The notes under the pieces: generated by a model | Seen by the model: only the letters and a program-made list of their open reading frames with translations | Told to the model about the DNA's origin: nothing | Databases searched by the model: none | In this document: piece by piece, positions 1-64,000 of the stretch | Layout: every line of letters begins with the position of its first letter | How positions within the stretch are numbered: position 1 is the stretch's first letter | Translations under genes and position numbers: made by a program | Assembly: GCF_048403405.1 (NCBI RefSeq) | Contig: NZ_CP183129.1 | From: Escherichia coli | Lineage (GTDB): Bacteria > Pseudomonadota > Gammaproteobacteria > Enterobacterales > Enterobacteriaceae | Length of the DNA: 64,000 bases | Direction: 5' to 3' (one strand)

Positions 1-115
1 CCAGACTGACACCGCGCAGCGTCCCGGCACTGGGTTTCATCAGCGTGACCTGTTCGATAACCTGCTCACCACGTTTGACCGGATTGTCCAGGGTAATCAC
101 ATTTTCTTTGTTCAT
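1..115 (-). CDS. E: Tail assembly chaperone gpE, N-terminal part only (3-prime end beyond window start)
   Basis: Reverse complement of 1-115 reads MNKENVITLDNPVKRGEQVIEQVTLMKPSAGTLRG, the P2 gpE N-terminus as remembered; ATG at 115-113; positioned directly downstream of FII as in P2. Confidence 0.75.
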   Translation of the reverse strand, partial: MNKENVITLDNPVKRGEQVIEQVTLMKPSAGTLRGVSL

Positions 116-171
116 GGTTTTCTCACTTATGAATCGGGGTTAACCGGTCAGCCAGGCTGACCGGATGAAAA

Positions 172-690
172 TCACAGGCCGATATTGCGGCGGTGTTGCT
201 CCAGCCGGTCGACGCCGTTCACCTTCTCAATCATGTTGATGGTGTCGATTTCGACCAGCTCCTTACCGTCCATCGTCAGCCGGAAATAGGTGCAGACCAC
301 GGAGATTTTCGACTCGGTGTCTTCTCCCTGTTTACCCTCGCCGGTGTCGATTTCTTTCTGACGTCCACGCATGACCACCTCGACGGCCACCGTTTCGCCG
401 GTATCGTCACGCTGGTAAGAGCCTGCAAAACGAATCGGCACAGCATCCACACCGGTTGCGGCGTAAAGCTCCCAGATAACCGAATCCGGGAAGCCACCCA
501 GCGACCACTCCATTGACAGCGCATCGTCATCAAGGCCGAGGTCTACCGGTGCGCTGCCGTTCATTCCCGCACCGCGATAGTTTTCGAGCTTACGGGTCAG
601 TTTTGGCAGCGTGACGGACTTTGCAACGCCCTGATAGCTGTAGCCGTTCAGAAAGACGTTCATTAATTTGAGTTTGCGCGGCATTGCCAT
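172..690 (-). CDS. FII: Tail tube protein FII
   Basis: 172-aa ORF starting MAMPRKLKLMNVFLNGYSYQG; size and position after FI match P2 FII. Confidence 0.9.
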   Translation of the reverse strand: MAMPRKLKLMNVFLNGYSYQGVAKSVTLPKLTRKLENYRGAGMNGSAPVDLGLDDDALSMEWSLGGFPDSVIWELYAATGVDAVPIRFAGSYQRDDTGETVAVEVVMRGRQKEIDTGEGKQGEDTESKISVVCTYFRLTMDGKELVEIDTINMIEKVNGVDRLEQHRRNIGL

Positions 691-702
691 CGGTCAGGCT
701 CC

Positions 703-1893
703 TTAATTGCTGTTAACCGAGGTGACCAGATTTGCCAGGTATTTATCGGTAATACGCTGGCGCAGGGTCAGGTTTTCGAGAGGAGGCACCGGTGTATAGT
801 CGTAGTCGATATACAGTTTTCCGGCCTTGAGGGTTTCCGCATCGTTGGATTCTTCGCTGAACCAGCAGGTCGCATCCACGATATAGCCGTTTGTTTTCAG
901 CTCACGGAATTTGGCATTGATACCGTCAACGATGTCGCGAATCAGCGTTGCGGTGATGGGCTTGTCCACCGCCCACATGTGCGCCTCAGCCATCGTGTCG
1001 GCCAGCACCTGCGCGGTGCGGGTGTAGTTTTCAAAGAGGAACAGCGGGTCATCAGAGCAGGTACGGTTACCCCAGAAGCGGAAACCGTCGCGGCGAATCA
1101 GCGTAGTGACGCCTGACTCGTTAAGCAGGTCAGCATCGGTGCCGGACTCCTGCAAATCCCAGAATACAGATGCACTGATGCCGGTAACACCGTTCACCCC
1201 AACGTTGGACAGCGTTTTATGCCAGCCCTGCTCCTGGTCGATTTTAGCGCGCAGCCCCAGCGCACGGGCAGTGGCATACGCGGTGGCGGTGGTACTGGTG
1301 ACCGTATCCCATGCGAGGAAATCCGGCCAGATGACCATCAGCTCACGCTGGCTGAAATTCTGGCGGTAGGCTTTCACCTCAGAAATGGTTTTACAGCCCC
1401 ATGCGCTGATATACCCGAAAGCGCGCAGCTTCTGACAGACTGATGCCAGTGCAACAGCCACCTCTTTGGTATCCAGTCCCGGCACGCCGAGAATACGCGG
1501 TTTAACACCGGTTACCGACTCCGCCGCCAGCAGGGCTTTCAGTCCGGTGTACTGACCGTTTTCGTCGGTGGTACCGATGATATTGGAAACGGTCTGCGCA
1601 AGTTTCGTTTCTTCGTCGTCGCCGGTGCCGTCTTCCACGCGCACAACAACGGTGACCGGTTTTGACTGGTCAGCGATGGCCTGTAACGACGCCGCCAGCG
1701 TGCCTTTTTTACCGGCCTTTGCAATTGCGCTCTGCACATTGGTAATCAGCACCGGTTTATTGAGGGGGAAGGTTTCCGCATCTGCATCGCTGGCCGTGCA
1801 GACCATGCCGACAATGGCAGTGGATACGGTGGAAATGACGCGGGTGCCGTCGTTAATCTCCAGCACCTGCACGCCGTGATGATAGTCACTCAT
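703..1893 (-). CDS. FI: Contractile tail sheath protein FI
   Basis: ATG at 1893 (MSDYHHGVQVLEINDG...), GGAG 9 nt upstream; ~396 aa; tail-sheath-like sequence. The supplied ORF extends upstream to a non-ATG start. Confidence 0.9.
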   Translation of the reverse strand: MSDYHHGVQVLEINDGTRVISTVSTAIVGMVCTASDADAETFPLNKPVLITNVQSAIAKAGKKGTLAASLQAIADQSKPVTVVVRVEDGTGDDEETKLAQTVSNIIGTTDENGQYTGLKALLAAESVTGVKPRILGVPGLDTKEVAVALASVCQKLRAFGYISAWGCKTISEVKAYRQNFSQRELMVIWPDFLAWDTVTSTTATAYATARALGLRAKIDQEQGWHKTLSNVGVNGVTGISASVFWDLQESGTDADLLNESGVTTLIRRDGFRFWGNRTCSDDPLFLFENYTRTAQVLADTMAEAHMWAVDKPITATLIRDIVDGINAKFRELKTNGYIVDATCWFSEESNDAETLKAGKLYIDYDYTPVPPLENLTLRQRITDKYLANLVTSVNSN

Positions 1894-2353
1894 CCGTCTA
1901 ACTCCGTGGTTAATGGGTGAGTGGTATTTTCTGTTGTGCAGAGCATGAGACGCTATTTGACCTGGCTGGTCAGTGGATGAAACAACAGATAAAGAAAAGG
2001 CGGACAATCCGCCCGCCTGTCATGATTTGTACTCACTTATTTCCCGACTGACAATTTACATAGCCAAAACGCTATCAAATCTGACAGTCTGCTTTGAGCG
2101 AGGAGCGGAAGTTAAGGGGCGGTTTAGTATCTAACATGATCTATATGAAATAGTGATTCTTGGCGTATTGCTAATACAACCCCGATTTGATGTAACTCTT
2201 GTCCACTTTCATCTAACTTCCTCTTGTTCAGGTTCATTTTTAACTGCTAATATGCAGTATATAAAGGAACATGGGTTTACCGTTGTAAGATGCTGCTGAA
2301 AGGTAAGCATAATTATATTGTTAGGTGTCTTTTTATTTTTAAAGGCTTTAAAC

Positions 2354-3460
2354 ATGTCTAAAACACGCGATGATTTCAGCTCAAAAACTGTAAGAGCTCT
2401 AGCACTACGGGCTGGTTATAGGTGCTCATTCCCCGGTTGTAATCAGCTTACAGTTGGCCCCAGTGATGAATCCTTAACATCTATCACAAATATTGGGGTA
2501 GCTGCGCACATTCATGCCGCAGCTCCTGGGCCATTAGCAAGACGATATGATCCTAATCAAACACCAGATGAAAGGAAAGATATAAATAATGGCATCTGGA
2601 TGTGTGTTAATCACAGCGTTGAAATTGATAGAGATGAAATTAGATATACAGCAGAAATTCTTAAAGAAATGAAGAAAGCCCACGAAGAAGAGATTAAAAA
2701 AGAGGTGAGCAATGGTTCTTCATCAACCAAACATAATGATTTCATTGCAATAGGTATAGACATTATCGTTTTCGGAGAGCTTACCGGAATCTCAACCAAT
2801 GAGTGGACTATAAAATTTGCAAACTTCTTTACTGGCGATTTATCTAAGTTAATATCTTTCAACGAAAGATTCCACTCCATCCCTACCGAAGAAAAATTTA
2901 TTCTAGTTAATCAACTTGGTGAGGGGCGTTTGTTATCAGCACCAATAAAATTAAATAAATTACCAGATAGCTATGAAGTAATCGTCCCTGTTGAAATAGA
3001 CACTCCGCGCATCAATTGCAATAGCCTCCCAATGGATTTAGATATTTTCACGACAGGCGATTTATTTGTAAATAGTTCTGGTGATATAGCTACGATATCG
3101 GGGTTTGAAGCTTTACCACAAAAAATATATACTTCCCTTTCCACCATTAGAGGTGAGATTTATTCCCATCCAACATTGGGTTCCAGAATAAGACAGTTCT
3201 TCCATGACTTTGAAGGAACAATGTGGCTAGACAAATTAGTTAAATTAGAAGTTATACGCTTATCTTGTATACCAATTTTTGATTCAATCACAAAAAACAA
3301 ATACACTCCATTACATTGTGTAAAAAATGTCAAAAATATTCGGGTGATACCAACTGAATATAAAGATAGCAAATTACCTATTGAGTTCACCCTTGATATT
3401 GAAGGTTTCGGCATCTGGTCCAAAGAAATAAGTGTTTTCTCACCTAAATACGATGAATAA
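2354..3460 (+). CDS. Cargo protein with N-terminal HNH-like nuclease motif (C-x4-C ... AAHIHAA ... NGIWMCVNHSVEIDRD) and ~250-aa C-terminal region of unknown function
   Basis: ATG at 2354 preceded by AAAGG; 368 aa; low-GC by eye; sits at the P2 Z/fun variable position between G and FI, on the strand opposite to the late genes. Motif assignment is by eye, not by HMM. Confidence 0.6.
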   Translation: MSKTRDDFSSKTVRALALRAGYRCSFPGCNQLTVGPSDESLTSITNIGVAAHIHAAAPGPLARRYDPNQTPDERKDINNGIWMCVNHSVEIDRDEIRYTAEILKEMKKAHEEEIKKEVSNGSSSTKHNDFIAIGIDIIVFGELTGISTNEWTIKFANFFTGDLSKLISFNERFHSIPTEEKFILVNQLGEGRLLSAPIKLNKLPDSYEVIVPVEIDTPRINCNSLPMDLDIFTTGDLFVNSSGDIATISGFEALPQKIYTSLSTIRGEIYSHPTLGSRIRQFFHDFEGTMWLDKLVKLEVIRLSCIPIFDSITKNKYTPLHCVKNVKNIRVIPTEYKDSKLPIEFTLDIEGFGIWSKEISVFSPKYDE

Positions 3461-3983
3461 AATTGAAGTTCTTGAACCGCTATATTTGGCTCCGGTATTT
3501 ACTCCGTGAGTGGTATCCTAGGGCCCTGTGCGGAGGATTTCATTGTAATGCTCATACGCTGTAGCCAGGTTCATGTTTCTTCAGCAAGGCCATTTGGGCT
3601 AGTGGCCTGCTCCCCATTGCTCCACACAAAAAATTATTCGTTACGTCCGCTCCTGGCACACAGTAGACATCGAGAGACAGCTTCGAGCGATAATCAGAAG
3701 TTCGCAATTGTCATCACCCAAAAGTTGTTTATAACTTGTAGCAAGGTGCATTGTTCAACGTTGAGTTGGTCAAGTTCAGTTAATGATCGGACGATATCTC
3801 ACTCTGCCCAATAGCACATCTGTTTTACGGGAAGTGAGTTTCAACATCACGAGCTTTGTTAGTAAACATCACTTATTTATTAAGAATATGTTTCATAGAA
3901 CAGGGCCGGAGAACTTAATTTCATATTCTAAAAAGTGATGCGCAGACATCACTTTAAACTTTTTAAAGCGCGAAAACCCTACG

Positions 3984-4985
3984 TCAGAATTTGACAGTAG
4001 GAACGGTTGGCCAGATTCTAGCAATAGACTTAAACATAGTCTCCACAATATATTCGAGAACCTCATCATCAGGCTCTTTCATTAATGCTTTTACTTTATT
4101 TATTCTATCCTGAAGTGAAGGGTGAGATTTTGAAAAACCCCAGTTGTTTTTACCTAACATAGTAACGCTGAATAATGCACAGTATATAGAAAGTCTTCTT
4201 TTCCTGCTCACCAACACACGGTCATACATAGACTCTTCACAGTAATTATCTATATGGTCAAGGATGAATTTATTTGCAAACTCATCACATGAGAACTCTT
4301 CATTATGAGCTTGTTCTTGTGTGAATTCATTCATATCATAACTGGTACCTTCCTGCTGATGAATGATATGTCGGACTTCATGCAAAAATGCCCAAGCAGC
4401 AGCAATAATTGCTAATTCAGCTGTTGCTCTTTTAACTGGTTCGATTTTACTGTCAGGCATGGTGCCAGGTTCAGGAATTCCTATTGGTAGTGGTTTTTCA
4501 TCCGGTACCTCATCTTTAGCCGTGTTTTCAAAAGCGCAGATTAACTGTTCAAAGTTTACGAAGTCTGCCGAACTGAAATCAGCAAGTTCTTCCTGTAGCT
4601 CCTCGAGTAAAACATGTAATTCTGACTCGGTTGAGACTAATGATATTTTCTTTGAGTCAAAAAGATCTAAAATAGAATCCCTTTTATCGATAATGTCTTC
4701 AATTTTTTTATTTTGCTCAGTGTTTATTGCTTCGTAGCCCGCCATTGCAGCAAATGTTCCTATCCAGAACGTGCGCAAAACACGATGATTGAAGCGGATA
4801 AATCGATACATCCCCGCATCAAAAATAAATTTACCGTCTGTATGATTATCGCTATGATTTTGGAAGGTCATGTTAAATTTAGACCAGAACTCATCCAGTT
4901 CATTCTGACGCTCTGGAATAGAGGCTAAAAACATTTTTCTTACGCTGTCCTGAACTGTTTTATCTTCATTATGCTCTTCAAACAT
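3984..4985 (-). CDS. Cargo protein with HExxH motif (AWAFLHEVRHIIH), possible zinc metallopeptidase-like protein; acidic N-terminal half
   Basis: ORF 3984..5045; preferred start is ATG at 4985 with GGTGAG upstream (333 aa); alternative TTG at 5045 (353 aa). Convergent with the HNH-like gene; low-GC by eye. Confidence 0.55.
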   Translation of the reverse strand: MFEEHNEDKTVQDSVRKMFLASIPERQNELDEFWSKFNMTFQNHSDNHTDGKFIFDAGMYRFIRFNHRVLRTFWIGTFAAMAGYEAINTEQNKKIEDIIDKRDSILDLFDSKKISLVSTESELHVLLEELQEELADFSSADFVNFEQLICAFENTAKDEVPDEKPLPIGIPEPGTMPDSKIEPVKRATAELAIIAAAWAFLHEVRHIIHQQEGTSYDMNEFTQEQAHNEEFSCDEFANKFILDHIDNYCEESMYDRVLVSRKRRLSIYCALFSVTMLGKNNWGFSKSHPSLQDRINKVKALMKEPDDEVLEYIVETMFKSIARIWPTVPTVKF

Positions 4986-5248
4986 TTGCTCACCTATATT
5001 GCTGTTAATTTTATCTAATGATGAACCGAGTGGGTTGTTTACCAAGCCTCATGTTACATGTTTTTTGCTTTCCGAATATTTAAGCGTTAGAAGCAAGTAG
5101 GAAAAACGTAGAGCAGTTAACCAAGGCTTTCTACAGGCAGATTAACATAACTTGGTCAGGAATGTCCGCTCTTGGCACATAGCGGACTGTCAGATTAGGC
5201 TTTACTCTGTGCTATAGATATGTAAGCTCACACCAGAGATCATACAAC

Positions 5249-5776
5249 TTATTGCGGCATTTCCGGCCATTCGGGATTTGCAGGATCCACACGACTGACC
5301 AGAACGCTGTAGCGTTCCCATGCTTCCAGTCGGCTGCGTTCCTCATCCGTCGCCATATTCAGCCTGACAGCGCGTTCCAGCGGCAAAATCACGGATTCAG
5401 CTTCGGAAAGTAAAGCTGCCTTTTGTGATTCTGCCTGTTGCTCCTGTTCATCTGCCGTATAAATCCGCTTAATCACGGCACCATCCTTAAACATCCATTT
5501 ACCTGAGTCATCAGCACGTCGGTTGGAGGTAATATCAGGAACCTCGACAACGCTGAAACCTTCAGGGTTAAGCGTTGAAGCATCTCTGGTGATGCCGACA
5601 ATTATATTATTCTCGTCGTAAACAATCTTTATCGTGTCTTCCTGAAAATTACTTACTTCCTCATACCAGTTTTTTCCCTCTTCGGACCATAACCAGATAA
5701 CATCAAAATTTTTTGTCAGTTGATATTGGGCAACAGTTTTTGGATTACCCGCAGTAATATTTTTTAAATGCTGCAT
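5249..5776 (-). CDS. G: Tail fibre assembly protein gpG
   Basis: 175 aa, [19 protein letters not shown]..., immediately downstream of H as in P2. Confidence 0.85.
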
Positions 5777-5779
5777 AAA

Positions 5780-7825
5780 TTACACCTGTGCGACGTTATA
5801 CCATGTGCCATTGATGTATTTTTGTATTGGCCTGAATACTGCGGGGTCATCACCATCGACTTCACCGACAATACCAAGCCCGGTAATTACGTGCCCTGCT
5901 TTCTCATACATCACCCCTTTCTGCATGGTCTGGACAACACGTGTGCCAAGTCTGATATCTCTCACATAGCGGGAATCAAAGTTACCGTAATCCGAGGGAT
6001 TAACACGCCCCGTAATATTTATGGTCTTATTACTTTGAATGCTTCCGGAAACAAAGCGCATAACATGGACGTTATTAGCATAAACATCCAGATTACCATC
6101 GCCATTTTGTTTAAATCCGGTGTCGTTATCACCAAGAACAATAGAGTTCCCACCCAACGCGTTATTCGTGCCAAGTGCCAGCCCGCCATCAATCCTGGCA
6201 CCATTACCAACAGACACAACTCCTGTTCTTAAGTTGATGCCGAATGGCCTTAATGGCCCAATATCTCCATTTTCACCCTCATTTTCTCGTGTAGGAATGA
6301 TATACAGGTTTTCTTCAGAACGGCGAAAAATAGCACCAAAAGATGAATTAAATATCCTCAGCGCATTGACTGTAGATATTTTTACTTCACTGCTGAAAAG
6401 GGCTTTAACAAGAACATACAGAGCATCCCATTTAAGATTCATCAGGTCTTTTGTTGTGGTGCTCTGGCGACTTCTCCATTTGAAATATTCATTGCCGTTA
6501 TCCCCCGTTTCAAACCACATGTATGAATCAGTGTCACCATCGGCATCATTTTTAAATCCAATCTTCGCCCAGTCAGTATTTCGAATCCAGGCAAGGATTG
6601 AGTCGTTTTCAAAAGTAAGTCCACCGGACAAGGTATCGCCATTTTTTTGCACGGCGTTCCCGGCTCGGTTTACCGTTTCCTGTAAACCGAGATATTCGAT
6701 AACGGCGGCAACGGTCGATTTAGCCAGAATATCCCGCCCGACTTTTGTCAGGGTCGCCAGGCTGGCAACATCATTCCCCGTAAAATACGGAAACCTGTCT
6801 GCCGCAGTAGCAAGCCCCGCCAGCGCCGTCAAAGTGGCATCTTTCGGTTGCTTACCCGCAAGCGCATTAGTCATGGTGGTAGCAAAATTCGGGTCATTGC
6901 CCAGCGCCGCCGCCAGCTCGTTCAGCGTATTCAGTGCGTCAGGCGACGAGTCTACAAGGGCGGCAATCGCGGCCATAACGAAAGCCGTGTTTGCGATCTG
7001 AGTATTATTCGTTCCCTGTCGCGCAGTTGGCGTCGTTGGCGTTCCGGTCAGTGCAGGGCTGTTTAATGGCGCTTTCTTGTTCGTTTCATCCATTACCGTC
7101 TTAACGGCTTTTGGTGTTGCGGCGAGCGTTTCAGACGTGCTGTTGGTCGCACTACTGAGCTGGACAAGGCCTTTTCGCGCTATGGTGGCGTCCTGTGCGG
7201 TATATTTCCCGTTAGCAAGGTCATACGCGGCCTTTACCGCTTTCGGCGTTGCGGCCAGTGTTTCAGACGTGCTGTTGGTCGCACTGCTTAACTGAGTAAA
7301 ACCTTTTGCGGTCAGCGAGGCGTCAGGGTGACGTCGTGACTGTTCATGTTCTGCAATTTTGTCATCAACGTAATCCTGCGTTGCCATCACCGTTGTGGTG
7401 TCAATGGTCAGCTCCACTGAGGCCACACTGCTGACGATGATGACCATGCGGCAGGTCTGCGAACGCCCTGAGCCTTCGGCAAGGGCTGGCTTATAACTTT
7501 CGGCCATGTTCGCCACGGCAATTAGCGTTCCCGCATCATCGTACAGGCCAAGTTCACGCATCCAGAAACCGCCCACCTCCGGCGGAATAACCAGCTCTGC
7601 GATAATATAATTACTGTTTCGTTTGTCCTGGCTGATTTTGTTCAGCGCATGTCGCCAGACTTCGTGGATAAGCCCGGTCTGTCCGGCATCCGGGACAGGC
7701 AATTTACCACCGCCATCCCCGACGGCCATCGTGGTAATGTTGACCTTCCGCCCTCCCGGTGCGGTTGCCGCTGCCAGCTTTGCTGCACCGGCAGTGGTGA
7801 TAACGGTTTTGAATTTTGTGCTCAT
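5780..7825 (-). CDS. H: Tail fibre protein gpH
   Basis: 681 aa; conserved N-terminus MSTKFKTVITTAGAAKLAAA; internal repeats LSSATNSTSETLAATPKAVK; variable C-terminal receptor-binding region. Confidence 0.9.
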   Translation of the reverse strand: MSTKFKTVITTAGAAKLAAATAPGGRKVNITTMAVGDGGGKLPVPDAGQTGLIHEVWRHALNKISQDKRNSNYIIAELVIPPEVGGFWMRELGLYDDAGTLIAVANMAESYKPALAEGSGRSQTCRMVIIVSSVASVELTIDTTTVMATQDYVDDKIAEHEQSRRHPDASLTAKGFTQLSSATNSTSETLAATPKAVKAAYDLANGKYTAQDATIARKGLVQLSSATNSTSETLAATPKAVKTVMDETNKKAPLNSPALTGTPTTPTARQGTNNTQIANTAFVMAAIAALVDSSPDALNTLNELAAALGNDPNFATTMTNALAGKQPKDATLTALAGLATAADRFPYFTGNDVASLATLTKVGRDILAKSTVAAVIEYLGLQETVNRAGNAVQKNGDTLSGGLTFENDSILAWIRNTDWAKIGFKNDADGDTDSYMWFETGDNGNEYFKWRSRQSTTTKDLMNLKWDALYVLVKALFSSEVKISTVNALRIFNSSFGAIFRRSEENLYIIPTRENEGENGDIGPLRPFGINLRTGVVSVGNGARIDGGLALGTNNALGGNSIVLGDNDTGFKQNGDGNLDVYANNVHVMRFVSGSIQSNKTINITGRVNPSDYGNFDSRYVRDIRLGTRVVQTMQKGVMYEKAGHVITGLGIVGEVDGDDPAVFRPIQKYINGTWYNVAQV

Positions 7826-7835
7826 TATTCCTCAC

Positions 7836-8366
7836 TTATCCGGGGTAAACCGTAATTACATCGCCGTCATAAGCCACACCACCGACGAACAGGTAGCCGG
7901 GAATGTCCCGGGTAATGTTCAGGCCAATAAGGTGGCGGCTTGCAGGTTTGGCATCAGCAATCAGCCGTTCCATTTCCTGATACATTGCCTCTGTGATACC
8001 GCTTTCCAGTACACCAATATCAAGCCGGAAGGTGCCGGGCGGGTCACTGGTTTCCCACCACTCCGTCACGTTGATGAGATAGCCCAGCGGCTCCACCACA
8101 CGCCGGATTGCACCTATAGTGCCTTTATGACAGTGGATGAAATAGGCATCGCGAATAACGGCGCGTTTGGTCGCTTCCGGCCACTTTTCATCCCATCTGT
8201 CGACCGAAAACGCCCACGCCAGCCACGGCAGCAGATTTGCCGGGCAGGTGTCCGGGTTCCACAGCTCACGAATACTGACCGGCGTTTTTTCAATTTCCGC
8301 ACAGGCTTTTGCAGCGGCGACTTCAAGCGGTGATGAGCCGGTCGGCAGCAGGCGCGAATCACTCAT
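7836..8366 (-). CDS. I: Baseplate assembly protein gpI
   Basis: 176 aa, position and size as P2 I. Confidence 0.85.
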   Translation of the reverse strand: MSDSRLLPTGSSPLEVAAAKACAEIEKTPVSIRELWNPDTCPANLLPWLAWAFSVDRWDEKWPEATKRAVIRDAYFIHCHKGTIGAIRRVVEPLGYLINVTEWWETSDPPGTFRLDIGVLESGITEAMYQEMERLIADAKPASRHLIGLNITRDIPGYLFVGGVAYDGDVITVYPG

Positions 8367-9267
8367 CCGAGCCTCCGGTCACGACGCGGTATTCGGTACA
8401 GAAAGACGCCTGCGTACTGTTGAGCACGATGTCGGCCAGCGGTGCAGCCAGTTCGACACGCTGCACGCCTTCCACATGCAAAGCGGCATAAATGGCAGAC
8501 AGTCGGATGTCGCGCCCCAGCCGGTGCTGTGCCGTGATATACGCTTCCAGTTTTTTCACGGCGGCAGCGCGAATGGGTTCGCTTTTGGGGCCAGGGTAAA
8601 GGTAAAGCATGGCATTTATCTGGTATTCAACGATGGCGGCAGACTGCACGGTCACACGGTCGGCCACCGGTCTGACGTCCTCGCCATTCAGGGCGTTGCG
8701 CACCACAGCCAGCAGGTCTTCAGATGCCACACCGTTATTTTCACGTGACAGCACAGAGATGGTGACACAGGCCGGAGACGGACTGGTGACAGAGATATCC
8801 GCGACACGCCCGTCGGCACTGCGACCATGATACTGATAGGCTCCCACCGACCCGGCGACGCTTAAGCCTTCAAACGCCTGCTGAATACGCAGACGATAAT
8901 CGGTGTCAGACTCCATCACTGCCGGTGTCGGCGGGATAGTCGAATCATCTGCCGGGGTGATAGTCAGGCGCGTGGTGTTGTAATTGGCACCAATCACATC
9001 AAGGTCATTACCGGCTGCACAGGCCAGCATCACCGCCCGTGCAGCCTCATTCACACGCTGACGCCAGATAAGCTCGCGATACGCATTTTCCTCCAGCAGT
9101 TTGACGAGAGGCTCGGATTCCAGCGTCAGGGTACGGGCGACCGCCTCCTGCTGGTCTTCCGGGTAAAGGGAAATCAGTGTCGCCTTGCGTTCGGCAAGAA
9201 TGGTTTCAAAGTCCAGCTCCTCGACCACATCCGGTGCGGGTAGCTGGTTCAGGTCGATAATCGGCAT
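8359..9267 (-). CDS. J: Baseplate assembly protein gpJ
   Basis: 302 aa, overlaps I start, as in P2. Confidence 0.85.
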   Translation of the reverse strand: MPIIDLNQLPAPDVVEELDFETILAERKATLISLYPEDQQEAVARTLTLESEPLVKLLEENAYRELIWRQRVNEAARAVMLACAAGNDLDVIGANYNTTRLTITPADDSTIPPTPAVMESDTDYRLRIQQAFEGLSVAGSVGAYQYHGRSADGRVADISVTSPSPACVTISVLSRENNGVASEDLLAVVRNALNGEDVRPVADRVTVQSAAIVEYQINAMLYLYPGPKSEPIRAAAVKKLEAYITAQHRLGRDIRLSAIYAALHVEGVQRVELAAPLADIVLNSTQASFCTEYRVVTGGSDE

Positions 9268-9271
9268 GGTT

Positions 9272-9619
9272 TCAACTCACAGGGATGGTTAATGAAAGTG
9301 GCTGGCCGGTGTCGTTGTGCTGGCCGGTTAACGTGACCGTCATTCGCCCGTCAAAGCTGCGCGCCGTGGTAACGGATGACAGGGTGACGCGGGGTTCCCA
9401 TTTCAGCACCGCCATGTAACAGGCGACCTTAATCTGCAACTCAAGCGCCGGGGTCTGCGGCTGGTCAATCATTGACGCCAGCAACGAGCCGTAATCACGA
9501 CGCATCACCCGTGAGCCGACCGGCGTGCGCAGGATATCGCCGATACTCTGGCTGATATGCTCAAGGTCAGTGACAGTCAGGCCATCACTGCGATTCATTC
9601 CGAGATAACGCGCTGTCAT
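9272..9619 (-). CDS. W: Baseplate protein gpW
   Basis: 115 aa, P2 order. Confidence 0.85.
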   Translation of the reverse strand: MTARYLGMNRSDGLTVTDLEHISQSIGDILRTPVGSRVMRRDYGSLLASMIDQPQTPALELQIKVACYMAVLKWEPRVTLSSVTTARSFDGRMTVTLTGQHNDTGQPLSLTIPVS

Positions 9620-10257
9620 TTTGTCCCCTGCGTCCAGTTGTCACCTGACTTAACACCACCGTGACCGTGGTCATCCACCTGAACGCCGTTAGAAGTGAAT
9701 TTCCCGTCGGTATGCTCGATGTTGCCGTGCATCTTCCCGCCCTTCTGCACTTCCAGCGTGCCGGTAATCAGCCTGTTGGTGCAGACCACCTCCGGTGTGT
9801 CCAGGGTGACGCGGGTTGATGCTTTCACCATGACCACCGGCACCGTGGCAGTAACAGAATCAGAAGCCGTCACGCTGGCTGTTTTAATTCCGCTTACCGT
9901 GAGTGCACTGGTTTCGGGTTCATATTCAATCACCGCCCCGTCAGGGAAACGGATATGCAGGGCATCCGCCGACGCAGACGGCGCGGGGTTATCGCCGGAA
10001 TAAATCCCCGGCAGAACGAACGCCGTGTCGAGTTCACCGCCCACGGCCAGAATCAGCACCTGCTCCCCCACGGAAGGTGCCCACCATGTGCGCGAACGAC
10101 CGGCACGATGGGTCAGCCACTGAAGCCAGTCAGTGCACATGCCGCCGGTCTGCACACGGCAGCGACCGGCGTTAAGGTCGGTTTCGACGATAATGCCGGT
10201 GCGAATCATGTTGCGCAGTGCGCGCGCGAGTTCCTGAATATTTGCGAGAGTGTTCAT
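9616..10257 (-). CDS. V: Baseplate spike/assembly protein gpV
   Basis: ATG at 10257 (MNTLANIQELARAL...); the supplied ORF uses an upstream TTG. Confidence 0.85.
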   Translation of the reverse strand: MNTLANIQELARALRNMIRTGIIVETDLNAGRCRVQTGGMCTDWLQWLTHRAGRSRTWWAPSVGEQVLILAVGGELDTAFVLPGIYSGDNPAPSASADALHIRFPDGAVIEYEPETSALTVSGIKTASVTASDSVTATVPVVMVKASTRVTLDTPEVVCTNRLITGTLEVQKGGKMHGNIEHTDGKFTSNGVQVDDHGHGGVKSGDNWTQGTK

Positions 10258-10340
10258 GCATGTGAGATTGCACAATATATAAAAGTTATGCTATCTGGAT
10301 TCATTTGTAGAACTACCAGACAACATTCAAGGAGAGCGTA

Positions 10341-11126
10341 ATGGTCAGCTATAATGTGACTAATGTGTGGGGGCTAATCGTTTTTTTCCTTTGTAGCTTT
10401 GCAGTATTAGCATTTTTTAGCTTTGGTAAAAGTAACCTTATGAGGCTTATTGCACATTATTTCAATTTTGGATATTCAGACAAAAAATTAAAAAGACTTG
10501 ACCGCGAGTGGCGCGACATTCAACTATTTAAAATAATTAATGGAATCAATGTATCAGGCATTGAAAATGTGAGAATGATACAGCAGGGACTGATTGATGG
10601 AAAACTAAAAACATCGTATTTTTTCCTTACTCGCATCTGGGGTGACATAACAAAACCACCACACATAATTAAAACAATAATTGTAATTCTGGCCAGTATT
10701 TTTTACATTCTCCTCGCATGTTACATACACAACGAACAATCCGTTATAGTAAGGGATGCCATAGGCATACCATATAAAAACATGATGTACTATGTTTATA
10801 GTGACAAAGTTCTTTTATCCTTCAAAAATAAAGCAGTTGAATTTAATAAAACTTATAGCCTTGCCGATTGCAAGAGACTGCAAAACGTATTTATAAAAGA
10901 CACACTTCCTGAGATCGCCTGCAATAAGCTCTTACAGCTAAACGAGGAGGACTCCGAATGGTTAAGCCAGGAGATTAAAGATAATAACAGTCACAAAAAA
11001 GCATTATTAATACTATCCCTCGTCTATTTCACTTCAGGTCTGGTTATATTCCTGTCATATACAAAATTCTTTTACGCCAATAAGAAGGTTTTAGAATACA
11101 AAGCATCAAATAAAAATCACTCATAA
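10341..11126 (+). CDS. Cargo membrane protein with three hydrophobic segments, at the P2 orf30 position; function unknown
   Basis: ATG at 10341 with AAGGAG 7 nt upstream; 261 aa; hydrophobic helices near residues 9-28, ~110-130 and ~222-241; strongly AT-rich by eye; opposite strand to flanking late genes; followed by a 12-bp-stem hairpin. Confidence 0.6.
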   Translation: MVSYNVTNVWGLIVFFLCSFAVLAFFSFGKSNLMRLIAHYFNFGYSDKKLKRLDREWRDIQLFKIINGINVSGIENVRMIQQGLIDGKLKTSYFFLTRIWGDITKPPHIIKTIIVILASIFYILLACYIHNEQSVIVRDAIGIPYKNMMYYVYSDKVLLSFKNKAVEFNKTYSLADCKRLQNVFIKDTLPEIACNKLLQLNEEDSEWLSQEIKDNNSHKKALLILSLVYFTSGLVIFLSYTKFFYANKKVLEYKASNKNHS

Positions 11127-11132
11127 ACCTCT

Positions 11133-11167
11133 AAACATTGAGCGACCAGCATGGCCGCTCAATGTTT
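11133..11167. terminator. Hairpin (12-bp perfect stem AAACATTGAGCG/CGCTCAATGTTT) between the membrane-protein gene and S; likely bidirectional terminator
   Basis: Inverted repeat read directly from the sequence. Confidence 0.6.
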
Positions 11168-11197
11168 AATTGCGCATCAGCCTCTGCCTGGATAAAA

Positions 11198-11650
11198 CTA
11201 ACGCTCAAGGTGAGTCAGGATAATCTCTTCAATCATCTGCACATCCTCACCGGTAAAGCTGAGCAGAGGACGCGCCGGATAATCAATTTTCTTACCGTCT
11301 TTCCGGGTTTCTTCCGACAGACCGAACTGATGCACACTGGCGATTTTCGGCGACTTCCCGCCGTAAAATTCCATTGATGCCTGTTCCGGGCTGGCGCGGA
11401 TATGCAAAAAACGACTGGTGATAAGTTTCGCAAACATTTTTCGCTTAACACGACCGGTCTTTTTTCTGGCGCTCTGCTGCTGGCGTGGCGCGTAGGGTGT
11501 GCCGTCCGGGGCTTTCTGTGCCATCACCCGACGCTGCTGACTCTGCCGCAGACGCTTCGCCAGCTCTGCACTCAGCCGCCGACGCCCTGACGGTGACAGC
11601 GACTCAATCAGTCCGGTCAGCCGGTCTTCAAAACGCTTAAACTCATTCAT
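11198..11650 (-). CDS. S: Tail completion protein gpS
   Basis: 150 aa, P2 order. Confidence 0.85.
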   Translation of the reverse strand: MNEFKRFEDRLTGLIESLSPSGRRRLSAELAKRLRQSQQRRVMAQKAPDGTPYAPRQQQSARKKTGRVKRKMFAKLITSRFLHIRASPEQASMEFYGGKSPKIASVHQFGLSEETRKDGKKIDYPARPLLSFTGEDVQMIEEIILTHLER

Positions 11651-12110
11651 CCCACTTGCTCACCAGTTCGCCATTGATATAAAGCTCCATCGGGCGGGTG
11701 ACCGGCTCCGGCGGCGGGGGTTCCGGGATATTCTTCACATGCAGTGCGCCGTCCACCTCACTGACCAGCGTTCGCTCGGTCAGCATCAGGCTGATGCTGA
11801 TATCAAAGCTGCTGTCATTGTTGATGTCCGCATAAAACGTGAAGCCCTTTTTCTGGCCTGCGTCGGTGGTCATGATGTCGGGCTGATTTTCCCGCAGCCA
11901 CGCCAGCACCGGCACAATGAGCAGGTCAAAATCACCGGTAAAGTCGGTCACAATCACATTGAGCGTGTAACGCTTTTCGAATGACAGCGACGTCGCCAGT
12001 GTGGAGGCAATACTCCCGTTATCCACGAATATCCGCAGCATATCGGGGTTAGTTTTCAGCACCGTGACGGCATCAGTCAGCGCCCTGCGCAGGCTGTCGG
12101 GTTTGAGCAT
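11643..12110 (-). CDS. R: Tail completion protein gpR
   Basis: 155 aa, P2 order. Confidence 0.85.
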   Translation of the reverse strand: MLKPDSLRRALTDAVTVLKTNPDMLRIFVDNGSIASTLATSLSFEKRYTLNVIVTDFTGDFDLLIVPVLAWLRENQPDIMTTDAGQKKGFTFYADINNDSSFDISISLMLTERTLVSEVDGALHVKNIPEPPPPEPVTRPMELYINGELVSKWDE

Positions 12111-12363
12111 CGTTTTCGTCCTGACAGTGTTTAATCATTTTTACCTGGCTGGCACAGCGTGCCAGCGCGTTCTCAAGCTGCCGGATATCGGCACTTAAAT
12201 CGCCGTTCGTCTCCGGGTCACTGCCCGGCATCGGGCAAAGACTCACTTTCGGGCAGGCGTTGTGGACAATCACTGGCGTCAGTGCAGGCCGGACGCTGGT
12301 GCAACCGGCGCACAGCATCAGGCAGGTCAGCGCCATACCAGCGGCGAAAATCTTCGTTTTCAT
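12073..12363 (-). CDS. lysC: LysC (Rz1-like outer-membrane lipoprotein), nested within lysB in another frame
   Basis: ATG at 12363; MKTKIFAAGMALTCLMLCAGC lipoprotein signal with lipobox Cys; ~96 aa. Confidence 0.7.
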   Translation of the reverse strand: MKTKIFAAGMALTCLMLCAGCTSVRPALTPVIVHNACPKVSLCPMPGSDPETNGDLSADIRQLENALARCASQVKMIKHCQDENDAQTRQPAQGAD

Positions 12364-12643
12364 TGAGTAACCTCGTGATGGTTTTCTCGCGCTGTGCTTC
12401 ACGCTTCGCGGCGTTCTCCAGTTCCTGACGCAGTGCCACCTGCGCCAGCTCGTTTTTGTCTGCCCTGGTGAGCGCAACATGAAGCTGATTTTTCAGCATG
12501 GTGATGGTCGTCTGCTGCCCGCTGGCGACGTTGTTCGCCCTGTCCAGCGAGGCGCGCAGGCTGGCATTTTTGTGTTTCACCAGAAACAGACCGGCCACCG
12601 CCAGTGATAACAACACAACCAGCACAGTCATCAGCCTTGACAT
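12218..12643 (-). CDS. lysB: LysB (Rz-like spanin component)
   Basis: ATG at 12643 (MSRLMTVLVVLLSLAV...), N-terminal TM helix, coiled-coil-like remainder; ~141 aa. Confidence 0.75.
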   Translation of the reverse strand: MSRLMTVLVVLLSLAVAGLFLVKHKNASLRASLDRANNVASGQQTTITMLKNQLHVALTRADKNELAQVALRQELENAAKREAQREKTITRLLNENEDFRRWYGADLPDAVRRLHQRPACTDASDCPQRLPESESLPDAGQ

Positions 12644-13056
12644 GGTTCCCACCCCTCAAAACGCTGACAGCAGGCCGTACGTATCAACCGGAAGAACACC
12701 GATGCCACAAGATAAATCAGCGCGGTAAAAATCCACCCGGCAGCGACCAGCGAGATAAACGTCGCCACCACCACTACCAGAGCCACTGCCCGTCTGCGCC
12801 ACGGCACCGGCTGCAAAAACAGCGACGTGACAATCTTCACGGCCAGCGATTCCGGCGGCAGCTCCCGTCCGTAGCGTTCCAGTACATACTCAGTGGCATA
12901 CATGCCGACACCACCGGCAACCACACAGATAACCGTCGCCAGAATCGCCCAGGTGGCGACAAAACTGACGGCCACGCTCTGCGGGTAAATCAGGGACAGT
13001 GCCAGCATCAGCGCCAGCGACACGTTCAGCATCAGTGAAAGGGATAATTTCTTCAT
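12631..13056 (-). CDS. lysA: LysA (membrane protein of lysis cassette)
   Basis: 141 aa, multiple hydrophobic helices, P2 order. Confidence 0.75.
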   Translation of the reverse strand: MKKLSLSLMLNVSLALMLALSLIYPQSVAVSFVATWAILATVICVVAGGVGMYATEYVLERYGRELPPESLAVKIVTSLFLQPVPWRRRAVALVVVVATFISLVAAGWIFTALIYLVASVFFRLIRTACCQRFEGWEPCQG

Positions 13057-13070
13057 GGTGTTTACTCCGT

Positions 13071-13568
13071 TTAAGCCGGTACGCCGCCAGCGGTACGCCA
13101 GACGGTGACCAGTTTTTCCAGTGAATGCTCACGCTGACCGTAACCGGCACCCGGCAGGGACGCCCAGATATTGCGACAGCGTGAAATGGCGCGTTCAATG
13201 CGTCCCGCCCGGATGTCATCCAGTGCACCGCGTTCGCGGATCAACTGAATGGCGAGTCTGTCCTGTGACAACGGACTGAAATCCGGCAGGGCAAGCTGTT
13301 TGCGGTAATGCGGCCAGAACAGGTAAAGCTGCTGATAGCGACCGGAGGCCGTTGATTTTTCACCGCGACGGTTAAACACCTTCGCCGGTCGGCCATGTGC
13401 GAACGGGTGGTCACTGTAGTCGGTGAAAATTTCCGGCTTTCCGTCCAGTCCGGTGACTATCACGTCATAGCCCCGGTTTTTCGTCAGCGGATGATTCGCC
13501 GTCCCTTCGGACACGGCCAGCATGTCGAGAAAGGCGGCGATATTCTGATGCGTGTTAATTACCGGCAT
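13071..13568 (-). CDS. K: Endolysin gpK
   Basis: 165 aa, P2 order. Confidence 0.85.
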   Translation of the reverse strand: MPVINTHQNIAAFLDMLAVSEGTANHPLTKNRGYDVIVTGLDGKPEIFTDYSDHPFAHGRPAKVFNRRGEKSTASGRYQQLYLFWPHYRKQLALPDFSPLSQDRLAIQLIRERGALDDIRAGRIERAISRCRNIWASLPGAGYGQREHSLEKLVTVWRTAGGVPA

Positions 13569-13849
13569 TACGGTTTCCCCCTGCCCTTAAAGCGGCGCTG
13601 AATGGCAATCTCAATCACCTGATAACCGGCGATACCCAGCATGGAGCCGATGCCGCACACCGCAGGCAGTGACAGGTCAGGAAACTGCACCAGAACAACA
13701 CCGGCAACCATCGAGACAAAACCACCGAGTAACATGCGCCCGATAAACAGACGCGGGGTGATGGGTTCACCACCGGCAAGCACCTTGCCGACAACAATCA
13801 GCACCCCAATCATGAAAAGCGACAGGACGCTTTTTTCTTCTGCTGTCAT
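13568..13849 (-). CDS. Y: Holin gpY
   Basis: 93 aa, hydrophobic, precedes K. Confidence 0.8.
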   Translation of the reverse strand: MTAEEKSVLSLFMIGVLIVVGKVLAGGEPITPRLFIGRMLLGGFVSMVAGVVLVQFPDLSLPAVCGIGSMLGIAGYQVIEIAIQRRFKGRGKP

Positions 13850-13852
13850 GCG

Positions 13853-14056
13853 TTACTCCCACAGATTGACAGTTTCAGCCACGGGCGCGGTCTGAACGTC
13901 GGGCAGTTCGACGGCGGTGCCGTGCGGCAGCACCGCACCCAGTTCAGCCAGTCCCGGATTTGCGGCGAGCACGGCCTCGACCACGCCCTCAGTGCGCCCG
14001 TAATACCGGACACAGATGGCGTCGAGCGTGTCGCCCTGTAGCGCAAAGGTCTTCAT
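13853..14056 (-). CDS. X: Tail protein gpX
   Basis: ATG at 14056 (MKTFALQGDTLDAICVRYYG...), 67 aa. Confidence 0.8.
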   Translation of the reverse strand: MKTFALQGDTLDAICVRYYGRTEGVVEAVLAANPGLAELGAVLPHGTAVELPDVQTAPVAETVNLWE

Positions 14057-14565
14057 CAGATTTGACTCACAATGCAGCGCGGCTTGTCCTGGATTCGCGC
14101 CACTGCCCAGCGCATATCCCGCCACAGCTCATCAATGGTGCTGTCAATGCTGTCGGCCTTCTTGTCGCCTTTGGCACTGGCATCCACGCCGCGATAACGC
14201 TCATAAAGCGACGCGGTCGCCATCGCACACACGGCGCGCTCGTAGTAAAAAACTTTGATGCTTTCACCGTCGATGTCGTCCGCCGGGACTTCCGCCAGAC
14301 ACGTAAAACCGGCGGCAATTTTCTGTTCGCGGTACTCGTACAGCTCCGCATTCGTCTCCGCCATGCCTGACTTGATGGCCTCACGCAGACGGGCGGGGGC
14401 GACGGTCTGCTCAAGGCGCATACGTTCCCGGACGCGCTTCGGGTCGATATCGGGAAAAAAGAACGTGTTTTTAATCACCGGCTCGTCGCCTGCCGGTTGC
14501 GGGATGACCACCGTACCCTCACCGGACACGGGAGCCTCCTTTCGCGGAATAATCAGCGTCATCAT
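14056..14565 (-). CDS. L: Head completion protein gpL
   Basis: ATG at 14565 (MMTLIIPRKEAP...), GAGG upstream; ~169 aa; ATGA overlap with X. Confidence 0.85.
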   Translation of the reverse strand: MMTLIIPRKEAPVSGEGTVVIPQPAGDEPVIKNTFFFPDIDPKRVRERMRLEQTVAPARLREAIKSGMAETNAELYEYREQKIAAGFTCLAEVPADDIDGESIKVFYYERAVCAMATASLYERYRGVDASAKGDKKADSIDSTIDELWRDMRWAVARIQDKPRCIVSQI

Positions 14566-14664
14566 GACTACCTCTGAAAAGTCGGGCGGTGGACGCCGGT
14601 GCAGTGTCAGGTGATTCACCCTCACTGACCGGCGTGCCGCCCTGGCGCGGGGCGCATTCGGTTG

Positions 14665-15408
14665 TTAACTGGCTTTCTTTTTCGGGCGTCCACGTTTTGC
14701 CGGTGTCACGCTCCGGGTCTTACGCGGGGCGCGGGTGGCCGCTTTGGGCTGCGGCTCCGGCTTCGGTTTCAGCTCCCGCTCCAGTCGTTCAATCTCTTTT
14801 TTGACGCCTGCCTGACAGTCGAGCTGTGTCGCACGTTGCAGGTGCGCCAGCGCGCCGGCGGCATCACCAGCGTCACGCAGAAACAGACCGGTGATTTTGT
14901 GCAGCTTTGCGCGCACTTCATCAGGCATGTCAGCCGTGGCGGTCAGTTCAAGGGTGTCCGTCAGCAGGCGGGGATCCACAGACTCACCGGCAGCGTGAGC
15001 GCGCATGGCCGCAAGCGCCACCTCCTCGGTGAACATGTACGGCGGGGTGCGGCGGTGTTTCCCCGGCATGGTCAGACCATACTTCAGGGCATAACGGGCA
15101 ATCTCCAGCGCACCGGCAATATCGCCGGTATCCAGACGCCACAGCATGACCGTCATCAGAATGTCATCCTGTGCACCTTTGCCCTGCTCCAGCACGCCGT
15201 TCACCCACGGCAACCAGAACGGCAGCAGTTCGCGTTTTTTCGCGGCCTTCAGCTCTTTTGAATAAATCGCTTTCAGTGTGCGCTGGTCTGCGGCCAGCTT
15301 GACCAGCATCTGCTCATAGACAGTTGCATGTCGCAGCGGGGCGGCTTCCCGCTGCGCGGTCATCGCTGCCGAGACCCGCATCATGTGGCGCTGTGCGGGA
15401 CTCGTCAT
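14665..15408 (-). CDS. M: Terminase small (endonuclease) subunit gpM
   Basis: 247 aa, P2 order. Confidence 0.9.
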   Translation of the reverse strand: MTSPAQRHMMRVSAAMTAQREAAPLRHATVYEQMLVKLAADQRTLKAIYSKELKAAKKRELLPFWLPWVNGVLEQGKGAQDDILMTVMLWRLDTGDIAGALEIARYALKYGLTMPGKHRRTPPYMFTEEVALAAMRAHAAGESVDPRLLTDTLELTATADMPDEVRAKLHKITGLFLRDAGDAAGALAHLQRATQLDCQAGVKKEIERLERELKPKPEPQPKAATRAPRKTRSVTPAKRGRPKKKAS

Positions 15409-15411
15409 CGG

Positions 15412-16485
15412 TTACGCTCCCGGCTCTGCGGTCGCTTTAGCCGGTGTGGAGAAATCACCGACCTTAATTTTTTCCACCAGACAACCGGCGGCGTAGTCTT
15501 CCACCACGTAATCAATGTTCATTGACTCGTAGTTCTCCACGCGGTCGAGTTTCGGGTTTTCCACAATCACGCGGCGATGGCTGTCATCCATGTAGTAGAT
15601 GGACAGGTTTTCCAGCTTCGTGATGAGCATCGCATCCGCCGGGAAGTACGGGACGCGTACCGCCGGCAGGTTGCCGATGCGTTTCTGGCTGATGATGACG
15701 TCAGCGGCCAGCATCTCGCTGTTGTCCTGCTCCTTGTTAACGATGGGGAAATACTTGTCCGCCAGTAGCTGACGCCCCACAATCACCACAAGGTCAGGGT
15801 CTTCCTGATACCACGGCTCAATCAGGTTGTTGGTCGCATCCATCACCAGTGCATCGAGGCTGGCATAATCACCACCCTTACCCACGCGGATGACCTCAGA
15901 GGTGGTGTGACCTTCCTCGTCAGTAACCTTGCTCATCACGCGCGCCGGGGCTTCATTGCGGTATTTCTGCAGCCAGCCGACCGCCACATCCTGCAGCATC
16001 GGATTGCTGCTGCGGTCAGAGGTTTCGGCACGCTTCACGCCGTTAAAACCGGCCATGATGAAATCAAGGGACTGGCGTTTGATAATGGCGTTACGGATAC
16101 GGAGCTGGAAATCCTGATAACGCGCCCACAGGTCCAGCGTTTTGTAGCGGATATAAAAATCGAAGTTAATCTGGTCGCATTCGTACTTGTTTGACGCCAG
16201 CTTCGAGAAGTCCTTCGGCTGACGCTCGGTGCCACCGGCGGTGTCGGTGGTGCTGGCGATGGAGCCGGTGACACCAATACCAATTTTTTCCCCTTTCATT
16301 TCGCTGACCGGCACAATGTTGATGCGGGTCAGAAAATCAGAGGACTCCTGCATGGTGTTCATCAGGATCTGGGTGACCGACGGTTCAACGGTGAATTTTT
16401 TCGACACATCACCGGCGTCGATGCCGTTCAGTTCGGCAACACGGGACAGGTAGGCATTAAATTTAAAGCGGGTTTCCTGGCGCAT
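15412..16485 (-). CDS. N: Major capsid protein gpN
   Basis: 357 aa, P2 order. Confidence 0.9.
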   Translation of the reverse strand: MRQETRFKFNAYLSRVAELNGIDAGDVSKKFTVEPSVTQILMNTMQESSDFLTRINIVPVSEMKGEKIGIGVTGSIASTTDTAGGTERQPKDFSKLASNKYECDQINFDFYIRYKTLDLWARYQDFQLRIRNAIIKRQSLDFIMAGFNGVKRAETSDRSSNPMLQDVAVGWLQKYRNEAPARVMSKVTDEEGHTTSEVIRVGKGGDYASLDALVMDATNNLIEPWYQEDPDLVVIVGRQLLADKYFPIVNKEQDNSEMLAADVIISQKRIGNLPAVRVPYFPADAMLITKLENLSIYYMDDSHRRVIVENPKLDRVENYESMNIDYVVEDYAAGCLVEKIKVGDFSTPAKATAEPGA

Positions 16486-16543
16486 AGTTTTTCCTGAAAT
16501 TAAGGGTTAATCGTGAAGGTTTTCCCGGACTGACTGACGCCGG

Positions 16544-17398
16544 TCAGCAGTTCGTCATCAGGGCGTCACCGCCACCGCCGGTGGCCTTGCTGCGGCGCTG
16601 CTGGGTCAGACTTTCGGTGTGGTCGAGGCTGTTTTTCAGGCGGGTGAATGCCTGGCTGGTTTCATCCGCCCTGTCAGTCACCTCCTGCTTAAGTGCGGAA
16701 AAGGCGGTTTCCATCTCAGCGAGGCGCTGCTCAGTGGCGCTCAGTTTTTCCTGCACATGTTCAGCAACAGCGGTCACCGCTTCATGCACGTCATTCAGAC
16801 GGGCGTCATCGCTGGCCTGTTTGCGGCCAAAAATGGATTTCACCTTTTCGGTCAGGGCGGTGAACACGGTTTCAGGCAGGTCTTCAAATTCCAGCTCAAC
16901 AGGCGTTGCCACTGAAATCAGGTTTTCAGGGCTTAATTTGAAGCGGTTCAGGGGGTTGTGTTTTGCCGTGCGGCAGAATTCCAGGTATTCCGTGCCGAGG
17001 CTTGCCGGGTCATCGGTGACGGCCAGACCCACCAGATAACATTTGCCGGTATTGGCAAAGTTCGGCTGAATTTCCATTGAGGTATAGACCTTCTGCGCGG
17101 CCTTGTTCATCGCGATAAGGTCATCGGTCGGGGTGATTTTCGCAAACAGCGCCCATTTGCCTTTCAGCGCCGAATCATCGTCAATCTTTTCGGCCTTCAG
17201 TTCGACCACATCGCCATAACGCTTAAAAATGCCGTCAGGCAGGATGCCGCGCAGATGTTCCAGGTTAATGCGGCAACCATAGACTCGCGGGTCAAAGGTT
17301 TCGGCCATTTCCTGAATATCCTGCGCACTGATGACACGCCCGTCACAGGTGTCACCCTCAACGCCGATACGAAAGAATTTTGAGACTTTTTTTGCCAT
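16544..17398 (-). CDS. O: Capsid scaffolding protein gpO
   Basis: ATG at 17398 (MAKKVSKFFRIGVEG...), ~284 aa. Confidence 0.9.
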   Translation of the reverse strand: MAKKVSKFFRIGVEGDTCDGRVISAQDIQEMAETFDPRVYGCRINLEHLRGILPDGIFKRYGDVVELKAEKIDDDSALKGKWALFAKITPTDDLIAMNKAAQKVYTSMEIQPNFANTGKCYLVGLAVTDDPASLGTEYLEFCRTAKHNPLNRFKLSPENLISVATPVELEFEDLPETVFTALTEKVKSIFGRKQASDDARLNDVHEAVTAVAEHVQEKLSATEQRLAEMETAFSALKQEVTDRADETSQAFTRLKNSLDHTESLTQQRRSKATGGGGDALMTNC

Positions 17399-17571
17399 TG
17401 TCAGGAGTCCTGAATAGTGATTAGAGGAGTCACATGTCGGCATCAGTTTCCCGACGATGCGCATCCTCCGCCATCAGTCCCGGATGGCTTATCACTGACA
17501 CAACAGCACCTTAGCGAATCGCAGGGCGCGACTCAGTAGCCTTGCCGTGTATTCATCACGGCGAGGTATTC
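17399..17571. promoter_or_regulatory. Divergent O/P intergenic region, expected site of the Ogr-dependent late promoters
   Basis: Position only (divergent late operons as in P2); partial dyad TGTCGG...CCGACG seen, but no confident TGT-N12-ACA match. Confidence 0.35.
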
Positions 17572-19344
17572 ATGACCATCACCACAGACACCACTCTTTT
17601 ACACGACCCGCGTCGTCAGGCGGCGCTGCTGTACTGGCAGGGGTTTTCCGTGCCGCAGATTGCCGCCATGTTGCAGATGAAACGCCCGACGGTGCAGAGC
17701 TGGAAACAGCGCGACGGCTGGGACAGCGTTGCCCCCATCAGCCGTGTCGAAATGAGTCTGGAAGCGCGGCTGACCCAGCTCATCATCAAACCGCAGAAAA
17801 CCGGCGGTGACTTCAAGGAAATTGACCTGCTGGGACGCCAGATTGAACGACTGGCACGGGTCAACCGCTACAGCCAGACCGGCAACGAGGCAGACCTTAA
17901 TCCGAACGTCGCTAACCGCAACAAAGGCGGGCGGCGCAAACCGAAAAAGAATTTTTTCAGTGACGAGGCCATCGAAAAGCTGGAGCAGATTTTCTTTGAG
18001 CAGTCTTTCGAATATCAGTTGCACTGGTATCGCGCCGGGCTTGAGCACCGCATCCGCGATATCCTGAAATCCCGCCAGATTGGCGCGACGTTTTATTTTT
18101 CCCGCGAGGCGCTGCTGCGCGCCCTGAAAACCGGTCATAACCAGATTTTTCTGTCGGCCAGTAAAACGCAGGCGTATGTGTTCCGCGAATACATCATCGC
18201 CTTTGCCCGTCTGGTTGACGTTGACCTGACCGGTGACCCGATTGTCCTGGGCAATAACGGCGCAAAACTGATTTTTCTCGGCACCAACTCCAACACCGCG
18301 CAGAGCCATAACGGCGACCTGTACGTCGACGAGATTTTCTGGATCCCGAATTTTCAGGTACTGCGTAAGGTGGCATCAGGTATGGCCTCACAGAGTCACC
18401 TGCGCTCGACCTATTTCTCCACCCCGTCCACGCTGGCACACGACGCCTACCCGTTCTGGTCGGGTGAACTGTTCAACCGGGGACGCGCCAGCGCCGCCGA
18501 ACGCGTGGAAATCGACGTCAGTCATAACGCCCTTGCCGGTGGGCTTCTCTGTGCGGACGGCCAGTGGCGACAGATTGTCACCATTGAGGACGCCCTGAAA
18601 GGCGGCTGCACGCTGTTCGACATTGAGCAGCTCAAACGCGAAAACAGCGCCGACGATTTTAAAAACCTGTTCATGTGTGAATTTGTTGACGACAAGGCGT
18701 CGGTGTTCCCGTTTGAGGAGCTGCAACGCTGCATGGTCGACACGCTGGAAGAATGGGAAGACTATGCGCCGTTTGCCGCAAATCCGTTCGGCTCCCGACC
18801 GGTATGGATTGGTTACGACCCGTCACACCGTGGCGACAGCGCAGGATGCGTGGTACTGGCACCGCCGGTGGTGGCCGGTGGCAAATTCAGGATCCTTGAG
18901 CGTCACCAGTGGAAAGGCATGGACTTTGCCACTCAGGCTGAATCCATCCGCAAACTCACCGAAAAATACAACGTCGAATACATCGGTATTGATGCCACCG
19001 GCCTCGGTGTCGGCGTGTTCCAGCTCGTGCGCTCGTTCTATCCCGCCGCGCGCGACATCCGCTACACGCCGGAAATGAAAACCGCAATGGTGCTCAAGGC
19101 AAAAGACGTCATCCGCCGTGGCTGTCTGGAATATGACGTCAGCGCCACCGACATCACCAGCTCGTTTATGGCTATCCGCAAGACCATGACCAGCAGCGGA
19201 CGCAGCGCCACCTATGAGGCCAGCCGCAGCGAGGAAGCCAGCCACGCCGACCTCGCCTGGGCGACCATGCACGCCCTGTTAAATGAGCCACTCACCGCCG
19301 GTATCAGCACCCCGCTGACATCCACCATTCTGGAGTTTTACTGA
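17572..19344 (+). CDS. P: Terminase large (ATPase) subunit gpP
   Basis: ATG at 17572 (MTITTDTTLL...), ~590 aa. Confidence 0.9.
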   Translation: MTITTDTTLLHDPRRQAALLYWQGFSVPQIAAMLQMKRPTVQSWKQRDGWDSVAPISRVEMSLEARLTQLIIKPQKTGGDFKEIDLLGRQIERLARVNRYSQTGNEADLNPNVANRNKGGRRKPKKNFFSDEAIEKLEQIFFEQSFEYQLHWYRAGLEHRIRDILKSRQIGATFYFSREALLRALKTGHNQIFLSASKTQAYVFREYIIAFARLVDVDLTGDPIVLGNNGAKLIFLGTNSNTAQSHNGDLYVDEIFWIPNFQVLRKVASGMASQSHLRSTYFSTPSTLAHDAYPFWSGELFNRGRASAAERVEIDVSHNALAGGLLCADGQWRQIVTIEDALKGGCTLFDIEQLKRENSADDFKNLFMCEFVDDKASVFPFEELQRCMVDTLEEWEDYAPFAANPFGSRPVWIGYDPSHRGDSAGCVVLAPPVVAGGKFRILERHQWKGMDFATQAESIRKLTEKYNVEYIGIDATGLGVGVFQLVRSFYPAARDIRYTPEMKTAMVLKAKDVIRRGCLEYDVSATDITSSFMAIRKTMTSSGRSATYEASRSEEASHADLAWATMHALLNEPLTAGISTPLTSTILEFY

Positions 19345-20363
19345 TGAGCAAGAAAAAAGGGAAAACACCGCAACCTGCGGCAAAAAAAATGACCGCCAGC
19401 GCCCCGAAAATGGAGGCATTCACCTTTGGCGAGCCGGTGCCGGTACTCGACCGCCGTGACATTCTGGATTACGTCGAGTGCATCAGTAACGGCAGATGGT
19501 ATGAGCCGCCGGTCAGCTTTACCGGTCTGGCGAAAAGCCTGCGTGCTGCCGTGCATCACAGCTCGCCGATTTACGTCAAACGCAATATTCTGGCCTCGAC
19601 ATTTATCCCGCATCCGTGGCTTTCCCAGCAGGATTTCAGCCGCTTTGTGCTGGATTTTCTGGTGTTCGGTAATGCGTTTCTGGAAAAGCGTTACAGCACC
19701 ACCGGTAAGGTCATCAGACTGGAAACCTCACCGGCAAAATATACCCGCCGTGGCGTGGAGGAGGATGTTTACTGGTGGGTGCCGTCCTTCAACGAGCCGA
19801 CAGCCTTCGCGCCCGGCTCCGTGTTTCACCTGCTGGAGCCGGATATCAATCAGGAGCTGTACGGCCTGCCGGAATATCTCAGCGCCCTTAACTCTGCCTG
19901 GCTGAATGAGTCGGCCACGCTGTTCCGCCGCAAGTATTACGAAAACGGCGCTCATGCCGGATACATCATGTATGTCACCGATGCCGTGCAGGATCGCAAC
20001 GATATCGAAATGCTTCGCGAAAACATGGTGAAGTCGAAAGGCCGCAACAACTTTAAAAACCTGTTTCTCTATGCCCCACAGGGGAAAGCCGACGGCATTA
20101 AAATTATCCCCCTCAGTGAAGTGGCGACGAAGGACGATTTTTTTAATATCAAAAAAGTCAGCGCCGCAGATCTCCTGGACGCACACCGCATCCCCTTTCA
20201 GTTGATGGGCGGTAAGCCGGAGAATGTCGGGTCACTAGGAGATATTGAAAAAGTGGCAAAGGTCTTTGTCCGCAATGAACTCACTCCATTACAGGAGAGA
20301 ATAAAGTCAATAAATGAATGGTTAGATATGGAAGTCATAAAATCCCTTGATTATAACTTATAA
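19344..20363 (+). CDS. Q: Portal protein gpQ
   Basis: 339 aa, ATGA overlap with P stop; last ~100 bp look AT-rich. Confidence 0.9.
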   Translation: MSKKKGKTPQPAAKKMTASAPKMEAFTFGEPVPVLDRRDILDYVECISNGRWYEPPVSFTGLAKSLRAAVHHSSPIYVKRNILASTFIPHPWLSQQDFSRFVLDFLVFGNAFLEKRYSTTGKVIRLETSPAKYTRRGVEEDVYWWVPSFNEPTAFAPGSVFHLLEPDINQELYGLPEYLSALNSAWLNESATLFRRKYYENGAHAGYIMYVTDAVQDRNDIEMLRENMVKSKGRNNFKNLFLYAPQGKADGIKIIPLSEVATKDDFFNIKKVSAADLLDAHRIPFQLMGGKPENVGSLGDIEKVAKVFVRNELTPLQERIKSINEWLDMEVIKSLDYNL

Positions 20364-20375
20364 GTAAATATATAA

Positions 20376-20402
20376 AGTTGGCGGAATGCAATCCCGCCAA
20401 CT
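20376..20402. terminator. Hairpin AGTTGGCGG-AATGCAATC-CCGCCAACT between convergent Q and cargo operon; likely bidirectional terminator
   Basis: 9-bp perfect stem read from the sequence in the 42-bp gap between the stop codons. Confidence 0.6.
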
Positions 20403-20405
20403 TAA

Positions 20406-21113
20406 CTATATATACTTCCTTTTTACTCTACTTAATTCTATCACTGATGAGGAGTGACAAAATGACAAATTAATAGTATCGATATAATCCAAAATTTGAC
20501 TCTCAACCTCAATAAAAATATTTTTGGGCCCATTACTAATCGATATACCGATTTCATCCAAAACAGCCATCATTTTTCTCTGATGAGTTTTATATTTATA
20601 GTCTTTATTTTCCTCTGTAATATGTGCATTGGCTTCCTCAATAACACATTTGATTCTAGATATTATTTCTAGATAATCTCTCGAAACAGATATATCACCG
20701 CCTTGCGCTTCAGGGAACATAACCCTATACCATCTAAAAAAATTAACTTTCTCTGGATAGATGCTACTTCTTTTAGTTAACTCAGCACTTGCAAATTCTC
20801 TAAACATCGTCAGATGACTAGTGTAATTACTATTATTATTATTTTTAACTCCAGCGTTATATGTCATCAAAGCAATCATAACACCAAAAACGGTAACAAA
20901 AGTTGTTATAAGCCATCCAAACGCCTGAAAATACATTACTATACCAGATGTTTTTTCCGCAAAAAATTTTAAGCACTGGCTATCGAAGCATATATCACGC
21001 TCATATAGCTTTTCATTCTGAATAGTTTCAAAAAGAGAAATTAGCGAAAAAATCAAAAAAAGAGCTGACGACACACCGACAATATATTTGAGAAGTCTAA
21101 TATTTGCATTCAT
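20406..21113 (-). CDS. Cargo protein with two N-terminal transmembrane helices, translationally coupled to the upstream reverse transcriptase; candidate effector
   Basis: ATG at 21113 overlaps RT stop (ATGA); 235 aa; hydrophobic segments IVGVSSALFLIFSLISLF and GIVMYFQAFGWLITTFVTVFGVMIALMTY; AT-rich by eye. Confidence 0.65.
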   Translation of the reverse strand: MNANIRLLKYIVGVSSALFLIFSLISLFETIQNEKLYERDICFDSQCLKFFAEKTSGIVMYFQAFGWLITTFVTVFGVMIALMTYNAGVKNNNNSNYTSHLTMFREFASAELTKRSSIYPEKVNFFRWYRVMFPEAQGGDISVSRDYLEIISRIKCVIEEANAHITEENKDYKYKTHQRKMMAVLDEIGISISNGPKNIFIEVESQILDYIDTINLSFCHSSSVIELSRVKRKYI

Positions 21114-22336
21114 AATGGTTTTAAAGATGCCAATCTAGATTTAAAACACTCCAGTTTTTCTTTAAATGATTCAGAGCGAGTAAGAATAATCATCTTATAT
21201 CTCGTCAAATCATATTTTCTTTTATACCAATGTTTATTTTGATTACCTTTCGAATACGACAACTCTAAACTTTTTATAGCTGCATCAATCACAGCAACAT
21301 CTCTTTTAGATGGCATCGGTTTTATTGCCTGCAACTGTTTCTTGAATGATTCATATTTTTCATGCCCAACACGGCCAAGCTTATTCACTCTCCCCATACA
21401 TCTATTGAATTCTTTTCTGTATGCAACACTTGTTTTTGTGTTATTTTTTGCCGCCAGTAATTTCAAATTATGTATAGATGCCCTGATTCTTTTGACTTCA
21501 TCGGATGGTAGTCGAGGTGAGTCATAGTCAACTCTTAAACCATGTACTTTTATAGGTTCAGATGAACAGTGAAATATTTTTGTTTTGTGCTTATTTATCG
21601 GCAAGTCATGCTCAGAAAGCATCCTCTCTATATGGCTTTGCATTTGAGAAAAATCATAATTACTTATTTTAGATGACACGGTAATATCATCTACCAAACG
21701 CGTATAAACAAGTCCTTTCCTCTGCGCACGTCTTACCACATCCCCTTCAACAGCGAATAAACACAAAGTTGCTATATAGCTTGATGTTAAGGCCCCCTGT
21801 ACGACAAAATCATCCTTAGTACATATATCCACCAAGTATTCAAGAGCCTCATCCTTAATATGCAATATCTCCTCAAACACGCTCCTAACCAGATCTCTAT
21901 GGATATTATCGAAAAAATTACTTATATCCACCTTGAGAACTGTTTTTGCTCCACAATGAGCCTTTGCACATGAAACATAGTCACGTTTGACATTAGAATT
22001 TAAAACATCATTTTTACTGGGAACTGAACCAAACAAAAATGAAGGAAAAACAACCAATTCCTTAAAAATACGTTTATTAATTCTACTCTGTAATAATCTC
22101 ATTTTAGGATGTAGGGAGTAGACAATCCGTTTGCTTCCGTCAATTTTGGGAATTTCTTTTAGAGTATATTTCTCATCTAATGATAATTCTGCAATAGCTT
22201 TAAGCTCTTCAACAGAAATCGATAAAGCCTTTGACAACTTTTCAAGTGTTGTGATAGGAGCATTGGATTTGCTGTATGGTTTAAATTTATCCATAAACAT
22301 ACCATTCAAATTCAAAGTTACGTACGGTCTTCCCAT
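21110..22336 (-). CDS. Reverse transcriptase (retron-like or Abi-type), defence-associated candidate
   Basis: RT motifs in the translation: IPKIDGSKRIVY (fingers), VLKVDISNFFDNI (motif A), QGALTSSYIA (motif B-like), YTRLVDDITVSS (YxDD; DNA ~21671-21706), and KVHGLRVDYD resembling the retron VTG region. Start uncertain: ATG candidates at 22336, 22300, 22294; the supplied ORF extends to a TTG at 22384. Confidence 0.8.
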   Translation of the reverse strand: MGRPYVTLNLNGMFMDKFKPYSKSNAPITTLEKLSKALSISVEELKAIAELSLDEKYTLKEIPKIDGSKRIVYSLHPKMRLLQSRINKRIFKELVVFPSFLFGSVPSKNDVLNSNVKRDYVSCAKAHCGAKTVLKVDISNFFDNIHRDLVRSVFEEILHIKDEALEYLVDICTKDDFVVQGALTSSYIATLCLFAVEGDVVRRAQRKGLVYTRLVDDITVSSKISNYDFSQMQSHIERMLSEHDLPINKHKTKIFHCSSEPIKVHGLRVDYDSPRLPSDEVKRIRASIHNLKLLAAKNNTKTSVAYRKEFNRCMGRVNKLGRVGHEKYESFKKQLQAIKPMPSKRDVAVIDAAIKSLELSYSKGNQNKHWYKRKYDLTRYKMIILTRSESFKEKLECFKSRLASLKPL

Positions 22337-22625
22337 ACTCAAGGGTGGAACAGCAGAGATGCTTACATCAACAATTGTCAGCAACAGCCTCTGCTATCTT
22401 TCGACCGTACGTAATGTCGTCGGCTACGGCACCATCGTAGTTGACGACGGTGGGGCCTCGCTGATAGGTCCATAGTGGACGCTTTTTTGTAAAAGCAAAA
22501 ACTGACAATTTAATGTTGTTGACTGCCGCATACCAAGCGAATCGCTGGTGCGCTAAGAATAATGCAACAAAAAAATAAGAATTTCAACCGGGTAACTGCA
22601 AGCCAGCGACATCGTTTAGCGCGCA

Positions 22626-22644
22626 GTGCTTTCCCCGCCTCGCC
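22626..22644 (-). other. cos: cos cohesive-end site (19 nt, GGCGAGGCGGGGAAAGCAC on the minus strand)
   Basis: Exact match to the P2 cohesive-end sequence as remembered; embedded in a locally GC-rich noncoding stretch between the RT gene and the 612-aa gene. Confidence 0.75.
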
Positions 22645-22805
22645 CGCCCGCTTCGTGGGGCGGTTTTAATGCAGGTGCAATACCGCTTTTGAGCCACGCC
22701 CGTCCTGGCGGACGCACGGCCGGAACATGCAACTCCGGCACATGCAAAACCATGCACATATTGCACGCAGAAAGATAAATGCCAAAATACCTAAATCAAC
22801 TTCCA

Positions 22806-24644
22806 TTAATCAGCCAGATAAGGTTCAACTTTATCTTCCCATACACTAAATAAAGGCAAACAAGTTAAATAAAAGATAAAGACACAGGCAAAAACTGAAG
22901 TTGGTTGATAACAATGATTTACAGTATACCTGCCATGAGCCATCGTGTGTCTAATTGCAGCACCACCTTTCATATTGAACAATAAATCCATAGTCAATAC
23001 ATGATCACTATCAAAAACACCTTCCATTTCACTCCTATAATTTGCAAGCATTTGAGATAGGCTAGTAGCCTCCTCAAAAAGCGACACATCTATTTTCGTT
23101 GTTTCTTTTCTTCTTAATTCTAAAATCCATCTAATTGAATTCTCCAATTGCGGCAATAACAAATAACAGGCAGACACATAATCTCCCTGCCAAAGCTTAT
23201 AAAACCCCAAAGAAAATATTTCTGCATACCCAGGTGGAACAAATGCACTTTGTTGTGAGATTGGGTCAAATGTATTTTCATTTAATGAATACCTAGCCAA
23301 CACACTTTGCCTAACGACTTCAAACTCACCACAAACATAGACCTGATGCTCAATGTTACTAGTTCTTAAATAATTTGCACAAGCATCATTTAAACTTATA
23401 TCCCCCGCAGGATCCAAAGGTGAACGACTTGCTACAACGCGCCCTCTATCATCATAAACAACCGTTTCACTCATATTAAGAAAAAAATGTTTTTTAGCAT
23501 CGGAACGAGCTCTTTCCATAATTTCACTGGCACTTACAATCTTAAATCTAGCAATTAAAGTTTTAATTACCCTTGAGAAATCCAATTGATTATAAACATG
23601 CTCTTTCTGAGCGATAACATCACTAAGATCCATTGGTATTGCAAAGAAGTGCATTTCATCATTGATTTGATCTCGAATAGAATTCAATTCCTCTCTAATC
23701 TTTTTAATTTCTTCATTCATTCCACCAATTGCTCTAAATTCGCCAAGAGCAACTCTTAACCAATGAGCCTTCAATATTGAAGATGAAGACTGTTCAAATT
23801 GAGCCAATGTTATTTCTGACGCTTTAATTCTGCACCGTCTTCCTTGCTCTTCCATATCGTTTTTAACATATAATTCAGACGCAAAATAAAACAATTTTTT
23901 CACTGCATCAAAATAAGACGCTCCACAATGCTCATCAGCTATCTTTTCTGCATTCTCAGCCAATTGCAAGGGACACAATAAATTATTCTTATAAAGAATT
24001 TCAGAAACTCTTAATACACCGGTGAATATACCAGAGTCTATTAATACATGATATAACCTTAATGTCGAATCAACTATCCCCCCTTGTAGTTGTTTTTTCC
24101 TGCCAATAAGCATGCGCGATATTGCGATACCTCTATCCAAGCAGTCAACAACATCAAAAATATGGATATCACCTGACTCTTGTTTTTCTATTAAAGTATC
24201 GCAAGCATCATTAACCATTAGAGAATATGACTCTATTGCTTTATTGGCAGAGTCTATATCCTTACGGTTATTTATCCATAAAACATCACACACCCTAGAT
24301 ATAATATAAGGATTATCGGAGTTTTCTTTAATACAAGTTAATATTGTTGAAAAACTCTCCTTATAATCTGAAGGCCTATAGCCCCTCTCAGGATAGAGAA
24401 TGATTTTTGGCTCAAAACCGATAATATCACCAGACCTAGAAAATTTAAAATTAAACAACGCACGTAATAAATAGCAAAGCCGCCAAGAACTTACATCGTT
24501 TTTTAGCTTGTAAGATGACAACAACTGAACAAAATAAGACTCCATATCAAAATGAGAATAACTTCTTGGCGATGATAATATACTGGCGTATTCACTTTTT
24601 TTAAAATCATCAACTGAAATAGAAAAAACATCAAACTCGCTCAT
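22806..24644 (-). CDS. Cargo protein of unknown function (612 aa) with C-terminal HEPN-like R-x4-H motif (AIRHTMAHGRY); candidate abortive-infection RNase
   Basis: ATG at 24644 with GGTGAGGA upstream; no P-loop seen; AT-rich by eye; occupies the P2 tin/old position between A and cos. The HEPN call rests on one short motif. Confidence 0.6.
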   Translation of the reverse strand: MSEFDVFSISVDDFKKSEYASILSSPRSYSHFDMESYFVQLLSSYKLKNDVSSWRLCYLLRALFNFKFSRSGDIIGFEPKIILYPERGYRPSDYKESFSTILTCIKENSDNPYIISRVCDVLWINNRKDIDSANKAIESYSLMVNDACDTLIEKQESGDIHIFDVVDCLDRGIAISRMLIGRKKQLQGGIVDSTLRLYHVLIDSGIFTGVLRVSEILYKNNLLCPLQLAENAEKIADEHCGASYFDAVKKLFYFASELYVKNDMEEQGRRCRIKASEITLAQFEQSSSSILKAHWLRVALGEFRAIGGMNEEIKKIREELNSIRDQINDEMHFFAIPMDLSDVIAQKEHVYNQLDFSRVIKTLIARFKIVSASEIMERARSDAKKHFFLNMSETVVYDDRGRVVASRSPLDPAGDISLNDACANYLRTSNIEHQVYVCGEFEVVRQSVLARYSLNENTFDPISQQSAFVPPGYAEIFSLGFYKLWQGDYVSACYLLLPQLENSIRWILELRRKETTKIDVSLFEEATSLSQMLANYRSEMEGVFDSDHVLTMDLLFNMKGGAAIRHTMAHGRYTVNHCYQPTSVFACVFIFYLTCLPLFSVWEDKVEPYLAD

Positions 24645-24797
24645 TCCTCACCTTTAAAGCACTTAACAAACAATCATGGTAAACAATACCAAACTGCAAG
24701 CAACGATTAAATACAGAAAACTCTTTCTGTCGAGATTTTTCAATAACACTAAATATATACAGTACGAAATTATCTAATATTGCGTGAATTTTTGCCA

Positions 24798-27083
24798 TTA
24801 TGTCCACTCCATTACTGTTGAGAATCCCGGCCACTCATCAATGACCGGATACGTGAATTTTTTCCCGCCATAATTTATGGTCGCTCCCCGAGCCAGCGCC
24901 TCAAGCTCCCATCGCTGTGGCCTGATACCGTTCTGAGCAAGGTCAACGCGGATACGGGTAATTTGCATTCGTTCCGACCGGGTCAGTCTGGCCGATGGCG
25001 CTATTTCATGCGGTTTTAACGGGCTTCCGTTTCTTTGCTGACGGTTTGGTCTTCTCAGACCGTGTTTTAATGCACCTCTGAGCGCCCTCACGACCTCCTG
25101 GTCATTCCATTCGATAACACCGTCATCTACCAGATTAAGCACTGCTACGGCGTGTTCAGAAGGCGTGGGAGCCGGTGACGAAGTATCACCACCGGTGAGC
25201 TTTCCACAGTTATTGACAGGACTCCGAGGCGCGGCGATGCCGCTTTTTAAAGTCAACGGCTCAACGACCGGAACTTTCGGCACAATGCGCCAGTCCGTCG
25301 TTCTGGTGATATGAATATGACGCGTGCCGAGATGCGGCGCGTAAATGCCGACCACTCTCTCGACTTCTTCCTCGTACTCGTTAACGTCATCCGACGGGCT
25401 ACGGGCGACCCTGACAGTCTGACAATCGCGCGGGACATTTGCCCCGCCCTGCGCGCTGATATACAACGCAAAATCACCACTGTCTGCGGCGGCGCGTGCA
25501 GCCTCGACGCGTTCGTCAAACTCATCAGCAATGCTGACGCCGCGAGGCAATTTGCGTAGTTCACGGTAAGCCCCCATTGTCGGCAGGCCAACCGTTTTAA
25601 ATTGCGGGATACGCCACGTTGACGCCCATGCGGTAACAGCCGCTGCAGTGTCTTTCAGCGGCCTGCCGGTATCGTTATCGAGCTGACCATCCAGTGCATA
25701 GCCGTCGATATTTTTTGAGATGTATTTCGCGATATATCCCGCAGCACCGCCCCGGTTAAGGTGTTTCGCCTGAAAACGGTTTCGCGCGGCTCCTCTTTCG
25801 TCGCCATCCTCTTTGAGCGCATAGCGACGCATGATTTCGATAATCTGGTTACGCTGGCGTGGATTACAAAAAAGCATCATATGCCAGTGCGGCGTTCCGT
25901 CGTGGTGTGGCTCGACGACTCGCAAACCGTAGACCTGTAAATCATTATCCTTGAATGCCGTGCGCATCAGGCTCCAGATACGGCAGAGATAACGCTGCGC
26001 ATCCTTCGGATTAAATGCCTCATCATTCCAGCCGTGATTAAGCTGCACGGTTTTACTTTCTCCTTTTCCGACCTGACGTGTCGGGTGATACTTTGACGGC
26101 GCGGTCAGCGTGATAAACATCCCCACATCACCCTCTGCGGCGGCGTAACGCTCAATACCGGCGATGGTGTTCATCAGCTCCATCCGGCGAATTTCAGGAT
26201 TAGAAATACTGCCCATCACCTTACTGATAAGGTCGATGCGCTCGCCGGTTTCCCTGTTTTCGAGGTCACACGATTTAAGAAATTCCAGATTTGCCTGGCG
26301 GCGTGCACGCACATCACGAATGGCGTGTTTACTGGCATAAGGAGAACGATCTTTATTGACCTCCCCGACAGCAATCAGTAACGCCTCATGCCAGCGCATA
26401 CGCTGGCCTTTAAGCTGATGAGTCCACCACTCATCGTTAAACAGGCGGGCAATGGCAGAATATGCCTGCCTCGTGGTCATCTGTCCTTTACGGTATTTTT
26501 TCCAGTAGAGCGGGGAAATATTGAAAGCACGTGCAGCGCCAGCAACATGACTATACAGGTGAGCCTGCGCCTCATCCGTAAACAGCGATTCTTTTTCGCC
26601 ATGCGCATCCACCCAGGCATCGCTGAGTTCCTCATACATCATGAAAAGCTGCGATGAGATACGGGCGGCAAACTTTTTCAGCTCCTTGTCATTCATTCCA
26701 GGCAGGCGCGCATAGTGGTCACGCTCTGCCAGAAACAGCAACGACGCGTCGGTGTTCATTTCATGGCGCTGATTCACGCGCTCAATGCGCGGCCATAAAC
26801 GACGCTGAAAAGTGGATGTGAGGAAATAAAACCCGTGTACCGGGCTTTTATTGCGCCGGATGTAGTCATAGCGTGAAGTAAACAGCGAGCGCAAAAAGTA
26901 AGGCAGGCGGTTAATCGTGGATAAAACCCCTTGCACCTGACGCATCTCGTCACGTGTAAGGGGTCTTTCGCGCCCGACGGCCTCGCGTGGCGCGTTCCAT
27001 GCATAAGCACCGGTAAACGTCTTACCGGTGCCTGCGGCAAATGCTGACGGAGGGACAAAACGCCCGGAGGCTTTAACGGCCAT
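24798..27083 (-). CDS. A: Replication initiation protein gpA (rolling-circle nickase)
   Basis: ATG at 27083 (MAVKASGRFVPPSAFAAGTGK...), 761 aa; the supplied ORF extends to an upstream TTG. Confidence 0.9.
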   Translation of the reverse strand: MAVKASGRFVPPSAFAAGTGKTFTGAYAWNAPREAVGRERPLTRDEMRQVQGVLSTINRLPYFLRSLFTSRYDYIRRNKSPVHGFYFLTSTFQRRLWPRIERVNQRHEMNTDASLLFLAERDHYARLPGMNDKELKKFAARISSQLFMMYEELSDAWVDAHGEKESLFTDEAQAHLYSHVAGAARAFNISPLYWKKYRKGQMTTRQAYSAIARLFNDEWWTHQLKGQRMRWHEALLIAVGEVNKDRSPYASKHAIRDVRARRQANLEFLKSCDLENRETGERIDLISKVMGSISNPEIRRMELMNTIAGIERYAAAEGDVGMFITLTAPSKYHPTRQVGKGESKTVQLNHGWNDEAFNPKDAQRYLCRIWSLMRTAFKDNDLQVYGLRVVEPHHDGTPHWHMMLFCNPRQRNQIIEIMRRYALKEDGDERGAARNRFQAKHLNRGGAAGYIAKYISKNIDGYALDGQLDNDTGRPLKDTAAAVTAWASTWRIPQFKTVGLPTMGAYRELRKLPRGVSIADEFDERVEAARAAADSGDFALYISAQGGANVPRDCQTVRVARSPSDDVNEYEEEVERVVGIYAPHLGTRHIHITRTTDWRIVPKVPVVEPLTLKSGIAAPRSPVNNCGKLTGGDTSSPAPTPSEHAVAVLNLVDDGVIEWNDQEVVRALRGALKHGLRRPNRQQRNGSPLKPHEIAPSARLTRSERMQITRIRVDLAQNGIRPQRWELEALARGATINYGGKKFTYPVIDEWPGFSTVMEWT

Positions 27084-27348
27084 ATGAGCCAAAAGCCTCT
27101 GAACAACGCTTGCTGAGTTGCTCAACCTGCGCGTTTAAATCAGCAAAAGACTTTGCGCTTCCGGTCAGAATATCGTGATGCATCAGGCCGGAAACGAGCT
27201 GGCTTAATTTCGGGTAATAACCAACCACCGCCAGCCATTCCTGACCGGCGTTTTTACCGCTTTCCGCTCTCTTTTTCTCGTGGAGAATAAACTGAAAGCT
27301 GTCACTGGTAACGACATAACGTTCGCCAATTTCAATACGAATGCTCAT
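27073..27348 (-). CDS. Small early protein at the P2 orf83 position
   Basis: 91 aa, position only. Confidence 0.5.
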   Translation of the reverse strand: MSIRIEIGERYVVTSDSFQFILHEKKRAESGKNAGQEWLAVVGYYPKLSQLVSGLMHHDILTGSAKSFADLNAQVEQLSKRCSEAFGSYGR

Positions 27349-27569
27349 GCCATTCTCCGGTAATGTTTGTTTTTTGCTTCAAAGACTGACTGACAGGAAA
27401 CACAACGCGTGGCTGACGGATAAGCCGCACGACGGGCAGCAGGTATTGGCGCGTCACACTCTTCGCAAACCAGCGCAGAAGCACCGCAATGTTTTACCCT
27501 TGCCGCGTTAATCTGGCGCTCCAGTAATTCAGCCTGTTGTTCCTGAATAAAATCTACGTTGTCCGGCAT
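27345..27569 (-). CDS. TraR/DksA-type C4 zinc-finger protein at the P2 orf82 position
   Basis: 74 aa with C-x2-C ... C-x2-C pattern (CGASALVCEECDAPIPAARRAAYPSATRCVSC). Confidence 0.65.
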   Translation of the reverse strand: MPDNVDFIQEQQAELLERQINAARVKHCGASALVCEECDAPIPAARRAAYPSATRCVSCQSVFEAKNKHYRRMA

Positions 27570-27571
27570 TA

Positions 27572-27871
27572 TCAGCTCCTTTTATCGTTAAGTTTCCTGG
27601 ATACATCAGCGCAATAACTGGCAAGTTCTGTCGTTAATTTTGTCAGTTCATCCACTGAGGAAATTTGCTTGTGGAATACAGCGCGTTTAACAAGTAAATT
27701 GACCACATCAGACAGGAGGTTTAATTCATTCTGATAAATCGCGATAACAGATTCAGTGATGTCGCGTTTTTCTTTATCAAGACAAAGTTGAATAAGAGAC
27801 AAATCGCCATTTTTCATAACGGCGATTTTTAAGGCGTTATTCAGTAATACAACTGAATGAGAACAGGACAT
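27572..27871 (-). CDS. Small early protein at the P2 orf81 position
   Basis: ATG at 27871 overlapping upstream stop (ATGA); position only. Confidence 0.45.
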   Translation of the reverse strand: MSCSHSVVLLNNALKIAVMKNGDLSLIQLCLDKEKRDITESVIAIYQNELNLLSDVVNLLVKRAVFHKQISSVDELTKLTTELASYCADVSRKLNDKRS

Positions 27872-28095
27872 CAAAGTACCTCCCCGCGAGACAATCCGAT
27901 ATTGTGAAATTTTTCCGACTCCTGACTGAGCAGCTCGACTATCTCCACGCGGGATAACTCCGCCTTTGTGATATGGCGAATCATGGCGTCAAGATGAGAA
28001 GAAAAGCGCGTCGCAGCGTCGGCCTGTGCTTCGGTTCTGGCCTGTTGCAGCAGTAATGCGTATTTACCGCACTGATTTTCAGAAACTGTATGCAT
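27871..28095 (-). CDS. Small early protein at the P2 orf80 position
   Basis: 74 aa, position only. Confidence 0.45.
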
Positions 28096-28158
28096 GACTT
28101 TCTCCAGGCAAAAAGAAGCCCCGCACGATTAAGTGCGTTAAAAACTCTGGTTAATTAC

Positions 28159-28659
28159 TTAATGCAGATATTGCTCTGGTTTTACCGACGTCAGAATTGT
28201 CGGTGCATACTCAAACAGACTGAATAATTCACGTAATGCACGGAATAAAGCATCACGCCAGTAACATGATTCTTCATTAATTCGCCAGTATGGCTGGTTA
28301 AATTCTTTTTCTGTCAGTCGTGCGTGCATAAATAAAGTGCGACGCTGACTGACTGTTAAAAAACTAATATATGCATACTCACTTGCGCCAACCTGACGGC
28401 GTTTTGAGAATGCCCCACGCAATTCATCAATTGCACAAACCAGCCGTTCACGTTCGACGTCGTTCATTTCTTCAAAACGCATCGTTGCGTGACGCTGTTT
28501 TAACTGCGCATGGAAGCAAACCGTTAGCCGTTCACGTTCCATCATCTGATTATAATAATCGCATGTCTCCTGCCAGCGAGGGACGGCCAGATGCTTACCA
28601 ATTATCCGGCGCATAGCTGCTGGCTGTTTTTCAACAAGATTGAGCGTCATCACTGTCAT
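28159..28659 (-). CDS. B: Replication protein gpB
   Basis: 166 aa, same length and position as P2 B. Confidence 0.7.
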   Translation of the reverse strand: MTVMTLNLVEKQPAAMRRIIGKHLAVPRWQETCDYYNQMMERERLTVCFHAQLKQRHATMRFEEMNDVERERLVCAIDELRGAFSKRRQVGASEYAYISFLTVSQRRTLFMHARLTEKEFNQPYWRINEESCYWRDALFRALRELFSLFEYAPTILTSVKPEQYLH

Positions 28660-28913
28660 TTCCAGACCCTCCGGCTTTTCAGAAAGGTCAGAGCCTTCTT
28701 TAACGGACTCTGTTTTTTGGTGCGGATAATGATTCCCTTACGCCCCTTACCGTGGGTAATGGTGAAGTCAATCGCCCTTGGGCTTTCGTTACGCAATAAC
28801 TGAGCAATACAACGAGGCTCGTTCATCCTTTCCACCTTAAGCCGCACGGCCATGTCTTGATTTGCTGTAACTAATGCGATTTTTCCAGTCATGCCATTAT
28901 GTCGGAGCTTCAT
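28656..28913 (-). CDS. Small early protein at the P2 orf78 position
   Basis: ~85 aa, position only. Confidence 0.45.
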   Translation of the reverse strand: MKLRHNGMTGKIALVTANQDMAVRLKVERMNEPRCIAQLLRNESPRAIDFTITHGKGRKGIIIRTKKQSPLKKALTFLKSRRVWK

Positions 28914-29193
28914 CAACTAGCTGGGCTGCGTACTTGTCCCACTCACGGCGATTAATCCATAACTCAGCATGACCGCCCGGCTTTAATGGGTCCGTCATAT
29001 AAAAGGCTGGTAACTTGCCTGCTTTCGCCATTTCAGCAACAGCGCGAGGCGTCTTACCGATGTAAAGAGCAAAACCCTCTTTCGAGAGCAAATCCGACGG
29101 TGCGGCTGCAAGTTTGATGTCACATTTTTTACTTTTTGTGAGATCAGATACTTTTTCTCCAACATCGTTATTCATTTCTGATCCAATACTCAT
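28897..29193 (-). CDS. cox: Cox (excisionase / early repressor of Pc)
   Basis: Motif FALYIGKTPRAVAEMAKAGKLPAFYMTDP resembles P2 Cox HTH region; ATG at 29193 with GAGGAT upstream; first gene of the early operon, divergent from C. Confidence 0.7.
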   Translation of the reverse strand: MSIGSEMNNDVGEKVSDLTKSKKCDIKLAAAPSDLLSKEGFALYIGKTPRAVAEMAKAGKLPAFYMTDPLKPGGHAELWINRREWDKYAAQLVDEAPT

Positions 29194-29297
29194 TTTGATA
29201 TCCTCAACTTTGGTGCCATTCAACCAGAGCTATTTGAAGCCGCTCTGCGTTGTTCTGGCGTGTCGCATACAACATAAATTACGAGATACGACAATTC
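29194..29297. promoter_or_regulatory. C/cox intergenic switch region (expected divergent Pe and Pc promoters and operators)
   Basis: Position between divergent cox and C; promoter elements not individually mapped. Confidence 0.5.
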
Positions 29298-29609
29298 ATG
29301 TCAAATACACAAATCACATCTCAAGCAGAGAAACTCGCACTTATTCGGGAATCAGAAAGAATGACAAGGAAGCAAGTTGCTGAATTAACTGGAATTAACT
29401 ACAACACCTATGCTGGATATGAGCAGGGAAAAGTAAAGATGTCTTTTGACGCAGGTATGAAATTTTTCAAGCCAGAAAGATTTCGCAAGTACCGTGACTG
29501 GTTCATGTTTGATGAAACTGATCCCGCTGGCGGACAAATAGCCCCGGCGCTCGCGCACATTGGGCAAGACTCAACAACCTTGCACCACTCAGACCAAAAG
29601 ACTGGCTGA
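29298..29609 (+). CDS. C: Immunity repressor C
   Basis: ATG at 29298 (MSNTQITSQAEKLALIRESE...); C-terminal GQIAPALAHIGQD...SDQKTG resembles P2 C. Confidence 0.8.
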   Translation: MSNTQITSQAEKLALIRESERMTRKQVAELTGINYNTYAGYEQGKVKMSFDAGMKFFKPERFRKYRDWFMFDETDPAGGQIAPALAHIGQDSTTLHHSDQKTG

Positions 29610-29702
29610 CGATTTATTCAGCATATGTGTGCAGTAAATGTACGAAAGAAAATTGCATTAATTTTCAAGTAGTAGAAGTAAACAGCGTCATCGGAGGGCT
29701 TT

Positions 29703-30698
29703 ATGTCTATTAAAAAGCTCGATGATGGTCGTTATGAAGTGGACGTCAGACCGCAGGGTGCAGATGGAAAACGTATCAGGCGGAAATTTAAAACTAAAGG
29801 TGAAGCTCAAGCATTCGAACGTCATGTGCTGGTTAACTACCACAACAAAGAGTGGCTGGAGAAGCCAGCCGACCGCCGAACTCTTACAGAGTTGTTAGGC
29901 AGATGGTGGATATATCACGGAAAATCACATGAGCGTGGAAATATTGAACGGGGGCGTTTGACGACAATAATCGCCAAATTTGCAGAAATGGGGGTGTCCA
30001 GAGCTGACCAGTTAACAAAGAAAACGATAACTGATTATCGAGTTGTAATGATGAACGATGGTCTAAAACCAGCCAGCGTAAATCGGCATCTGGCAATAAT
30101 GAGCGGGATGTTCACCAAGTTAATTGACGCCGGTGAATACCACTCTCACAACCCGTTCCGTGAGGTTAAGCGGTTACGTGAAGCTGTTACAGAAATGGCT
30201 TTTTTGTCCAGTGAAGAGATTACGCGGCTGTTATCCATGCTTGATGGTGATGAGTTAAATGCAACTCTGGTCTGCCTTTCTACTGGTGGACGCTGGAGTG
30301 AAGTGTCTAATTTGAAAGCTGAACACATCATTAACCAGATGGTTACGTTTATGAAAACTAAAAACGGAAAGCGCAGGACAATTCCCGTTTCGCAGGACCT
30401 GATTAAAAGGATCAAGACCAAAAATTCAGGCAGGCTTTTTAATGCCAGTTACTACAAAGTGCGTAACGCTCTCAGGGAAGTAAAACCCGATTTACCTGAC
30501 GGACAAGCAGTACATGTTTTGAGGCATACATTTGCCACACATTTTATAATGAATGGAGGTAACATAATCACATTGCAGCGCATCCTGGGTCATTCTAACA
30601 TTCAGCAAACTATGACCTACGCACACTTTGCACCGGATTTCTTACAAGATGCTGTGACTCTTAACCCGGTGTCAGGAATGTCCATAATGCGTCCATAA
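29703..30698 (+). CDS. int: Tyrosine integrase (P2 Int family)
   Basis: 331 aa; MSIKKLDDGRYEVDVRP..., HxxR and C-terminal catalytic region (LRHTFATHF...GHSNIQQTMTYAHF); last prophage gene before the host junction. Confidence 0.9.
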   Translation: MSIKKLDDGRYEVDVRPQGADGKRIRRKFKTKGEAQAFERHVLVNYHNKEWLEKPADRRTLTELLGRWWIYHGKSHERGNIERGRLTTIIAKFAEMGVSRADQLTKKTITDYRVVMMNDGLKPASVNRHLAIMSGMFTKLIDAGEYHSHNPFREVKRLREAVTEMAFLSSEEITRLLSMLDGDELNATLVCLSTGGRWSEVSNLKAEHIINQMVTFMKTKNGKRRTIPVSQDLIKRIKTKNSGRLFNASYYKVRNALREVKPDLPDGQAVHVLRHTFATHFIMNGGNIITLQRILGHSNIQQTMTYAHFAPDFLQDAVTLNPVSGMSIMRP

Positions 30699-30729
30699 AC
30701 CAGAGTTAACTAGAGCCAATTGAAGCGAT

Positions 30730-31527
30730 ATGAGTAATTTAACTAATTGTAATACAACAGAAAATACCGCTACGGCGGGGGCTACCAAGTCAGTTATTGG
30801 TCGCATTCACTCCTTTGAATCCTGTGGAACCGTAGACGGCCCGGGTATTCGCTTTATCACCTTTTTCCAGGGCTGCCTGATGCGCTGCCTGTATTGTCAT
30901 AACCGCGACACCTGGGACACGCATGGCGGTAAAGAAGTTACCGTTGAAGATTTAATGAAAGAGGTGGTGACCTATCGCCACTTTATGAACGCTTCCGGCG
31001 GCGGCGTTACCGCATCCGGCGGTGAAGCAATCCTGCAAGCTGAGTTTGTTCGTGACTGGTTCCGCGCCTGCAAAAAAGAAGGCATTCATACCTGTCTGGA
31101 CACCAACGGTTTTGTTCGTCGTTACGATCCGGTGATTGATGAACTGCTGGAAGTAACCGACCTGGTAATGCTCGATCTCAAACAGATGAACGACGAGATC
31201 CACCAAAATCTGGTTGGAGTTTCAAACCACCGCACGCTGGAGTTCGCCAAATATCTGGCGAACAAAAATGTGAAGGTGTGGATCCGCTACGTTGTTGTCC
31301 CAGGCTGGTCTGACGATGACGATTCAGCGCATCGCCTCGGTGAATTTACCCGTGATATGGGCAACGTTGAGAAAATCGAGCTTCTCCCCTACCACGAACT
31401 TGGCAAACACAAATGGGTGGCGATGGGTGAAGAATACAAACTTGATGGTGTTAAACCACCGAAGAAAGAGACCATGGAACGCGTGAAAGGCATTCTTGAG
31501 CAGTACGGTCATAAGGTAATGTTCTAA
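30730..31527 (+). CDS. pflA: Pyruvate formate-lyase activating enzyme, with prophage-junction-derived N-terminal extension
   Basis: From residue 21 ([22 protein letters not shown]..., radical-SAM CxxxCxxC) it matches E. coli PflA as remembered; the canonical ATG is AAG here and the frame opens at an upstream ATG (30730). Confidence 0.9.
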
Positions 31528-31539
31528 TTTCCCCGTAAA

Positions 31540-31569
31540 GCGGCAACTTTTTTGAGTTGCCGCTTTTTT
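31540..31569 (+). terminator. Rho-independent terminator after pflA
   Basis: GCGGCAAC-loop-GTTGCCGC followed by TTTTTT. Confidence 0.8.
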
Positions 31570-31736
31570 ATTCCGCTCTGCATAAATAATTCAGAGCTCT
31601 ATTTCTAACGCCCTTACAGCACAGCTTCCAAATGTATTACCCAAACCGCCAGTATATGTCCTGCGGCTTACGCGCATTTCTCGATTATGTAAAAACGGGT
31701 CAGATCTGCCAGAGTCAGCGTCACCGACCACAATAA

Positions 31737-33167
31737 TTATTTACCATTCGCTTTACGCGCCAGCAGCGGGAATATCAGTCCTAATCCTACCAACACAAAC
31801 GGCGTTGCAACATTCAGCGCCAACTGGAAGGTCCACTCTGCAGTGAAGGCTTCCATTTTCGGGAAAATACCAGTCAAACAGGCAAAGGCGGTAAAGGCAA
31901 AACACCAAATCCCGACGGTCATTGCCAGAGGCTTATTACGAATAAAGACATATTCTGGTTTATATTTCTGCGCCAGGCGAACGACTGCAATAAATGCAAC
32001 AAATACCCATAAATAACGCAGCGGCATCACTACCGAATTAAGGTTCAACAGCCATTTATAGAGATTGTTCATATCACCAATGCCGAGAGTCGGTAGCATT
32101 ATCAGAATCGCCACCAGCACCAGGGTCAGAAAATAGCCATTAACGGGCGTACCAGAAGCGTTGGTACGACATAAACTGGCTGGAATATATTTGCTGTCAG
32201 CATCGCCTAATAACACTTTAAGCGGCGCATCAATCGAGAATACCAGCGCAGCTACTTGTCCCAGGGTATTCGCAATGGCATAAATCACCATTAAAGTATT
32301 ACCCATGTTGTAATACTCGCCCAGCTTCTGAAAGGCGTAATACTGACCGTTAGTCATTAAGTCATCCGGGATATTACGCGAGTCAAACATCATCCCCATC
32401 GCCAGTGAGCCCAGAATGGCACAAACCGCAACCATCACCGCCAGGCATAACATCCCTTTTGGAAATTCTTTTCCTGGGTTGCGCGTTTGATTAACGTAAG
32501 GAGAAATCTTCTCTGCTCCGCCAACCGCGAAAACCAGCATTGAAATAGTGGTAATGTAGGTAAAGTCGATATGAGGAATGAACGTTTCCCAGGTAATGTT
32601 TGTGGTCGCAATATGCACTTCAGTAATTGCAGGCGCGGTTACCGCCATCGCCACATACAGGAGCGACATAACAAACATCGCAATCCCTGCCACAGAACCG
32701 ACGATTTTCAGCGATTTCATACCGCGTGAAGCAACCCACATAAAGAAGATAAACAGCACCAGCGTTAACCCCTGTAACGCTACGACTGAATATTCTTTGA
32801 TTAACGAACCGTCGCCTTTCATCGCCCAACCGAGCGCAATCAGTATTGCCTGGGGTTTTTGTGCCAGATAGGGAATATGCACTACCCAGTAGGTCCACGC
32901 GGCGAGGTAAGCCAGTCCGGGTCCCATCGTGTGTTTAATCCAGGTACTGACCCCGCCCTTCCCATCTTTGAAGGTCGAGCCTAACTGACCAACAATTAGC
33001 GCATAAGGTGTGAAATAGAGCGCAAAGATAAACACCCATGAAAAAACAACCACCAGCCCCTGGTTGGCGTAGTTATTAACAACGTTGCCAAAACCCCAGA
33101 CAGTGATAAAAGACATCAGCGCAATGTTGTACCATCGCAGCTGTTTTTCCTGAACATTCCCAGCCAT
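31737..33167 (-). CDS. ycaM: Putative APC-family transporter YcaM
   Basis: Start taken at MAGNVQEKQLRWYNIALMSF (476 aa); polytopic membrane protein. Confidence 0.8.
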   Translation of the reverse strand: MAGNVQEKQLRWYNIALMSFITVWGFGNVVNNYANQGLVVVFSWVFIFALYFTPYALIVGQLGSTFKDGKGGVSTWIKHTMGPGLAYLAAWTYWVVHIPYLAQKPQAILIALGWAMKGDGSLIKEYSVVALQGLTLVLFIFFMWVASRGMKSLKIVGSVAGIAMFVMSLLYVAMAVTAPAITEVHIATTNITWETFIPHIDFTYITTISMLVFAVGGAEKISPYVNQTRNPGKEFPKGMLCLAVMVAVCAILGSLAMGMMFDSRNIPDDLMTNGQYYAFQKLGEYYNMGNTLMVIYAIANTLGQVAALVFSIDAPLKVLLGDADSKYIPASLCRTNASGTPVNGYFLTLVLVAILIMLPTLGIGDMNNLYKWLLNLNSVVMPLRYLWVFVAFIAVVRLAQKYKPEYVFIRNKPLAMTVGIWCFAFTAFACLTGIFPKMEAFTAEWTFQLALNVATPFVLVGLGLIFPLLARKANGK

Positions 33168-33376
33168 AGACAAATCCTTCGCCAAAATTAAAGGGGCATC
33201 TGTAAAACGAGGGATTATGCGCGGCAAATAAGAAGTGCGGAAATAGCGAAATGCAAAATTATAACCTGCTGCACATTTTATTTTTAAACGAATAAAATTT
33301 GGAATAAAGCAAGTCAGATAGAAGAAACAAAAAAGCAGAGTGTGAAACAGTAAGTTCACACTCTGCTTGAATTCAT

Positions 33377-34525
33377 TTACACGTGAGCAACGGGTTTCGG
33401 CGTATGACCGGCGTTGCGAAGCAGCATCAGCAAATAGATAAACGATACGCTGGCGATCATGATAAACAATAAATTATCGGAGAAATTCTGCATTAGCATG
33501 GCAGTAAATGACGGGCCAAGCAGACTTCCCACGGTATAGCTCAACAGTAAGGCCTGGTTCATCGCCACCAGTTGATGATGTTCAACTTTCTCGCAAGCCC
33601 ATGCCATCGCCACCGGATATAGCGTAAAGCCAGCGGCACCGAGGATGAATAACGCTGGGGCCATCGCCGCCTGGCTAAGCATCGCGATACTGCCGAGAAT
33701 GACGACAAAGACCTGAACACGCAACACCAGCAGTCGACCAAACTTATCCGCCAGACGTCCAATCGGCCATTGTCCAAGGATACCCGCACTGACCAGTACC
33801 GCCATCCAGAAACCAATGCTGGCATTGCTCACCCCTTTGTGATTGAGGTACAGCGGCATCAGGCCATATAGAGATCCCAGAACGATTCCTGAGATAATGC
33901 AGCCATTCACGCCAAGCCGCGCCTGACGGAGTTTTAGCATTGACGTAATTGACGTCGCATCATGGTTTTCAGCCTGCTGATTCAGCACACGCGTAAACAA
34001 CAACGGTAAGATCCCTGCCAACGTCAAACCTGTAACCCACGGCAATACGGACATCAGCTCGGTTGAAACTTTGCTGACCAGTAACTGGCCTAAAAACGTT
34101 CCCACGTAATAAACCATCATATACGCAGCAAGCAAACGCCCACGGTTACGTGACGTCCCACTGCACATCAGCGCGCTCTCAACAACCACCCAAATCATGG
34201 CACAGCCGACGCCGGCGACAAAACGCCAAGCCAACCAGCTCCAGAATCCAATCATTAGACCAAGGCCGGCACAGCCAGCGGCAAAAATGAAGGAGGCCAG
34301 ATAATAGCTGCGGTTAAAGCCAATGCGCTTAATGACATACCCTGTCAGCAATGTACCGACCAGGTTGCCGGTAAAATAGGATGAGCTGACAACGCCTACC
34401 TGCCATGTGGACATGTGTTCCTGGGCGAGCCAAAGCGGTACGAGTGTATTTAACACTGCGATCGCCAGAGTCAACAAAAGCAGGCCAGACAGCAAAAGCA
34501 TGACAGGCCGGGTATACGTGGACAT
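33377..34525 (-). CDS. ycaD: MFS transporter YcaD
   Basis: 382 aa, multiple TM helices. Confidence 0.8.
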
Positions 34526-34839
34526 GAATTAAAACCGTGAGGAAGTTCAAATTTCATGCGCATCATGCCACCGCCAAAAACATTGTCAATGGGTGAAAAT
34601 ACGCGCATATCGCAGCGGAGGTATTATCGATTTATATTACTCATTCATAACGCTAATGCTGGAGAGACGATTAATCTCATCTGATTGTTTTTATTGATCT
34701 AACACAAATTTCATACGCTTCGTTCAGTCGAAAAATTTCATGGTCACAGCAAACTCATATTTCCCGTCTATGCTTTCAGAGCAATGCATCGCGTCTGACC
34801 GATTTCAGACGTACCACTGACTCTCGAAAGGAGAAGAGG

Positions 34840-35466
34840 ATGACCAAACCGTATGTTCGTCTTGATAAAAATGATGCTGCCGTTTTGCTTGTTGATCACC
34901 AGGCTGGTTTACTTTCCCTTGTACGGGATATCGAACCCGATAAGTTTAAAAATAACGTGCTGGCGCTGGGTGACCTGGCTAAGTATTTCAACTTACCAAC
35001 TATTCTTACCACCAGTTTTGAAACCGGTCCTAACGGCCCATTAGTTCCAGAACTGAAAGCACAATTCCCCGATGCACCTTACATTGCTCGCCCGGGCAAT
35101 ATTAACGCCTGGGATAACGAAGATTTTGTAAAAGCAGTCAAAGCGACAGGTAAAAAACAGTTAATTATTGCCGGTGTGGTAACCGAAGTTTGCGTGGCAT
35201 TCCCGGCGCTTTCAGCCATTGAAGAGGGGTTTGATGTATTTGTCGTGACTGATGCATCAGGGACCTTTAATGAAATTACCCGGCATTCGGCGTGGGATCG
35301 CATGTCGCAAGCTGGTGCGCAATTGATGACATGGTTCGGCGTGGCTTGCGAGCTGCACCGTGACTGGCGTAATGATATTGAAGGACTGGCGACGTTGTTC
35401 TCTAACCACATTCCTGATTATCGTAATTTGATGACCAGTTATGACACATTAACGAAGCAGAAATAA
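34840..35466 (+). CDS. ycaC: Isochorismatase-family hydrolase YcaC
   Basis: 208 aa, ATG at 34840 with GGAG upstream. Confidence 0.85.
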   Translation: MTKPYVRLDKNDAAVLLVDHQAGLLSLVRDIEPDKFKNNVLALGDLAKYFNLPTILTTSFETGPNGPLVPELKAQFPDAPYIARPGNINAWDNEDFVKAVKATGKKQLIIAGVVTEVCVAFPALSAIEEGFDVFVVTDASGTFNEITRHSAWDRMSQAGAQLMTWFGVACELHRDWRNDIEGLATLFSNHIPDYRNLMTSYDTLTKQK

Positions 35467-35501
35467 AAGAGAACCGGGGTCGAAACCCCGGTTGTTACTG
35501 A

Positions 35502-36365
35502 TTAGCTTGCGACGGCCATCCCCACGGTCATATGCAAACCATAGAATACGCCGCGACCGATTAATTCCCCTGCCAGAAGCAGAATGAATGATACGGAAAG
35601 TAGCGGAACCGCAGGCTGATAACCTTTTAGCTGTGGTGCAATCCACAAGCACAGGGCAACAGCCAAAAGCACGATCCGCCAGGACATCAGCGCACCATAG
35701 TCCGGCACCAGCGCTGCGGCCTGCTGCACAGAGCTATGAATAGTCGCCAGCTCTGCGCCCTGCATCACTGACACCACGCCACTCACTACCAGGGCCAGTA
35801 CAGAAATGGCTGGCAGCAGACGCATCGCCCAGCCATCGACGCCAGCCAGACTCAGCAACAGGTAACCCAGTAACGGGCCGCCCATAAACATCGTCAGGAA
35901 GAAGCCCATCGGCGTCCAGATGCTGTACCAGGTCGGAACGGTATCAATGCTGTTATACACACGCACCATCATCCAGACAAAGATGACGCCAAGAACCATC
36001 GTCACTATCAGCCACAGCGTACGCAATGCCGGTGACAGCTTTTTCAGCATTGCCAGCAACCAGCCGATGCCACCAACAGCAAAAAAGATCGAACCGCTGG
36101 CGATTTCGTTACTGAGTGCTGAAGCCCCTACCCGGTTGAGCGAGTTAAAGGCGCGCATCGGTGAACCAAGATGAAGCATAGAGGCGATAAAGCCAATGCC
36201 CATCAGCACCCATAAACCAAACATGCAGGCAATAACACGCTGCTGGGCTTCTGCTCGCAGGTCGCCTTTGAGCAGCGCCAAAGCCAGAACGATAAAACCA
36301 CCCGCTACACATTGCCCGAAGACCGTGAAGATCATCAGCGGCCATTCATGCCATCCACTTCCCAT
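35502..36365 (-). CDS. dmsC: DMSO reductase membrane anchor subunit
   Basis: Start at MGSGWHEWPLMIFTVFGQ (287 aa). Confidence 0.85.
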   Translation of the reverse strand: MGSGWHEWPLMIFTVFGQCVAGGFIVLALALLKGDLRAEAQQRVIACMFGLWVLMGIGFIASMLHLGSPMRAFNSLNRVGASALSNEIASGSIFFAVGGIGWLLAMLKKLSPALRTLWLIVTMVLGVIFVWMMVRVYNSIDTVPTWYSIWTPMGFFLTMFMGGPLLGYLLLSLAGVDGWAMRLLPAISVLALVVSGVVSVMQGAELATIHSSVQQAAALVPDYGALMSWRIVLLAVALCLWIAPQLKGYQPAVPLLSVSFILLLAGELIGRGVFYGLHMTVGMAVAS

Positions 36366-36366
36366 C

Positions 36367-36984
36367 TCACACCTCCTTCGGGTTTGCCAGATAGCCAGTG
36401 GTATCCCCGGTCGGGCGGCTGTTGGCATTGGGTTTGATCACAATATTCGGTTTGGTAAAGTGAGCTCGCGGCAACGGCGCAACGGCCGCCAGATCGCCAT
36501 GTTTTTTACGCAGCTCGTCGATAGGGCCGAAATCCAGCGCCCGCAGCGGGCAAGATTCAACACAGATCGGCTTTTTCCCCTCCGCAACACGGTCATAACA
36601 ACCATCGCATTTGGTCATATGGCCTTTCGTTTCGTTATATTGCGGTGCGCCATACGGGCAAGCCATATGGCAGTAGCGGCAGCCAATGCACACATCTTCA
36701 TCGACCACAACAAAACCATCTTCACGTTTATGCATCGCACCGCTCGGGCAGACTTTAGTACAAGCCGGATCTTCGCAGTGGTTACATGAAATCGACAGAT
36801 AGTAGGCAAACACGTTCTGATGCCAGACACCGTTATCTTCCTGCCAGTCACCGCCAGCATATTCATAAATGCGGCGGAAGCTGACTTCCGGCGTCAGATC
36901 TTTATAGTCTTTACAGGCCAGCTCGCAGGTTTTGCAACCGGTGCAACGGCTGGAATCAATAAAAAATCCATACTGGGTTGTCAT
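36367..36984 (-). CDS. dmsB: DMSO reductase iron-sulfur subunit
   Basis: 205 aa with multiple CxxCxxCxxxCP ferredoxin motifs. Confidence 0.9.
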   Translation of the reverse strand: MTTQYGFFIDSSRCTGCKTCELACKDYKDLTPEVSFRRIYEYAGGDWQEDNGVWHQNVFAYYLSISCNHCEDPACTKVCPSGAMHKREDGFVVVDEDVCIGCRYCHMACPYGAPQYNETKGHMTKCDGCYDRVAEGKKPICVESCPLRALDFGPIDELRKKHGDLAAVAPLPRAHFTKPNIVIKPNANSRPTGDTTGYLANPKEV

Positions 36985-36994
36985 CGGTTACTCC

Positions 36995-39439
36995 TTACAC
37001 CTTTTCAACCTGAACAAGGTTTGTATGTGACGGATTCCCCTTAGCGAGAGGAGACGGACGTTGAGTGGTCAGTACATTGATACAACCGCCCTTATCGACA
37101 CGTTTTGCATCCGGGTCATACCAGGCACCTTCACCCAGTGCGACCACACCCGGCATCATTCGTGGCGTCACTTTCGCCTCAATATGAACCTCACCACGAT
37201 CGTTAAAGATCCTGACTTTATCGCCGTTGTTGATACCGCGTTTTTGCGCATCAAGCGGGTTGATCCACATTTCCTGACGGCAAGCCGCTTTCAGCACATC
37301 AACGTTGCCGTAAGTTGAGTGAACGCGAGATTTATAGTGGAAACCCGTAAGCTGCAGCGGATATTGTTTGTTCAGCGGATCCTGATAACTTTCAAAGCCC
37401 GGCGTATAGATCGGCAGTGGATCGATCACATCGCCTTCTGGCAATTCCCAAGTCGCGGCAATGTCAGCCAGCGCCTGCGAATAAATCTCAATTTTACCCG
37501 ATGGCGTGGTCAGTGGATTTGCCTGAGGATCTTCACGGAAAGCTTTATAAGCAACGTGGTGCCCTTGTGGGTCGCGCTTTTTAAAGATCCCCTGCTTGCG
37601 GAACTCTTCAAACGTTGGCAGTTCAGGAATCGCTTCCCGCGACTGGGCATACAGATGCCGCATCCACTCTTCCTGTGTACGGCCTTCAGTAAACTGTTGC
37701 TCAACGCCAAGACGTTTTGCCAGTTCGCTGGTCATTTCATAGATGGTCTTACATTCAAAGCGCGGTTTAATCACCTGATCGTTGAAAATCACGTAAGACA
37801 TATTCCCGCAGGATGCATCCAGTGCAAAGTCCATCTGTTCGGAAGCGGTGCAGTCAGGCAGCAGGATGTCAGCATATTTCGCTGATGAGGTCATGTGGCA
37901 GTCGATAACCACAATCAGCTCGCACTTCTTATCATCCTGAAGGATTTCATGGGTACGGTTGATTTCAGAATGCTGGTTAATCAGGCAGTTACCGGCATAG
38001 TTCCAGATCATTTTGATCGGCACATCCAGCTTATCTTTCCCGCGCACACCATCACGCAGCGCTGTCATTTCCGGGCCACGTTCAATGGCATCGGTCCACA
38101 TAAACATCGAAATGCTGGTCTGGATCGGGTTTTCGAGGGTCGGCATACGGACAAACGGTAAGCTGTATGAACCTTCACGCGCGCCGCTGTTGCCTCCGTT
38201 AATACCAACGTTACCGGTCAGAATCGCCAGCATCGAGATAGCACGGGTTGCGATTTCACCGTTAGCGTGACGCTGCGGGCCCCATCCCTGGCTGATAAAC
38301 GCCGGTTTGGTACTGCCGATTTCACGAGCCAGTTTGATGATTTTGTCTGCCGGAACACCGGTGATTTGCGAGGCCCATTCCGGCGTTTTAGCCACGCCAT
38401 CTGGCCCTTCACCCAGAATATAAGCTTTATAGTGACCATTTTTCGGCGCACTGGCTGGCAGTGTTTTCTCGTCGTAGCCAACGCAATATTTATCGAGGAA
38501 TGCCTGATCCACCAGGTTTTCGGTGATCATGACATACGCCAGACCGTTAACCAGTGCGGCATCTGTTCCCGGACGAATGGGGATCCACTCATCTTCGCGC
38601 CCGGCTCCGGTGTCGGTATAGCGCGGATCGATGATGATCATGCGAGCATTAGATTTCTGACGCGCCTGTTCAAGATAGTAAGTCACCCCACCGCCACTCA
38701 TTCGCGTTTCGCCAGGGTTATTACCAAACAGCACTACCAGTTTACTGTTTTCGATATCCGACGGGCTGTTACCATCTGCCCAGCCGCCGTAGGTATAGTT
38801 CAAACCTTCCGCAATTTGCGCGGAAGAGTAGTCACCGTAATGGTTCAGATAACCGCCGCAGCAGTTCATCAGGCGAGCGACCAGGGTATTTCCCGGCGGC
38901 CAGGAGCGGGTCATGGTGCCGCCCAGCGTACCGGTACCATAGTTCAGATAGATAGACTCGTTGCCGTACTCTTTGATCAGGCGCTGCATATTGGTCGCGA
39001 TGATGTCGTAGGCTTCTTCCCAGCTAATGCGCTCGAATTTGCCTTCACCGCGCGCCCCGACTCGTTTCATCGGATATTTCAGGCGGTCCGGATTGTAGAC
39101 ACGGCGACGCATGGAACGCCCACGCAGACAGGCGCGCACCTGGTGCAGGCCGTCATAGTTGTCATCGCCGGTATTATCCGTTTCAACATATTTAATTTCA
39201 CCGTCCACAACGTGCATACGTAGCGGGCAGCGACTACCACAGTTAACTGTACAGGCGCTCCAGATAACCTTTTCGTCTGATTTTGTTGGAATGGCGCTAT
39301 CGACAGCGTGCGCAATCCGACTAAAAGGTAATGTTAATGCGCTGCTGGCCATTGCCAGGCCGCCGATCGCTGTCGTTTTTACCAAACCACGGCGACTCAC
39401 CTCAGCAGCCAATACCGCATCAGGGATTTTCGTTTTCAT
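36995..39439 (-). CDS. dmsA: DMSO reductase catalytic subunit (molybdopterin, Tat signal)
   Basis: 814 aa, N-terminal twin-arginine signal (SRRGLVKTTAIGGLAMASSALTLPF). Confidence 0.9.
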   Translation of the reverse strand: MKTKIPDAVLAAEVSRRGLVKTTAIGGLAMASSALTLPFSRIAHAVDSAIPTKSDEKVIWSACTVNCGSRCPLRMHVVDGEIKYVETDNTGDDNYDGLHQVRACLRGRSMRRRVYNPDRLKYPMKRVGARGEGKFERISWEEAYDIIATNMQRLIKEYGNESIYLNYGTGTLGGTMTRSWPPGNTLVARLMNCCGGYLNHYGDYSSAQIAEGLNYTYGGWADGNSPSDIENSKLVVLFGNNPGETRMSGGGVTYYLEQARQKSNARMIIIDPRYTDTGAGREDEWIPIRPGTDAALVNGLAYVMITENLVDQAFLDKYCVGYDEKTLPASAPKNGHYKAYILGEGPDGVAKTPEWASQITGVPADKIIKLAREIGSTKPAFISQGWGPQRHANGEIATRAISMLAILTGNVGINGGNSGAREGSYSLPFVRMPTLENPIQTSISMFMWTDAIERGPEMTALRDGVRGKDKLDVPIKMIWNYAGNCLINQHSEINRTHEILQDDKKCELIVVIDCHMTSSAKYADILLPDCTASEQMDFALDASCGNMSYVIFNDQVIKPRFECKTIYEMTSELAKRLGVEQQFTEGRTQEEWMRHLYAQSREAIPELPTFEEFRKQGIFKKRDPQGHHVAYKAFREDPQANPLTTPSGKIEIYSQALADIAATWELPEGDVIDPLPIYTPGFESYQDPLNKQYPLQLTGFHYKSRVHSTYGNVDVLKAACRQEMWINPLDAQKRGINNGDKVRIFNDRGEVHIEAKVTPRMMPGVVALGEGAWYDPDAKRVDKGGCINVLTTQRPSPLAKGNPSHTNLVQVEKV

Positions 39440-39609
39440 AATGGCTCACTCAAGCTTGCTCACGATTGATTCCAGTAACAAACCGTATTGTGTAATTATT
39501 TCTATAGCAGGTCGCTATATAGGCTTGTATACATCGAATAATTTGAAAATCAAAGAGATAGGTAGATTTTCACTCGAAAGTAGTATTACGTGTAAGTGAG
39601 GAGTAATTA

Positions 39610-39623
39610 TTGTTCGGTATCAA
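39610..39623 (-). promoter_or_regulatory. FNR-like binding site TTGATACCGAACAA upstream of dmsA
   Basis: Minus-strand sequence matches the FNR half-site pattern TTGAT-N4-ATCAA with one deviation; dmsABC is FNR-activated (established knowledge). Confidence 0.5.
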
Positions 39624-39631
39624 AGGGAGAC

Positions 39632-39660
39632 AAAAAAAGCGCCCGCAGGCGCTTTTTAGA
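39632..39660 (-). terminator. Rho-independent terminator after serS
   Basis: Hairpin AAGCGCC-TGCG-GGCGCTT with flanking T-run on the minus strand. Confidence 0.7.
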
Positions 39661-39677
39661 TTCAGAAAAATTGGGTA

Positions 39678-40991
<1,314 letters not shown>

Positions 40992-41060
40992 TTAAATGGG
41001 AGATGTGGCCACAGCCTGCGACCACAGGGATACAGTAACAACATTACCGCAACGATAACA

Positions 41061-42404
41061 TTAACGGTAGCGTTTTATGGGGCTATTTTGATCCTGTTCA
41101 GCCAGCCAGGCGAGCTTTTCGCCAATCTTGCCTTCAAGGCCCCTGTTTGTCGGGAAATAATAGCGTGTTTGTGCTATTTCCGGCGGGAAATAAACCTCAC
41201 CGGCAGCATAAGCGTTTGCTTCATCATGAGCGTAACGATATTCCTGCCCGTAGCCCATTTCCTTCATTAATTTCGTCGGCGCATTACGCAAATGAACCGG
41301 CACGTCATAATCCGGACGTTCGCGAGCATCCGCCAGCGCGGCTTTAAACGCAGTGTAGACAGCGTTGCTTTTTGGCGCGCAGGCCAGGTAAACAATCGCC
41401 TGAGCAATGGCGCGTTCACCTTCCGCCGGGCCAACTCGGGTAAAGCAATCCCAGGCCGCAATTGCCACCTGCATCGCTCGTGGATCAGCATTACCCACAT
41501 CTTCCGACGCTATCGCCAGACAGCGACGCGCGACATATAACGGATCGCCACCGGCAGTAATAATTCGTGCATACCAGTACAGCGCCGCATCGGGTGCGCT
41601 ACCACGTACCGACTTATGCAGTGCGGAAATGAGATCGTAAAAGCGATCGCCTTTGTTATCAAAGCGGGCGCTACGTTCACCGGCGATTTCGGTCAGTAAT
41701 TCAGGCTTCAGGACCCGCTTACCGCTATCATTGACTTCGGCCATATCCGCCATCATTTCCAGCGTATTTAACGCCCGGCGCGCGTCGCCATTCACCAGTT
41801 CAGCAATGGCGCGTCGTGTTTCATCTGGCAGAACAATATCCTGACCACCATAGCCACGGGTTTTGTCTTCCATCGCCTGAGTCAGTACTTGCTCAATATC
41901 CTCTGTACTCAGGGATTTCAGCAGATAGACACGGGCACGGGAAAGCAGTGCCGAATTAAGCTCAAATGACGGGTTTTCAGTGGTTGCACCAATAAAAGTG
42001 ATGGTGCCGTCTTCAATATGTGGCAGAAACGCATCCTGCTGGCTTTTGTTGAAACGGTGAACTTCGTCAACAAAAAGAATAGTGCGGCGACCAGCATTGC
42101 GGTTTTGCCGAGCGCGCTCGATCGCCTCGCGAATCTCTTTCACGCCTGAAGTAACGGCAGAAATACGTTCCACATCAGCGTTCGCATAGCGGGCAATCAC
42201 TTCAGCGAGGGTTGTTTTGCCGGTACCTGGTGGCCCCCAAAGGATCATAGAATGCAAATGCCCGGCTTCGATAGCGCGCGGCAACGGCTTCCCCGCAGCC
42301 AGCAAATGTTGCTGGCCGATATACTGTGCTAAATTTTCTGGCCGCATACGCGCGGCCAGAGGTTGAAAAGTATTATCCGAAAAATCGAGCGACAGATTGC
42401 TCAC
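41061..42404 (-). CDS. rarA: Replication-associated recombination protein A (AAA+ ATPase)
   Basis: 447 aa, Walker [10 protein letters not shown]. Confidence 0.9.
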
Positions 42405-42414
42405 TCAGGTGCCT

Positions 42415-43026
42415 CTACTTACGTTGATCATCTACCGTGACGCCTTGCGGCGGGGTGAAGGTAAATTTCGCTGCTTCCACAGCCCCATTTTGCTGGGATT
42501 TCAGTTGATAACTACTGCGCTGATCATCCTGCTCCACCGCGCTAAACTGATGGATTGTGCCATCACGTCCCACGTTAATGGTGAATTGCTTCAGATTGCC
42601 ATTGCTGGCTTTCGGCGTCAGGACAAAGTCATCGCCATTCTGTTTGATATTGTACTGCTGCCAGTCGCTGGACTGGTTGCGGGCAATCAGCATAAACGGC
42701 GTATTACCGGTGGCGTCTTTCAGCCAGGTCGCCGTAGCTTGCTCAACGAACGGGTTATAGAACCACAGTGTTTTACCGTCAGAAACCAGAATGCTTTCAT
42801 CAGGTTGAGTCATATGCCAGTTGAATAAGTTTGGACGTTTCACCCACAGATCGCCCTGACCTTCCTGCACCGCCGCGCCGCTACCGTCAGTCACTTTTTG
42901 TGTGAAGCTGGCGTGGAAGCTGCTGACTTTATCCAGGCGGCTTTTCAGATCGCTTGCGGCATCAGCCCAAACGCTGCTTGCTACTAAGCTTGAGAGTAAT
43001 GCACAGGTGATGGCAATTTTTTTCAT
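42415..43026 (-). CDS. lolA: Periplasmic lipoprotein chaperone LolA
   Basis: 203 aa from [11 protein letters not shown]. Confidence 0.9.
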
Positions 43027-43184
43027 CATTATTCCTCAAATTACGTCACTCCCGACCGGGAGCTCCCTCTACTCTCTATTCCAGGCTAATAATCAGCTTG
43101 AGGAAAGAAGAAAATACTGAATTTTCAGTTACCAGATTGCCGGATGCGACGCTACCGCGCCTTATCCGGCCTACGATGCATTAA

Positions 43185-46100
43185 TTAGTCAAACGGCGGT
43201 GGGGCCAGCACTTCACGATTACCGTTGTGCCCCTGTTCGCTGACAATCCCCTGCGCTTCCATCTGTTCGATAATACGCGCTGCACGGTTATAACCAATGC
43301 GGAACTGACGCTGTACGCCAGAAATTGATGCTTTGCGTTTTTCAGTGACAAACTGCACCGCCTGATCGAACAACGGATCCAGCTCTTCAGCGCCATCGAA
43401 ACCGCCCGCGCCACCTTCGCTTTCGCTGTCGGAGGTGATGCCATCAACATACTGTGGGCGACCACGCGCTTTCCAGTCCTGCACCACGGCATGAACTTCC
43501 TGATCGCGAACAAAAGCACCATGAACACGTACCGGCAACGTGGAGTTCGGCCCAGAGTAAAGCATATCCCCCATACCCAGTAGTGATTCCGCGCCAGCCT
43601 GATCAAGAATGGTACGTGAGTCAATCTTACTGGATACGGTAAAGGCGATACGGGTCGGAATATTCGCTTTAATCAGACCAGTAATAACATCAACCGATGG
43701 ACGCTGCGTTGCCAGTACGAGGTGGATACCCGCGGCACGGGCTTTTTGCGCCAGACGTGCTATCAGCTCTTCCACTTTTTTACCTACCGTCATCATCAGG
43801 TCGGCAAATTCGTCCACCAACACCACAATGTACGGTTCTTTTTTCAGCACCGGATGCTGGGCATCCATACTGTCACCCGGCTTCCAGTACGGGTCTGGAA
43901 TCGGACGCATCATCCTATCGGCTTCAGCAATTTTTTCGTTATAACCCGCCAGATTACGCACACCCAGCGCAGACATCAGTTTATAACGACGCTCCATCTC
44001 GTTAACACACCAGCGCAGCGCGTTGGCGGCATCTTTCATATCAGTAACGACTTCCGTTAACAGATGCGGGATGCCTTCATAAACCGAAAGCTCCAGCATT
44101 TTCGGGTCGATCATGATGAAACGCACATCTTCTGGCTGTGCTTTATAAAGCATGCTCAGGATCATCGCGTTCACACCGACAGACTTACCGGAACCGGTAG
44201 TCCCCGCAACCAACAAGTGCGGCATTTTCGCCAGATCGGCAACCACCGGCTCACCGGCGATATCTTTACCCAGCACCACGGTTAATGGCGACGGATTATC
44301 GCGGAATTTGGCGTTATCCAAAACTTCGCGCAGATATACGGTTTGTCGTTTTTTATTCGGTAACTCCAGACCTACATAGGGTTTGCCAGGAATAACTTCA
44401 ACGACACGCACCGCCACCGTCGAAAGTGAACGGGCAAGGTCCCGTGACAAGTTAGAAATGCGCGCCGCTTTTACGCCAGGAGCCAGGTTAAGTTCAAAGC
44501 GAGTGATAACTGGCCCCGGAGAGTAATTGACGACATCGGCTTTAATACGGAAATCAGCCAGACGCGCTTCCACCAGACGCGCCATTTGTTCAAGCGCAAA
44601 GGTATCTACCGGCTCCACTTCGCTCGGCGGAGGTGTCAACAAATCCAAAGAAGGCAGCGGCGTCGTCGGTTTATGCAACGGACGGCTGTCGCCATTACGC
44701 ATCAACAGCGGATGAAGCAGGGTATCCTGCGGCTGTGGCGCAACTGGCTGTTGCGGCTGCGGCGCAACCGGCTGTTGCGGCTGCTGATACTGCGGCTGCT
44801 GTGCAACCGGCTGTTGTGGCTGCTGATATTGCTGCTGCGGTGCAACCGGCTGTTGCGGCTGCTGATACTGCGGCTGCGGCGCAACTGGTTGCTGCGGCTG
44901 CTGATAATGTTGCTGCGGTGCAATCGGTTGTTGCGGCTGCTGTACAGGTTCAACAATTGGCGTAAACAACGGTTCGTGTGGACCATCATCCAGCAACGCT
45001 TTCATTGGCGAAAATTCAAAATCATCCAGCGAGAACGGATTCGCCCCAGCCGGTTGTTCGCCGGAATAACGTTGTTGTTGAGTTTGCGCAAACTGACGAG
45101 CCAGTTCAGCCTCTGCCGCAGCATCTGCATCTTCTGCGTTTACGGGCACATCATGTTGATACTGTTCGCCATAGCGTTGCTGCTGTGTCTGGGCGAACTG
45201 ACGTGCCAGTTCATCCTGCTGCATCGCATCGATTTCATCATCGTTGTACTGATCGCCAGAATCGTACTGATTGCGCTGGGCTTCACGGGCTTTTTCTTCC
45301 GCCGCACGCTGTGAGGGCAGCTTAATACCGTAAGACGCCAATTCACGACGAGTTGGCACGCGGATACGTTTCGGTCGTGGCAACTGCGGGCCAATCCCCT
45401 CTTTGACCTGCGGACGCGGTCCACCGCTATTTGCCAGACTGAAGACTGGCGCGGCAACGGTTGCGGCAGCCCCCGTCGCCAGTGTCGCTTTTTTCACGCC
45501 AGATGCCAGCGGAGAAACAGCGGCAGCGGCTTCTACTGGAGGTACTGCTGCAACAGAAGGTGCTTTCAGCGAAGATTTGATCGGTTCTGGTTCTTTAACC
45601 GGTTCTGGAATCGGTTGATACCAGGCCGCAAGTTGTTCACGTTCACGGGCTCGCTTCTCTTCCACTTCTTCAAAGTAGTAAAGCGGCGGACGCGCGGGTT
45701 TTGTCTCTTCTACAACGGGTTCAGGCTCCACAACAGGCTGCTGTTCAACGGGTTGCGGCTGTTGGTACAACGGCTCCTGAGCGGCTGGCTGCTGATAAGT
45801 TTGCTCAGTCTGGTATGTAGACTGTGGAGCAAAAGTGGATTGCTGCTCTTCGGCTTGCCAGGCGTTACCTGCCACCGATTGTTCTGGCGCAGGGGCGTAA
45901 TACGGCTGTTGCGCAGACTGTTCCGGCGCAGGGGCGTAATACGACTGTTGCGCAGACTGTTCCGGCGCAGTTGCGTAATGCGGTTGCTGAACAGGTTGTT
46001 CAGCTGCAGGCGCATAATACGGCTGCTGTGGCTGTACAGGTTGTTGCAGCGGCTCATTATATTGCACTGCAGGCTGCGCATATTGTGGCTGCTGTGGGTA

Positions 46101-47237
46101 ACCTTCCGGTGCAGGAGCAATAACCGGCTCTCCCGTTTGTGGCCCCGGTACAGGCTGCCAGGCTACTGTAGGTTGTGCAGGTGGAACATCAACAGAGGCA
46201 ACAGGCGGCGTCTGAGTCACAGGTTCAACCGGCGCAGCCCAGCTTTGTGTCGCCGTGGTAGCAGCAGCTGCTACAGCAACAGGTTCGGTAATTGGCGCAC
46301 CGTTTAATAATGGATCGTATTCGTCATATTCTGGCTGCGTTGCACGATTGCCCGAAAAGAGGACGTCGTCCGGGTCGGCAGCCACACCGCGTGCAGTGTA
46401 GGTAATCTCTTCTTCATCATCCATCCGCTTACCGGAGAACAACGCAGCATCTGTTTGCCGCCCCATCGGATTAATGAATTTTTCCGCCAACCGTTTACGA
46501 CGCGCTAGCGCGCCGCGAAGAATACGGGCACGGCGTGATTCATGCTGTTTGCCGTGATTTTCATCTTCGTATTCTTCGTCGTCTTCATACTCATCTTCAT
46601 CGACCCAGGTATCATCGCGACGGGTACGATTACTGGCGAAGGTGAGAATATTTAAAATCCAGCCGCCGAGTTTTTCAGCAATGGTCACCCATGACCAACC
46701 GGTGAACAGCGTCAGGCCCGCTGCCCAAACGCAGAGCAGCGCAATAGTTCCCCCGCTACTGTGTAGCAGTGGTTGTAGCGTAGTGCTTAGTAAGCTGCCA
46801 ATGACGCCACCGGAGGCAAAATACCAGATATCGTCAGCGTTGATTGCCGCCAGACCACAGGAGGTAAGGATGAGCGCCAAAACGCCAATGATGCGTAGCG
46901 AAACGGCAAAATAATCAATGTATTCGTCGCTGGACTGATGACGCCAGGCAAACCAACAACCGCCGACAATAATGACGGGAATGGTGTAAGCCATCACGCC
47001 AAAAATAAAGAACAGCGTATCTGCCAGCCACGCACCGGGCATCCCACCTAAATTATGGATAGGTTCATGCCAGGCCGTTTGCGACCAGCTGGGGTCCGAA
47101 GGGTTAAAGCTTAGTAAGGCAGCCATCAACCAGACGGCAAACAGGACAATAAGGATCAGCAACGCCTCCAGAAGGCGGCGGCCGCTACTTAACTTTGTCA
47201 ATGTGACTTCTTTGTCTTCAGTGTATTCCTGGCTCAA
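43185..47237 (-). CDS. ftsK: DNA translocase FtsK
   Basis: 1350 aa; N-terminal membrane domain, PQ-rich linker, C-terminal motor (GTTGSGKS). Confidence 0.95.
44730..44950. repeat. In-frame tandem nucleotide repeats encoding the PQ-rich FtsK linker
   Basis: Repeated CGGCTGTTGCGGCTGCTGATACTGCGGCTGC-type units; they generate many spurious ORFs in other frames and on the opposite strand. Confidence 0.8.
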
Positions 47238-47371
47238 GAAAGGCTCTCCAGGTTACAGGCTTTTCCTGCCCGATGCTAAAACGGACAACAGTACCAGGTT
47301 ACCCCAGTACTGTTGCTGTATGGATTAACAGGAGTGTAATCAAAATACGCCGATTTTGCACCTGTTCCGTG

Positions 47372-47866
47372 TTAGCGCGTCTTAATAACCAGACGATTAC
47401 TCTGCTTAACTTCTTCCATAACAACGTATGTCCGTGTGTCATTGACGCCAGGCAGACGCAGCAGGGTTTCCCCCAACAACTTACGGTAAGCTGACATATC
47501 CGGCACGCGTGTTTTCAACAGGTAGTCGAAATCACCGGATACTAAATGACACTCCTGAATTTCTTCAAGTTTTTGTACAGCGGTATTGAATTGTTCAAAC
47601 ACATCCGGTGCGCCACGATTCAGAGTAATCTCAACGAATACCAGAAGTGATGCATCCAGATAATGAGGGTTCAGCAGCGCCGTATAGCCCTGAATAAACC
47701 CTTGTCTTTCCAGCCGACGCACACGCTCAAGGCACGGCGTTGGGGAAAGTCCCACACGTTTAGAAAGCTCGACGTTAGAAATACGCCCATCCTTTTGCAA
47801 CTCATTAAGAATGTTACGATCGATACGGTCGAGATCTTTGCCAGGGCGCTTCTTGCTATCTACCAT
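47372..47866 (-). CDS. lrp: Leucine-responsive regulatory protein
   Basis: Start at MVDSKKRPGKDLDRIDRNIL (164 aa). Confidence 0.95.
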   Translation of the reverse strand: MVDSKKRPGKDLDRIDRNILNELQKDGRISNVELSKRVGLSPTPCLERVRRLERQGFIQGYTALLNPHYLDASLLVFVEITLNRGAPDVFEQFNTAVQKLEEIQECHLVSGDFDYLLKTRVPDMSAYRKLLGETLLRLPGVNDTRTYVVMEEVKQSNRLVIKTR

Positions 47867-48293
47867 TATTATTGTCTCTCTGTATTCCTTCCCTACTCCT
47901 GTCTGACCCTGAAACATCACTGTTCAGAGTCGCTACCCGTCACGATAGACCGAAATCATGAAGATTCACGGCGCGCAATGCCTGGGTCTACGGTGAGAAG
48001 ACCGTTGCCTTGTGGCAGCTATCGACATCACGAATGGCGTCTGTCCACGCCATACGTAGATTTCACTAGCACGGTAAACATGGTATTTACATGCATGGTT
48101 ATGCGCATATAAGAATACTGTTTTTTTTCTTCCTCGAATGTTTTCGCAAAACACCAGGGGATTGTCAAAGCAAAACATCGATTTTTAGTACAACATGCCA
48201 GATATTCATTACCAGGGGCGTTTATTCATCATTTAATCGGCTTATAAAGCGGGAAATTTAAGTAGCAGAGGTGATAATGACGGGAGAATTTGA

Positions 48294-49376
<1,083 letters not shown>

Positions 49377-49403
49377 TTTTACAAATCAGTAACAAAAGTA
49401 AAG

Positions 49404-49442
49404 AAGGCGACACCATGCGACTATGGGTCGCCTTTATTTTTT
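49404..49442 (+). terminator. Rho-independent terminator after trxB
   Basis: GGCGAC...GTCGCC hairpin followed by TTTATTTTTT. Confidence 0.75.
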
Positions 49443-49498
49443 CCTCGTTGTAACATTGCTCTGCAAATAATTCTGATAACTCACCTGCTAAGCGTGCA

Positions 49499-51265
49499 AT
49501 GAATAAATCCCGTCAAAAAGAGTTAACCCGCTGGTTAAAACAGCAAAGCGTCATCTCCCAACGTTGGCTGAATATTTCTCGTCTGCTGGGCTTTGTGAGC
49601 GGCATATTGATCATTGCCCAGGCCTGGTTCATGGCGCGAATTCTGCAACATATGATTATGGAGAATATTCCCCGTGAAGCCCTGCTGCTTCCCTTTACGT
49701 TACTGGTTCTGACCTTTGTACTGCGCGCATGGGTGGTCTGGTTACGCGAACGGGTGGGTTATCACGCCGGGCAGCATATCCGCTTTGCCATCCGCCGTCA
49801 GGTTCTCGACCGTCTGCAACAAGCAGGGCCAGCGTGGATTCAGGGTAAACCGGCGGGGAGCTGGGCGACGCTGGTACTCGAGCAAATTGACGATATGCAT
49901 GATTACTATGCACGCTACCTGCCGCAAATGGCGCTGGCAGTGTCGGTGCCGTTGCTGATTGTGGTGGCTATCTTCCCCTCTAACTGGGCTGCGGCGCTGA
50001 TTCTGCTGGGCACTGCTCCGTTAATTCCGTTGTTTATGGCGCTGGTTGGAATGGGGGCTGCCGATGCTAACCGACGTAACTTTCTCGCTCTTGCTCGCTT
50101 AAGTGGGCATTTTCTCGATCGCCTGCGCGGCATGGAAACATTGCGTATTTTTGGTCGTGGTGAAGCTGAAATTGAAAGTATTCGTTCTGCTTCGGAAGAT
50201 TTCCGCCAACGGACAATGGAAGTGCTACGGCTGGCGTTTTTATCCTCCGGCATTCTCGAATTTTTTACCTCGCTGTCAATTGCTCTGGTGGCGGTCTACT
50301 TTGGTTTTTCCTATCTCGGCGAGCTGGATTTTGGTCACTACGATACTGGCGTGACGCTGGCTGCGGGTTTTCTGGCCCTGATCCTTGCGCCGGAGTTTTT
50401 CCAGCCATTACGCGATCTCGGTACGTTTTATCATGCTAAAGCCCAGGCTGTTGGTGCAGCTGACAGTTTGAAAACGTTTATGGAAACCCCGCTTGCCCAT
50501 CCGCAGCGTGGTGAGGCGGAATTAGCATCGACCGATCCGGTGACCATTGAAGCCGAGGAGCTGTTTATTACATCACCAGAAGGTAAAACGCTGGCCGGAC
50601 CGCTGAACTTTACTTTGCCAGCAGGCCAACGTGCCGTGTTGGTTGGTCGCAGCGGTTCAGGTAAAAGCTCACTGCTGAACGCGCTTTCTGGTTTTCTCTC
50701 ATATCAGGGATCGCTACGAATCAACGGGATAGAATTACGCGATTTATCACCGGAATCATGGCGTAAACATCTCTCCTGGGTTGGGCAAAACCCACAATTA
50801 CCAGCAGCAACACTACGGGATAACGTACTACTGGCACGACCTGATGCCAGCGAACACGAGTTACAAACAGCGCTGGATAACGCCTGGGTCAGTGAGTTTC
50901 TACCGCTCCTGCCACAAGGCGTTGATACGCCTGTTGGCGACCAGGCTGCCCGCCTTTCCGTGGGGCAGGCACAGCGCGTGGCGGTGGCCCGAGCATTACT
51001 AAATCCCTGTTCGCTATTACTGTTGGATGAACCCGCTGCCAGCCTTGATGCTCACAGTGAACAGCGCGTAATGGAGGCGCTTAATGCCGCCTCTCTGCGC
51101 CAGACAACGTTAATGGTCACCCACCAGTTAGAAGATCTTGCTGACTGGGATGTCATTTGGGTAATGCAGGATGGTCAGATTATTGAGCAAGGACGTTACG
51201 CGGAATTAAGTGTGGCTGGTGGTCCTTTCTCCACATTACTGGCCCATCGTCAGGAGGAGATTTAA
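49499..51265 (+). CDS. cydD: Cysteine/glutathione ABC exporter subunit CydD
   Basis: 588 aa, TM domain plus ABC ATPase (GRSGSGKSS). Confidence 0.9.
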   Translation: MNKSRQKELTRWLKQQSVISQRWLNISRLLGFVSGILIIAQAWFMARILQHMIMENIPREALLLPFTLLVLTFVLRAWVVWLRERVGYHAGQHIRFAIRRQVLDRLQQAGPAWIQGKPAGSWATLVLEQIDDMHDYYARYLPQMALAVSVPLLIVVAIFPSNWAAALILLGTAPLIPLFMALVGMGAADANRRNFLALARLSGHFLDRLRGMETLRIFGRGEAEIESIRSASEDFRQRTMEVLRLAFLSSGILEFFTSLSIALVAVYFGFSYLGELDFGHYDTGVTLAAGFLALILAPEFFQPLRDLGTFYHAKAQAVGAADSLKTFMETPLAHPQRGEAELASTDPVTIEAEELFITSPEGKTLAGPLNFTLPAGQRAVLVGRSGSGKSSLLNALSGFLSYQGSLRINGIELRDLSPESWRKHLSWVGQNPQLPAATLRDNVLLARPDASEHELQTALDNAWVSEFLPLLPQGVDTPVGDQAARLSVGQAQRVAVARALLNPCSLLLLDEPAASLDAHSEQRVMEALNAASLRQTTLMVTHQLEDLADWDVIWVMQDGQIIEQGRYAELSVAGGPFSTLLAHRQEEI

Positions 51266-52987
51266 ATGCGCGCTTTGCTACCCTATCTGGCACTGTATAA
51301 ACGTCATAAATGGATGTTAAGTCTTGGTATTGTGCTGGCAATTGTCACGCTGCTCGCCAGTATCGGTCTGTTGACACTTTCCGGCTGGTTCCTCTCGGCC
51401 TCAGCGGTAGCGGGGGTTGCCGGACTGTACAGCTTCAACTATATGCTACCCGCTGCGGGCGTGCGTGGTGCAGCAATCACCCGTACTGCCGGGCGCTATT
51501 TTGAACGTCTGGTAAGTCACGACGCGACTTTCCGCGTGTTGCAGCATCTGCGCATTTACACCTTCAGCAAATTGCTGCCCCTCTCCCCTGCCGGACTGGC
51601 GCGCTATCGTCAGGGCGAATTGCTCAACCGCGTGGTGGCGGATGTTGATACGCTCGATCATCTTTACCTGCGCGTTATCTCGCCGCTGGTGGGCGCTTTT
51701 GTGGTGATTATGGTGGTGACAATCGGGTTAAGTTTCCTTGATTTCACCCTCGCCTTTACGCTGGGCGGCATTATGTTACTGACGCTTTTCCTGATGCCAC
51801 CGCTGTTTTATCGTGCGGGAAAAAGCACCGGGCAAAATCTGACTCATCTTCGCGGGCAGTATCGCCAACAACTGACGGCCTGGCTGCAAGGGCAAGCTGA
51901 GCTGACCATTTTTGGTGCCAGCGATCGTTATCGCAAGCAGTTAGAGAATACCGAAATTCAGTGGCTGGAAGCGCAACGCCGTCAATCTGAACTCACCGCA
52001 TTGTCGCAAGCGATAATGCTGCTCATTGGCGCGTTAGCGGTGATCCTGATGCTGTGGATGGCGTCTGGCGGCGTTGGCGGCAATGCTCAACCCGGCGCGT
52101 TAATTGCCCTGTTTGTCTTCTGCGCGTTAGCCGCGTTTGAAGCACTGGCACCAGTAACGGGTGCATTTCAGCATCTGGGGCAAGTCATTGCCTCTGCCGT
52201 ACGGATCACTGACTTAACGGATCAAAAACCGGAGGTCACCTTCCCTGATACCCAAACTCGTGTTGTCGATCGCGTTTCGCTGACGTTACGGGATGTTCAG
52301 TTCACTTATCCGGAGCAATCCCAACAGGCACTTAAAGGGATTTCTCTTCAGGTAAACGCCGGGGAACATATAGCGATTCTCGGGCGAACCGGATGCGGCA
52401 AATCAACACTGTTACAACTGCTGACCCGCGCATGGGACCCGCAACAGGGCGAGATTTTGCTTAACGGTAGCCCCATAGCCAGCCTGAATGAAGCGACTCT
52501 ACGACAGACCATCAGCGTTGTTCCTCAGCGAGTGCATCTGTTTAGCGCCACGCTGCGTGATAATCTGTTACTCGCCTCGCCTGGCAGTAGTGATGAGGCT
52601 CTGGCGGAGATCTTACGTCGCGTTGGTCTGGAGAAGCTGCTCGAGGATGCAGGTCTCAACAGTTGGTTAGGTGAAGGCGGACGCCAGCTCTCCGGTGGTG
52701 AACTGCGCCGTCTGGCTATCGCCCGTGCGCTGTTACATGATGCGCCACTGGTACTGCTGGACGAGCCTACAGAAGGCTTAGATGCCACAACCGAAAGTCA
52801 GATCCTTGAATTGCTTGCAGAAATGATGCGTGAGAAAACGGTGTTAATGGTCACCCATCGACTTCGCGGACTCTCTCGTTTCCAACAAATAATAGTGATG
52901 GACAACGGGCAAATTATTGAGCAAGGTACTCACGCAGAACTGCTTGCCAGACAGGGGCGTTATTACCAGTTTAAGCAGGGTTTGTAA
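51266..52987 (+). CDS. cydC: Cysteine/glutathione ABC exporter subunit CydC
   Basis: 573 aa, ABC ATPase (GRTGCGKST); start abuts cydD stop. Confidence 0.9.
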   Translation: MRALLPYLALYKRHKWMLSLGIVLAIVTLLASIGLLTLSGWFLSASAVAGVAGLYSFNYMLPAAGVRGAAITRTAGRYFERLVSHDATFRVLQHLRIYTFSKLLPLSPAGLARYRQGELLNRVVADVDTLDHLYLRVISPLVGAFVVIMVVTIGLSFLDFTLAFTLGGIMLLTLFLMPPLFYRAGKSTGQNLTHLRGQYRQQLTAWLQGQAELTIFGASDRYRKQLENTEIQWLEAQRRQSELTALSQAIMLLIGALAVILMLWMASGGVGGNAQPGALIALFVFCALAAFEALAPVTGAFQHLGQVIASAVRITDLTDQKPEVTFPDTQTRVVDRVSLTLRDVQFTYPEQSQQALKGISLQVNAGEHIAILGRTGCGKSTLLQLLTRAWDPQQGEILLNGSPIASLNEATLRQTISVVPQRVHLFSATLRDNLLLASPGSSDEALAEILRRVGLEKLLEDAGLNSWLGEGGRQLSGGELRRLAIARALLHDAPLVLLDEPTEGLDATTESQILELLAEMMREKTVLMVTHRLRGLSRFQQIIVMDNGQIIEQGTHAELLARQGRYYQFKQGL

Positions 52988-53028
52988 GCTATTATTGAAC
53001 GATCCGACTTGCGTGGAGTTTTGCGGTC

Positions 53029-53733
53029 ATGCGCCTGGTTCAGCTTTCTCGCCATTCAATAGCCTTCCCTTCCCCGGAAGGCGCATTACGTGAGCCTAAC
53101 GGCCTGCTGGCACTTGGGGGCGATCTTAGCCCTGCACGCCTGTTAATGGCTTACCAGCGTGGTATTTTTCCGTGGTTTTCTCCCGGCGACCCCATCCTCT
53201 GGTGGTCGCCCGATCCCCGCGCGGTGCTTTGGCCTGAATCACTGCATATCAGCCGTAGTATGAAGCGATTTCATAAACGCTCGCCCTATCGTGTCACGAT
53301 GAATTACGCTTTTGGTCAGGTCATTGAAGGCTGTGCCAGCGATCGCGAAGAAGGAACCTGGATCACGCGTGGCGTGGTCGAAGCCTACCATCGCCTTCAC
53401 GAACTCGGTCATGCCCACTCCATTGAAGTCTGGCGTGAAGATGAGCTTGTCGGCGGTATGTACGGCGTGGCCCAGGGAACGCTATTTTGTGGTGAGTCCA
53501 TGTTCAGCCGGATGGAAAATGCGTCTAAAACGGCGCTTCTGGTATTCTGTGAGGAATTTATTGGTCATGGCGGTAAGCTTATCGACTGCCAGGTACTTAA
53601 CGATCACACAGCGTCGCTTGGTGCCTGCGAAATTCCCCGCCGGGATTACCTCAATTATCTCAATCAAATGCGCCTCGGACGATTGCCGAATAATTTCTGG
53701 GTACCACGGTGCTTGTTTTCACCACAAGAATGA
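53029..53733 (+). CDS. aat: Leucyl/phenylalanyl-tRNA-protein transferase
   Basis: 234 aa. Confidence 0.9.
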
Positions 53734-54014
53734 ATGTTTTCGGCACATTTCTCCCCAGAGTGTTATAATTGCGGTCGCAGAGTTGGTTACGCTCATTACC
53801 CCGCTGCCGATAAGGAATTTTTCGCGTCAGGTAACGCCCATCGTTTATCTCACCGCTCCCTTATACGTTGCGCTTTTGGTGCGGCTTAGCCGTGTGTTTT
53901 CGGAGTAATGTGCCGAACCTGTTTGTTGCGATTTAGCGCGCAAATCTTTACTTATTTACAGAACTTCGGCATTATCTTGCCGGTTCAAATTACGGTAGTG
54001 ATACCCCAGAGGAT

Positions 54015-54236
<222 letters not shown>

Positions 54237-54489
54237 TTGTTTTACCGCCTGATGGGCGAAGAGAAAGAACGAGTAAAAGGTCGGTTTAGCCGGCCTTTTT
54301 ATTTTGTGATATGTATGAAGTACTTTGGAAGTATAAATCCATAACTTGTCTCGATGTAGATATACTGCACAACTTGTTTACAGTATGAGCAAACAATAAT
54401 TATCATTAAAATTCTTCTTGACCGTTTTACTCCAACTCCCTATAGTAGCGCCCCGTTGCCACCCATGAGGTTTGGCAGCAAAACAATTT

Positions 54490-54577
54490 GGTGAGGTGTC
54501 CGAGTGGCTGAAGGAGCACGCCTGGAAAGTGTGTATACGGCAACGTATCGGGGGTTCGAATCCCCCCCTCACCGCCA
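54490..54577 (+). tRNA. serW: tRNA-Ser (anticodon GGA), long variable arm
   Basis: GGTGAGGTGTCCGAGTGGCTGAAGGAGCACGCCTGGAAAGTGTGTATACGGCAACGTATCGGGGGTTCGAATCCCCCCCTCACCGCCA; T-loop GGTTCGAATCC; position between infA and clpA. Confidence 0.85.
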
Positions 54578-55115
54578 TATTTAAAGAAAAGCTCGTACGA
54601 AAGTGCGAGCTTTTTTTTTCGCATATTGCACTCCAGGGGGGATGAGAAGCCCCGACCGGGGTTCGACAACTGGCGCAGCCAGTTGGACAGACCACGAACA
54701 CAGTGAGTGGGCTGCCCGCAGGGCGAGCGAAGCGAGTCAATCCCCCCCTCACCGCCATATTCAAAGAAGAGCTCGTACGAAAGTGCGAGCTTTTTTTTCG
54801 CATATTGCACTCCAGGGGGGATGAGAAGCCCCGACCGGGGTTCGACAACTGGCGCAGCCAGTTGGACAGACCACGAACACAGTGAGTGGGCTGCCCGCAG
54901 GGCGAGCGAAGCGAGTCTATCCCCCCCTCACCGCCATATTTAAAGAAAAGCTCGTACGAAAGTGCGAGCTTTTTTTTCGCATATTGCACTCCAGGGGGGA
55001 TGAGAAGCCCCGACCGGGGTTCGACAACTGGCGCAGCCAGTTGGACAGACCACGAACGCAGTGAGTGGGCTGCCCGCAGGGCGAGCGAAGCGAGTCTATC
55101 CCCCCCTCACCGCCA
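54578..55115 (+). repeat. Three tandem direct repeats of ~179 bp (54578-54757, 54758-54936, 54937-55115) plus a degenerating fourth start; each unit has the terminator hairpin and ends with a copy of the tRNA-Ser 3-prime end (AATCCCCCCCTCACCGCCA)
   Basis: Near-identical units read directly from the sequence; occasional single-base differences between copies. Confidence 0.85.
54590..54620 (+). terminator. Terminator hairpin immediately after serW (first of four near-identical copies)
   Basis: AGCTCGTAC-GAAA-GTGCGAGCT followed by a T-run of 8-9. Confidence 0.7.
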
Positions 55116-55458
55116 TATTCAAAGAAGAGCTCGTACGAAAGTACGAGTTTTTTTTCGCATTTTATCTGCCTGTACGGCAGTAAACGGTATAAAAATCGGG
55201 TTTTTCTTTCGGCTGGCTTTCTAAGCTGCCTGTACGGCAGTGAACTCAAATACTACACGTCTAGCCCGTTGTTAATAAAGCAAAACCATCTCATTTTCCT
55301 GCTACCACCCTTTTTTATCCTTACCTTCCCGCAGCACTAATTATCAACAACTTACCATCATCATCAAAAAAAGGGTCTGAACCTCCTCCACCCCATAAAC
55401 AAAAAGTCCGTAACCTCTTTCGAGATTACGGACTTCACCAACCTACCTAACAATTAGA

Positions 55459-57735
55459 TTAATGCGCTGCTTCCGCCTTGTGCTTTTGTGCACTCTGGAA
55501 TCCATAAGTCAGCTCATTTTTCTCTTTATCCAGCGCAACCGTCACCTGACCGCCGTCCACCAGCGAACCAAACAACAGTTCGTTGGCGAGCGGTTTTTTC
55601 AGGTTGTCCTGGATGACACGCGCCATCGGACGTGCGCCCATTGCCCGGTCGTAACCTTTCTCGGCCAGCCAGTTACGCGCTTCCTGGCTCACTTCCAGAG
55701 AAACACCTTTCTGATCCAACTGAACCTGCAACTCGACGATGAATTTATCCACTACCTGATGGATCACGTCGGTTGACAGATGATCGAACCAGATAATGTT
55801 GTCGAGACGGTTACGAAACTCCGGCGTAAAGATCTTCTTGATCTCTTCCATCGCATCGGTGCTGTTGTCCTGGTGGATAAGACCAATCGATTTACGCTCA
55901 GTTTCTCGTACCCCAGCGTTGGTGGTCATCACCAATACCACGTTACGGAAGTCCGCTTTGCGTCCGTTGTTATCGGTCAGCGTACCGTTGTCCATCACCT
56001 GCAACAGAATATTGAACACGTCCGGGTGCGCTTTCTCGATTTCGTCCAGCAGCAGCACCGCATGTGGATGCTTGATGACCGCATCAGTCAGCAAACCGCC
56101 CTGATCAAAACCAACGTATCCCGGAGGCGCACCAATCAGACGGCTGACGGTATGGCGTTCCATATACTCGGACATATCAAAGCGCAGAAGCTCAATGCCC
56201 AAAGCTTTCGAAAGCTGTACCGTCACCTCTGTTTTCCCGACCCCGGTAGGGCCGGCAAACAGGAACGAACCGACCGGTTTATGTTCGTGACCTAAACCTG
56301 CACGCGCCATCTTAATGGCTTCAGTCAGCGCCTCGATGGCTTTATCCTGACCGAAGACCAGCATTTTCAGGCGATCGCCGAGGTTTTTCAGGGTATCGCG
56401 GTCACTCTGAGAAACACTCTTCTCTGGAATGCGCGCAATACGGGCCACCACGGACTCAATATCCGCCACATTAACGGTTTTCTTGCGTTTGCTTACCGGC
56501 ATCAGGCGTGCGCGAGCGCCCGCTTCGTCGATAACGTCAATGGCTTTATCCGGCAGATGACGATCGTTAATGTATTTCACCGCCAGCTCTACCGCTGCAC
56601 GCACCGCTTTTGCGGTATAACGCACGTCGTGGTGCGCTTCATACTTCGGTTTCAGGCCATTGATGATTTGAACAGTTTCTTCGATCGACGGTTCAGTAAT
56701 ATCAATTTTCTGGAAGCGACGCGCCAGAGCACGGTCTTTCTCGAAAATGTTGCTGAACTCCTGATAGGTTGTCGAACCAATTACGCGAATTTTACCGCTG
56801 GAGAGCAACGGTTTGATTAGGTTAGCCGCATCGACCTGACCACCAGACGCTGCACCCGCACCGATAATGGTGTGGATCTCATCAATAAACAGGATGCTGT
56901 TAGTGTCCTGCTCCAGCTGCTTGAGCAACGCTTTAAAACGTTTTTCAAAGTCGCCGCGATATTTTGTGCCCGCTAACAGAGAACCGATATCGAGAGAGTA
57001 AATCGTACAGTCAGCCATCACTTCCGGCACATCGCCCTGAACAATTCGCCAGGCAAGACCTTCTGCAATCGCGGTTTTACCGACACCAGATTCCCCCACC
57101 AGCAGCGGGTTGTTTTTACGGCGACGGCAGAGAACCTGAATAGCACGCTCCAGCTCCTTCTCACGACCAATCAGTGGGTCGATTCCGCCCACGCGCGCAA
57201 GCTGATTCAGGTTCGTCGTGAAATTCTCCATACGTTCCTCCCCACCAGCTTGTTCTTCGCTGTTTGGCTGGCTGCCAGGATCAGAAGACTGTGTCGGCTC
57301 GTCTTTACGCGTGCCATGAGAGATAAAGTTCACCACATCGAGACGGCTGACTTCATGTTTACGCAACAGATATGCCGCCTGCGACTCCTGTTCGCTAAAG
57401 ATAGCGACCAGAACGTTTGCACCGGTAACCTCATTGCGACCGGAGGACTGGACATGGAAGACCGCACGTTGCAGTACACGCTGAAAACTCAGCGTTGGCT
57501 GTGTGTCGCGCTCCTCTTCACTGGCAGGCAGAACGGGTGTGGTTTGTTCAATAAAGGCTTCCAGTTCCTGACGGAGCGCAACCAAATCCACAGAACACGC
57601 TTCCAGCGCCTCCCGGGCAGATGGGTTACTGAGCAGCGCCAGTAACAAGTGCTCGACGGTCATAAACTCATGACGGTGCTCGCGCGCTCTGGCGAAAGCC
57701 ATATTTAAACTGAGTTCCAGTTCTTGATTGAGCAT
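55459..57735 (-). CDS. clpA: ATP-dependent Clp protease ATPase subunit ClpA
   Basis: Start at [14 protein letters not shown] (758 aa); two AAA+ modules. Confidence 0.95.
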
Positions 57736-57765
57736 AGGCACCTCCCCCAATTTTTATGCCTGCAT

Positions 57766-58086
57766 TCAGGCTTTTTCTAGCGTACACAGCAATGGATGCT
57801 CATTCTCCCTCGCGTACTTGTTCACCATCGCCACTTTGGTTTCTGCAACCTCGGCGGTAAAGACTCCGCAAATGGCCTTCCCCTGGTAGTGAACAGCGAG
57901 CATCAATTGCGTTGCACGTTCTACATCATAAGAAAAGAATTTTTGTAACACGTCAATAACAAACTCCATCGGAGTGTAATCATCATTGACTAATATCACT
58001 TTATACATAGATGGCGGTTTTAGCGCGTCGCGAACTTTTTCTTCCGCCAGTTGATCAAAGTCCAGCCAGTCGTTCGTTTTACCCAT
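57766..58086 (-). CDS. clpS: ClpA adaptor ClpS
   Basis: 106 aa. Confidence 0.95.
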
Positions 58087-58408
58087 TGTCAGTTATCATC
58101 TTCGGTTACGGTTATCGGCAGAACGCCCTGCCGCTGACAAGAGCTTATTTGCCTGACCAATCTACTCCACATGATAGATAACTATCATCTATCGTTGGCA
58201 TCAGCGACATCTGTCACATTCCTGTCAATAGCGTTAACTGCTTCAAATTTTTGATTCATACCTGCCCCCTGGCCCCTGTCAAATGCTTGACGGCTCGCCC
58301 TAATTCTCTAAATTGTATTTCTAGAGTTGGCGAGGTTTTGAACAGCCCCCTCTCTGACCCCGGTTTATTCCATCTTACTTGTATAAGATTTGCGAAGGAT
58401 GTCGAAGC

Positions 58409-58633
58409 ATGGAAAAGGGTACTGTTAAGTGGTTCAACAATGCCAAAGGGTTTGGTTTCATCTGCCCTGAAGGCGGCGGCGAAGATATTTTCGCTCATTA
58501 TTCCACCATTCAGATGGATGGTTACAGAACGCTAAAAGCTGGACAATCCGTTCAGTTTGATGTCCACCAGGGGCCAAAAGGCAATCACGCCAGTGTTATT
58601 GTGCCCGTCGAAGTAGAAGCGGCAGTCGCATAG
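58409..58633 (+). CDS. cspD: Cold-shock-domain protein CspD
   Basis: Start at MEKGTVKWFNNAKGFGFI (74 aa). Confidence 0.95.
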   Translation: MEKGTVKWFNNAKGFGFICPEGGGEDIFAHYSTIQMDGYRTLKAGQSVQFDVHQGPKGNHASVIVPVEVEAAVA

Positions 58634-58668
58634 CTCTTCTGTCTCATTGTGTACATCCTAAAGGCAAA

Positions 58669-58695
58669 ATGCCAGCCCGATCGGCTGGCATTTTT
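58669..58695. terminator. Bidirectional terminator between cspD and macB
   Basis: TGCCAGCC-CGATC-GGCTGGCA hairpin flanked by an A-run and TTTTT. Confidence 0.75.
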
Positions 58696-58705
58696 ATCTC
58701 AAAAA

Positions 58706-60652
58706 TTACTCTCGTGCCAGAGCATCTACTGGATCCAGTCGTGCCGCATTTCGTGCGGGTAACCAGCCAAATAAAATCCCGGTGACCGTCGAGCAGAGAA
58801 ACGCCAGCAGCAGCGCCAACGGTGAAAAACCAATCTCCCAGCCGGGTAAGAAAAGCTGCAAGGTGAAAGCAATTAACAGTGACAGTGTTATTCCCAACGC
58901 GCCACCGACCAGGCAAACCAGCACGGCTTCGATCAGGAACTGTTGCAACACATCACTTGCTCGCGCACCTACAGCCATGCGAATGCCAATTTCCCGCGTC
59001 CGCTCGGTCACTGACACCAGCATAATATTCATTACACCAATACCGCCCACCACTAGCGAAATCACTGCCACCAGCGTCAGAAACAGTTGTAAAGTACGTG
59101 TGGTCTTTTCAACGGTTTTCAAGACGCCGTCCATGTTCCAGGTAAAGAAATCCTTCTTACCGTGGCGCAGTGAAAGTAAACGCGTGAGTTGCTGTTCCGC
59201 CTCGGCGCTGTCAAATCCTTCTTTCACCCTGACAGTAATGGAGTTCAGCCACGACTGGCCCATAACTCGCCCGGACATAGTGCTGTAAGGTAGCCAGACA
59301 CGCAGCACTTTACTGCTACCAAACATCGACTGTTTTTCTTCCGCCACACCAATGACTCTGGCGGGCATATTGCCGACCAGAATCACCTCGCCAACCACAT
59401 CTGCTTTATGGGGGAAAAGCTGGCGGCGAGTATTACTGTCGAGAACCACGACCTGCGCACGACCGTTCAGCTGCTCCTGATTAAAGGTGTTCCCTTCACT
59501 GAAGGTCATGCCATAGACATTAAAATAATCGCCGCTCACGCCATTGGCACTGGCAGCCACATCAACATTGTTATAACGCAGGCGCAGGTTTTGCGAGACG
59601 GCAGGTGTGGCTGAGGCGACCCACGGTTGTTTTTGGATGGCGATTAAGTCATCGTACTTCAGCGCCTGCTGATATTGCGGATCGTCATCGCCAAAATCTT
59701 TCCCGGGATAGACATCAATAGTATTCGTACCAATAGAACGAATATCCGCCAGCACCATTTGTTTGGCGGCGTCGCCGACCACAACAATGGAAACCACCGA
59801 CGCAATACCGATAATAATCCCCAGCATGGTCAGTAAAGTACGCATTTTATTCGCTGCCAGCGCCCGCCATGCCATCGTCAGCGCCTCGTTAAAACCACTG
59901 ACAAACTGCCGCCAGCCAGACGCCGTGTTGACAACAGGTTCCGTCCCGCCAGCAACATTCACTTTTTCAATGGCGGGAGGATTGCGCACAATTTCACCGT
60001 CGCGAATTTCGATCACCCGCTCGGCCTGAGCAGCGACCTGCGGATCGTGGGTAACGATAATCACCGTATGCCCGCGATCGCGCAGCTGATGCAGGATCGC
60101 CATCACCTCTTCGCCAGAATGGCTGTCCAGTGCGCCGGTTGGTTCATCGGCAAGAATTACCTGACCGCCGTTCATCAATGCCCGCGCGATGCTGACGCGC
60201 TGTTGCTGACCACCCGAAAGCTGTGCCGGATAATACTCTGTACGGTCTTCCAGCCCCAGTCGTTGCAGCAACTCCTGGGCACGAAGCAGCCGCTGTTTCC
60301 GCTCAAGACCGGCATAGACGGCGGGTACTTCAACGTTCTGCTCGGCGGTTAAATGCGAAAGCAAATGGTAACGCTGGAAAATAAAGCCGAAATGCTCGCG
60401 GCGTAGTTGCGCCAGCGCATCGGCGTCCAGCGTGGCAACATCCTGACCGGCTACGCGATAGGTGCCGCTGGTGGCCTTATCCAGGCAGCCGAGAATATTC
60501 ATCAGGGTCGATTTACCGGAACCCGAAGCGCCGACAATCGCCACCATCTCACCAGCATAAATATCGAGGCTGATGCCCTTCAGCACCTCAACCTGCTCAT
60601 CACCGGCAGGATAGCTGCGACGAATATCCTTTAATTCGAGCAAGGGCGTCAT
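58706..60652 (-). CDS. macB: Macrolide export ABC transporter ATPase/permease MacB
   Basis: 648 aa, Walker [11 protein letters not shown]-terminal permease. Confidence 0.9.
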
Positions 60653-61764
60653 TGTGCAGCTCCTGGTTTGGCCTCACCAATCACCACTTCATCGCCCGCT
60701 TCCAGCCCTTTGACAATCTCAACATCGGTATCGTTACGTGCGCCAATCGTCACTTCACGCTCGCGTGTTTCACCATTACGCAACAATTTGACTTTATAAC
60801 GATTATCGCCAACCGGATCGCCTAACGCCGACAAAGGGATCGTCAGCACATTTTTCACATCGGTGAGCTGAATATGCACTTGCGCGGTCATATCCAGCCG
60901 CAGCAAACCATTGGGGTTGGGTACTTCAAAACGGGCGTAATAGAAAATAGCGTCGTTAACCTTTTCCGGCGTCGGTAGCACATCCTTGATTTGCCCTTCG
61001 TAGCGCGTCAGCGGATCGCCAAGCACCGTAAACCAGGCTTTTTGCCCCGGCTTCAGGTGGATTACATCCGCTTCAGAAACCTGCGCTTTTACCAGCATGG
61101 TGCTCATATCTGCCAGCGTCAGAATGTTCGGTGCTTGTTGTGCGGCAATCACCGTCTGGCCTTGCAGAGTGGTGATTTGCGTGACTTCCCCGGCCATCGG
61201 AGCAACGATGCGGGTGTAATCGAGATTGGTTTTAGCCGTATCGAGAGAGGCCTGATTGCGCTTGATTTGCGCGTCAATGGTGCCAATTTGCGCCTGTTTC
61301 ACAGCCATCTCCGTCGCGGCGGTATCGAGATCCTGCTGTGAAACCGCCTGCGTTTGTGCAAGACGTTGCTGACGGGAATACGTCACCCGCGCCAGTTTCA
61401 GCTCCGCTTCCGCCTGCTGCCGCTGCGCGCGTAGCTCCATCAGCGTTGCTTCCACCTCCTTGATCTGGTTTTCAGCCTGTTCAGGATCAATAACCCCTAA
61501 AAGCTGGTCTTTTTTTACTTTATCGCCAATCGCCACCGACAGCGTTTTCAACTGACCGCTGACCTGCGCGCCCACATCAACCTTACGCAGCGCGTCCAGC
61601 TTTCCGGTCGCCAGCACGCTTTGCTGTAAATCACCGGGGCGCACAATCAGCGTCTGATAAGTCGGCACGGGTGCGTTAAGAATTCTCCATAACGTAATCA
61701 GCCCGGCGATGACTATCACCAGCGCAATAACGTAACGCTTCTTCACGGTTTTCCGCTTTTTCAT
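60649..61764 (-). CDS. macA: Macrolide export membrane fusion protein MacA
   Basis: Start at [18 protein letters not shown] (371 aa); overlaps macB start. Confidence 0.9.
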
Positions 61765-61878
61765 AAATATTCTGAATACTCCATATGCCAATCCGGGTCA
61801 TTAACTTCAACGAAATATCAACAAAACCCTAAAATTTACGTTAATAATCACACTATTGATGTTTGGTTAAGATACGCA

Positions 61879-62871
61879 ATGGTGAAATCGACGTCATGTA
61901 TAACCATTGATTTCATGAATATGTCGCAGCTAACTGAACGGACCTTTACGCCATCTGAATCTCTCAGCAGCCTGTCACTTTTTCTTAGTCTGGCACGTGG
62001 ACAGTGTCGGCCGGGTAAATTCTGGCATCGCCGTAGTTTTCGCCAGAAATTTTTGCTGCGCTCGTTGATTATGCCGCGTTTAAGCGTTGAGTGGATGAAC
62101 GAACTTTCCCACTGGCCTAATCTCAATGTGTTGTTAACGCGCCAGCCGCGACTGCCTGTGCGTCTGCATCGCCCTTACCTTGCGGCGAATCTTAGCCGTA
62201 AGCAATTGCTGGAGGCGTTACGTTACCATTATGCGTTACTCCGCGGGTGTATGTCGGCGGAAGAATTCAGCTTATATTTGAATACCCCCGGGCTGCAACT
62301 GGCGAAGCTGGAAGGCAAAAACGGCGAGCAGTTCACACTTGAGCTGACCATGATGATCTCAATGGATAAAGAAGGTGACAGCACAATCCTGTTCCGCAAC
62401 AGCGAAGGTATTCCTCTGGCAGAGCTCACGTTTACCCTGTGTGAATATCAGGGGAAAAGAACGATGTTTATTGGCGGACTGCAAGGCGCAAAATGGGAAA
62501 TTCCACATCAGGAAATCCAGAATGCGACGAAAGCCTGCCACGGGCTATTTCCCAAACGCCTCGTGATGGAAGCGGCCTGTCTGTTTGCCCAACGTTTGCA
62601 GGTAGAGCAGATTATTGCCGTCAGCAATGAAACGCATATTTACCGCAGCCTGCGTTATCGCGATAAAGAAGGCAAGATCCATGCCGATTACAACGCTTTC
62701 TGGGAATCGGTTGGCGGCGTATGTGATGCTGAACGCCATTACCGCCTTCCGGCACAGATAGCACGAAAAGAGATTGCCGAAATCGCCAGTAAAAAACGGG
62801 CTGAATACCGTCGGCGCTATGAGATGCTCGACGCTATTCAGCCACAAATGGCCACGATGTTTCGCGGTTAA
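61879..62871 (+). CDS. ybjX: VirK/YbjX-family protein (DUF535)
   Basis: 330 aa, ATG at 61879. Confidence 0.8.
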   Translation: MVKSTSCITIDFMNMSQLTERTFTPSESLSSLSLFLSLARGQCRPGKFWHRRSFRQKFLLRSLIMPRLSVEWMNELSHWPNLNVLLTRQPRLPVRLHRPYLAANLSRKQLLEALRYHYALLRGCMSAEEFSLYLNTPGLQLAKLEGKNGEQFTLELTMMISMDKEGDSTILFRNSEGIPLAELTFTLCEYQGKRTMFIGGLQGAKWEIPHQEIQNATKACHGLFPKRLVMEAACLFAQRLQVEQIIAVSNETHIYRSLRYRDKEGKIHADYNAFWESVGGVCDAERHYRLPAQIARKEIAEIASKKRAEYRRRYEMLDAIQPQMATMFRG

Positions 62872-64000
62872 TCCGCGCGACCGCGCGCCAGCCACAGCAC
62901 GCGTGAGAACATTTTTTTCAGCAGCGTCGGTACGGAATCCACACCACGACGTCCTGCCTCCATTGCCACTTCAATGGCAAGATCGGGTTTGGAAGAGCGA
63001 TGGATCGCTTTCGAGATAATTTTGCGCAGATTCATCGGTACATTTTCCGGGATTTGCGCCACGCGGTGGAACACATCGGAAAATCCCTGGCGATACATAA
63101 AATGTTCCATATCCAGCGCCGGTAACGCCGTTAAATGTTCTCGTTCGGCTTCCCGATCGTTATTCAACAGGCTGCGTACCGTAGCGGCATATTTCTTCCC
63201 TGCTTCATCGCCATCGACCAGTACATGCCATTCAATCCCCATTCGCCGGGCAAATTTAACCAGTGGCTTTAGCCCGGACTGGGCAAACTCAATGACCTTG
63301 ATCCCTTCAGCATCAAAATGATGTCCGCACTGACGCGCCAGTTCATTGATAACCCAGGTTTCCGTTTCCCCTTCCACCAGCAGCCAGCAGCGTGCAAACA
63401 GCGATGATGGACGATTAAAACGAATGTGGAAAGAGATGCGTCGGCTGTCTTCGGTACTCAAACCACTCGGCCCCAGACGCCAGGCGGCAACGCGCGAGGA
63501 CTCACGTACCAGTCGGCAAATATGCTCTACCGGCGTTAACGAAAGCAACTCACCCGAGTTGGTGGTGGCAATGCGCTGCAATGGCAGAAGATTCAACAGA
63601 TGCCAGGCAACTGAAAGCATAATGGGGTGTAAACGGGTTTCTGGATCTTCGATCAGCAACAATGGACGGGCGTCTTTATCCAGTCGCAATGTGCCTTTTG
63701 CCTGCAATAAAGTAGCAAACAGGCCGAGCAAAATAACCCGATACGAGCGCCCTCCTGGTCGGTCAATCATCCTGTTGATGATATCCAGATAGCGCCAGCT
63801 TCGTTGCTCATTGCTGGCTCGCCGCCGCATTAAACGATATCGCGCCTGTCCGGCCCCCTGCTCAGAGAAATAATGCTCAAGCAGCTGTACCATTGCGGAA
63901 AGTCCCTGACGAATCTGTCCATCAGAGAGATTTTGCGGATGTGAGGACAACTCACGGGCGAGGAAATCGAGCTGGCGCGCGGTGACTTCCACATTAGGGA
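62868..64000 (-). CDS. ybjD: OLD-family ATP-dependent nuclease YbjD, C-terminal part (5-prime end beyond window)
   Basis: TOPRIM-like acidic motifs (LLVEGETE, LVDGDEAG) in the C-terminal region; the reading frame stays open to the window edge. Confidence 0.7.
   Translation of the reverse strand, partial: PNVEVTARQLDFLARELSSHPQNLSDGQIRQGLSAMVQLLEHYFSEQGAGQARYRLMRRRASNEQRSWRYLDIINRMIDRPGGRSYRVILLGLFATLLQAKGTLRLDKDARPLLLIEDPETRLHPIMLSVAWHLLNLLPLQRIATTNSGELLSLTPVEHICRLVRESSRVAAWRLGPSGLSTEDSRRISFHIRFNRPSSLFARCWLLVEGETETWVINELARQCGHHFDAEGIKVIEFAQSGLKPLVKFARRMGIEWHVLVDGDEAGKKYAATVRSLLNNDREAEREHLTALPALDMEHFMYRQGFSDVFHRVAQIPENVPMNLRKIISKAIHRSSKPDLAIEVAMEAGRRGVDSVPTLLKKMFSRVLWLARGRAD

What the first reader, a model, noticed from the sequence alone, without database searches (positions are those of the whole stretch)
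30699..30790. Prophage junction coincides with the pflA start: canonical ATG replaced, new 20-codon N-terminal extension
Seen in sequence: the integrase stop (30698) is only 32 bp from an ATG (30730) that opens a frame reading [20 protein letters not shown] and then [17 protein letters not shown].... Established knowledge (from memory): E. coli PflA begins [14 protein letters not shown], so here the native ATG is AAG and upstream sequence is not the pflB-pflA intergenic region. Inference: the att core overlaps the 5-prime end of pflA, the prophage displaces pflA from its native upstream region, and the gene is reconstituted with a phage-derived 5-prime end and probably phage-derived transcription signals. 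pflB is expected beyond the far end of the prophage.
Basis: partly seen in the sequence, partly recalled or inferred. Interest (0 to 1): 0.5.

Follow-up and report, generated by a model that had tools for sequence, protein, structure and literature searches.

The report
P2-like prophage rebuilds pflA start
A P2-like prophage sits inside the first codons of the E. coli gene pflA, removes its start codon and supplies a new start plus 19 extra residues; the integration site is already published, but the same phage-derived leader is also found, without a prophage, in Salmonella pflA.

Summary
Window 30699-30801 is the attR junction of a 35.6-kb P2-like prophage integrated in pflA. The identical attP/attB core is 13 bp, GTCAGTTATTGGT (30789-30801), which is nucleotides 3-15 of pflA. 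The phage arm reads CAA|G where the host reads CAAT|G, so the native ATG becomes AAG. An in-frame phage ATG at 30730 opens a 265-codon PflA, which RefSeq already annotates. pflB, the native pflA upstream region and the attL junction lie at the far prophage end in a near-identical genome.

The site matches the published PhiD145/PhiD160 site (MG1655 coordinate 950293), so the element is not new. About 393 of 5426 complete E. coli genomes carry the junction, as do Klebsiella and E. albertii.

What I did not find in the searchable literature:
- The 20-codon leader stays open and in frame in 12 diverged variants, while its amino-acid sequence drifts.
- A strong ribosome-binding motif (GGGGG) is stranded in front of the dead AAG.
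- Prophage-free "fossil" junctions (integrase remnant plus leader) occur in Salmonella, next to a SopD-family gene, and in two other lineages. This argues that the extended PflA works.

Which start codon and which promoter are used remains inferred.

The parts
1..30788 (.). Right-hand ~30.8 kb of a 35.6-kb P2-like (Peduovirus) prophage. Its left end (attL, next to pflB) lies about 4.8 kb beyond the start of the window.
   Evidence: The window matches E. coli MS 69-1 NZ_CP146675.1 with 3 mismatches in 32,761 bases. The two cores in that genome are 35,623 bp apart. The annotation shows P2-type tail, head, lysis, gpA, Cox, C and Int genes.
29298..29609 (+). Immunity repressor C-like gene (helix-turn-helix), immediately upstream of int on the same strand. 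It is the presumed first gene of the Pc operon that would read through int into pflA.
   Evidence: PGAP annotation in MS 69-1 (L114 39038-39349, offset 9740) and the ORF list. The operon structure is inferred from phage P2 biology (my own knowledge), not tested.
29703..30698 (+). P2-type tyrosine integrase (331 aa).
   Evidence: ORF list. Pfam families Int_N and Phage_integrase hit identical or near-identical proteins. It is 53% identical to P2 Int and 55% to WPhi Int, and 98-100% identical to Int of 20 Peduovirus genomes.
30680..30698 (+). Two direct repeats GTCCATAA (30680-30687 and 30691-30698). Their reverse complement, TTATGGAC, resembles the P2-type Int arm-site consensus tgTGGaCa. They overlap the int stop codon.
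   Evidence: Read directly from the sequence. The consensus is from Nilsson et al. 2011, PMC3448106. The block is conserved in all relatives. Binding was not tested.
30699..30729 (+). 31-nt spacer between the int stop and the new start codon. It is phage DNA with no terminator and no usable Shine-Dalgarno motif.
   Evidence: Anti-SD pairing is only -2.1 kcal/mol, but the local structure is very open (-2.7 kcal/mol against a window mean of -15.0, sd 5.9).
30730..30789 (+). Phage-encoded 20-codon leader ([20 protein letters not shown]). Its last codon, AAG (30787-30789), occupies the position of the native ATG.
   Evidence: The leader is present in attP of free phages P24A7b, vB_YpM_46 and D8. 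It is open, in frame and 20 codons long in 12 diverged variants. AlphaFold2 predicts it as disordered: residues 1-18 have pLDDT below 50.
30777..30781 (+). GGGGG Shine-Dalgarno-like motif 5 nt upstream of the dead AAG codon, a stranded ribosome-binding site.
   Evidence: Anti-SD duplex is -8.6 kcal/mol, against -6.4 for the native K-12 site. The homologous motif precedes a retained ATG in the Rahnella-type prophages and in one E. coli lysogen.
30789..30801 (+). 13-bp att core GTCAGTTATTGGT, the crossover region, equal to nucleotides 3-15 of native pflA.
   Evidence: It is the only stretch identical in attL, attR, attP and attB, and it occurs once in the window.
30730..31527 (+). Reconstituted pflA (265 codons plus stop). 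Codons 21-265 are host-derived, native PflA residues 2-246.
   Evidence: Annotated as WP_000067979.1. This exact protein is seen on at least 1000 contigs, the look-up's counting limit.
31537..31566 (+). Intrinsic terminator after pflA, the first terminator-like site on the + strand downstream of the phage C-int genes.
   Evidence: 13-bp stem followed by a T-run.

Best explanation
Window 30699-30801 is the attR junction of a PhiD145-type P2-like prophage that integrates by tyrosine-recombinase crossover within a 13-bp core, GTCAGTTATTGGT. That core is nucleotides 3-15 of pflA.

The A and T of the host ATG lie just outside the core, and the phage arm reads CAA|G instead of CAAT|G. Integration therefore removes the native start codon, ribosome-binding site and upstream region of pflA and moves them to attL. 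The phage arm between int and the core carries an ATG exactly 60 nt upstream, in frame, with no stop codon. The lysogen therefore encodes a full PflA whose initiator Met is replaced by a 20-residue, probably disordered leader.

Most likely (inferred) this protein is made and is active. Translation would start at ATG 30730, which has no Shine-Dalgarno motif but lies in an unusually unstructured AU-rich region 31 nt after the int stop. Transcription would come from the prophage, as read-through of the repressor-integrase (C-int) transcript, because no terminator intervenes.

The phage thus repairs the gene it interrupts. In some lineages the repair patch has outlived the prophage.
For: Shown:
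- attL, attR, attP and attB share only the 13-bp core.
- attP in three free phage genomes contains the ATG and the leader, which there forms a 27-codon ORF ending just beyond the core (sequence).
- pflB plus the native intergenic region plus ATG sit at attL.
- The junction occurs in 393 of 5426 complete E. coli genomes, in E. albertii, and in Klebsiella pneumoniae with a Klebsiella-type PflA body.
- The published site of PhiD145/PhiD160 is MG1655 coordinate 950293 (PMC3448106). With pflA at 950340-951080 in NC_000913.3 and the roughly 777-nt offset between the old and new numbering (my memory), this is nucleotide 11 of pflA, inside the core.

Evidence that the leader is translated and the fusion works:
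- Sampling by integrase relatives, which is blind to the state of the pflA frame, gave 8 distinct junctions (Int 77-100% identical). All have an ATG at -60, a stop just upstream and an open 20-codon frame.
- Over 12 distinct variants, frame 0 has 0 stops and frames 1 and 2 have 25 and 28. Substitutions show almost no codon periodicity (339/397/489 by codon position, against 79/58/294 in the first 60 nt of pflA proper). So the open frame is kept, not the peptide sequence.
- Prophage-free fossils keep an int 3' remnant plus the leader plus a non-ATG codon at the native position. In Salmonella the order is focA-pflB-SopD-family gene-pflA(265 aa), with two very different leaders. The other two fossil types are L105 and L108.
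- Salmonella makes formate through PFL (established knowledge), so a leader-bearing PflA should be functional.
- AlphaFold2 gives residues 1-18 pLDDT below 50 and a confident PflA body. The body is identical to PDB 3C8F.
- There is no terminator between int and pflA.
Against: - ATG 30730 has essentially no Shine-Dalgarno pairing (-2.1 kcal/mol), so expression may be low.
- No convincing sigma-70 promoter was found near the junction. The two weak matches are fewer than the shuffles give, and nothing conserved appears in the fossils.
- The fossil variants were found through a protein search, so they are biased towards open frames.
- The first ~22 nt of the leader are conserved at the DNA level. 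That may reflect binding sites for IHF, Cox or Int in the attP arm rather than coding.
- I could not show that the fossil is universal in Salmonella.
- There are no expression, protein N-terminus or phenotype data.
- The identity of this phage's Int with that of PhiD145 could not be checked, because those sequences are not in the collections.
Confidence: 0.72

Rival explanations
1. Near-native start. Ribosomes use the strong GGGGG motif (30777-30781) and initiate at a non-canonical codon at or near the old start, either AAG 30787 or ATT 30796. This would give a PflA of about native length, and the upstream ATG and leader would be irrelevant.
For: The motif pairs with the anti-SD at -8.6 kcal/mol, better than the native K-12 site, and lies 5 nt before AAG. 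It is kept in nearly all E. coli-type arms (GGGGG, or GGGTG in L096). The homologous motif serves a real ATG in the Rahnella-type prophages and in E. coli Z1323CEC0015, where attR retains the T.
Against: AAG is not a recognised bacterial initiation codon (established knowledge). ATT lies 14 nt from the motif, too far, and is itself a poor start. The Salmonella fossils have lost the G-run and have no ATG, GTG or TTG near the old start, yet they keep the upstream ATG and an open frame. The next in-frame ATG downstream (native Met32) lies inside the CX3CX2C cluster motif, so starting there would delete its first cysteine.
Confidence: 0.1
2. Insertional attenuation. The junction leaves an intact-looking ORF, but pflA is silent or strongly under-expressed in lysogens, with no native promoter and no ribosome-binding site. 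Lysogens would be partly PFL-deficient, and the open frame would simply be recent and not yet decayed.
For: The native promoter, SD and ATG are displaced to attL. ATG 30730 lacks an SD. No promoter was detected. The E. coli junctions are almost invariant, with 388 of 393 at 99% identity or more, so within E. coli there has been little time for decay.
Against: The arrangement is common (about 7% of complete E. coli genomes and hundreds of Klebsiella contigs). The frame stays open across Int lineages only 77% identical. The leader persists in prophage-free genomes where pflA has no other start. No terminator separates the constitutively needed C-int genes from pflA.
Confidence: 0.12
3. Incidental ORF. 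The leader sequence is shaped only by its role as the attP P-arm, carrying binding sites for IHF, Cox and Int. Its being open and in frame is a historical accident that happens to rescue pflA, not an adaptation.
For: The most conserved part, ATGAGTAAYTTAACTRATTGTA, is conserved as DNA between arms whose integrases are only 77% identical. By base composition alone each variant has a 15-36% chance of being open. The Rahnella-type arms keep the upstream ORF even though they also keep the native ATG.
Against: There are 0 stops in frame 0 against 25 and 28 in the other frames over 12 variants. There are no frame-breaking length changes despite heavy substitution in the 3' two-thirds of the leader. 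The fossils no longer need attP function but still keep the frame and the ATG.
Confidence: 0.15

Closest known systems
P2-like coliphages PhiD145 and PhiD160 and their host attachment site (Karlsson et al. 2006, J Bacteriol 188:3923; Mandali et al. 2010, Virology 408:64; listed in Nilsson et al. 2011, PMC3448106)
   Same: P2-type integrase and Cox/C switch. The integration site is given as MG1655 coordinate 950293, which falls at nucleotide 11 of pflA, inside the 13-bp core found here. The same paper reports a Pectobacterium prophage (PhiECA29) at the same site.
   Different: I could not compare sequences with PhiD145 or PhiD160, because they are not in the collections. The open-access text does not mention pflA, the lost start codon or the leader. 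The two primary papers are not held, so they may discuss it.
dusA-specific integrases of prophages and genomic islands (Farrugia et al. 2015, NAR, PMC4482086)
   Same: A tyrosine-recombinase element targets the 5' end of a protein-coding housekeeping gene and replaces that 5' end with element-borne sequence. The gene stays open with an altered N-terminus.
   Different: It is a different integrase family and a different target. There the element supplies a substitute structural beta-strand. Here the host protein is complete from residue 2, and the phage adds only a start codon plus a disordered 19-residue tail.
Lambdoid phage 21 and element e14 integrating in icd (from memory)
   Same: Integration inside a metabolic gene, with the element carrying a substitute copy of the displaced gene end so that the enzyme stays functional.
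   Different: Those replace the 3' end (C-terminus) with a near-synonymous copy. Here the 5' end, the start codon and the expression signals are replaced by unrelated sequence.
Phage P2 itself (locI site) and WPhi
   Same: Same genome architecture, with convergent int and ogr flanking attP, P2-type arm repeats and 53-55% Int identity.
   Different: P2-type phages are reported to integrate mostly between genes and only rarely within non-tRNA genes (PMC3448106). This core lies inside a coding sequence. A relative with 82% identical Int sits next to a fumarase gene and a mannose-6-phosphate isomerase gene (fumA/manA by my reading) instead of pflA.

Membership tests
P2-like (Peduovirus) prophage with a P2-type integration module | P2 gene order, with int and ogr convergent on attP and a Cox / C switch next to int | tested here: met
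   Annotations of EFF60 and MS 69-1. attP between int and ogr in free phages.
P2-like (Peduovirus) prophage with a P2-type integration module | Tyrosine recombinase related to P2 Int | tested here: met
   53% identity to P2 Int over 98% of its length, E = 5e-109. Pfam Int_N and Phage_integrase hit relatives that are 87% or more identical.
P2-like (Peduovirus) prophage with a P2-type integration module | Arm-type direct repeats resembling tgTGGaCa on both sides of the core | tested here: inconclusive
   Two GTCCATAA repeats lie in the P arm (30680-30698), and GTCCACA and GACCACA in the P' arm. They resemble the published consensus. Binding was not tested.
PhiD145/PhiD160 attachment-site class | attB at MG1655 950293 (old numbering) | tested here: met
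   The core is nucleotides 3-15 of pflA. pflA starts at 951080 in NC_000913.3. With the ~777-nt offset between versions (from memory), 950293 is nucleotide 11.
PhiD145/PhiD160 attachment-site class | Sequence identity of int and attP with PhiD145 (AM158280, AM159077, AJ298559) | not testable with these tools
   Those records are not in the phage collection, and the primary papers are not held.
Pyruvate formate-lyase activating enzyme (PflA, radical SAM) | Full-length identity with the characterised enzyme, including the CX3CX2C cluster motif and the N-terminal GRIHSxES / DGPGIR motifs | tested here: met
   Residues 21-265 are identical to PDB 3C8F chain A residues 1-245.
Pyruvate formate-lyase activating enzyme (PflA, radical SAM) | Enzyme is expressed and activates PflB in this lysogen | not testable with these tools
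   Only indirect evidence is available: conservation of the open leader and the fossil junctions.
Integrative elements that rebuild the 5' end of their target gene (dusA-type behaviour) | The element-borne sequence restores an open reading frame with a start codon after integration | tested here: met
   The ATG and the 20 codons are in attP. The resulting ORF is 265 codons. The frame is open in all 12 variants.
Integrative elements that rebuild the 5' end of their target gene (dusA-type behaviour) | Integrase belongs to the DusA-associated integrase family | not tested
   No direct comparison with a dusA-associated integrase was made. The integrase here is of the P2 type. The resemblance claimed is in behaviour only, and membership of that integrase family is not claimed.

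The most novel reading that the evidence does not exclude
The leader is an evolved, portable gene-repair cassette of a whole lineage of pflA-targeting P2-like phages, and it has repeatedly become a permanent part of host genes. On this reading Salmonella enterica PflA carries a phage-derived start codon, N-terminal tail and 5' region, left by an ancient PhiD145-like prophage. The only other survivor of that prophage would be the islet holding the SopD-family effector gene (sopD2 by my recollection of the LT2 map). A T3SS effector locus and the expression signals of a core fermentation gene would then share a phage origin.
Probability: 0.4. Interest if true: 0.6.

Novelty: new member of a known kind. 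Interest (0 to 1): 0.42.

Why it matters
PflA is the only activase for pyruvate formate-lyase, the central enzyme of enterobacterial mixed-acid fermentation. About 7% of the complete E. coli genomes searched, many Klebsiella assemblies and at least some Salmonella encode a PflA whose start codon, N-terminus and probably promoter come from a phage.

If the fusion is fully active, this is a clean natural example of a phage that carries a patch for the gene it interrupts. It also shows such a patch outliving the phage, and it shows that PflA tolerates an N-terminal tail.

If expression is altered, lysogeny would tune anaerobic metabolism and tie pflA expression to the prophage repressor-integrase operon.

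There is also a practical point for annotation and pangenome work. The 246-aa and 265-aa PflA forms are the same gene, and the difference between them marks this prophage or its scar.

Tried and rejected
- I looked for attL inside the window. The core occurs only once there, because the window starts inside the tail genes. attL was recovered from EFF60 and from MS 69-1.
- I checked whether the prophages PhiECO1 (E. coli HS) and PhiECO5 (UTI89) from Nilsson 2011 are at pflA. They are not: they lie at rcdA/ybjL and serS/dmsA.
- The IMG/VR scan with the integrase gave 80 loci, but almost all are trimmed at the int stop, so they were useless for the junction. I used exact-protein contig look-ups instead.
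- The species-representative genome scan returned only E. albertii, Rahnella ecdela and a 513-bp contaminant-like contig.
- Literature searches combining pflA with P2-like, prophage, attB or sopD2 found nothing relevant. Two apparent hits were 'pFLAG' plasmid names. Karlsson 2006 is not held. Mandali 2010 did not appear in any search and I did not try to fetch it.
- Promoter scans of the junction and of two fossils gave nothing above the shuffled expectation, and nothing conserved.
- I considered that the native ATG might be restored in many lysogens. Only 1 of 5426 genomes has it.
- I considered that the ORF might start at the next downstream ATG (Met32 of native PflA). I rejected this because it would remove the first cluster cysteine and the conserved N-terminal motifs.

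Full report
**1. What is at the coordinates**

The + strand carries a 331-codon integrase ORF at 29703-30698. A 31-nt spacer follows, and then an ATG at 30730 opens a 265-codon ORF ending at 31527. The product begins [20 protein letters not shown] and continues [17 protein letters not shown].... Residues 21-265 are identical to crystallised E. coli PflA (PDB 3C8F/3CB8), which begins SVIGRIH.

Aligned with a K-12 strain, identity starts at the G of the native ATG. K-12 reads ...GGAGAAACACCGCAATGTCAGTT and the window reads ...GGGGCTACCAAGTCAGTT. The native start is therefore AAG at 30787-30789, and the upstream DNA is unrelated to the pflB-pflA intergenic region.

**2. It is a prophage attR, and the core is defined**

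The window is almost identical to E. coli MS 69-1, with 3 mismatches in 32,761 compared bases. There, and in strain EFF60, the order is ycaO-focA-pflB-[attL]-ogr-D-U-T...Q-(cargo)-A-B-cox-C-int-[attR]-pflA-ycaM. This is a complete P2-like prophage.

- attL reads ...CACCGCAAT GTCAGTTATTGGT GACATTTTTTGA....
- attR reads ...GGGGCTACCAA GTCAGTTATTGGT CGCATTCAC....
- Three free Peduovirus genomes with 98-99% identical int (P24A7b, vB_YpM_46, D8) give the intact attP...GGGGCTACCAA GTCAGTTATTGGT GACATTTTTTGA... This lies between int and ogr, which converge on it.

So attP x attB recombination within the 13-bp core GTCAGTTATTGGT explains both junctions. That core is window 30789-30801, or nucleotides 3-15 of pflA. 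The two cores are 35,623 bp apart in MS 69-1.

In the free phage the ATG opens a 27-codon [30 protein letters not shown], read from the sequence. At attL the native pflA upstream region, SD and ATG now drive an 8-codon stub, MSVIGDIF*.

**3. Why the start codon is lost**

The host reads CAATG at the left edge of the core and the phage reads CAAG. The T lies outside the stretch of perfect identity, so attR inherits the phage version.

One genome of 5426 (strain Z1323CEC0015) has attR with CAATG. There PGAP annotates the native 246-aa PflA directly after the phage arm. This shows what the phage GGGGG motif (30777-30781) can do. It pairs with the 16S rRNA 3' end at -8.6 kcal/mol, better than the native site at -6.4, and lies 5-6 nt from the old start. 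In the other roughly 392 lysogens this motif faces AAG and is stranded.

**4. Prevalence and host range**

The 113-nt junction is present at 95% identity or more in 393 of 5426 complete E. coli genomes, and 388 of them are at 99% or more. A broader 601-nt query gave 404 genomes. The exact 265-aa protein is on at least 1000 contigs, the look-up's counting limit.

E. albertii carries it. Klebsiella pneumoniae has the identical leader fused to a Klebsiella-type PflA body, with Cox-C-Int upstream; the index lists that protein in 487 blocks of the collection.

**5. The site is already published**

Nilsson et al. 2011 (PMC3448106) list phages PhiD145 and PhiD160 as integrating at MG1655 coordinate 950293, and a Pectobacterium prophage as sharing that site. 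They cite Karlsson et al. 2006 and Mandali et al. 2010.

pflA is at 950340-951080 (minus strand) in NC_000913.3. The older numbering is about 777 nt lower (from memory), which puts 950293 at nucleotide 11 of pflA, inside the core.

That paper's text never mentions pflA. No open-access paper in the library holds both 'pflA' and 'P2-like' in a relevant sense. Karlsson 2006 is not held, and I did not try to fetch Mandali 2010. The element and its site are therefore known. Whether the consequence for PflA has been described, I cannot tell.

**6. Is the leader used?**

ATG 30730 is the only canonical in-frame start upstream of the conserved PflA N-terminus. An in-frame TGA lies three codons before it. 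The next in-frame ATG downstream is native Met32, inside the CX3CX2C motif.

The site has almost no SD (-2.1 kcal/mol). But the -30 to +40 region is very unstructured, at -2.7 kcal/mol against -15.0 (sd 5.9) for 70-nt windows across the locus. It also lies 31 nt after the int stop. Both features are known to permit initiation (established knowledge).

The comparative evidence is stronger.

- I sampled loci by integrase similarity, which does not depend on the state of pflA. This gave eight distinct junctions, with Int 77-100% identical. All had an ATG at -60, an upstream stop and an open 20-codon frame.
- Protein-search hits raised the total to 12 distinct leaders. Frame 0 has no stop, while frames 1 and 2 have 25 and 28.
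- Pairwise differences by codon position are 339/397/489, nearly flat. The adjacent pflA codons give 79/58/294. Selection therefore keeps the frame open but not the peptide, as expected for a tolerated, unstructured tail.
- AlphaFold2 agrees. Residues 1-18 have pLDDT below 50, and strand beta-1 starts at residue 24.

The Rahnella-type prophages (Int 77% identical) keep both the upstream ATG and the native ATG, the latter with GGGGGA 3 nt upstream. This is probably the older state.

**7. Fossil junctions**

Several genomes have the leader but no prophage.

- Salmonella: focA-pflB-SopD-family gene (319 aa, opposite strand)-about 580 nt-pflA (265 aa). The leaders are MSNLNDCIKKENTAAAAEKK|PIIG or MSNLTDCITNESVAVTADKK|PVIG.
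- The DNA upstream of the Salmonella leader is 70% identical over 249 nt to the window's int 3' end plus arm (E = 6e-23). It reads as a decayed ...LRHTFATHF.MNGGNI.TLQ.IL... integrase C-terminus.
- A Rahnella-like metagenomic lineage (L105) has pflB-431 nt-pflA(265), with an int remnant 74% identical over Int residues 269-311.
- A third lineage (L108) has the leader in yet another gene context.

In these genomes the codon at the native start position is AAG or GTG, and Salmonella has no ATG, GTG or TTG near it. Salmonella uses PFL for formate production (established knowledge). This is the best available argument that leader-bearing PflA is functional and that the phage-derived 5' region can drive it.

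Three caveats apply. These loci were found through annotated proteins. I could not show that the fossil is universal in Salmonella. The suggestion that the SopD-family gene was phage cargo is speculation.

**8. Transcription**

On the + strand the first terminator-like site after the phage C gene is the pflA terminator at 31537-31566. In the free phage the int transcript would meet the bidirectional hairpin between attP and ogr (seen). After integration that hairpin is at attL. Read-through of the C-int lysogenic transcript into pflA is therefore the simplest model. It is inferred by analogy with phage P2 (my own knowledge).

One weak promoter-like match (TTAACC-16-CATAAT, 30661-30688) overlaps the arm repeats. 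It is no better than the shuffled expectation and is not conserved in the fossils.

**9. Comparison with known systems**

[quoted passage not shown] The icd-targeting phage 21 and element e14 replace a 3' end (from memory). By membership this is a P2-like phage of the PhiD145 attachment class.

The features specific to this case are:
- the complete retention of the host protein from residue 2;
- a leader that is a freely drifting tail rather than a structural substitute;
- the stranded SD motif;
- survival of the patch after prophage loss.

**10. Verdict**

The element and site are known, so novelty is modest. The conserved repair leader and its fossils in Salmonella and other Enterobacterales are worth a short follow-up, and the experiments needed are simple.

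Noticed in passing
L103/L104 and L111-L113 (Salmonella contigs), e.g. L111 2455-4798: In Salmonella, pflB and pflA are separated by a SopD-family effector gene and about 580 nt that end in a decayed integrase 3' remnant plus the phage leader. Salmonella PflA is annotated as 265 aa, with AAG at the native start position. This looks like the scar of an ancient pflA-targeting P2-like prophage.
   Followed up: partly
L105-L107 and L108-L110 (metagenome-assembled contigs): Two more prophage-free fossils of the same junction. L105 has pflB-431 nt-pflA(265) with an int remnant and GTG at the native start position. L108 has a GntP permease gene upstream and GTG one codon before the K codon.
   Followed up: partly
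L115 (E. coli Z1323CEC0015, NZ_CP148423.1 2634993-2635039): This is the only lysogen of 5426 genomes whose attR keeps the host T (CAATG). The native ATG then sits 6 nt after the phage GGGGG motif, and PGAP annotates the 246-aa PflA. It could be an alternative crossover point, a reversion or a sequencing error.
   Followed up: partly
window 20406-24644 (- strand): Cargo lies in the P2 hotspot between the portal gene and gpA. It comprises a retron Ec48-family effector membrane protein (20406-21113), a reverse transcriptase (21110-22294) and a DUF7380 protein (22806-24644). Only 5 complete genomes carry this exact combination.
   Followed up: partly
window 2354-3460 (+) and 3984-4985 (-): A DUF2634 protein and a Lit-family phage-exclusion protein are inserted between the tail sheath gene and the tail-fibre assembly gene. 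This is a second cargo or defence hotspot of the prophage.
   Followed up: no
window 10341-11126 (+): A 261-aa hypothetical gene lies in opposite orientation between the baseplate V gene and the virion morphogenesis gene. It is a possible moron.
   Followed up: no
window 31626-31736: Downstream of pflA the host genes ycaK and most of ycaN are missing. Only a 111-nt LysR-family remnant is annotated before ycaM. Other lysogens differ here, with ycaD directly after pflA or a ycaK remnant, so this flank is variable independently of the prophage.
   Followed up: no
L114 4903-4929 (attL in MS 69-1, outside the window): At attL the native pflA upstream region, SD and ATG now precede an 8-codon stub, MSVIGDIF*, which reads into the phage P' arm. 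Just beyond it is the bidirectional hairpin that terminates ogr and int in the free phage.
   Followed up: no
L098 (metagenome contig, int at 2501-3496): An integrase 82% identical to the window's sits next to a fumarase gene and a mannose-6-phosphate isomerase gene (fumA/manA by my reading) rather than pflA. Integrases only 77% identical (Rahnella type) do target pflA. Site specificity does not track overall identity.
   Followed up: no
summary (three 'plasmid' records): Three of the 393 matches to the junction or attP query are on records labelled plasmid. These may be excised circular phage genomes assembled as replicons. I did not inspect them.
   Followed up: no
window 30538-30566 and the aligned blocks in L103, L105, L108, L111: Within the integrase 3' remnant, the block TTTTATAnTnAATnGAGGTAA is almost unchanged in all the fossils, although the gene is dead there. 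It may simply decay slowly, or it may be a retained expression signal for pflA.
   Followed up: no
L011 (Terrisporobacter mayombei assembly, 513-bp contig, coverage 0.84): This tiny contig carries a 99% identical fragment of this enterobacterial integrase. It is almost certainly contamination in that Clostridia assembly.
   Followed up: no

Follow-up and report, generated by a model that had tools for sequence, protein, structure and literature searches.

The short pflA-ycaM spacer of an Escherichia coli lysogen as the probable scar of an old ycaK-ycaN deletion

The spacer between pflA and ycaM and the relics within it

In the window, the 64,000-nucleotide stretch of Escherichia coli DNA analyzed here, only a short spacer separates pflA from ycaM, and a prophage ends at the start of pflA. 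The locus raises the question of whether the genes that stand between pflA and ycaM in K-12 have been lost from this interval and, if so, whether the prophage had a part in their loss. Both neighbors are intact: pflA (30787-31527, + strand) has its native length, and ycaM (31737-33167, - strand) encodes an APC-family permease of 476 aa (Pfam AA_permease_2). The open reading frame call for ycaM gives 540 aa from an upstream GTG, and the 476-aa RefSeq form contains the permease domains. The two genes are convergent, with their stops 209 bp apart (spacer, 31528-31736), and beyond ycaM lie ycaD (33377-34525, - strand), ycaC, and then dmsCBA. The arrangement is shared with other strains, since 30700-33400 is 100% identical to strain TUM14771 and 30400-31900 is 100% identical to GN02461, MS 69-1, and others.

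Right after the pflA stop, the spacer contains a stem-loop and U-run that form a predicted intrinsic (Rho-independent) terminator (31537-31566, + strand; 13 pairs, 6 GC, with a T-run), and the spacer hairpin has a folding energy of -20.3 kcal/mol (z = -5.6 vs shuffles). A reading of the sequence alone had described about 210 bp and a clean pflA terminator between the convergent genes, and both agree with what we measured. The pflA terminator hairpin is also found 3' of pflA in K-12, O157, and E. albertii. Scanning 30600-32000 against Rfam returned a single match, to L20_leader, which at 21 bits vs a gathering score of 58.7 we took as chance. We also set aside a promoter-like minus-strand site within the ycaN remnant described below, since the frequency of such sites equals chance expectation.

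In K-12 (RV308), the order is pflA, ycaK (-), ycaN (+), and ycaM (-), and 1,680 bp separate the pflA stop from the ycaM stop. The interval in the window falls short of this by 1,471 bp, and the K-12 genome confirms the gene order and the span of about 1.5 kb for ycaN and ycaK that the sequence-only reading had given. The K-12 locus (b0899-b0902) and the window have in common the flanking genes, the pflA terminator hairpin, and a ycaN 3' end that abuts the ycaM stop, whereas K-12 carries a full 591-bp ycaK and a full 909-bp ycaN with a 99-bp divergent promoter region, about 1.47 kb of which are missing from the window. The ycaK product is a flavodoxin-fold NAD(P)H oxidoreductase, and that of ycaN is a LysR-type regulator.

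Local alignment to K-12 shows homology until about 31583, resuming from about 31624. The 40 bp in between (31584-31623) were at one point read as unrelated filler, as blastn gave no K-12 alignment for them, but a global alignment, taken together with the E. albertii spacer, shows that they consist of diverged pflA-ycaK spacer and ycaK stop region. All 209 bp of the spacer are assigned to K-12-homologous sequence. Downstream of the terminator, 31567-31613 is a diverged relic of the pflA-ycaK intergenic spacer that aligns, with indels, to positions 3787-3824 of our K-12 locus (L002); O157:H7 has this stretch in nearly identical form, and it can still be recognized in E. albertii. It is followed by the deletion junction zone (31614-31634), where TTACAG represents the last codon and stop of ycaK on the complementary strand and the bases after it align to either the ycaK 3' end or ycaN codons 261-270. 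The rest of the spacer is psi-ycaN (31626-31736, + strand, 111 bp), the last 36 codons and stop of the LysR-type regulator gene, whose in-frame translation, FQMYYPNRQYMSCGLRAFLDYVKTGQICQSQRHRPQ followed by a stop, is identical to K-12 YcaN residues 267-302 at 35 of 36 amino acids. The LysR_substrate domain of YcaN covers residues 91-290 (Pfam), and psi-ycaN is a fragment of that domain. The 36-aa fragment gives no Pfam match, falling short of the HTH_1 and complete LysR_substrate domains by which we define a LysR regulator gene; judged on its sequence, psi-ycaN is a pseudogene relic rather than a gene. The expectation that ycaK and ycaN would both be absent therefore holds for ycaK and for most of ycaN but not for the last 36 ycaN codons.

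Since relics of ycaK and ycaN persist at the junction, we conclude that the difference reflects a deletion here, as had been proposed, and not an insertion in K-12. Very probably, a single old deletion of about 1.47 kb left this spacer as its scar. The event would have removed ycaK entirely, together with the promoter region between the divergent ycaK and ycaN and the first ~266 ycaN codons. It would have spared the pflA terminator, the pflA-ycaK spacer in its now decayed form, the region of the ycaK stop codon, and the ycaN tail at the ycaM stop. The 209-bp spacer contains no IS element or IS end at the junction, which is what an IS-mediated deletion would be recognized by.

The breakpoint is ambiguous over about 20 bp (31614-31634), where two alignments fit. 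One places the junction at TAG/CACAG (K-12 L002 3830/5297) and adds a further 10-bp loss. The other needs one event between imperfect direct repeats in K-12, CTACCATATC (L002 3836-3845) and CTTCCAGATC (5312-5321), which form a 10-bp direct repeat with an 8/10 match and with the copies 1,476 bp apart. The TAG/CACAG placement with its secondary loss came first and was dropped as the sole reading in view of this repeat and of the gap-free collinearity with E. albertii. Because the spacers of the two species align through the junction with no gap, one event between the repeats would be at least as likely as the two-step placement. The deletion may have proceeded by illegitimate recombination or replication slippage at the short imperfect repeats, a mechanism that their 8/10 match leaves tentative.

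Distribution of the junction among E. coli genomes

We counted the arrangements among 5,426 complete E. coli genomes using junction-spanning probes short enough to prevent joining across the indel, and a genome was scored as junction positive when at least 80% of the 501-bp junction probe was covered in one piece. The ycaK-ycaN pair was present in 3,341 genomes (near full length in 3,318), including K-12, BL21(DE3), O111:H8 and O78:H4 strains, and GN4143. The window-type pflA-ycaM junction was found in 1,021 genomes, with O157:H7 and O145 among the carriers. In 1,047 genomes, ycaM was also missing and pflA faced ycaD, and about 17 genomes, CUPS04, EC96, and GF43 among them, had other arrangements. 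The locus thus shows what is expected of a segregating deletion allele, namely, a gene relic, an intact version in conspecifics, and a junction common to many genomes. A strain-level deletion, as first suggested, is too narrow a description of a junction that recurs in 1,021/5,426 genomes and in E. albertii NBRC 107761. For the same reason, the chance that faulty assembly or collapse in one genome produced the short spacer is negligible, as the junction appears in complete genomes from many laboratories and platforms.

The O157:H7 and O145 junction carries the same scar as the window (206/209 bp identical in O157:H7) and the same 111-bp relic. In strains sharing the junction, RefSeq annotates this relic as a partial pseudogene, named either "hypothetical protein" or "LysR family transcriptional regulator." Unlike the window, the O157:H7 and O145 strains have no prophage at pflA and keep the native pflA ATG and upstream region. 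We regard the missing genes as ordinary lineage variation, a presence/absence polymorphism that public annotation already shows. The alleles look lineage-structured, as we assume from the known phylogroups of the carrier serotypes. The deletion probably had a single origin and then spread by inheritance or by homologous-recombination transfer, one of several alleles at the pflA-ycaD interval.

The larger deletion allele, seen in the urinary isolate MS10711 and an O2:H6 strain, affects the same interval and has lost ycaK-ycaN as in the window. It differs in that ycaM is lost too, the ycaN relic is absent, and the pflA terminator stands directly before the ycaD terminator hairpin. We observed this pflA-ycaD junction at L004 3744-3839, and the interval 3' of pflA is multi-allelic in E. 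coli. The remaining arrangements are diverse. In CUPS04, both ycaK and ycaM are truncated by an IS1-mediated deletion (L006 4026-5418), unlike the window junction, and EC96 has IS1 insertions. In GF43, a 14-kb island replaces ycaK-ycaN (L090 5210-19248) and carries bcsA, an IS-disrupted bcsB, bcsC, and GGDEF and EAL genes; a ycaN relic was looked for beside ycaM in this genome and was absent.

The prophage at the start of pflA

Positions 1-30786 of the window are all prophage, beginning within the tail genes (tail tube, 172-690; tail sheath, 703-2007), and judging from GN02461, the ogr-side prophage end, beside pflB, would lie about 5 kb past the window start. With 98.9% identity over 27000-30786, Escherichia phage pro147 is the closest to this prophage, and homology to prophage-free strains begins at about 30786. 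The integrase gene of this P2-like (Peduovirus) prophage (29703-30698, + strand), an open reading frame annotated as phage integrase in strains of identical sequence, lies outside the deletion, and pflA is located directly downstream of it in the same orientation. The prophage att core, GTCAGTTATTGGT (30789-30801, + strand, 13 bp), overlaps pflA codons 1-5. GN02461 has the same 13-bp core at its junction on the pflB side, and the pro147 record has it at each end.

At the int-side junction of the lysogen, the native pflA ATG reads AAG (30787-30789), and the frame is open back to 30730, where a phage ATG serves as the annotated start of a 265-aa PflA with a 19-residue phage-encoded leader. This 19-aa leader is part of the deposited pro147 phage genome. 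The native pflA promoter, ribosome-binding site, and a 7-codon stub are left beyond the other prophage end, next to pflB and over 30 kb away (L087 5832-6150). It is plausible that pflA is instead transcribed by read-through from a prophage lysogenic promoter. A search of the available literature for a described pflA att site or a phage-led PflA found nothing relevant. PhiECO1 of E. coli HS (PMC3448106, Table 1) was considered as a phage of the pflA site and rejected, as in the HS genome (L091 8947-40199) it is a 186-type P2-like prophage between rcdA and ybjL whose site and integrase differ from those of the pflA-site phage.

Since the prophage and the deletion lie less than 1 kb apart in the window, the loss of ycaK-ycaN could have been caused by, or concurrent with, the integration or imprecise excision of a P2-like prophage at pflA, and the sequence-only reading had raised a link to the integration event. 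However, an intact 741-bp pflA separates the att core from the deletion, so that the deleted segment is away from the att site. The int-pflA junction occurs in 404/5,426 complete E. coli genomes, and its frequency is similar on the three main backgrounds: 219 of the genomes with ycaK-ycaN (6.6%), 95 of those with the window-type junction (9.3%), and, by subtraction, about 90 of those that also lack ycaM (about 8.6%). Hence, 926/1,021 junction carriers are prophage-free at this site, the very situation in which the initial reading would have accepted simple lineage variation, and the 219 genomes that have the prophage and keep ycaK-ycaN intact include GN4143. The junction is also present in E. 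albertii and in prophage-free O157:H7; strain F7508 has the deletion without the prophage, and its scar is 206/209 identical to the window.

A version in which the carriers are cured lysogens fares no better, as pflA in O157 and K-12-like strains still has its native start and the native DNA upstream. The prophage is slightly more frequent on the deletion background (9.3% vs 7.0% elsewhere; odds ratio, 1.36; Fisher p = 0.014), but these genomes are clonally related and non-independent, and therefore the odds ratio is what clonal sampling would yield and no sign of a mechanistic link. Together, these findings make it highly improbable that the prophage had a part in the deletion, and the suggested connection with integration can be given up.

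Age of the deletion and consequences of losing ycaK-ycaN

We surveyed outgroups by a PflA scan with a tblastn screen, taking one genome per species for 80 Enterobacterales loci. At most of these loci, pflA directly faces ycaD, and ycaM lies between the two in E. albertii, several Citrobacter, Kluyvera, and Pluralibacter. The distribution of YcaN homologues beyond E. coli and Shigella is patchy, and none of the 80 outgroup loci has ycaK-ycaN beside pflA. This pattern could suggest that the short arrangement is ancestral and that ycaK-ycaN was inserted in K-12-like lineages. However, an insertion would be unable to create the in-frame ycaN domain/C-terminus fragment and the ycaK stop region that we see in the spacer, and the pflA-ycaM spacers of Citrobacter and Kluyvera (50-60 bp) hold no ycaN relic. 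In addition, the full pflA-ycaK-ycaN-ycaM order is present in a distant relative with 77% DNA identity to K-12 (L088 101-1693), and Pseudocitrobacter has ycaK-ycaN in the same interval. We thus consider an insertion in K-12-like lineages very unlikely. Since the intact order occurs in the 77%-identical relative and the pair in Pseudocitrobacter, the intact arrangement is old; the ycaK-ycaN module is likewise old, though patchily distributed. In Pseudocitrobacter corydidari, ycaK-ycaN (79% aa) lies between pflA and ycaD (L089 7326-8930) with no ycaM, and the interval has an extra pair of LysR and choloylglycine-hydrolase-family genes.

The scar itself extends beyond E. coli, as seen in one E. 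albertii genome, that of the type strain NBRC 107761. Its 215-bp pflA-ycaM spacer is collinear with that of the window through the terminator, the decayed spacer, TTATAG, and the ycaN relic. It is more decayed, with 169/203 aligned bases identical, a frameshift, and the last ~45 bp rewritten, and the locus is 87% identical overall. If a scar common to two species had a single origin, either both alleles must have persisted for a long time, or the intact one must have been re-imported later, or an old transfer between species must have taken place. The same deletion could instead have arisen repeatedly at short repeats, such as once in each of the two species. In K-12, the deleted segment is indeed flanked by an imperfect 10-bp direct repeat, and the interval is deletion-prone, as seen in the larger deletion of 1,047 genomes and the IS1-mediated deletion in CUPS04. 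Nevertheless, the E. coli and E. albertii spacers run gap-free across the junction and have their left-spacer indels relative to K-12 in common, and a repeat that matches at 8/10 is a poor basis for exact recurrence, all of which makes repeated origin unlikely.

The deletion may predate the E. coli/E. albertii split, a dating to which we give somewhat less than an even chance, or the scar may have passed between the two species long ago. With a deletion older than the split, the two alleles would form a trans-species presence/absence polymorphism, or the intact module would have been re-imported to K-12-like lineages by homologous recombination, in a multi-allelic replacement hot spot downstream of pflA. 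The pflA-ycaD interval is a hot spot of replacement and deletion.

With the missing genes unconnected with the prophage, a false lead is removed; in other respects, the deletion matters little, and the prophage at the start of pflA is the more interesting feature of the two. The deletion takes out a typical divergent regulator-target pair. Knockout of ycaN in K-12 is reported to lower ycaC expression, raise that of ycaD and focA, and give a negative formate-utilization phenotype (PMC9068703). Carriers of the deletion would lack YcaN control of neighboring genes, with the targets kept and the regulator gone. The pflA-ycaD interval is a possible lineage marker, simple and multi-allelic. About 38% of complete E. 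coli genomes (2,068/5,426) are naturally without YcaN, and therefore K-12-based regulatory maps of the pflA-ycaD neighborhood are not transferable to O157:H7-like or uropathogenic lineages.

Follow-up and report, generated by a model that had tools for sequence, protein, structure and literature searches.

A 39-nt coding repeat array in the linker of Escherichia coli FtsK and the source of its length difference from K-12

The linker of FtsK is a flexible tether between a membrane-anchored, divisome-binding N-terminal domain and a hexameric DNA-translocase motor. In the 64,000-nt stretch of Escherichia coli DNA analysed in this work (the window), a sequence-only reading had drawn attention to a PQ-rich tandem repeat at 44730-44950, which it described as expanded and with which it linked the 1350-aa length of the encoded protein, as against about 1329 aa for K-12 FtsK. 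The question raised by this locus is what kind of element the array is and whether it is indeed the array that makes this FtsK longer than that of K-12.

Identity of the gene and anatomy of the flagged array

The gene and the array flagged within it occupy the following positions.

43185-47237, minus strand: ftsK coding sequence, 4053 nt, 1350 aa, TTG start (ORF list and translation)
44727-44942, minus strand: array B, the PQ array, aa 766-837; 39-nt (13-aa) unit, four full units and a 20-aa terminal piece

Four Pfam families matched the 1350-aa ORF far above their cut-offs and in the order 4TM, alpha, motor, gamma: FtsK_4TM (PF13491, residues 20-191), FtsK_alpha (PF17854, 861-961), the P-loop motor FtsK_SpoIIIE (PF01580, 969-1182) and the KOPS-reading FtsK_gamma (PF09397, 1285-1345). 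The TTG start and the 40 nt upstream of the gene are identical to those of K-12 b0890, with a GGAG located 8 nt upstream. The window corresponds, with 3 mismatches, to positions 3320740-3384739 of E. coli MS 69-1 (NZ_CP146675.1), so that the RefSeq annotation of that genome can be transferred to it one-to-one. In the annotation of this near-identical region an ftsK CDS is found at the same coordinates, within the gene order lrp-ftsK-lolA-rarA-serS, of which the lrp-ftsK-lolA segment agrees with the order in K-12. Both the Pfam domains and the RefSeq annotation bear out the earlier naming of the gene: the ORF at 43185-47237 is an FtsK/SpoIIIE DNA translocase, the orthologue of E. coli FtsK.

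The alignment with PDB 2IUS, a crystallised construct of the E. coli motor, covers residues 839-1350. Since array B ends at Q837, two residues short of the start of this alignment, it constitutes the last piece of the FtsK linker, in agreement with the location first ascribed to it. In the PDB comparison, array B was covered by no solved structure.

Tandem repetition within array B was called by TRF at 44752-44942 (period 39, 4.9 copies, 86% matches, score 284), with a second call of a 24-nt sub-period at 44728-44784. As a null for repetition in the arrays described here, self-identity by lag was measured in 2000 codon-shuffled versions of the same stretch. The lag-39 self-identity of array B was 0.81, while the shuffles averaged 0.58 and went no higher than 0.69 (0 of 2000 reached 0.81); because the observed value exceeds every shuffle, array B is truly repetitive and not merely rich in P and Q, which together make up 76% of its residues. 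The tandem repeat noticed from the letters alone is thus real and its motif literally present; the unit of 33-36 nt that had been given for it has to be corrected to 39 nt (13 aa), as indicated by both TRF and the lag-39 identity. Array B contains six QPQQPVAP cores, the same number as in K-12, and lacks one 15-nt Tyr-containing spacer relative to K-12. We are highly confident that it is the C-terminal PQ-rich array of the FtsK linker, a minisatellite of 39-nt units that lies within coding sequence.

A review characterises the FtsK linker as an unstructured, PQ-rich segment whose length varies from species to species and which helps to make contacts with the divisome and to position the motor (PMC5357621); apart from this review, our search of the literature on linker length and disorder yielded nothing that deals specifically with the E. 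coli PQ array. Together with the residue composition given above, the review suggests that array B is an intrinsically disordered PQ-rich linker, predicted to act as a flexible tether.

Length variation relative to K-12 and across E. coli

The K-12 reference used for comparison was NC_000913.3, in which ftsK (b0890) is 3990 nt long and encodes 1329 aa. Both of the protein lengths on which the sequence-only reading relied were therefore right, and the net difference is +21 aa. The whole-protein alignment contains only two indels, one of -5 aa in array B and one of +26 aa in a further repeat.

45876-46031, minus strand: array A (the YYAPAPEQ array, ms06), aa 403-454; 39-nt (13-aa) unit, 4 units here and 2 in K-12

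Around array B, the distance between the anchors PIVEPV and DTLLHP is 78 aa here and 83 aa in K-12, that is, 5 aa or 15 nt shorter. The 26 aa gained in array A, with the alignment gap at columns 416-441, amount to two additional 39-nt units. TRF called array A at 45880-46025 (period 39, 3.7 copies, as against 1.9 copies in K-12), and its lag-39 identity of 0.79 was reached by 0 of 2000 codon shuffles. Array A lies about 1 kb from the flagged array B, upstream within the gene.

The whole 21-aa excess over K-12 is repeat-number variation, and its source is array A and not the flagged array B. The original explanation of the length difference thus holds insofar as repeats account for all 21 aa, and fails as to which repeats these are. 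The alignment with K-12 ftsK that the sequence-only reading had suggested as a check does reveal a gene length different from the reference, but the flagged interval itself differs in the opposite sign, being shorter rather than expanded. When FtsK orthologues differ in length, an alignment is needed before the difference is ascribed to the repeat that is most prominent; here, the prominent array had changed in the opposite direction.

As CVN001 and ms07, the flagged ftsK array has served as a typing marker for close to twenty years. The published primers delimit the following in-silico amplicons in the window.

44635-45057, minus strand: CVN001 amplicon, 423 bp here and 438 bp in K-12 (primers from PMC11773471)
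44631-45202, minus strand: ms07 amplicon, 572 bp here and 587 bp in K-12 (primers from PMC4644529)
45760-46138, minus strand: ms06 amplicon, 379 bp (4 units) here and 301 bp (2 units) in K-12

The CVN001 primers were located at 45037-45057 (minus strand, exact) and 44635-44656 (plus strand, 2 mismatches), those for ms07 at 45183-45202 and 44631-44650 (3 mismatches under the reverse primer), and those for ms06, both exact, at 46119-46138 and 45760-45779. One study lists ms07 (equivalent to CVN001) and ms06 with 39-bp units, with offsets of 353 bp for ms07 and 223 bp for ms06 (PMC4644529), and another gives primers for 'CNV001 (ftsK)' (PMC11773471); for CVN001, one of the scheme's most variable loci, alleles of 4-8 repeats have been reported in clinical E. 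coli (PMC5217547). Array B, which lies within both published primer pairs, has a 39-bp unit and is polymorphic in copy number, is the VNTR locus CVN001/ms07; array A, which lies between published primers and is likewise polymorphic with a 39-bp unit, is the VNTR locus ms06. Both ftsK arrays were thus already known as published typing loci. Expressed in units, the ms07 allele of the window is (572-353)/39 = 5.6, which falls off the ladder.

An ftsK match was found in 5,425 of 5,426 complete E. coli genomes; the population figures given below come from rank-spaced samples of about 60 of these genomes and not from the whole census. Among 59 full-length matches in such a sample of the 5,426, ftsK ranged from 3951 to 4224 nt (1316-1407 aa), all lengths being divisible by 3, with modes at 3990, 4068 and 4107 nt (1329, 1355 and 1368 aa) and a median of 4068 nt, and the 4053 nt found here are mid-range and near this median. 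We decomposed 16 alleles, 14 of them fetched across the observed lengths in addition to those of K-12 and the window. Outside both arrays FtsK was 1210 aa long in 16 of 16, and all length variation among them was confined to array A (36, 49 or 62 aa) and array B (52 to 135 aa). Of 60 sampled genomes, 20 had an ms06 amplicon of 379 bp (4 units), 20 one of 340 bp (3 units) and 19 one of 301 bp (2 units). For ms07, 47 genomes were resolved, the sizing having left out 12 sampled genomes in which the BLAST match was split at array B as well as CRE10, in which the ftsK match was interrupted; the amplicon was 587 bp in 21 of them, 626 bp in 15, 602 bp in five, 665 bp in two, and 509, 572, 704 and 782 bp in one each. 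These sizes extend from 509 to 782 bp in 39-bp steps, from which the 572-bp allele and the 602-bp class deviate by 15 nt, and of the 46 other genomes that were resolved in the sample, 45 have a larger amplicon than the 572 bp of the window. In these rank-spaced samples the array A state of the window is common and its CVN001 state is rare. The array lengths are ordinary strain variation in E. coli, which is how the length of the protein had initially been judged.

A clonal off-ladder allele and the origin of the 15-nt loss

An ftsK gene and amplicon identical to those of the window were found in only six complete genomes, namely TUM14771, GN02461, 4621, MS 69-1, TUM1226 and OX030728. These six also come closest to the window when 16.7 kb of flanking DNA is compared: their identities are 99.9-100%, that of the next genome is 99.4%, and the allele therefore marks one clone. 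The nearest other alleles are those of the pig isolates HCP5S3_I2, LCP30S3_I5 and ETEC1738, which have in common with the window an Ile in unit 1 and the deletion junction described below, and which are one or two units shorter, with arrays of 52 and 65 aa compared with 78 aa here. Within the allele family that has this junction, array B of the window is the longest.

The junction was assigned by a unit-by-unit DNA comparison with K-12, ETEC1738 and HCP5S3_I2, the latter two sharing it, and coincides with a short direct repeat.

44752-44759, minus strand: CAGCCGCA, the 8-nt direct repeat on which the junction of the 15-nt deletion (equivalent to QQYQQ) lies

It reads GCGCCG-CAGCCGCA-ACAGCCAGTT. 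In intact QPQY units, copies of CAGCCGCA occur 15 nt apart (CAGCCGCAGTATCAG|CAGCCGCAACAG; array offsets 66/81 and 144/159), and the copy at the junction together with the next copies produces the 24-nt sub-period that TRF called at 44728-44784. Upstream of the junction stands CCGGTTGCGCCG, the signature of internal units, and downstream of it CCAGTTGCGCCA, that of the terminal unit. A misalignment between CAGCCGCA copies 15 nt apart would delete exactly 15 nt while keeping both CCGGTTGCGCCG and CCAGTTGCGCCA, and the loss of 15 nt at CAGCCGCA fits replication slippage, a mechanism suggested by the arrangement of these copies. It is because of this sub-unit deletion that array B falls off the ladder. 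More generally, unit number drifts between E. coli lineages, always in frame, probably through replication slippage or unequal exchange between units, and slippage at shorter internal direct repeats would give rise to steps of 15 and 24 nt. Short 15-nt 'QQPQY' units are present in other strains and yield the 602-bp class, which includes a Nissle 1917 record, and whole-unit changes of 39 nt predominate elsewhere.

Other accounts of the size of array B were weighed against this one. That the flagged array is expanded relative to K-12 and is itself the source of the difference between 1350 and 1329 aa would be in keeping with an ORF 21 aa longer than that of K-12, with the variability of the repeat and with the position of the 78-aa array above its closest same-junction relatives; given that the alignment places a 5-aa gap on the window side in array B and the 26-aa insertion in array A, and that both amplicons are smaller than in K-12 (423 against 438 bp for CVN001, 572 against 587 bp for ms07), we consider it highly improbable. 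The missing 15 nt could instead be an assembly or sequencing artefact, as repeats tend to collapse in short-read assemblies and the allele is off the 39-nt ladder. Yet the same 4053-nt gene and 423-bp amplicon are found in six complete genomes from different laboratories that belong to one clone by their flanks, the reading frame is preserved, three further genomes have this junction in combination with other unit counts, and a typical read is longer than the 216 nt of array B. The agreement of independent assemblies on an in-frame structure argues against an artefact, which must be regarded as extremely unlikely. An array of equal length would also result from the loss of one unit together with a 24-nt duplication on a five-core array, but this requires two extra substitutions, whereas a single deletion retains the internal and terminal signatures without any, and the duplication is accordingly the less parsimonious of the two. 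On parsimony we favour a single 15-nt deletion, in an allele that is shared by a clone.

Coding capacity, length tolerance and relation to known typing loci

Array B is crossed by other reading frames, as had been noticed when the window was first read.

44586-45314, plus strand: spurious antisense ORF of 242 aa running through array B (ORF list; absent from the RefSeq annotation)
44633-44965, plus strand: spurious ORF crossing array B (ORF list)
44702-44989, minus strand: spurious out-of-frame ORF crossing array B (ORF list)

The repeats had been held to explain a dense cluster of such ORFs. It is correct that three ORFs cross array B and that the array is free of stop codons in 5 of 6 frames, since codons of the CAG, CCG and CAA type give no stops; the density, by contrast, is within the norm of the window, with 20 ORFs of at least 60 aa over ftsK as against a window mean of 17.7 +/- 5.2 per 4 kb, and an unusual density over the gene was discarded on this count. 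A tandem repeat within a gene, overlapped by ORFs of 242, 110 and 95 aa on the other strand or in another frame, might be taken for a contingency (phase-variation) locus or for the cover of a real antisense or overlapping gene. However, units of 39, 24 and 15 nt are unable to shift the frame: the reading frame is intact in every one of the 16 decomposed alleles, and their lengths, like the 59 gene lengths of the sample, are without exception multiples of 3, so that no repeat change that shifts the frame was seen among them. The shadow ORFs, for their part, are of low complexity and rich in L, R and C, and none of the six (three per array) had a Pfam match or appeared in the RefSeq annotation. 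The probability that we assign to either a contingency locus or a hidden gene is close to nil.

If the length of the linker arrays were under selection, alleles would be adaptive and could tune FtsK, for example by setting how far the motor reaches from the septum or when division takes place relative to dimer resolution. The linker does matter for contacts with the divisome, and dimer resolution is fully active only with it (PMC5357621). All observed indels preserve the frame, the repeat is kept across Escherichia and Salmonella, and allele sizes gather at a few modes. Frame preservation is nevertheless expected wherever the C-terminal domain is useful, and modes can mirror clonal population structure; moreover, a more than 2.5-fold range of length is tolerated in array B, the present data contain no link of length to habitat or pathotype, and a 28-aa ftsK repeat indel swapped between S. 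Enteritidis strains had no effect in the single assay tried (PMC6137255). Selection on array length therefore appears unlikely to us. A more specific form of this idea, in which 15-nt indels define stable CVN001 allele lineages and reflect selection on the exact spacing or Tyr content of the linker segment adjoining the motor, linker length subtly tuning the coupling of septation to chromosome clearing, is in our estimation very unlikely; the '-15' class was found only in this human-associated clone and the three pig isolates, and the '+15' class includes Nissle 1917-type alleles. That lengths of 52-135 aa are tolerated while the remainder of the protein keeps a fixed length rather points to array B being a passive flexible spacer under weak length constraint, a reading drawn from allele lengths, and the constant 1210-aa remainder illustrates how weak the constraint on this part of the linker would be. 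From the same tolerance and the one Salmonella assay, performed in one condition, we infer that changes in array length are near-neutral.

The locus carries little biological weight, being a textbook coding minisatellite in a well-studied protein whose arrays are established typing markers. Of more practical concern is that typing by fragment size (MLVA) could bin the CVN001 allele of this clone ambiguously, as 5 or 6, because the allele is off-ladder and the sites under the reverse primers carry mismatches.

The closest counterpart of the protein is K-12 FtsK (b0890) with its linker FtsKL, which has 99% protein identity, the same domain order and a PQ array that immediately precedes the alpha domain and the 2IUS construct; in the FtsK of the window the PQ array is 5 aa shorter, the YYAPAPEQ array is 26 aa longer, and a few residues are substituted. 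At the level of typing systems, CVN001 of the Lindstedt generic E. coli MLVA and ms07 of the Gorge Shigella/E. coli MLVA are the same locus as array B, located inside ftsK with a 39-bp unit and a variable copy number. Compared with their usual ladder, the allele described here has 5.6 units and lies off the 39-bp steps, and in this lineage 2-3 mismatches are present at the sites of the reverse primers. The ms06 locus of the Gorge MLVA has the same 39-bp unit as array A, and the 4 units of this strain are one of its three common states; it is distinct from the flagged array, and the greater length of this FtsK relative to that of K-12 is due to it. In Salmonella enterica, the homologous 39-bp ftsK repeat is the typing locus SENTR2/STTR7 (PMC2430564), which resembles array B in its homologous linker position, its unit and its use in typing, and which shows whole-unit indels between isolates (PMC2430564, PMC6137255), but which belongs to another genus and has more copies (9.3 in S. 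Enteritidis).

Sub-unit variation in array B and its typing assays

Array B, the PQ-rich 39-nt tandem array in the ftsK linker that is typed as CVN001 or ms07, carries extra 15-nt 'QQPQY' short units in other E. coli genomes. One extra short unit each is present in 729_yolk and AREA_C483, and two in RIVM_C036204. A 602-bp ms07 class accounts for 5 of the 47 genomes sampled for amplicon size, with one Nissle 1917 record among its members. Given the short units elsewhere and the frequency of this class, sub-unit variation is therefore common at this VNTR.

The reverse primer sites of the two published assays lie within window 44631-44656, and in the lineage of the window the CVN001-R site has two mismatches and the ms07-R site three. 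Together with the off-ladder amplicon, these mismatches could affect fragment-based MLVA calls at CVN001/ms07.

ftsK across complete E. coli genomes

The search of E. coli genomes returned an ftsK match in all but one of 5,426, as well as eight plasmid-borne ftsK-like matches. In CRE10 (NZ_CP034404.1) the match is split in two pieces, the best of which covers only 59%, a pattern which suggests that the gene is interrupted in that strain.

Flanking features and comparison with MS 69-1

Two annotated features are adjacent:
54490-54577, tRNA-Ser
54621-54757, RtT sRNA, directly after tRNA-Ser
The annotation note of the latter reads 'processed from tyrT transcript'; its neighbour in the window is a serine tRNA.

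A P2-like prophage is integrated next to pflA (window 1-30698), with its integrase at 29703-30698. Its annotation is that of the near-identical record of strain MS 69-1, and it carries likely anti-phage cargo:
2354-3460, plus, DUF2634 protein
3984-4985, minus, Lit-family phage exclusion protein
20406-21113, minus, effector membrane protein of retron Ec48-family reverse transcriptase
21110-22294, minus, retron Ec48-family reverse transcriptase
22806-24644, minus, DUF7380 protein

The MS 69-1 RefSeq chromosome differs from the window at only three positions across 64 kb (4273, 14854 and 29021), all of them within the prophage.

Follow-up and report, generated by a model that had tools for sequence, protein, structure and literature searches.

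The 3' trailer of serW, the tRNA-Ser(GGA) gene of Escherichia coli, carries a tandem array that, judged from its sequence and predicted fold, is a set of RtT modules, a serine-tRNA version of the tyrT repeat (RF00391; gene rttR) and a paralogue of the array found at serX in K-12. We demonstrate the family membership, structure and copy-number dynamics of this array, starting from a single window (the whole stretch of DNA analysed, 64,000 nucleotides). The explanation that we consider probable overall is that three RtT modules lie in the serW 3' trailer, that units are gained and lost by unequal recombination and that RNA is cut from read-through transcripts. The kind of element is already known, since it is in Rfam and other RefSeq genomes carry an RtT annotation at the same serW locus. 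Two points may be new: the module matches its host tRNA systematically across four tRNA species, and it has relatives outside Enterobacterales, most of them too divergent for Rfam to detect.

Anatomy and identity of the serW array

The interval is the E. coli infA-serW-clpA interval, and its features are collected in Table 1. Tandem Repeats Finder describes the array at 54559-55160 with a period of 179, 3.4 copies, 97% matches and a score of 1132, so that the three units of 179-180 bp and partial fourth unit claimed in the first-pass annotation are present there, far beyond chance. Each unit starts with the hairpin AGCTCGTAC-GAAA-GTGCGAGCT, which forms a 16-bp stem in the RNA fold and is followed by 8-9 T; this intrinsic-terminator hairpin leads into a multi-hairpin body of about 115 nt, and at its end the unit copies the tRNA sequence, starting in the T-loop (AAT) and running through CCA. 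Terminator hairpin and tRNA 3'-end copy are seen in all three units, again as first described. The further statement that the same 19-mer ends every unit is true of the tRNA and unit 1, where all 19 positions match with the CCA included, while units 2 and 3 match at 18/19 positions, a T replacing the first A of the 19-mer. The supposed degeneration of a fourth unit dissolves on comparison with K-12: the terminal part-unit shows no decay and corresponds to the single serW terminator that K-12 has right after its tRNA, here abutting a CRISPR remnant.

Table 1. Positions of the serW array, its parts and its neighbours in the window
Feature	Position	Strand	Detail
aat	53029-53733	+	core gene upstream of array
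infA	54018-54236	+	core gene upstream of serW
serW promoter, sigma-70-like	54418-54446	+	TTGACC, 17-nt spacer, TATAGT; promoter scan
serW, tRNA-Ser(GGA)	54490-54577	+	ARAGORN; Rfam tRNA 53.8 bits
serW last 19 nt	54559-54577	+	template of the unit-end copies; sequence reading
Unit 1, 180 bp	54578-54757	+	terminator and T-run 54590-54619; RtT body 54621-54757; end AATCCCCCCCTCACCGCCA 54739-54757
Unit 2, 179 bp	54758-54936	+	terminator 54770-54798; RtT body 54800-54936; end TATCCCCCCCTCACCGCCA
Unit 3, 179 bp	54937-55115	+	terminator 54949-54977; RtT body 54979-55115; end TATCCCCCCCTCACCGCCA
Terminal part-unit, 45 bp	55116-55160	+	55116-55157 ahead of the CRISPR remnant; extra terminator hairpin and T-run 55128-55155; terminator-like site 55122-55155 by scan
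Two-repeat type I-F CRISPR remnant	55158-55245	-	CRISPR-DR4 50.1 and 26.4 bits
clpA	ends at 55459	-	convergent with array; clpS on same flank

The consensus terminator scan picked up the fourth hairpin only, and terminators were assigned instead by folding and by a cross-species count of hairpins followed by T-runs. The serW promoter is the sole promoter-like site upstream of the array, and the promoter scan found none inside 54578-55160. Type I-F repeats of 28 bp with a 32-nt spacer occur only in the CRISPR remnant of Table 1, and the 179-bp units are not of this kind; the remnant in the clpA-infA interval corresponds to the cas-less CRISPR4.1-2 cassette (PMC3903273).

An Rfam search of 53500-56500 returns full-length matches to RtT (model positions 1-130) for units 1, 2 and 3 at 45.1, 44.0 and 43.9 bits, with E-values from 7e-7 to 1.5e-6; against the gathering score of 45 bits unit 1 lies above and units 2 and 3 slightly below. 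The units also sit where RtT is expected, immediately behind a tRNA gene of like orientation and in tandem units of about 178-181 bp; the copy of the tRNA 3' end is present in the window and general across the family, and the fold is conserved with compensatory changes. Nearly identical units at serW in strains CFSAN061763 and EC21Z-151 carry a PGAP annotation, worded at their infA-serW-clpA locus as 'RtT sRNA, processed from tyrT transcript'. The label 'RtT sRNA' is also placed behind serX in a K-12 strain and four times around tyrT and tyrV. The RefSeq record of the window's own genome (GN02461) leaves the array without an RtT annotation, and some RefSeq records place a 132-aa 'hypothetical protein' there.

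The array shares with the tyrT RtT its layout of tandem units of about 178-181 bp right behind the tRNA gene in some 3.x copies, the closure of each unit with the last 19 nt of its own tRNA (for tyrT the tRNA-Tyr 3' end, AATCCTTCCCCCACCACCA), the homologous core GGATGAGAAGC..CGAC...GGTTCGA ... CCCGNAGGGCGAG ... GAGTNAATCC and the closing helix. It differs in that the host of the serW units is tRNA-Ser(GGA), with a 3' copy and pairing segments of GGGGGG/CCCCCC against GGAAGG/CCTTCC for Tyr, in that the middle hairpins are other and longer, in that Ser units have an intrinsic terminator as their spacer, which Tyr units never have, and in that the serW units are without an ORF of Tpr length. The K-12 serX array is closer still: a tRNA identical in sequence to serW is followed by three units of about 181 bp, each ending AATCCCCCCCTCACCGCCA, and then a part-unit, giving the same unit architecture in about 3.3 copies, with units 92.9% identical to those of the window. 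The two differ in their slot (ghrA-serX-ycdU versus infA-serW-clpA) and in that each locus has its own terminator variant, GTACGGGC versus GTGCGAGC.

Egan and Landy reportedly described the tyrT repeat in 1978 as a unit of 178 bp repeated 3.14 times, and Bosl and Kersten are said to have described rtT RNA in 1991; to our knowledge, no mechanism has been put to RtT in the decades since. A recent paper that discusses RtT still gives its function as unknown (bioRxiv 10.1101/2024.07.17.603846). Our literature search returned nothing linking RtT or rttR with serX or serW, and for 'rttR' it gave mostly unrelated acronyms; RtT has dropped out of the CoCoNuT preprint in its present version, and it is likewise not mentioned in the TRIC-seq RNA interactome preprint.

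Fold of the module and its match to the host tRNA

A single unit of the window (unit 1) folds with a minimum free energy of -76.9 kcal/mol (z = -5.05 versus shuffled sequence) into the terminator hairpin and then a body closed by helix P1, with the tail UCACCGCCA, the tRNA 3' end, left single-stranded. P1 pairs the G-run before the conserved RTGAGAA with the copied T-stem 3' strand and first acceptor bases and closes the module, and P2 is an inner hairpin that repeats the tRNA T-stem 5' strand and then UUCGA. In this fold the 19-mer supplies the 3' side of the closing helix, which makes it a structural element of the RNA and not a recombination scar.

In an alignment of 51 units, each less than 92% identical to the others, RNAalifold predicts P1 (seg1:seg4), P2 (GAA.CNN[CGACN]NNG.UUC) and a CCC/GGG hairpin (P5). 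P1 and P2 covary with the host T-arm, with 93.6% of cells paired and two-sided changes in 104 cells and 7 pairs; the covariation score is reached by 0/500 shuffles and slid controls score much lower, although the independent events behind the signal are few and lie mainly between the Ser and the Tyr clade (24 vs 24 sequences). The fit is just as good for an alternative that pairs seg1 to seg2 and seg3 to seg4, with 97.5% paired, and over the four shared base pairs the covariation does not separate the Rfam-like from this T-arm-like pairing. Pairs 9:135, 8:136 and 7:137, among which G-C is switched to A-U, prolong P1 into the acceptor strand, and this extension alone favours the first structure (1:4 with 2:3). 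The existence of two four-segment pairings (1:4 + 2:3, or 1:2 + 3:4) would allow a conformational switch. A covariation-supported tandem G-A motif in RtT has also been cited in R-scape/CaCoFold work (PMC7657543).

A scan of species-representative genomes with the conserved core GGRTGAGAANCNNCGACNNNGGTTCG gave at least 120 loci and at least 205 units. Among the units listed, at least 90 lie downstream of tRNA-Ser(GGA), at least 86 downstream of tRNA-Tyr, at least nine downstream of tRNA-Ser(GCT) in Pseudoalteromonas and at least one downstream of tRNA-Arg(TCT) in a Paenibacillaceae metagenome-assembled genome; at least one more stands behind an unassigned ARAGORN call ('tRNA-???', anticodon ccgg), and at least 18 are without a tRNA within 1.5 kb, often at contig ends. 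The arrangement downstream of a tRNA thus extends to other species, in 186 of the 205 units among these matches. Outside Enterobacterales only one relative (L091) scores with the Rfam RtT model, at 41.9 bits, and the others give no Rfam RtT match at E < 0.01; the Arg unit and most of the Pseudoalteromonas units are invisible to that model.

Whatever the class of tRNA, the unit contains four segments that vary in step with its host. The first, immediately ahead of RTGAGAA, is complementary to the T-stem 3' strand and to the beginning of the acceptor 3' strand; the second and third form a hairpin whose 3' strand, together with TTCGA, copies the T-stem 5' strand and T-loop; and the fourth is the tRNA from AAT to CCA. 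Read in this order, the segments are GGGGGG, CCCC, GGGG and CCCCCC for Ser(GGA) and GGAAGG, CTTC, AAGG and CCTTCC for Tyr, while the first, third and fourth segments for Arg are CCAGGAGGG, GGGGG and CCCTCCTGG. Variants of the tRNA are tracked by P1 and P2 as well, with GAGGGGGAT/ATCCCCCTC in Pantoea (locus L119), and a Silvania unit has GAGAGGGG where its tRNA ends in CCCCTCTC. Behind Tyr, Ser(GGA), Ser(GCT) and Arg(TCT) alike, the module holds the T-stem 5' strand with UUCGA, the T-stem 3' strand through to CCA, and two complements, in every case examined.

Because the segments of the module track the host tRNA, the match suggests that the job of the RNA depends on the identity of its own tRNA. 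RtT could be a mimic or decoy of the tRNA T-arm and 3' end, or could act in cis on the folding or processing of the precursor; alternatively, the resemblance to the tRNA may be merely a relic of descent. With more doubt than confidence, we also raise the idea that trailer RNAs coupled to their tRNA form a wider class, of which RtT is the part seen so far.

Variation in copy number and slot

Copy number in the serW-clpA interval varies among E. coli genomes, K-12 being without the array at serW, and the tandem amplification put forward in the first-pass annotation is borne out by loci that differ by whole units. The K-12 serW locus is that of the window minus exactly three units (763 bp versus 1301 bp), with the tRNA, one terminator and the same flank. 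K-12 has 0 units at serW and 3.3 at serX, and the window's genome has the reverse: its serX is a degenerate stump of about 55 nt leading directly to dgcT, and as only this stump remains, its array stands at serW where that of K-12 stands at serX. Loci with one and with two units at serW also exist, one of them carrying an IS1 insertion.

An RtT body joined to the serW-side flank is found in 1027 of 5426 complete E. coli genomes (~19%), counted at a coverage of at least 80% with a junction query made of the RtT body, terminator and clpA-side flank; most of the remaining genomes match this query only from the tRNA onward. With a single unit as query, 3362 of the 5426 complete genomes reach a coverage of at least 80%, so that about 38% are without a complete Ser-type unit anywhere, and any function of the module is therefore dispensable. 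Among the matches listed, Ser(GGA) arrays of other genera mostly adjoin ghrA, the serX slot (~27 loci), and only four loci, all from Citrobacter, adjoin infA or clpA. Thus serX is the slot widely conserved across genera, whereas serW is filled only in the E. coli fraction given above and, among these matches, a few Citrobacter. By nearest-neighbour comparison the serW units share 95.4% identity with those at serW in Citrobacter sp. R56 and 93.9% with serX units of E. coli and E. albertii, values that do not separate the possible origins of the array.

As the empty site and the copy-number variants suggest, the number of units would rise and fall through slippage or unequal homologous recombination between the repeats, which have a stretch of at least about 65 bp in common without a mismatch, made up of the 19-mer and the terminator. 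One E. coli genome (locus L039) has a short unit in which GGGGTTCGA of the body is fused straight to the tRNA 3' half, ATCCCCCCCTCACCGCCA, and therefore the tRNA-like segments themselves can recombine. Matches that break at 54982 in two other genomes (H27 and H31) were considered as candidates for an island inserted at an RtT pseudo-att site; for H27 this is ruled out, its locus being a 2-unit array with a different flank.

Expression, competing explanations and significance

The Ser-type spacers are intrinsic terminators, with covariation in their stems, in 56 of 64 distinct cases among the matches listed, as against 0 of 76 Tyr-type spacers. Since a terminator precedes each Ser-type body and no internal promoter was found by the scan, these bodies would be transcribed only by read-through. 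The notion that the units are small terminator-bounded transcription units accordingly stands for the terminators, which are present, and falls for the transcription units, no promoter-like site having been found within them. By analogy with the rtT RNA of tyrT, transcripts would start at the serW promoter, read through the terminators and be cut at the tRNA-like 3' ends by the nucleases of tRNA 3' maturation, to give discrete structured RNAs of about 140-180 nt, whose role may be dispensable, modulatory and tied to the cognate tRNA. Read-through past the terminators is the weakest link of this explanation. The 3'ETS-leuZ RNA, a tRNA 3' external transcribed spacer RNA, acts as an sRNA sponge. 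It too is a stable RNA from the trailer of a tRNA transcript and is the nearest known model for the action of a trailer RNA, although its sequence is unrelated and RtT, unlike it, is repeated and mimics its tRNA.

The strong terminator before every body, with no internal promoter found, suits a neutral or selfish repeat, a by-product of slippage or unequal crossing-over whose bodies at the Ser loci are never expressed as functional RNA. So do the range of copy number from 0 to at least 3, the proportion of E. coli genomes (~38%) lacking a complete unit, and the fact that a genome may lack the array at serX or the one at serW. Against this, the Ser-type hairpins have been kept across many genera by paired substitutions, ACTGGC/GCCAGT versus ACGGGC/GCCCGT and CCC-NNN-GGG versus CCCC-GAA-GGGG being two examples; P1 and P2 follow the variants of the tRNA, as in the Pantoea locus described above; and RNA-seq in Klebsiella detected RtT RNAs of a cluster of four neighbouring genes and found them regulated, the tRNA type of that cluster not being established as Ser (PMC4147364). 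The paired inner-hairpin substitutions among genera, the expression of RtT in Klebsiella and the motif of the R-scape/CaCoFold work are evidence that the bodies are under selection at the RNA level, and we consider a neutral or selfish origin improbable, though it keeps more weight than the other alternatives.

The first-pass annotation had raised the possibility that the array is the footprint of repeated integration and excision. On this reading each unit would be a scar of an element that targets the tRNA-Ser 3' end, and the 19-mers would be cores of attL and attR. The serW and serX genes are genuine integration sites: OI-43 and OI-48 of O157:H7 lie at serW and serX, flanked by the 14-bp direct repeat CCCCCTCACCGCCA, which is the last 14 bp of these tRNAs, and share this repeat and a P4-family integrase with SRL-PAI (PMC3064760). 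The 14-mer is contained in every copy of the 19-mer, the att repeats of these islands are likewise duplications of a tRNA 3' end, and in some O157:H7 genomes (H38) similarity to the window stops right after the tRNA. However, what is repeated at serW is the whole 179-bp unit, more than a core, with no integrase or other element DNA between the copies and with flanks made of core genes, aat and infA before the array, clpA and clpS after it. The DNA between the supposed cores is RtT, homologous to tyrT units that carry a copy of the tRNA-Tyr 3' end, and this interior is a structured RNA conserved across many enterobacterial genera with covariation. Nor would an excision scar give rise to the complementarity between the unit's 5' strand and the tRNA copy. 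An origin as integration scars is thus very unlikely and we reject it as an account of the array, while the 19-mer copies may serve as secondary integration targets.

The ATG of GGATGAGAAG is conserved, and the nine codons that begin with it, MRSPDRGST, resemble the K-12 Tpr sequence MRSFDQGST..., from which one might suppose that each unit encodes a Tpr-like (protamine-like) peptide. Yet 52 of 79 distinct Tyr units among the matches listed stop after 5 codons, the ORFs of Ser units run from 15 to more than 63 codons with no conservation of length, several units have GTG as start codon, a 1-nt indel separates the frames of serW and serX units and the 179-bp period changes the frame from one unit to the next. 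The F/P and Q/R differences themselves are the two halves of compensatory RNA pairs. Taken over homologous units, the ORF in the Tpr frame can be as short as 5 codons or exceed 67, with frameshifting indels, in agreement with the earlier remark that the overlapping ORFs of the array are spurious. We regard the units as RNA modules and not as protein genes, and a gene for a small protein in each unit as extremely unlikely. Tandem repeats of 179 bp are prone to misassembly from short reads, but collapse or expansion of the repeat, a concern raised at the outset, can practically be disregarded here, as the 1301-bp region is 100% identical, with its three units, in the complete genome NZ_CP095533.1 (strain GN02461), arrays of one, two and three units occur at this locus in many independent complete genomes, and the same junctions recur in about 1000 independent complete assemblies.

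For annotation, the region should carry the label of RtT repeats in place of the overlapping ORFs, which are to be discarded. As the 19-mer contains the att core of the OI-43, OI-48 and SRL islands, the arrays would multiply potential secondary targets beside a known integration hotspot. For work on RtT itself the Ser-tRNA arrays are a source of natural variation, with 0 to at least 3 copies, two alternative slots and many genomes without a complete unit, and the matching of the module to its host tRNA gives a concrete feature, P1 and P2, that can be mutated in tests of function.

The serW and serX slots

In strain GN02461 (NZ_CP095533.1), the window's own genome, the tRNA gene serX is followed at its locus (L129 36760-36951) by its terminator, after which the RtT sequence is reduced to a degenerate stump, roughly 55 nt long (ccggggggatgagaagccccaggcggaggtcgacaactagcgacagac), that is directly abutted by dgcT, while ycdU is absent from this serX locus. 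The Ser-type array of this genome, carried behind tRNA-Ser(GGA), is therefore found at serW and not at serX, the opposite of the arrangement in K-12. A type I-F CRISPR repeat pair begins immediately past the last terminator of the window's array and is the counterpart of the cas-less 'CRISPR4.1-2' cassette described at the clpA-infA locus (PMC3903273); some strains have a complete cas6f-csy3-csy2-csy1 operon at the infA-clpA interval (L128). The window's CRISPR spacer is not that of K-12, so that the interval represents a different haplotype.

CRISPR features following the RtT array, in window coordinates
Feature	Position	Strand	Rfam match or score
Type I-F CRISPR repeat pair, 32-nt spacer between	55158-55245	-	CRISPR-DR4
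CRISPR-DR4 repeat	55218-55245	-	50.1 bits
CRISPR-DR4 repeat, degenerate	55158-55185	-	26.4 bits

In another strain, the window-locus match H5 (NZ_CP137696.1) covers an annotated IS1 family transposase within the infA-clpA interval, and by span arithmetic its serW-clpA locus holds approximately one unit and one IS1. At serX of E. coli SCPM-O-B-8794 (L039 6639-6745) a short unit has GGGGTTCGA of the RtT body joined straight to ATCCCCCCCTCACCGCCA, and looks like a recombination product between the T-arm copy of the body and a tRNA 3' half. The serW-side and serX-side units of Citrobacter amalonaticus AUH_CA_2023_1 (L098/L099), in an alignment read by eye, hardly differ from one another and stand apart from the units of other species, a pattern that points to concerted evolution of the two slots by gene conversion in this strain.

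Open reading frames and record annotation

Overlapping ORFs reaching 203 aa arise from the array on either strand of the window interval 54378-55340, and in the RefSeq records of some genomes a 132-aa 'hypothetical protein', WP_012602745.1, spans the RtT array (e.g. E. coli DG342-2, L006 1625-2023). RtT is left unannotated in the RefSeq record of the window itself, probably because the array's scores lie at the gathering score.

Structure, subfamilies and reach of the RtT family

Across the 51 RtT units of alignment A1 (each <92% identical to the others), the CCC-NNN-GGG segment at columns 90-100 acts as a local triloop hairpin: the triloop is unconstrained (GCA, GAA, ACU, AUA, GUA) and CCCC-GAA-GGGG arises by paired insertions in the hairpin. 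The Rfam RF00391 consensus, in contrast, pairs CGAA of this segment to the invariant UUCG, and its structure may be due for revision here. Among the matches listed from the species-representative scan (L003-L126), 56 of the 64 distinct spacers that precede Ser(GGA)-type bodies are intrinsic terminators, with stem covariation; for the Tyr-type, behind tRNA-Tyr, none of 76 spacers is one. Judged from these spacer sequences, the two subfamilies must differ in their mode of transcription.

RtT-like units also lie 3' of tRNA-Ser(GCT) in Pseudoalteromonas spp. (L007, L028, L054, L064, L091, L095, L113) and of tRNA-Arg(TCT) in a Paenibacillaceae metagenome-assembled genome (L092 12658), the sole and still provisional Arg case, from a metagenome bin, and their pairing segments agree with their own upstream tRNA. 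Only L091 scores on the Rfam RtT model (41.9 bits), the other seven loci giving no match to it at E < 0.01. The RtT family may be wider than the reach of the Rfam model.

Follow-up and report, generated by a model that had tools for sequence, protein, structure and literature searches.

Genomic context of the serW-clpA interval

The window, by which we mean the whole 64,000-nucleotide stretch of Escherichia coli DNA that was analysed, has the local gene order cydD-cydC-aat-infA-serW (plus strand), then clpA-clpS (minus strand), and its positions 54400-55500 are 100% identical to E. coli GN02461 (NZ_CP095533.1). Three RtT-like units lie downstream of serW (54578-55156). They score 43.9-45.1 bits against Rfam RF00391, at or just under the gathering score of 45, and every unit closes with a repeated copy of the serW 3' end and its terminator. 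The number of these units varies by strain, with none in K-12 C600, ST131 and O157:H7, one in 22AR0750, two in EC17CM6 and three in the window. On the other side of the interval, the clpA coding sequence ends just upstream of the clpA terminator.

A pair of identical 15-mers (CTGCCTGTACGGCAG) is found by exact search of the window at 55166-55180 and 55226-55240, in a gap of about 250 bp that is blank in the RefSeq annotation. The preliminary description was right about their location: on one side the serW-derived repeats stop at 55156, and on the other the stop codon and terminator of clpA take up 55403-55463. The pair is confirmed as real and non-random, far above chance. When up to two mismatches are allowed, the window contains three matches to the 15-mer compared with 0.11 expected, and in 100 dinucleotide-preserving shuffles the count never reached three. 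The third site (17626-17640, minus strand, CTGCCAGTACAGCAG, two mismatches) is taken as an unrelated chance occurrence. The features of the interval are these:

54490-54577, plus strand: tRNA-Ser(GGA) gene serW (ARAGORN)
54490-55156, plus strand: serW and the three RtT-like 179-bp tandem units (ARAGORN, Rfam, repeat families D1 and D2), which abut the terminal CRISPR repeat
55158-55185, minus strand: degenerate terminal repeat, GTTTACTGCCGTACAGGCAGATAAAATG, containing the 15-mer at 55166-55180
55186-55217, minus strand: single spacer of 32 nt, GCCAGCCGAAAGAAAAACCCGATTTTTATACC in the crRNA sense; anti-cas, derived from csy3 (cas7f)
55218-55245, minus strand: leader-proximal type I-F CRISPR repeat, perfect 28-mer GTTCACTGCCGTACAGGCAGCTTAGAAA, containing the 15-mer at 55226-55240
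55246-55402, minus strand: CRISPR leader, A+T-rich, about 155 nt, from the clpA terminator to the first repeat
55367-55340, minus strand: sigma-70-like site TTGATG-16-GATAAT within the leader, a consensus match only
55403-55436, minus strand: clpA intrinsic terminator with a 15-pair stem and T-run (inverted repeat I6), the upstream boundary of the leader

Anatomy of a two-repeat array

A repeat search stretches the 15-mer pair to 20 nt (family D3, 60 bp apart), and the complete repeat units behind the 15-mers measure 28 nt. The spacing of the 15-mers is therefore accounted for by one 28-nt repeat plus one 32-nt spacer, which is the unit of a type I-F array. The leader-proximal repeat matches the full Rfam CRISPR-DR4 model (RF01317) on the minus strand with 50.1 bits (E=1.6e-10), against a gathering score of 35, and when read from 55245 to 55218 it is an exact match to the I-F consensus GTTCACTGCCGYACAGGCAGCTTAGAAA. 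Its fold, at -8.6 kcal/mol, has a 5-nt loop closed by a stem of 5 bp. Of its 28 positions, the terminal repeat shares 22 with the consensus. Its first 20 nt, which include the hairpin, have one mismatch, its last 8 nt have diverged, and its CRISPR-DR4 score of 26.4 bits falls under the gathering score. Folding keeps its stem-loop, and the 5-bp stem and 5-nt loop earlier claimed for each 15-mer agree with the folds of both copies. No further repeat copy was found in the window at up to eight mismatches.

The pattern of decay in the terminal repeat follows the predicted boundary of the mature RNA. The 20 nt that would form the 3' end of a crRNA are kept with one mismatch, and the 8 nt that would fall outside it are lost. 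In the GN04979 locus described below, each of the two cas-linked arrays ends in a repeat that has decayed in a like pattern. As an alternative origin for the terminal 8 nt, we considered a deletion junction with the DNA downstream of serW in a cas-positive strain; this found no support, as they are unlike the sequence after serW in GN04979.

The leader aligns over its full length with the cas-linked leaders of GN04979 and B7A and with those of other orphan arrays. Together with the orientation of the Rfam match, the degenerate repeat at the serW end and the sigma-70-like site, this conserved leader indicates that transcription would proceed on the minus strand from clpA toward serW.

Cas-linked relatives at the same locus

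Strain GN04979 (locus L001) carries cas6f-csy3-csy2-csy1-cas3f-cas1f and a 9-repeat array, annotated 'CRISPR', between serW and clpA, and it has a second array between infA and serW. The clpA-side repeats of this locus read TTTCTAAGCTGCCTGTACGGCAGTGAAC on the plus strand, and window positions 55218-55245 are the same 28-mer. All internal repeats of the L001 cas-linked arrays have exactly this perfect sequence. The period of the 9-repeat array is also 60 bp, here reduced to the minimal two repeats, and the sequence that follows the last L001 repeat toward clpA is that found in the window. Arrays annotated 'CRISPR' beside cas1f-cas3f-csy1-csy2-csy3-cas6f have the same 28-mer repeat in both GN04979 and B7A. 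Overall, about 4% of complete E. coli genomes have a full I-F cas operon at this place with longer arrays and the same leader.

Two peculiarities of these cas-positive strains were also observed. The I-F operon of GN04979 is complete except that csy2 (L001 4810-5733) carries an internal stop and is marked as a pseudogene, so the I-F system of this strain may be inactive. In B7A, an IS100 element (istA/istB; L009 6200-8001) lies between the infA-side array and serW, and IS100 in B7A is likewise mentioned in PMC3903273.

The 15-mers are the cores of a CRISPR repeat, a common and annotated repetitive element with a known role. This follows from their Rfam family (RF01317), from the 'CRISPR' annotation in strains with longer arrays and from the presence of the orphan array in the literature (PMC3903273; PMC8616872), and it is the outcome that the preliminary description had itself named as its refutation; the CRISPR identity had been missed there. 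A search of 100,044 species finds the 15-mer in arrays of 60-bp period in Photorhabdus, Serratia and Mixta; in the other taxa listed it is a singleton.

Spacer matches to I-F cas genes

The spacer matches csy3, which belongs to the I-F effector complex, in GN04979 (L001 3906-3937) with four mismatches. The I-F PAM, 5'-CC on the strand with the crRNA sequence, lies immediately 5' of this protospacer on the csy3 coding strand. By our own arithmetic, the chance that a 32-mer matches an 8-kb operon at four or fewer mismatches is about 1e-9. The mismatches fall at spacer positions 2, 5, 19 and 23 or at 5, 19, 26 and 29, depending on the E. coli csy3 allele group. Positions 5 and 2 (the latter for the main csy3 allele) are within the generally accepted I-F seed.

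A phage or plasmid origin of the spacer was considered and is unsupported, with no convincing match among viral contigs, phages or plasmids. A degenerate pattern scan of viral contigs returned 0 matches, and BLAST against phage genomes gave only partial matches of 22-25 nt (E >= 0.3). Among plasmids, BLAST found one good match only, with 93.8% identity, in the 4.9-Mb E. coli record NZ_CP134663.1. This record, filed under plasmids, is most likely a misfiled chromosome, and the match has no annotated feature and is presumably an orphan array.

The same kind of target recurs in other strains. The orphan arrays of LD22-1, K-12 C600, ST131, O157:H7, WP8-S18 and 22AR0750 together have eight spacers; every one of these has a match in cas1f, cas3f or csy3 of GN04979 at 1-2 mismatches, and CC adjoins each match. 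With the window included, the seven orphan arrays have nine spacers (seven distinct), and 9/9 match cas1f, cas3f or csy3 beside CC with 1-4 mismatches. When the 47 spacers of two cas-positive strains were compared with their own cas operon at up to eight mismatches, there were 0 matches.

The annotation of one of these orphan arrays deserves comment. In WP8-S18-ESBL-07 (NZ_AP022261.1), a 'hypothetical protein' (WP_012602745.1; L007 187-585) is annotated over a 4-repeat orphan I-F array in which 3/3 spacers match cas3f or cas1f. The annotation most likely reflects a false ORF prediction across CRISPR repeats.

Orphan status and prevalence

The serW-clpA interval of the window contains no cas gene. 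A tblastn search of the whole 64-kb window with six Cas-F protein queries gave nothing better than E = 0.049, and a complete type I-F system, with cas1f, cas2-3f, csy1, csy2, csy3 and cas6f adjacent, is absent from the locus and the window. The chromosome NZ_CP095533.1 has one place that matches the array. In a set of 5,426 complete E. coli genomes, the array is matched in 5,161 and unmatched in about 265, and the median number of places in a genome is one. The csy3 gene is found in 241 of these genomes at 243 places, all of which are chromosomal. From the single I-F repeat place on the chromosome and the wholly chromosomal distribution of csy3, we infer that I-F cas genes are absent elsewhere from the 5.07-Mb genome and its plasmids. 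By itself the array would be inert, since the locus has no I-F cas genes and the chromosome has no other I-F repeat.

Identity and proposed mechanism

The sequence features assemble into one structure. A 28-nt repeat, a spacer of about 32 nt, a leader with a degenerate repeat at the distal end and a PAM-flanked protospacer are those of a type I-F array; a single array between clpA and infA, without cas-F genes at the locus and with a spacer whose best match is an I-F cas gene, is what defines the orphan form. The feature is almost certainly the orphan type I-F array CRISPR4.1-2 of the CRISPR-III locus, composed of a leader, a perfect repeat, a 32-nt spacer and a degenerate repeat, with transcription predicted from the minus strand. 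The orphan CRISPR4.1-2 array of the E. coli CRISPR-III locus was reportedly described by Diez-Villasenor et al. in 2010. PMC3903273 gives the clpA-infA locus as CRISPR-III, with type-4 repeats, and CRISPR4.1-2 as the single array present when cas-F is absent. The orphan CRISPR4.1-2 anti-cas array is thus already known, and the present data reproduce published findings.

In RNA, the stem-loop of the repeat is the recognition hairpin of the Cas6f (Csy4) endoribonuclease. The enzyme binds this stem-loop and cuts at its 3' base, which leaves an 8-nt 5' handle. The earlier suggestion that the 15-mers are protein-binding sites may therefore stand in a loose sense, at the RNA level and by analogy with this established interaction; it does not stand for DNA operators.

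In the published model, if a complete I-F cas operon were to enter the cell, its Cas6f would be expected to cut the array transcript. The only mature crRNA that could result is CUUAGAAA followed by the spacer and GUUUACUGCCGUACAGGCAG, a product of 60 nt. The Csy complex and Cas2-3 would then be turned on the incoming csy3 gene. Destruction of the carrier DNA, or priming against it, would keep I-F immunity from being established. Transcription of the array and interference by it are proposed here from the literature, where they are reported for other orphan arrays. As Almendros et al. 2016 are summarized in section 20 of PMC8616872, a review from the same laboratory, anti-cas orphan arrays are constitutively expressed, and orphan arrays interfere with plasmids that carry I-F cas genes.

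Comparison with known systems

The array resembles CRISPR4.1-2 in its position between clpA and serW/infA, its 28-nt type-4 (I-F) repeat, its leader, its lack of cas-F genes and its PAM-adjacent match to an I-F cas gene. It departs from the common CRISPR4.1-2 form at the allele level only. The exact window spacer is found in 9 of the 5,426 E. coli genomes compared with 380 for the common anti-csy3 form, and relative to that form the window has two extra spacer substitutions and a terminal repeat that reads GTTTAC. In addition, three RtT-like units intervene between the array and serW in the window.

Cas-linked I-F arrays are known from E. coli (CRISPR4.1/4.2), from the 'Ypest' subtype of Yersinia and from Pseudomonas aeruginosa PA14, where they are processed by Csy4/Cas6f. 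The window array is like them in having a repeat with a hairpin, a 32-nt spacer, a leader and a degenerate terminal repeat. Unlike them, it has no adjacent cas genes and only one spacer, which is aimed at a gene of the system itself rather than at a phage or plasmid. Viruses and mobile elements carry mini-CRISPR arrays and solitary repeat units, presented in section 16 of PMC8616872; the window array shares with them a single spacer, a complete and a degenerate repeat and dependence on Cas proteins supplied in trans. It differs from these viral and mobile mini-arrays in its fixed chromosomal place, off any mobile element, in its vertical inheritance and in its target, a cas gene instead of a competitor virus.

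Probable drift of the window allele

The more common sister spacer (GCCAACCGAAAGAAAAACTCGATTTTTATACC) has two mismatches to csy3. Compared with each csy3 allele group, it shows two synonymous changes at third codon positions (2 and 23, or 26 and 29). With only synonymous third-position differences from csy3, the sister spacer looks like the original acquisition. The window spacer equals this form plus A5G, which is in the seed, and T19C. In csy3, T19C would mean a change from Leu to Pro, and for this reason the spacer itself is its most likely place of origin. This points to mutation of the spacer and hence to relaxed constraint. The terminal repeat of the window also has a private C>T change, which gives GTTTAC in place of GTTCAC.

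In an ungapped comparison with 22AR0750, from which EC17CM6 was left out on account of an indel, the array differs at 4/88 positions and the leader at 2/215 (Fisher p = 0.06). This difference in sequence divergence is suggestive of relaxed constraint on the array but is not significant. A change that breaks the stem of the terminal repeat (GGCAG>GACAG in the crRNA sense) occurs in K-12 C600, LD22-1 and 22AR0750 (L003 401-428, L004 341-368 and L008 401-428). The stem is intact in the window, ST131, O157:H7 and EC17CM6. As a consequence of the stem-breaking change, the two 15-mers of K-12 would not be identical.

Mismatches at seed positions 2 and/or 5 make direct interference by the window allele doubtful. 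Judged from the spacer sequence, its capacity for direct interference is probably weakened, and it may retain priming-type activity at best. The anti-cas activity seen for other orphan arrays may thus fail in this variant. One could go further and suppose that, within the small lineage represented by 9 of 5,426 genomes, the anti-csy3 spacer has mutated, in the seed and by a change that no functional csy3 allele could carry, to the point that the anti-cas 'vaccination' is decaying, and that these strains are again permissive for I-F systems or capable of priming only. We regard this extension as speculative and rather improbable.

Alternative explanations

The serious alternative concerns the function of the array rather than its identity. 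The array could be a non-functional fossil, left over from a deletion of the I-F cas genes and drifting neutrally, with a spacer that records the self-targeting that caused or accompanied the loss of cas. Several of the observations just described would fit this view, including the two private spacer substitutions (one of them non-synonymous in csy3), the private change in the terminal repeat, the divergence of the array relative to the leader (4/88 and 2/215 against 22AR0750; Fisher p = 0.06), the stem-breaking G>A in the terminal repeats of K-12, LD22-1 and 22AR0750, and the roughly 265 of 5,426 genomes that have no array match. However, 5,161 of 5,426 genomes keep both the perfect first repeat and the leader, which are near-invariant in alignment, though cas-F is present in only 241. 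Independent lineages also have different spacers, every one of which matches a cas-F gene with a PAM, and the expression of orphan arrays and their interference against I-F cas plasmids reported in PMC8616872 further argue against a relic. We consider a purely neutral fossil unlikely, while according it an appreciable chance of being correct.

A regulatory role for the hairpins is very improbable. The preliminary description had proposed protein-binding sites or small terminator-like hairpins, and the 15-mers could accordingly be pictured as operators of a dimeric regulator, or as small terminators, serving the convergent serW/RtT and clpA transcripts. They are perfect 5+5 palindromes in non-coding DNA between convergent units, and they fold stably. 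A terminator scan, however, calls sites at 55122-55155 (plus strand), 55147-55130 (minus strand) and 55436-55403 (minus strand) and none at either 15-mer on either strand. The true terminators lie outside the array: one closes the last RtT-like unit (55122-55155), the other clpA (55403-55436). Intrinsic termination at the 15-mers themselves was rejected; directly after the hairpins, where a terminator would have a T-run, the plus strand reads TAAACGG and TGAACTC, the minus strand CTTAGAAA and ATAAAATG. Moreover, the whole 28-nt CRISPR repeat is conserved, as is the 32-nt spacing. The 32 nt between the palindromes are wholly different from strain to strain yet always match cas-F genes, which does not suit an operator. 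What survives of the earlier interpretation is that the elements form hairpins, are non-coding and are not REP sequences; operators and terminators do not survive.

That the 15-mers are a dispersed extragenic repeat of the REP/BIME, ERIC or MITE kind is extremely improbable: they are palindromic, intergenic and locally present in more than one copy, but the array occupies one place on NZ_CP095533.1 with a median of one per E. coli genome, as the 'not REP' judgement had anticipated, and multi-copy cases are always arrays of 60-bp period.

Significance

As an orphan CRISPR4.1-2 array, the interval between serW and clpA gains an annotation in which the hairpins are recognised as a CRISPR mini-array and are not mistaken for regulatory sites. 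The survey opens no new question; it contributes numbers (5,161 of 5,426 genomes with I-F repeats and csy3 in 241) and a drifted anti-csy3 allele. The array is one more case of a published phenomenon, in which a host array is directed against the cas genes of a lost system and is thought to block its re-acquisition. If the anti-csy3 spacer is indeed decaying in the small lineage that carries it, then the drift of orphan-array spacers would provide a natural measure of the time over which selection against regaining an I-F system persists.
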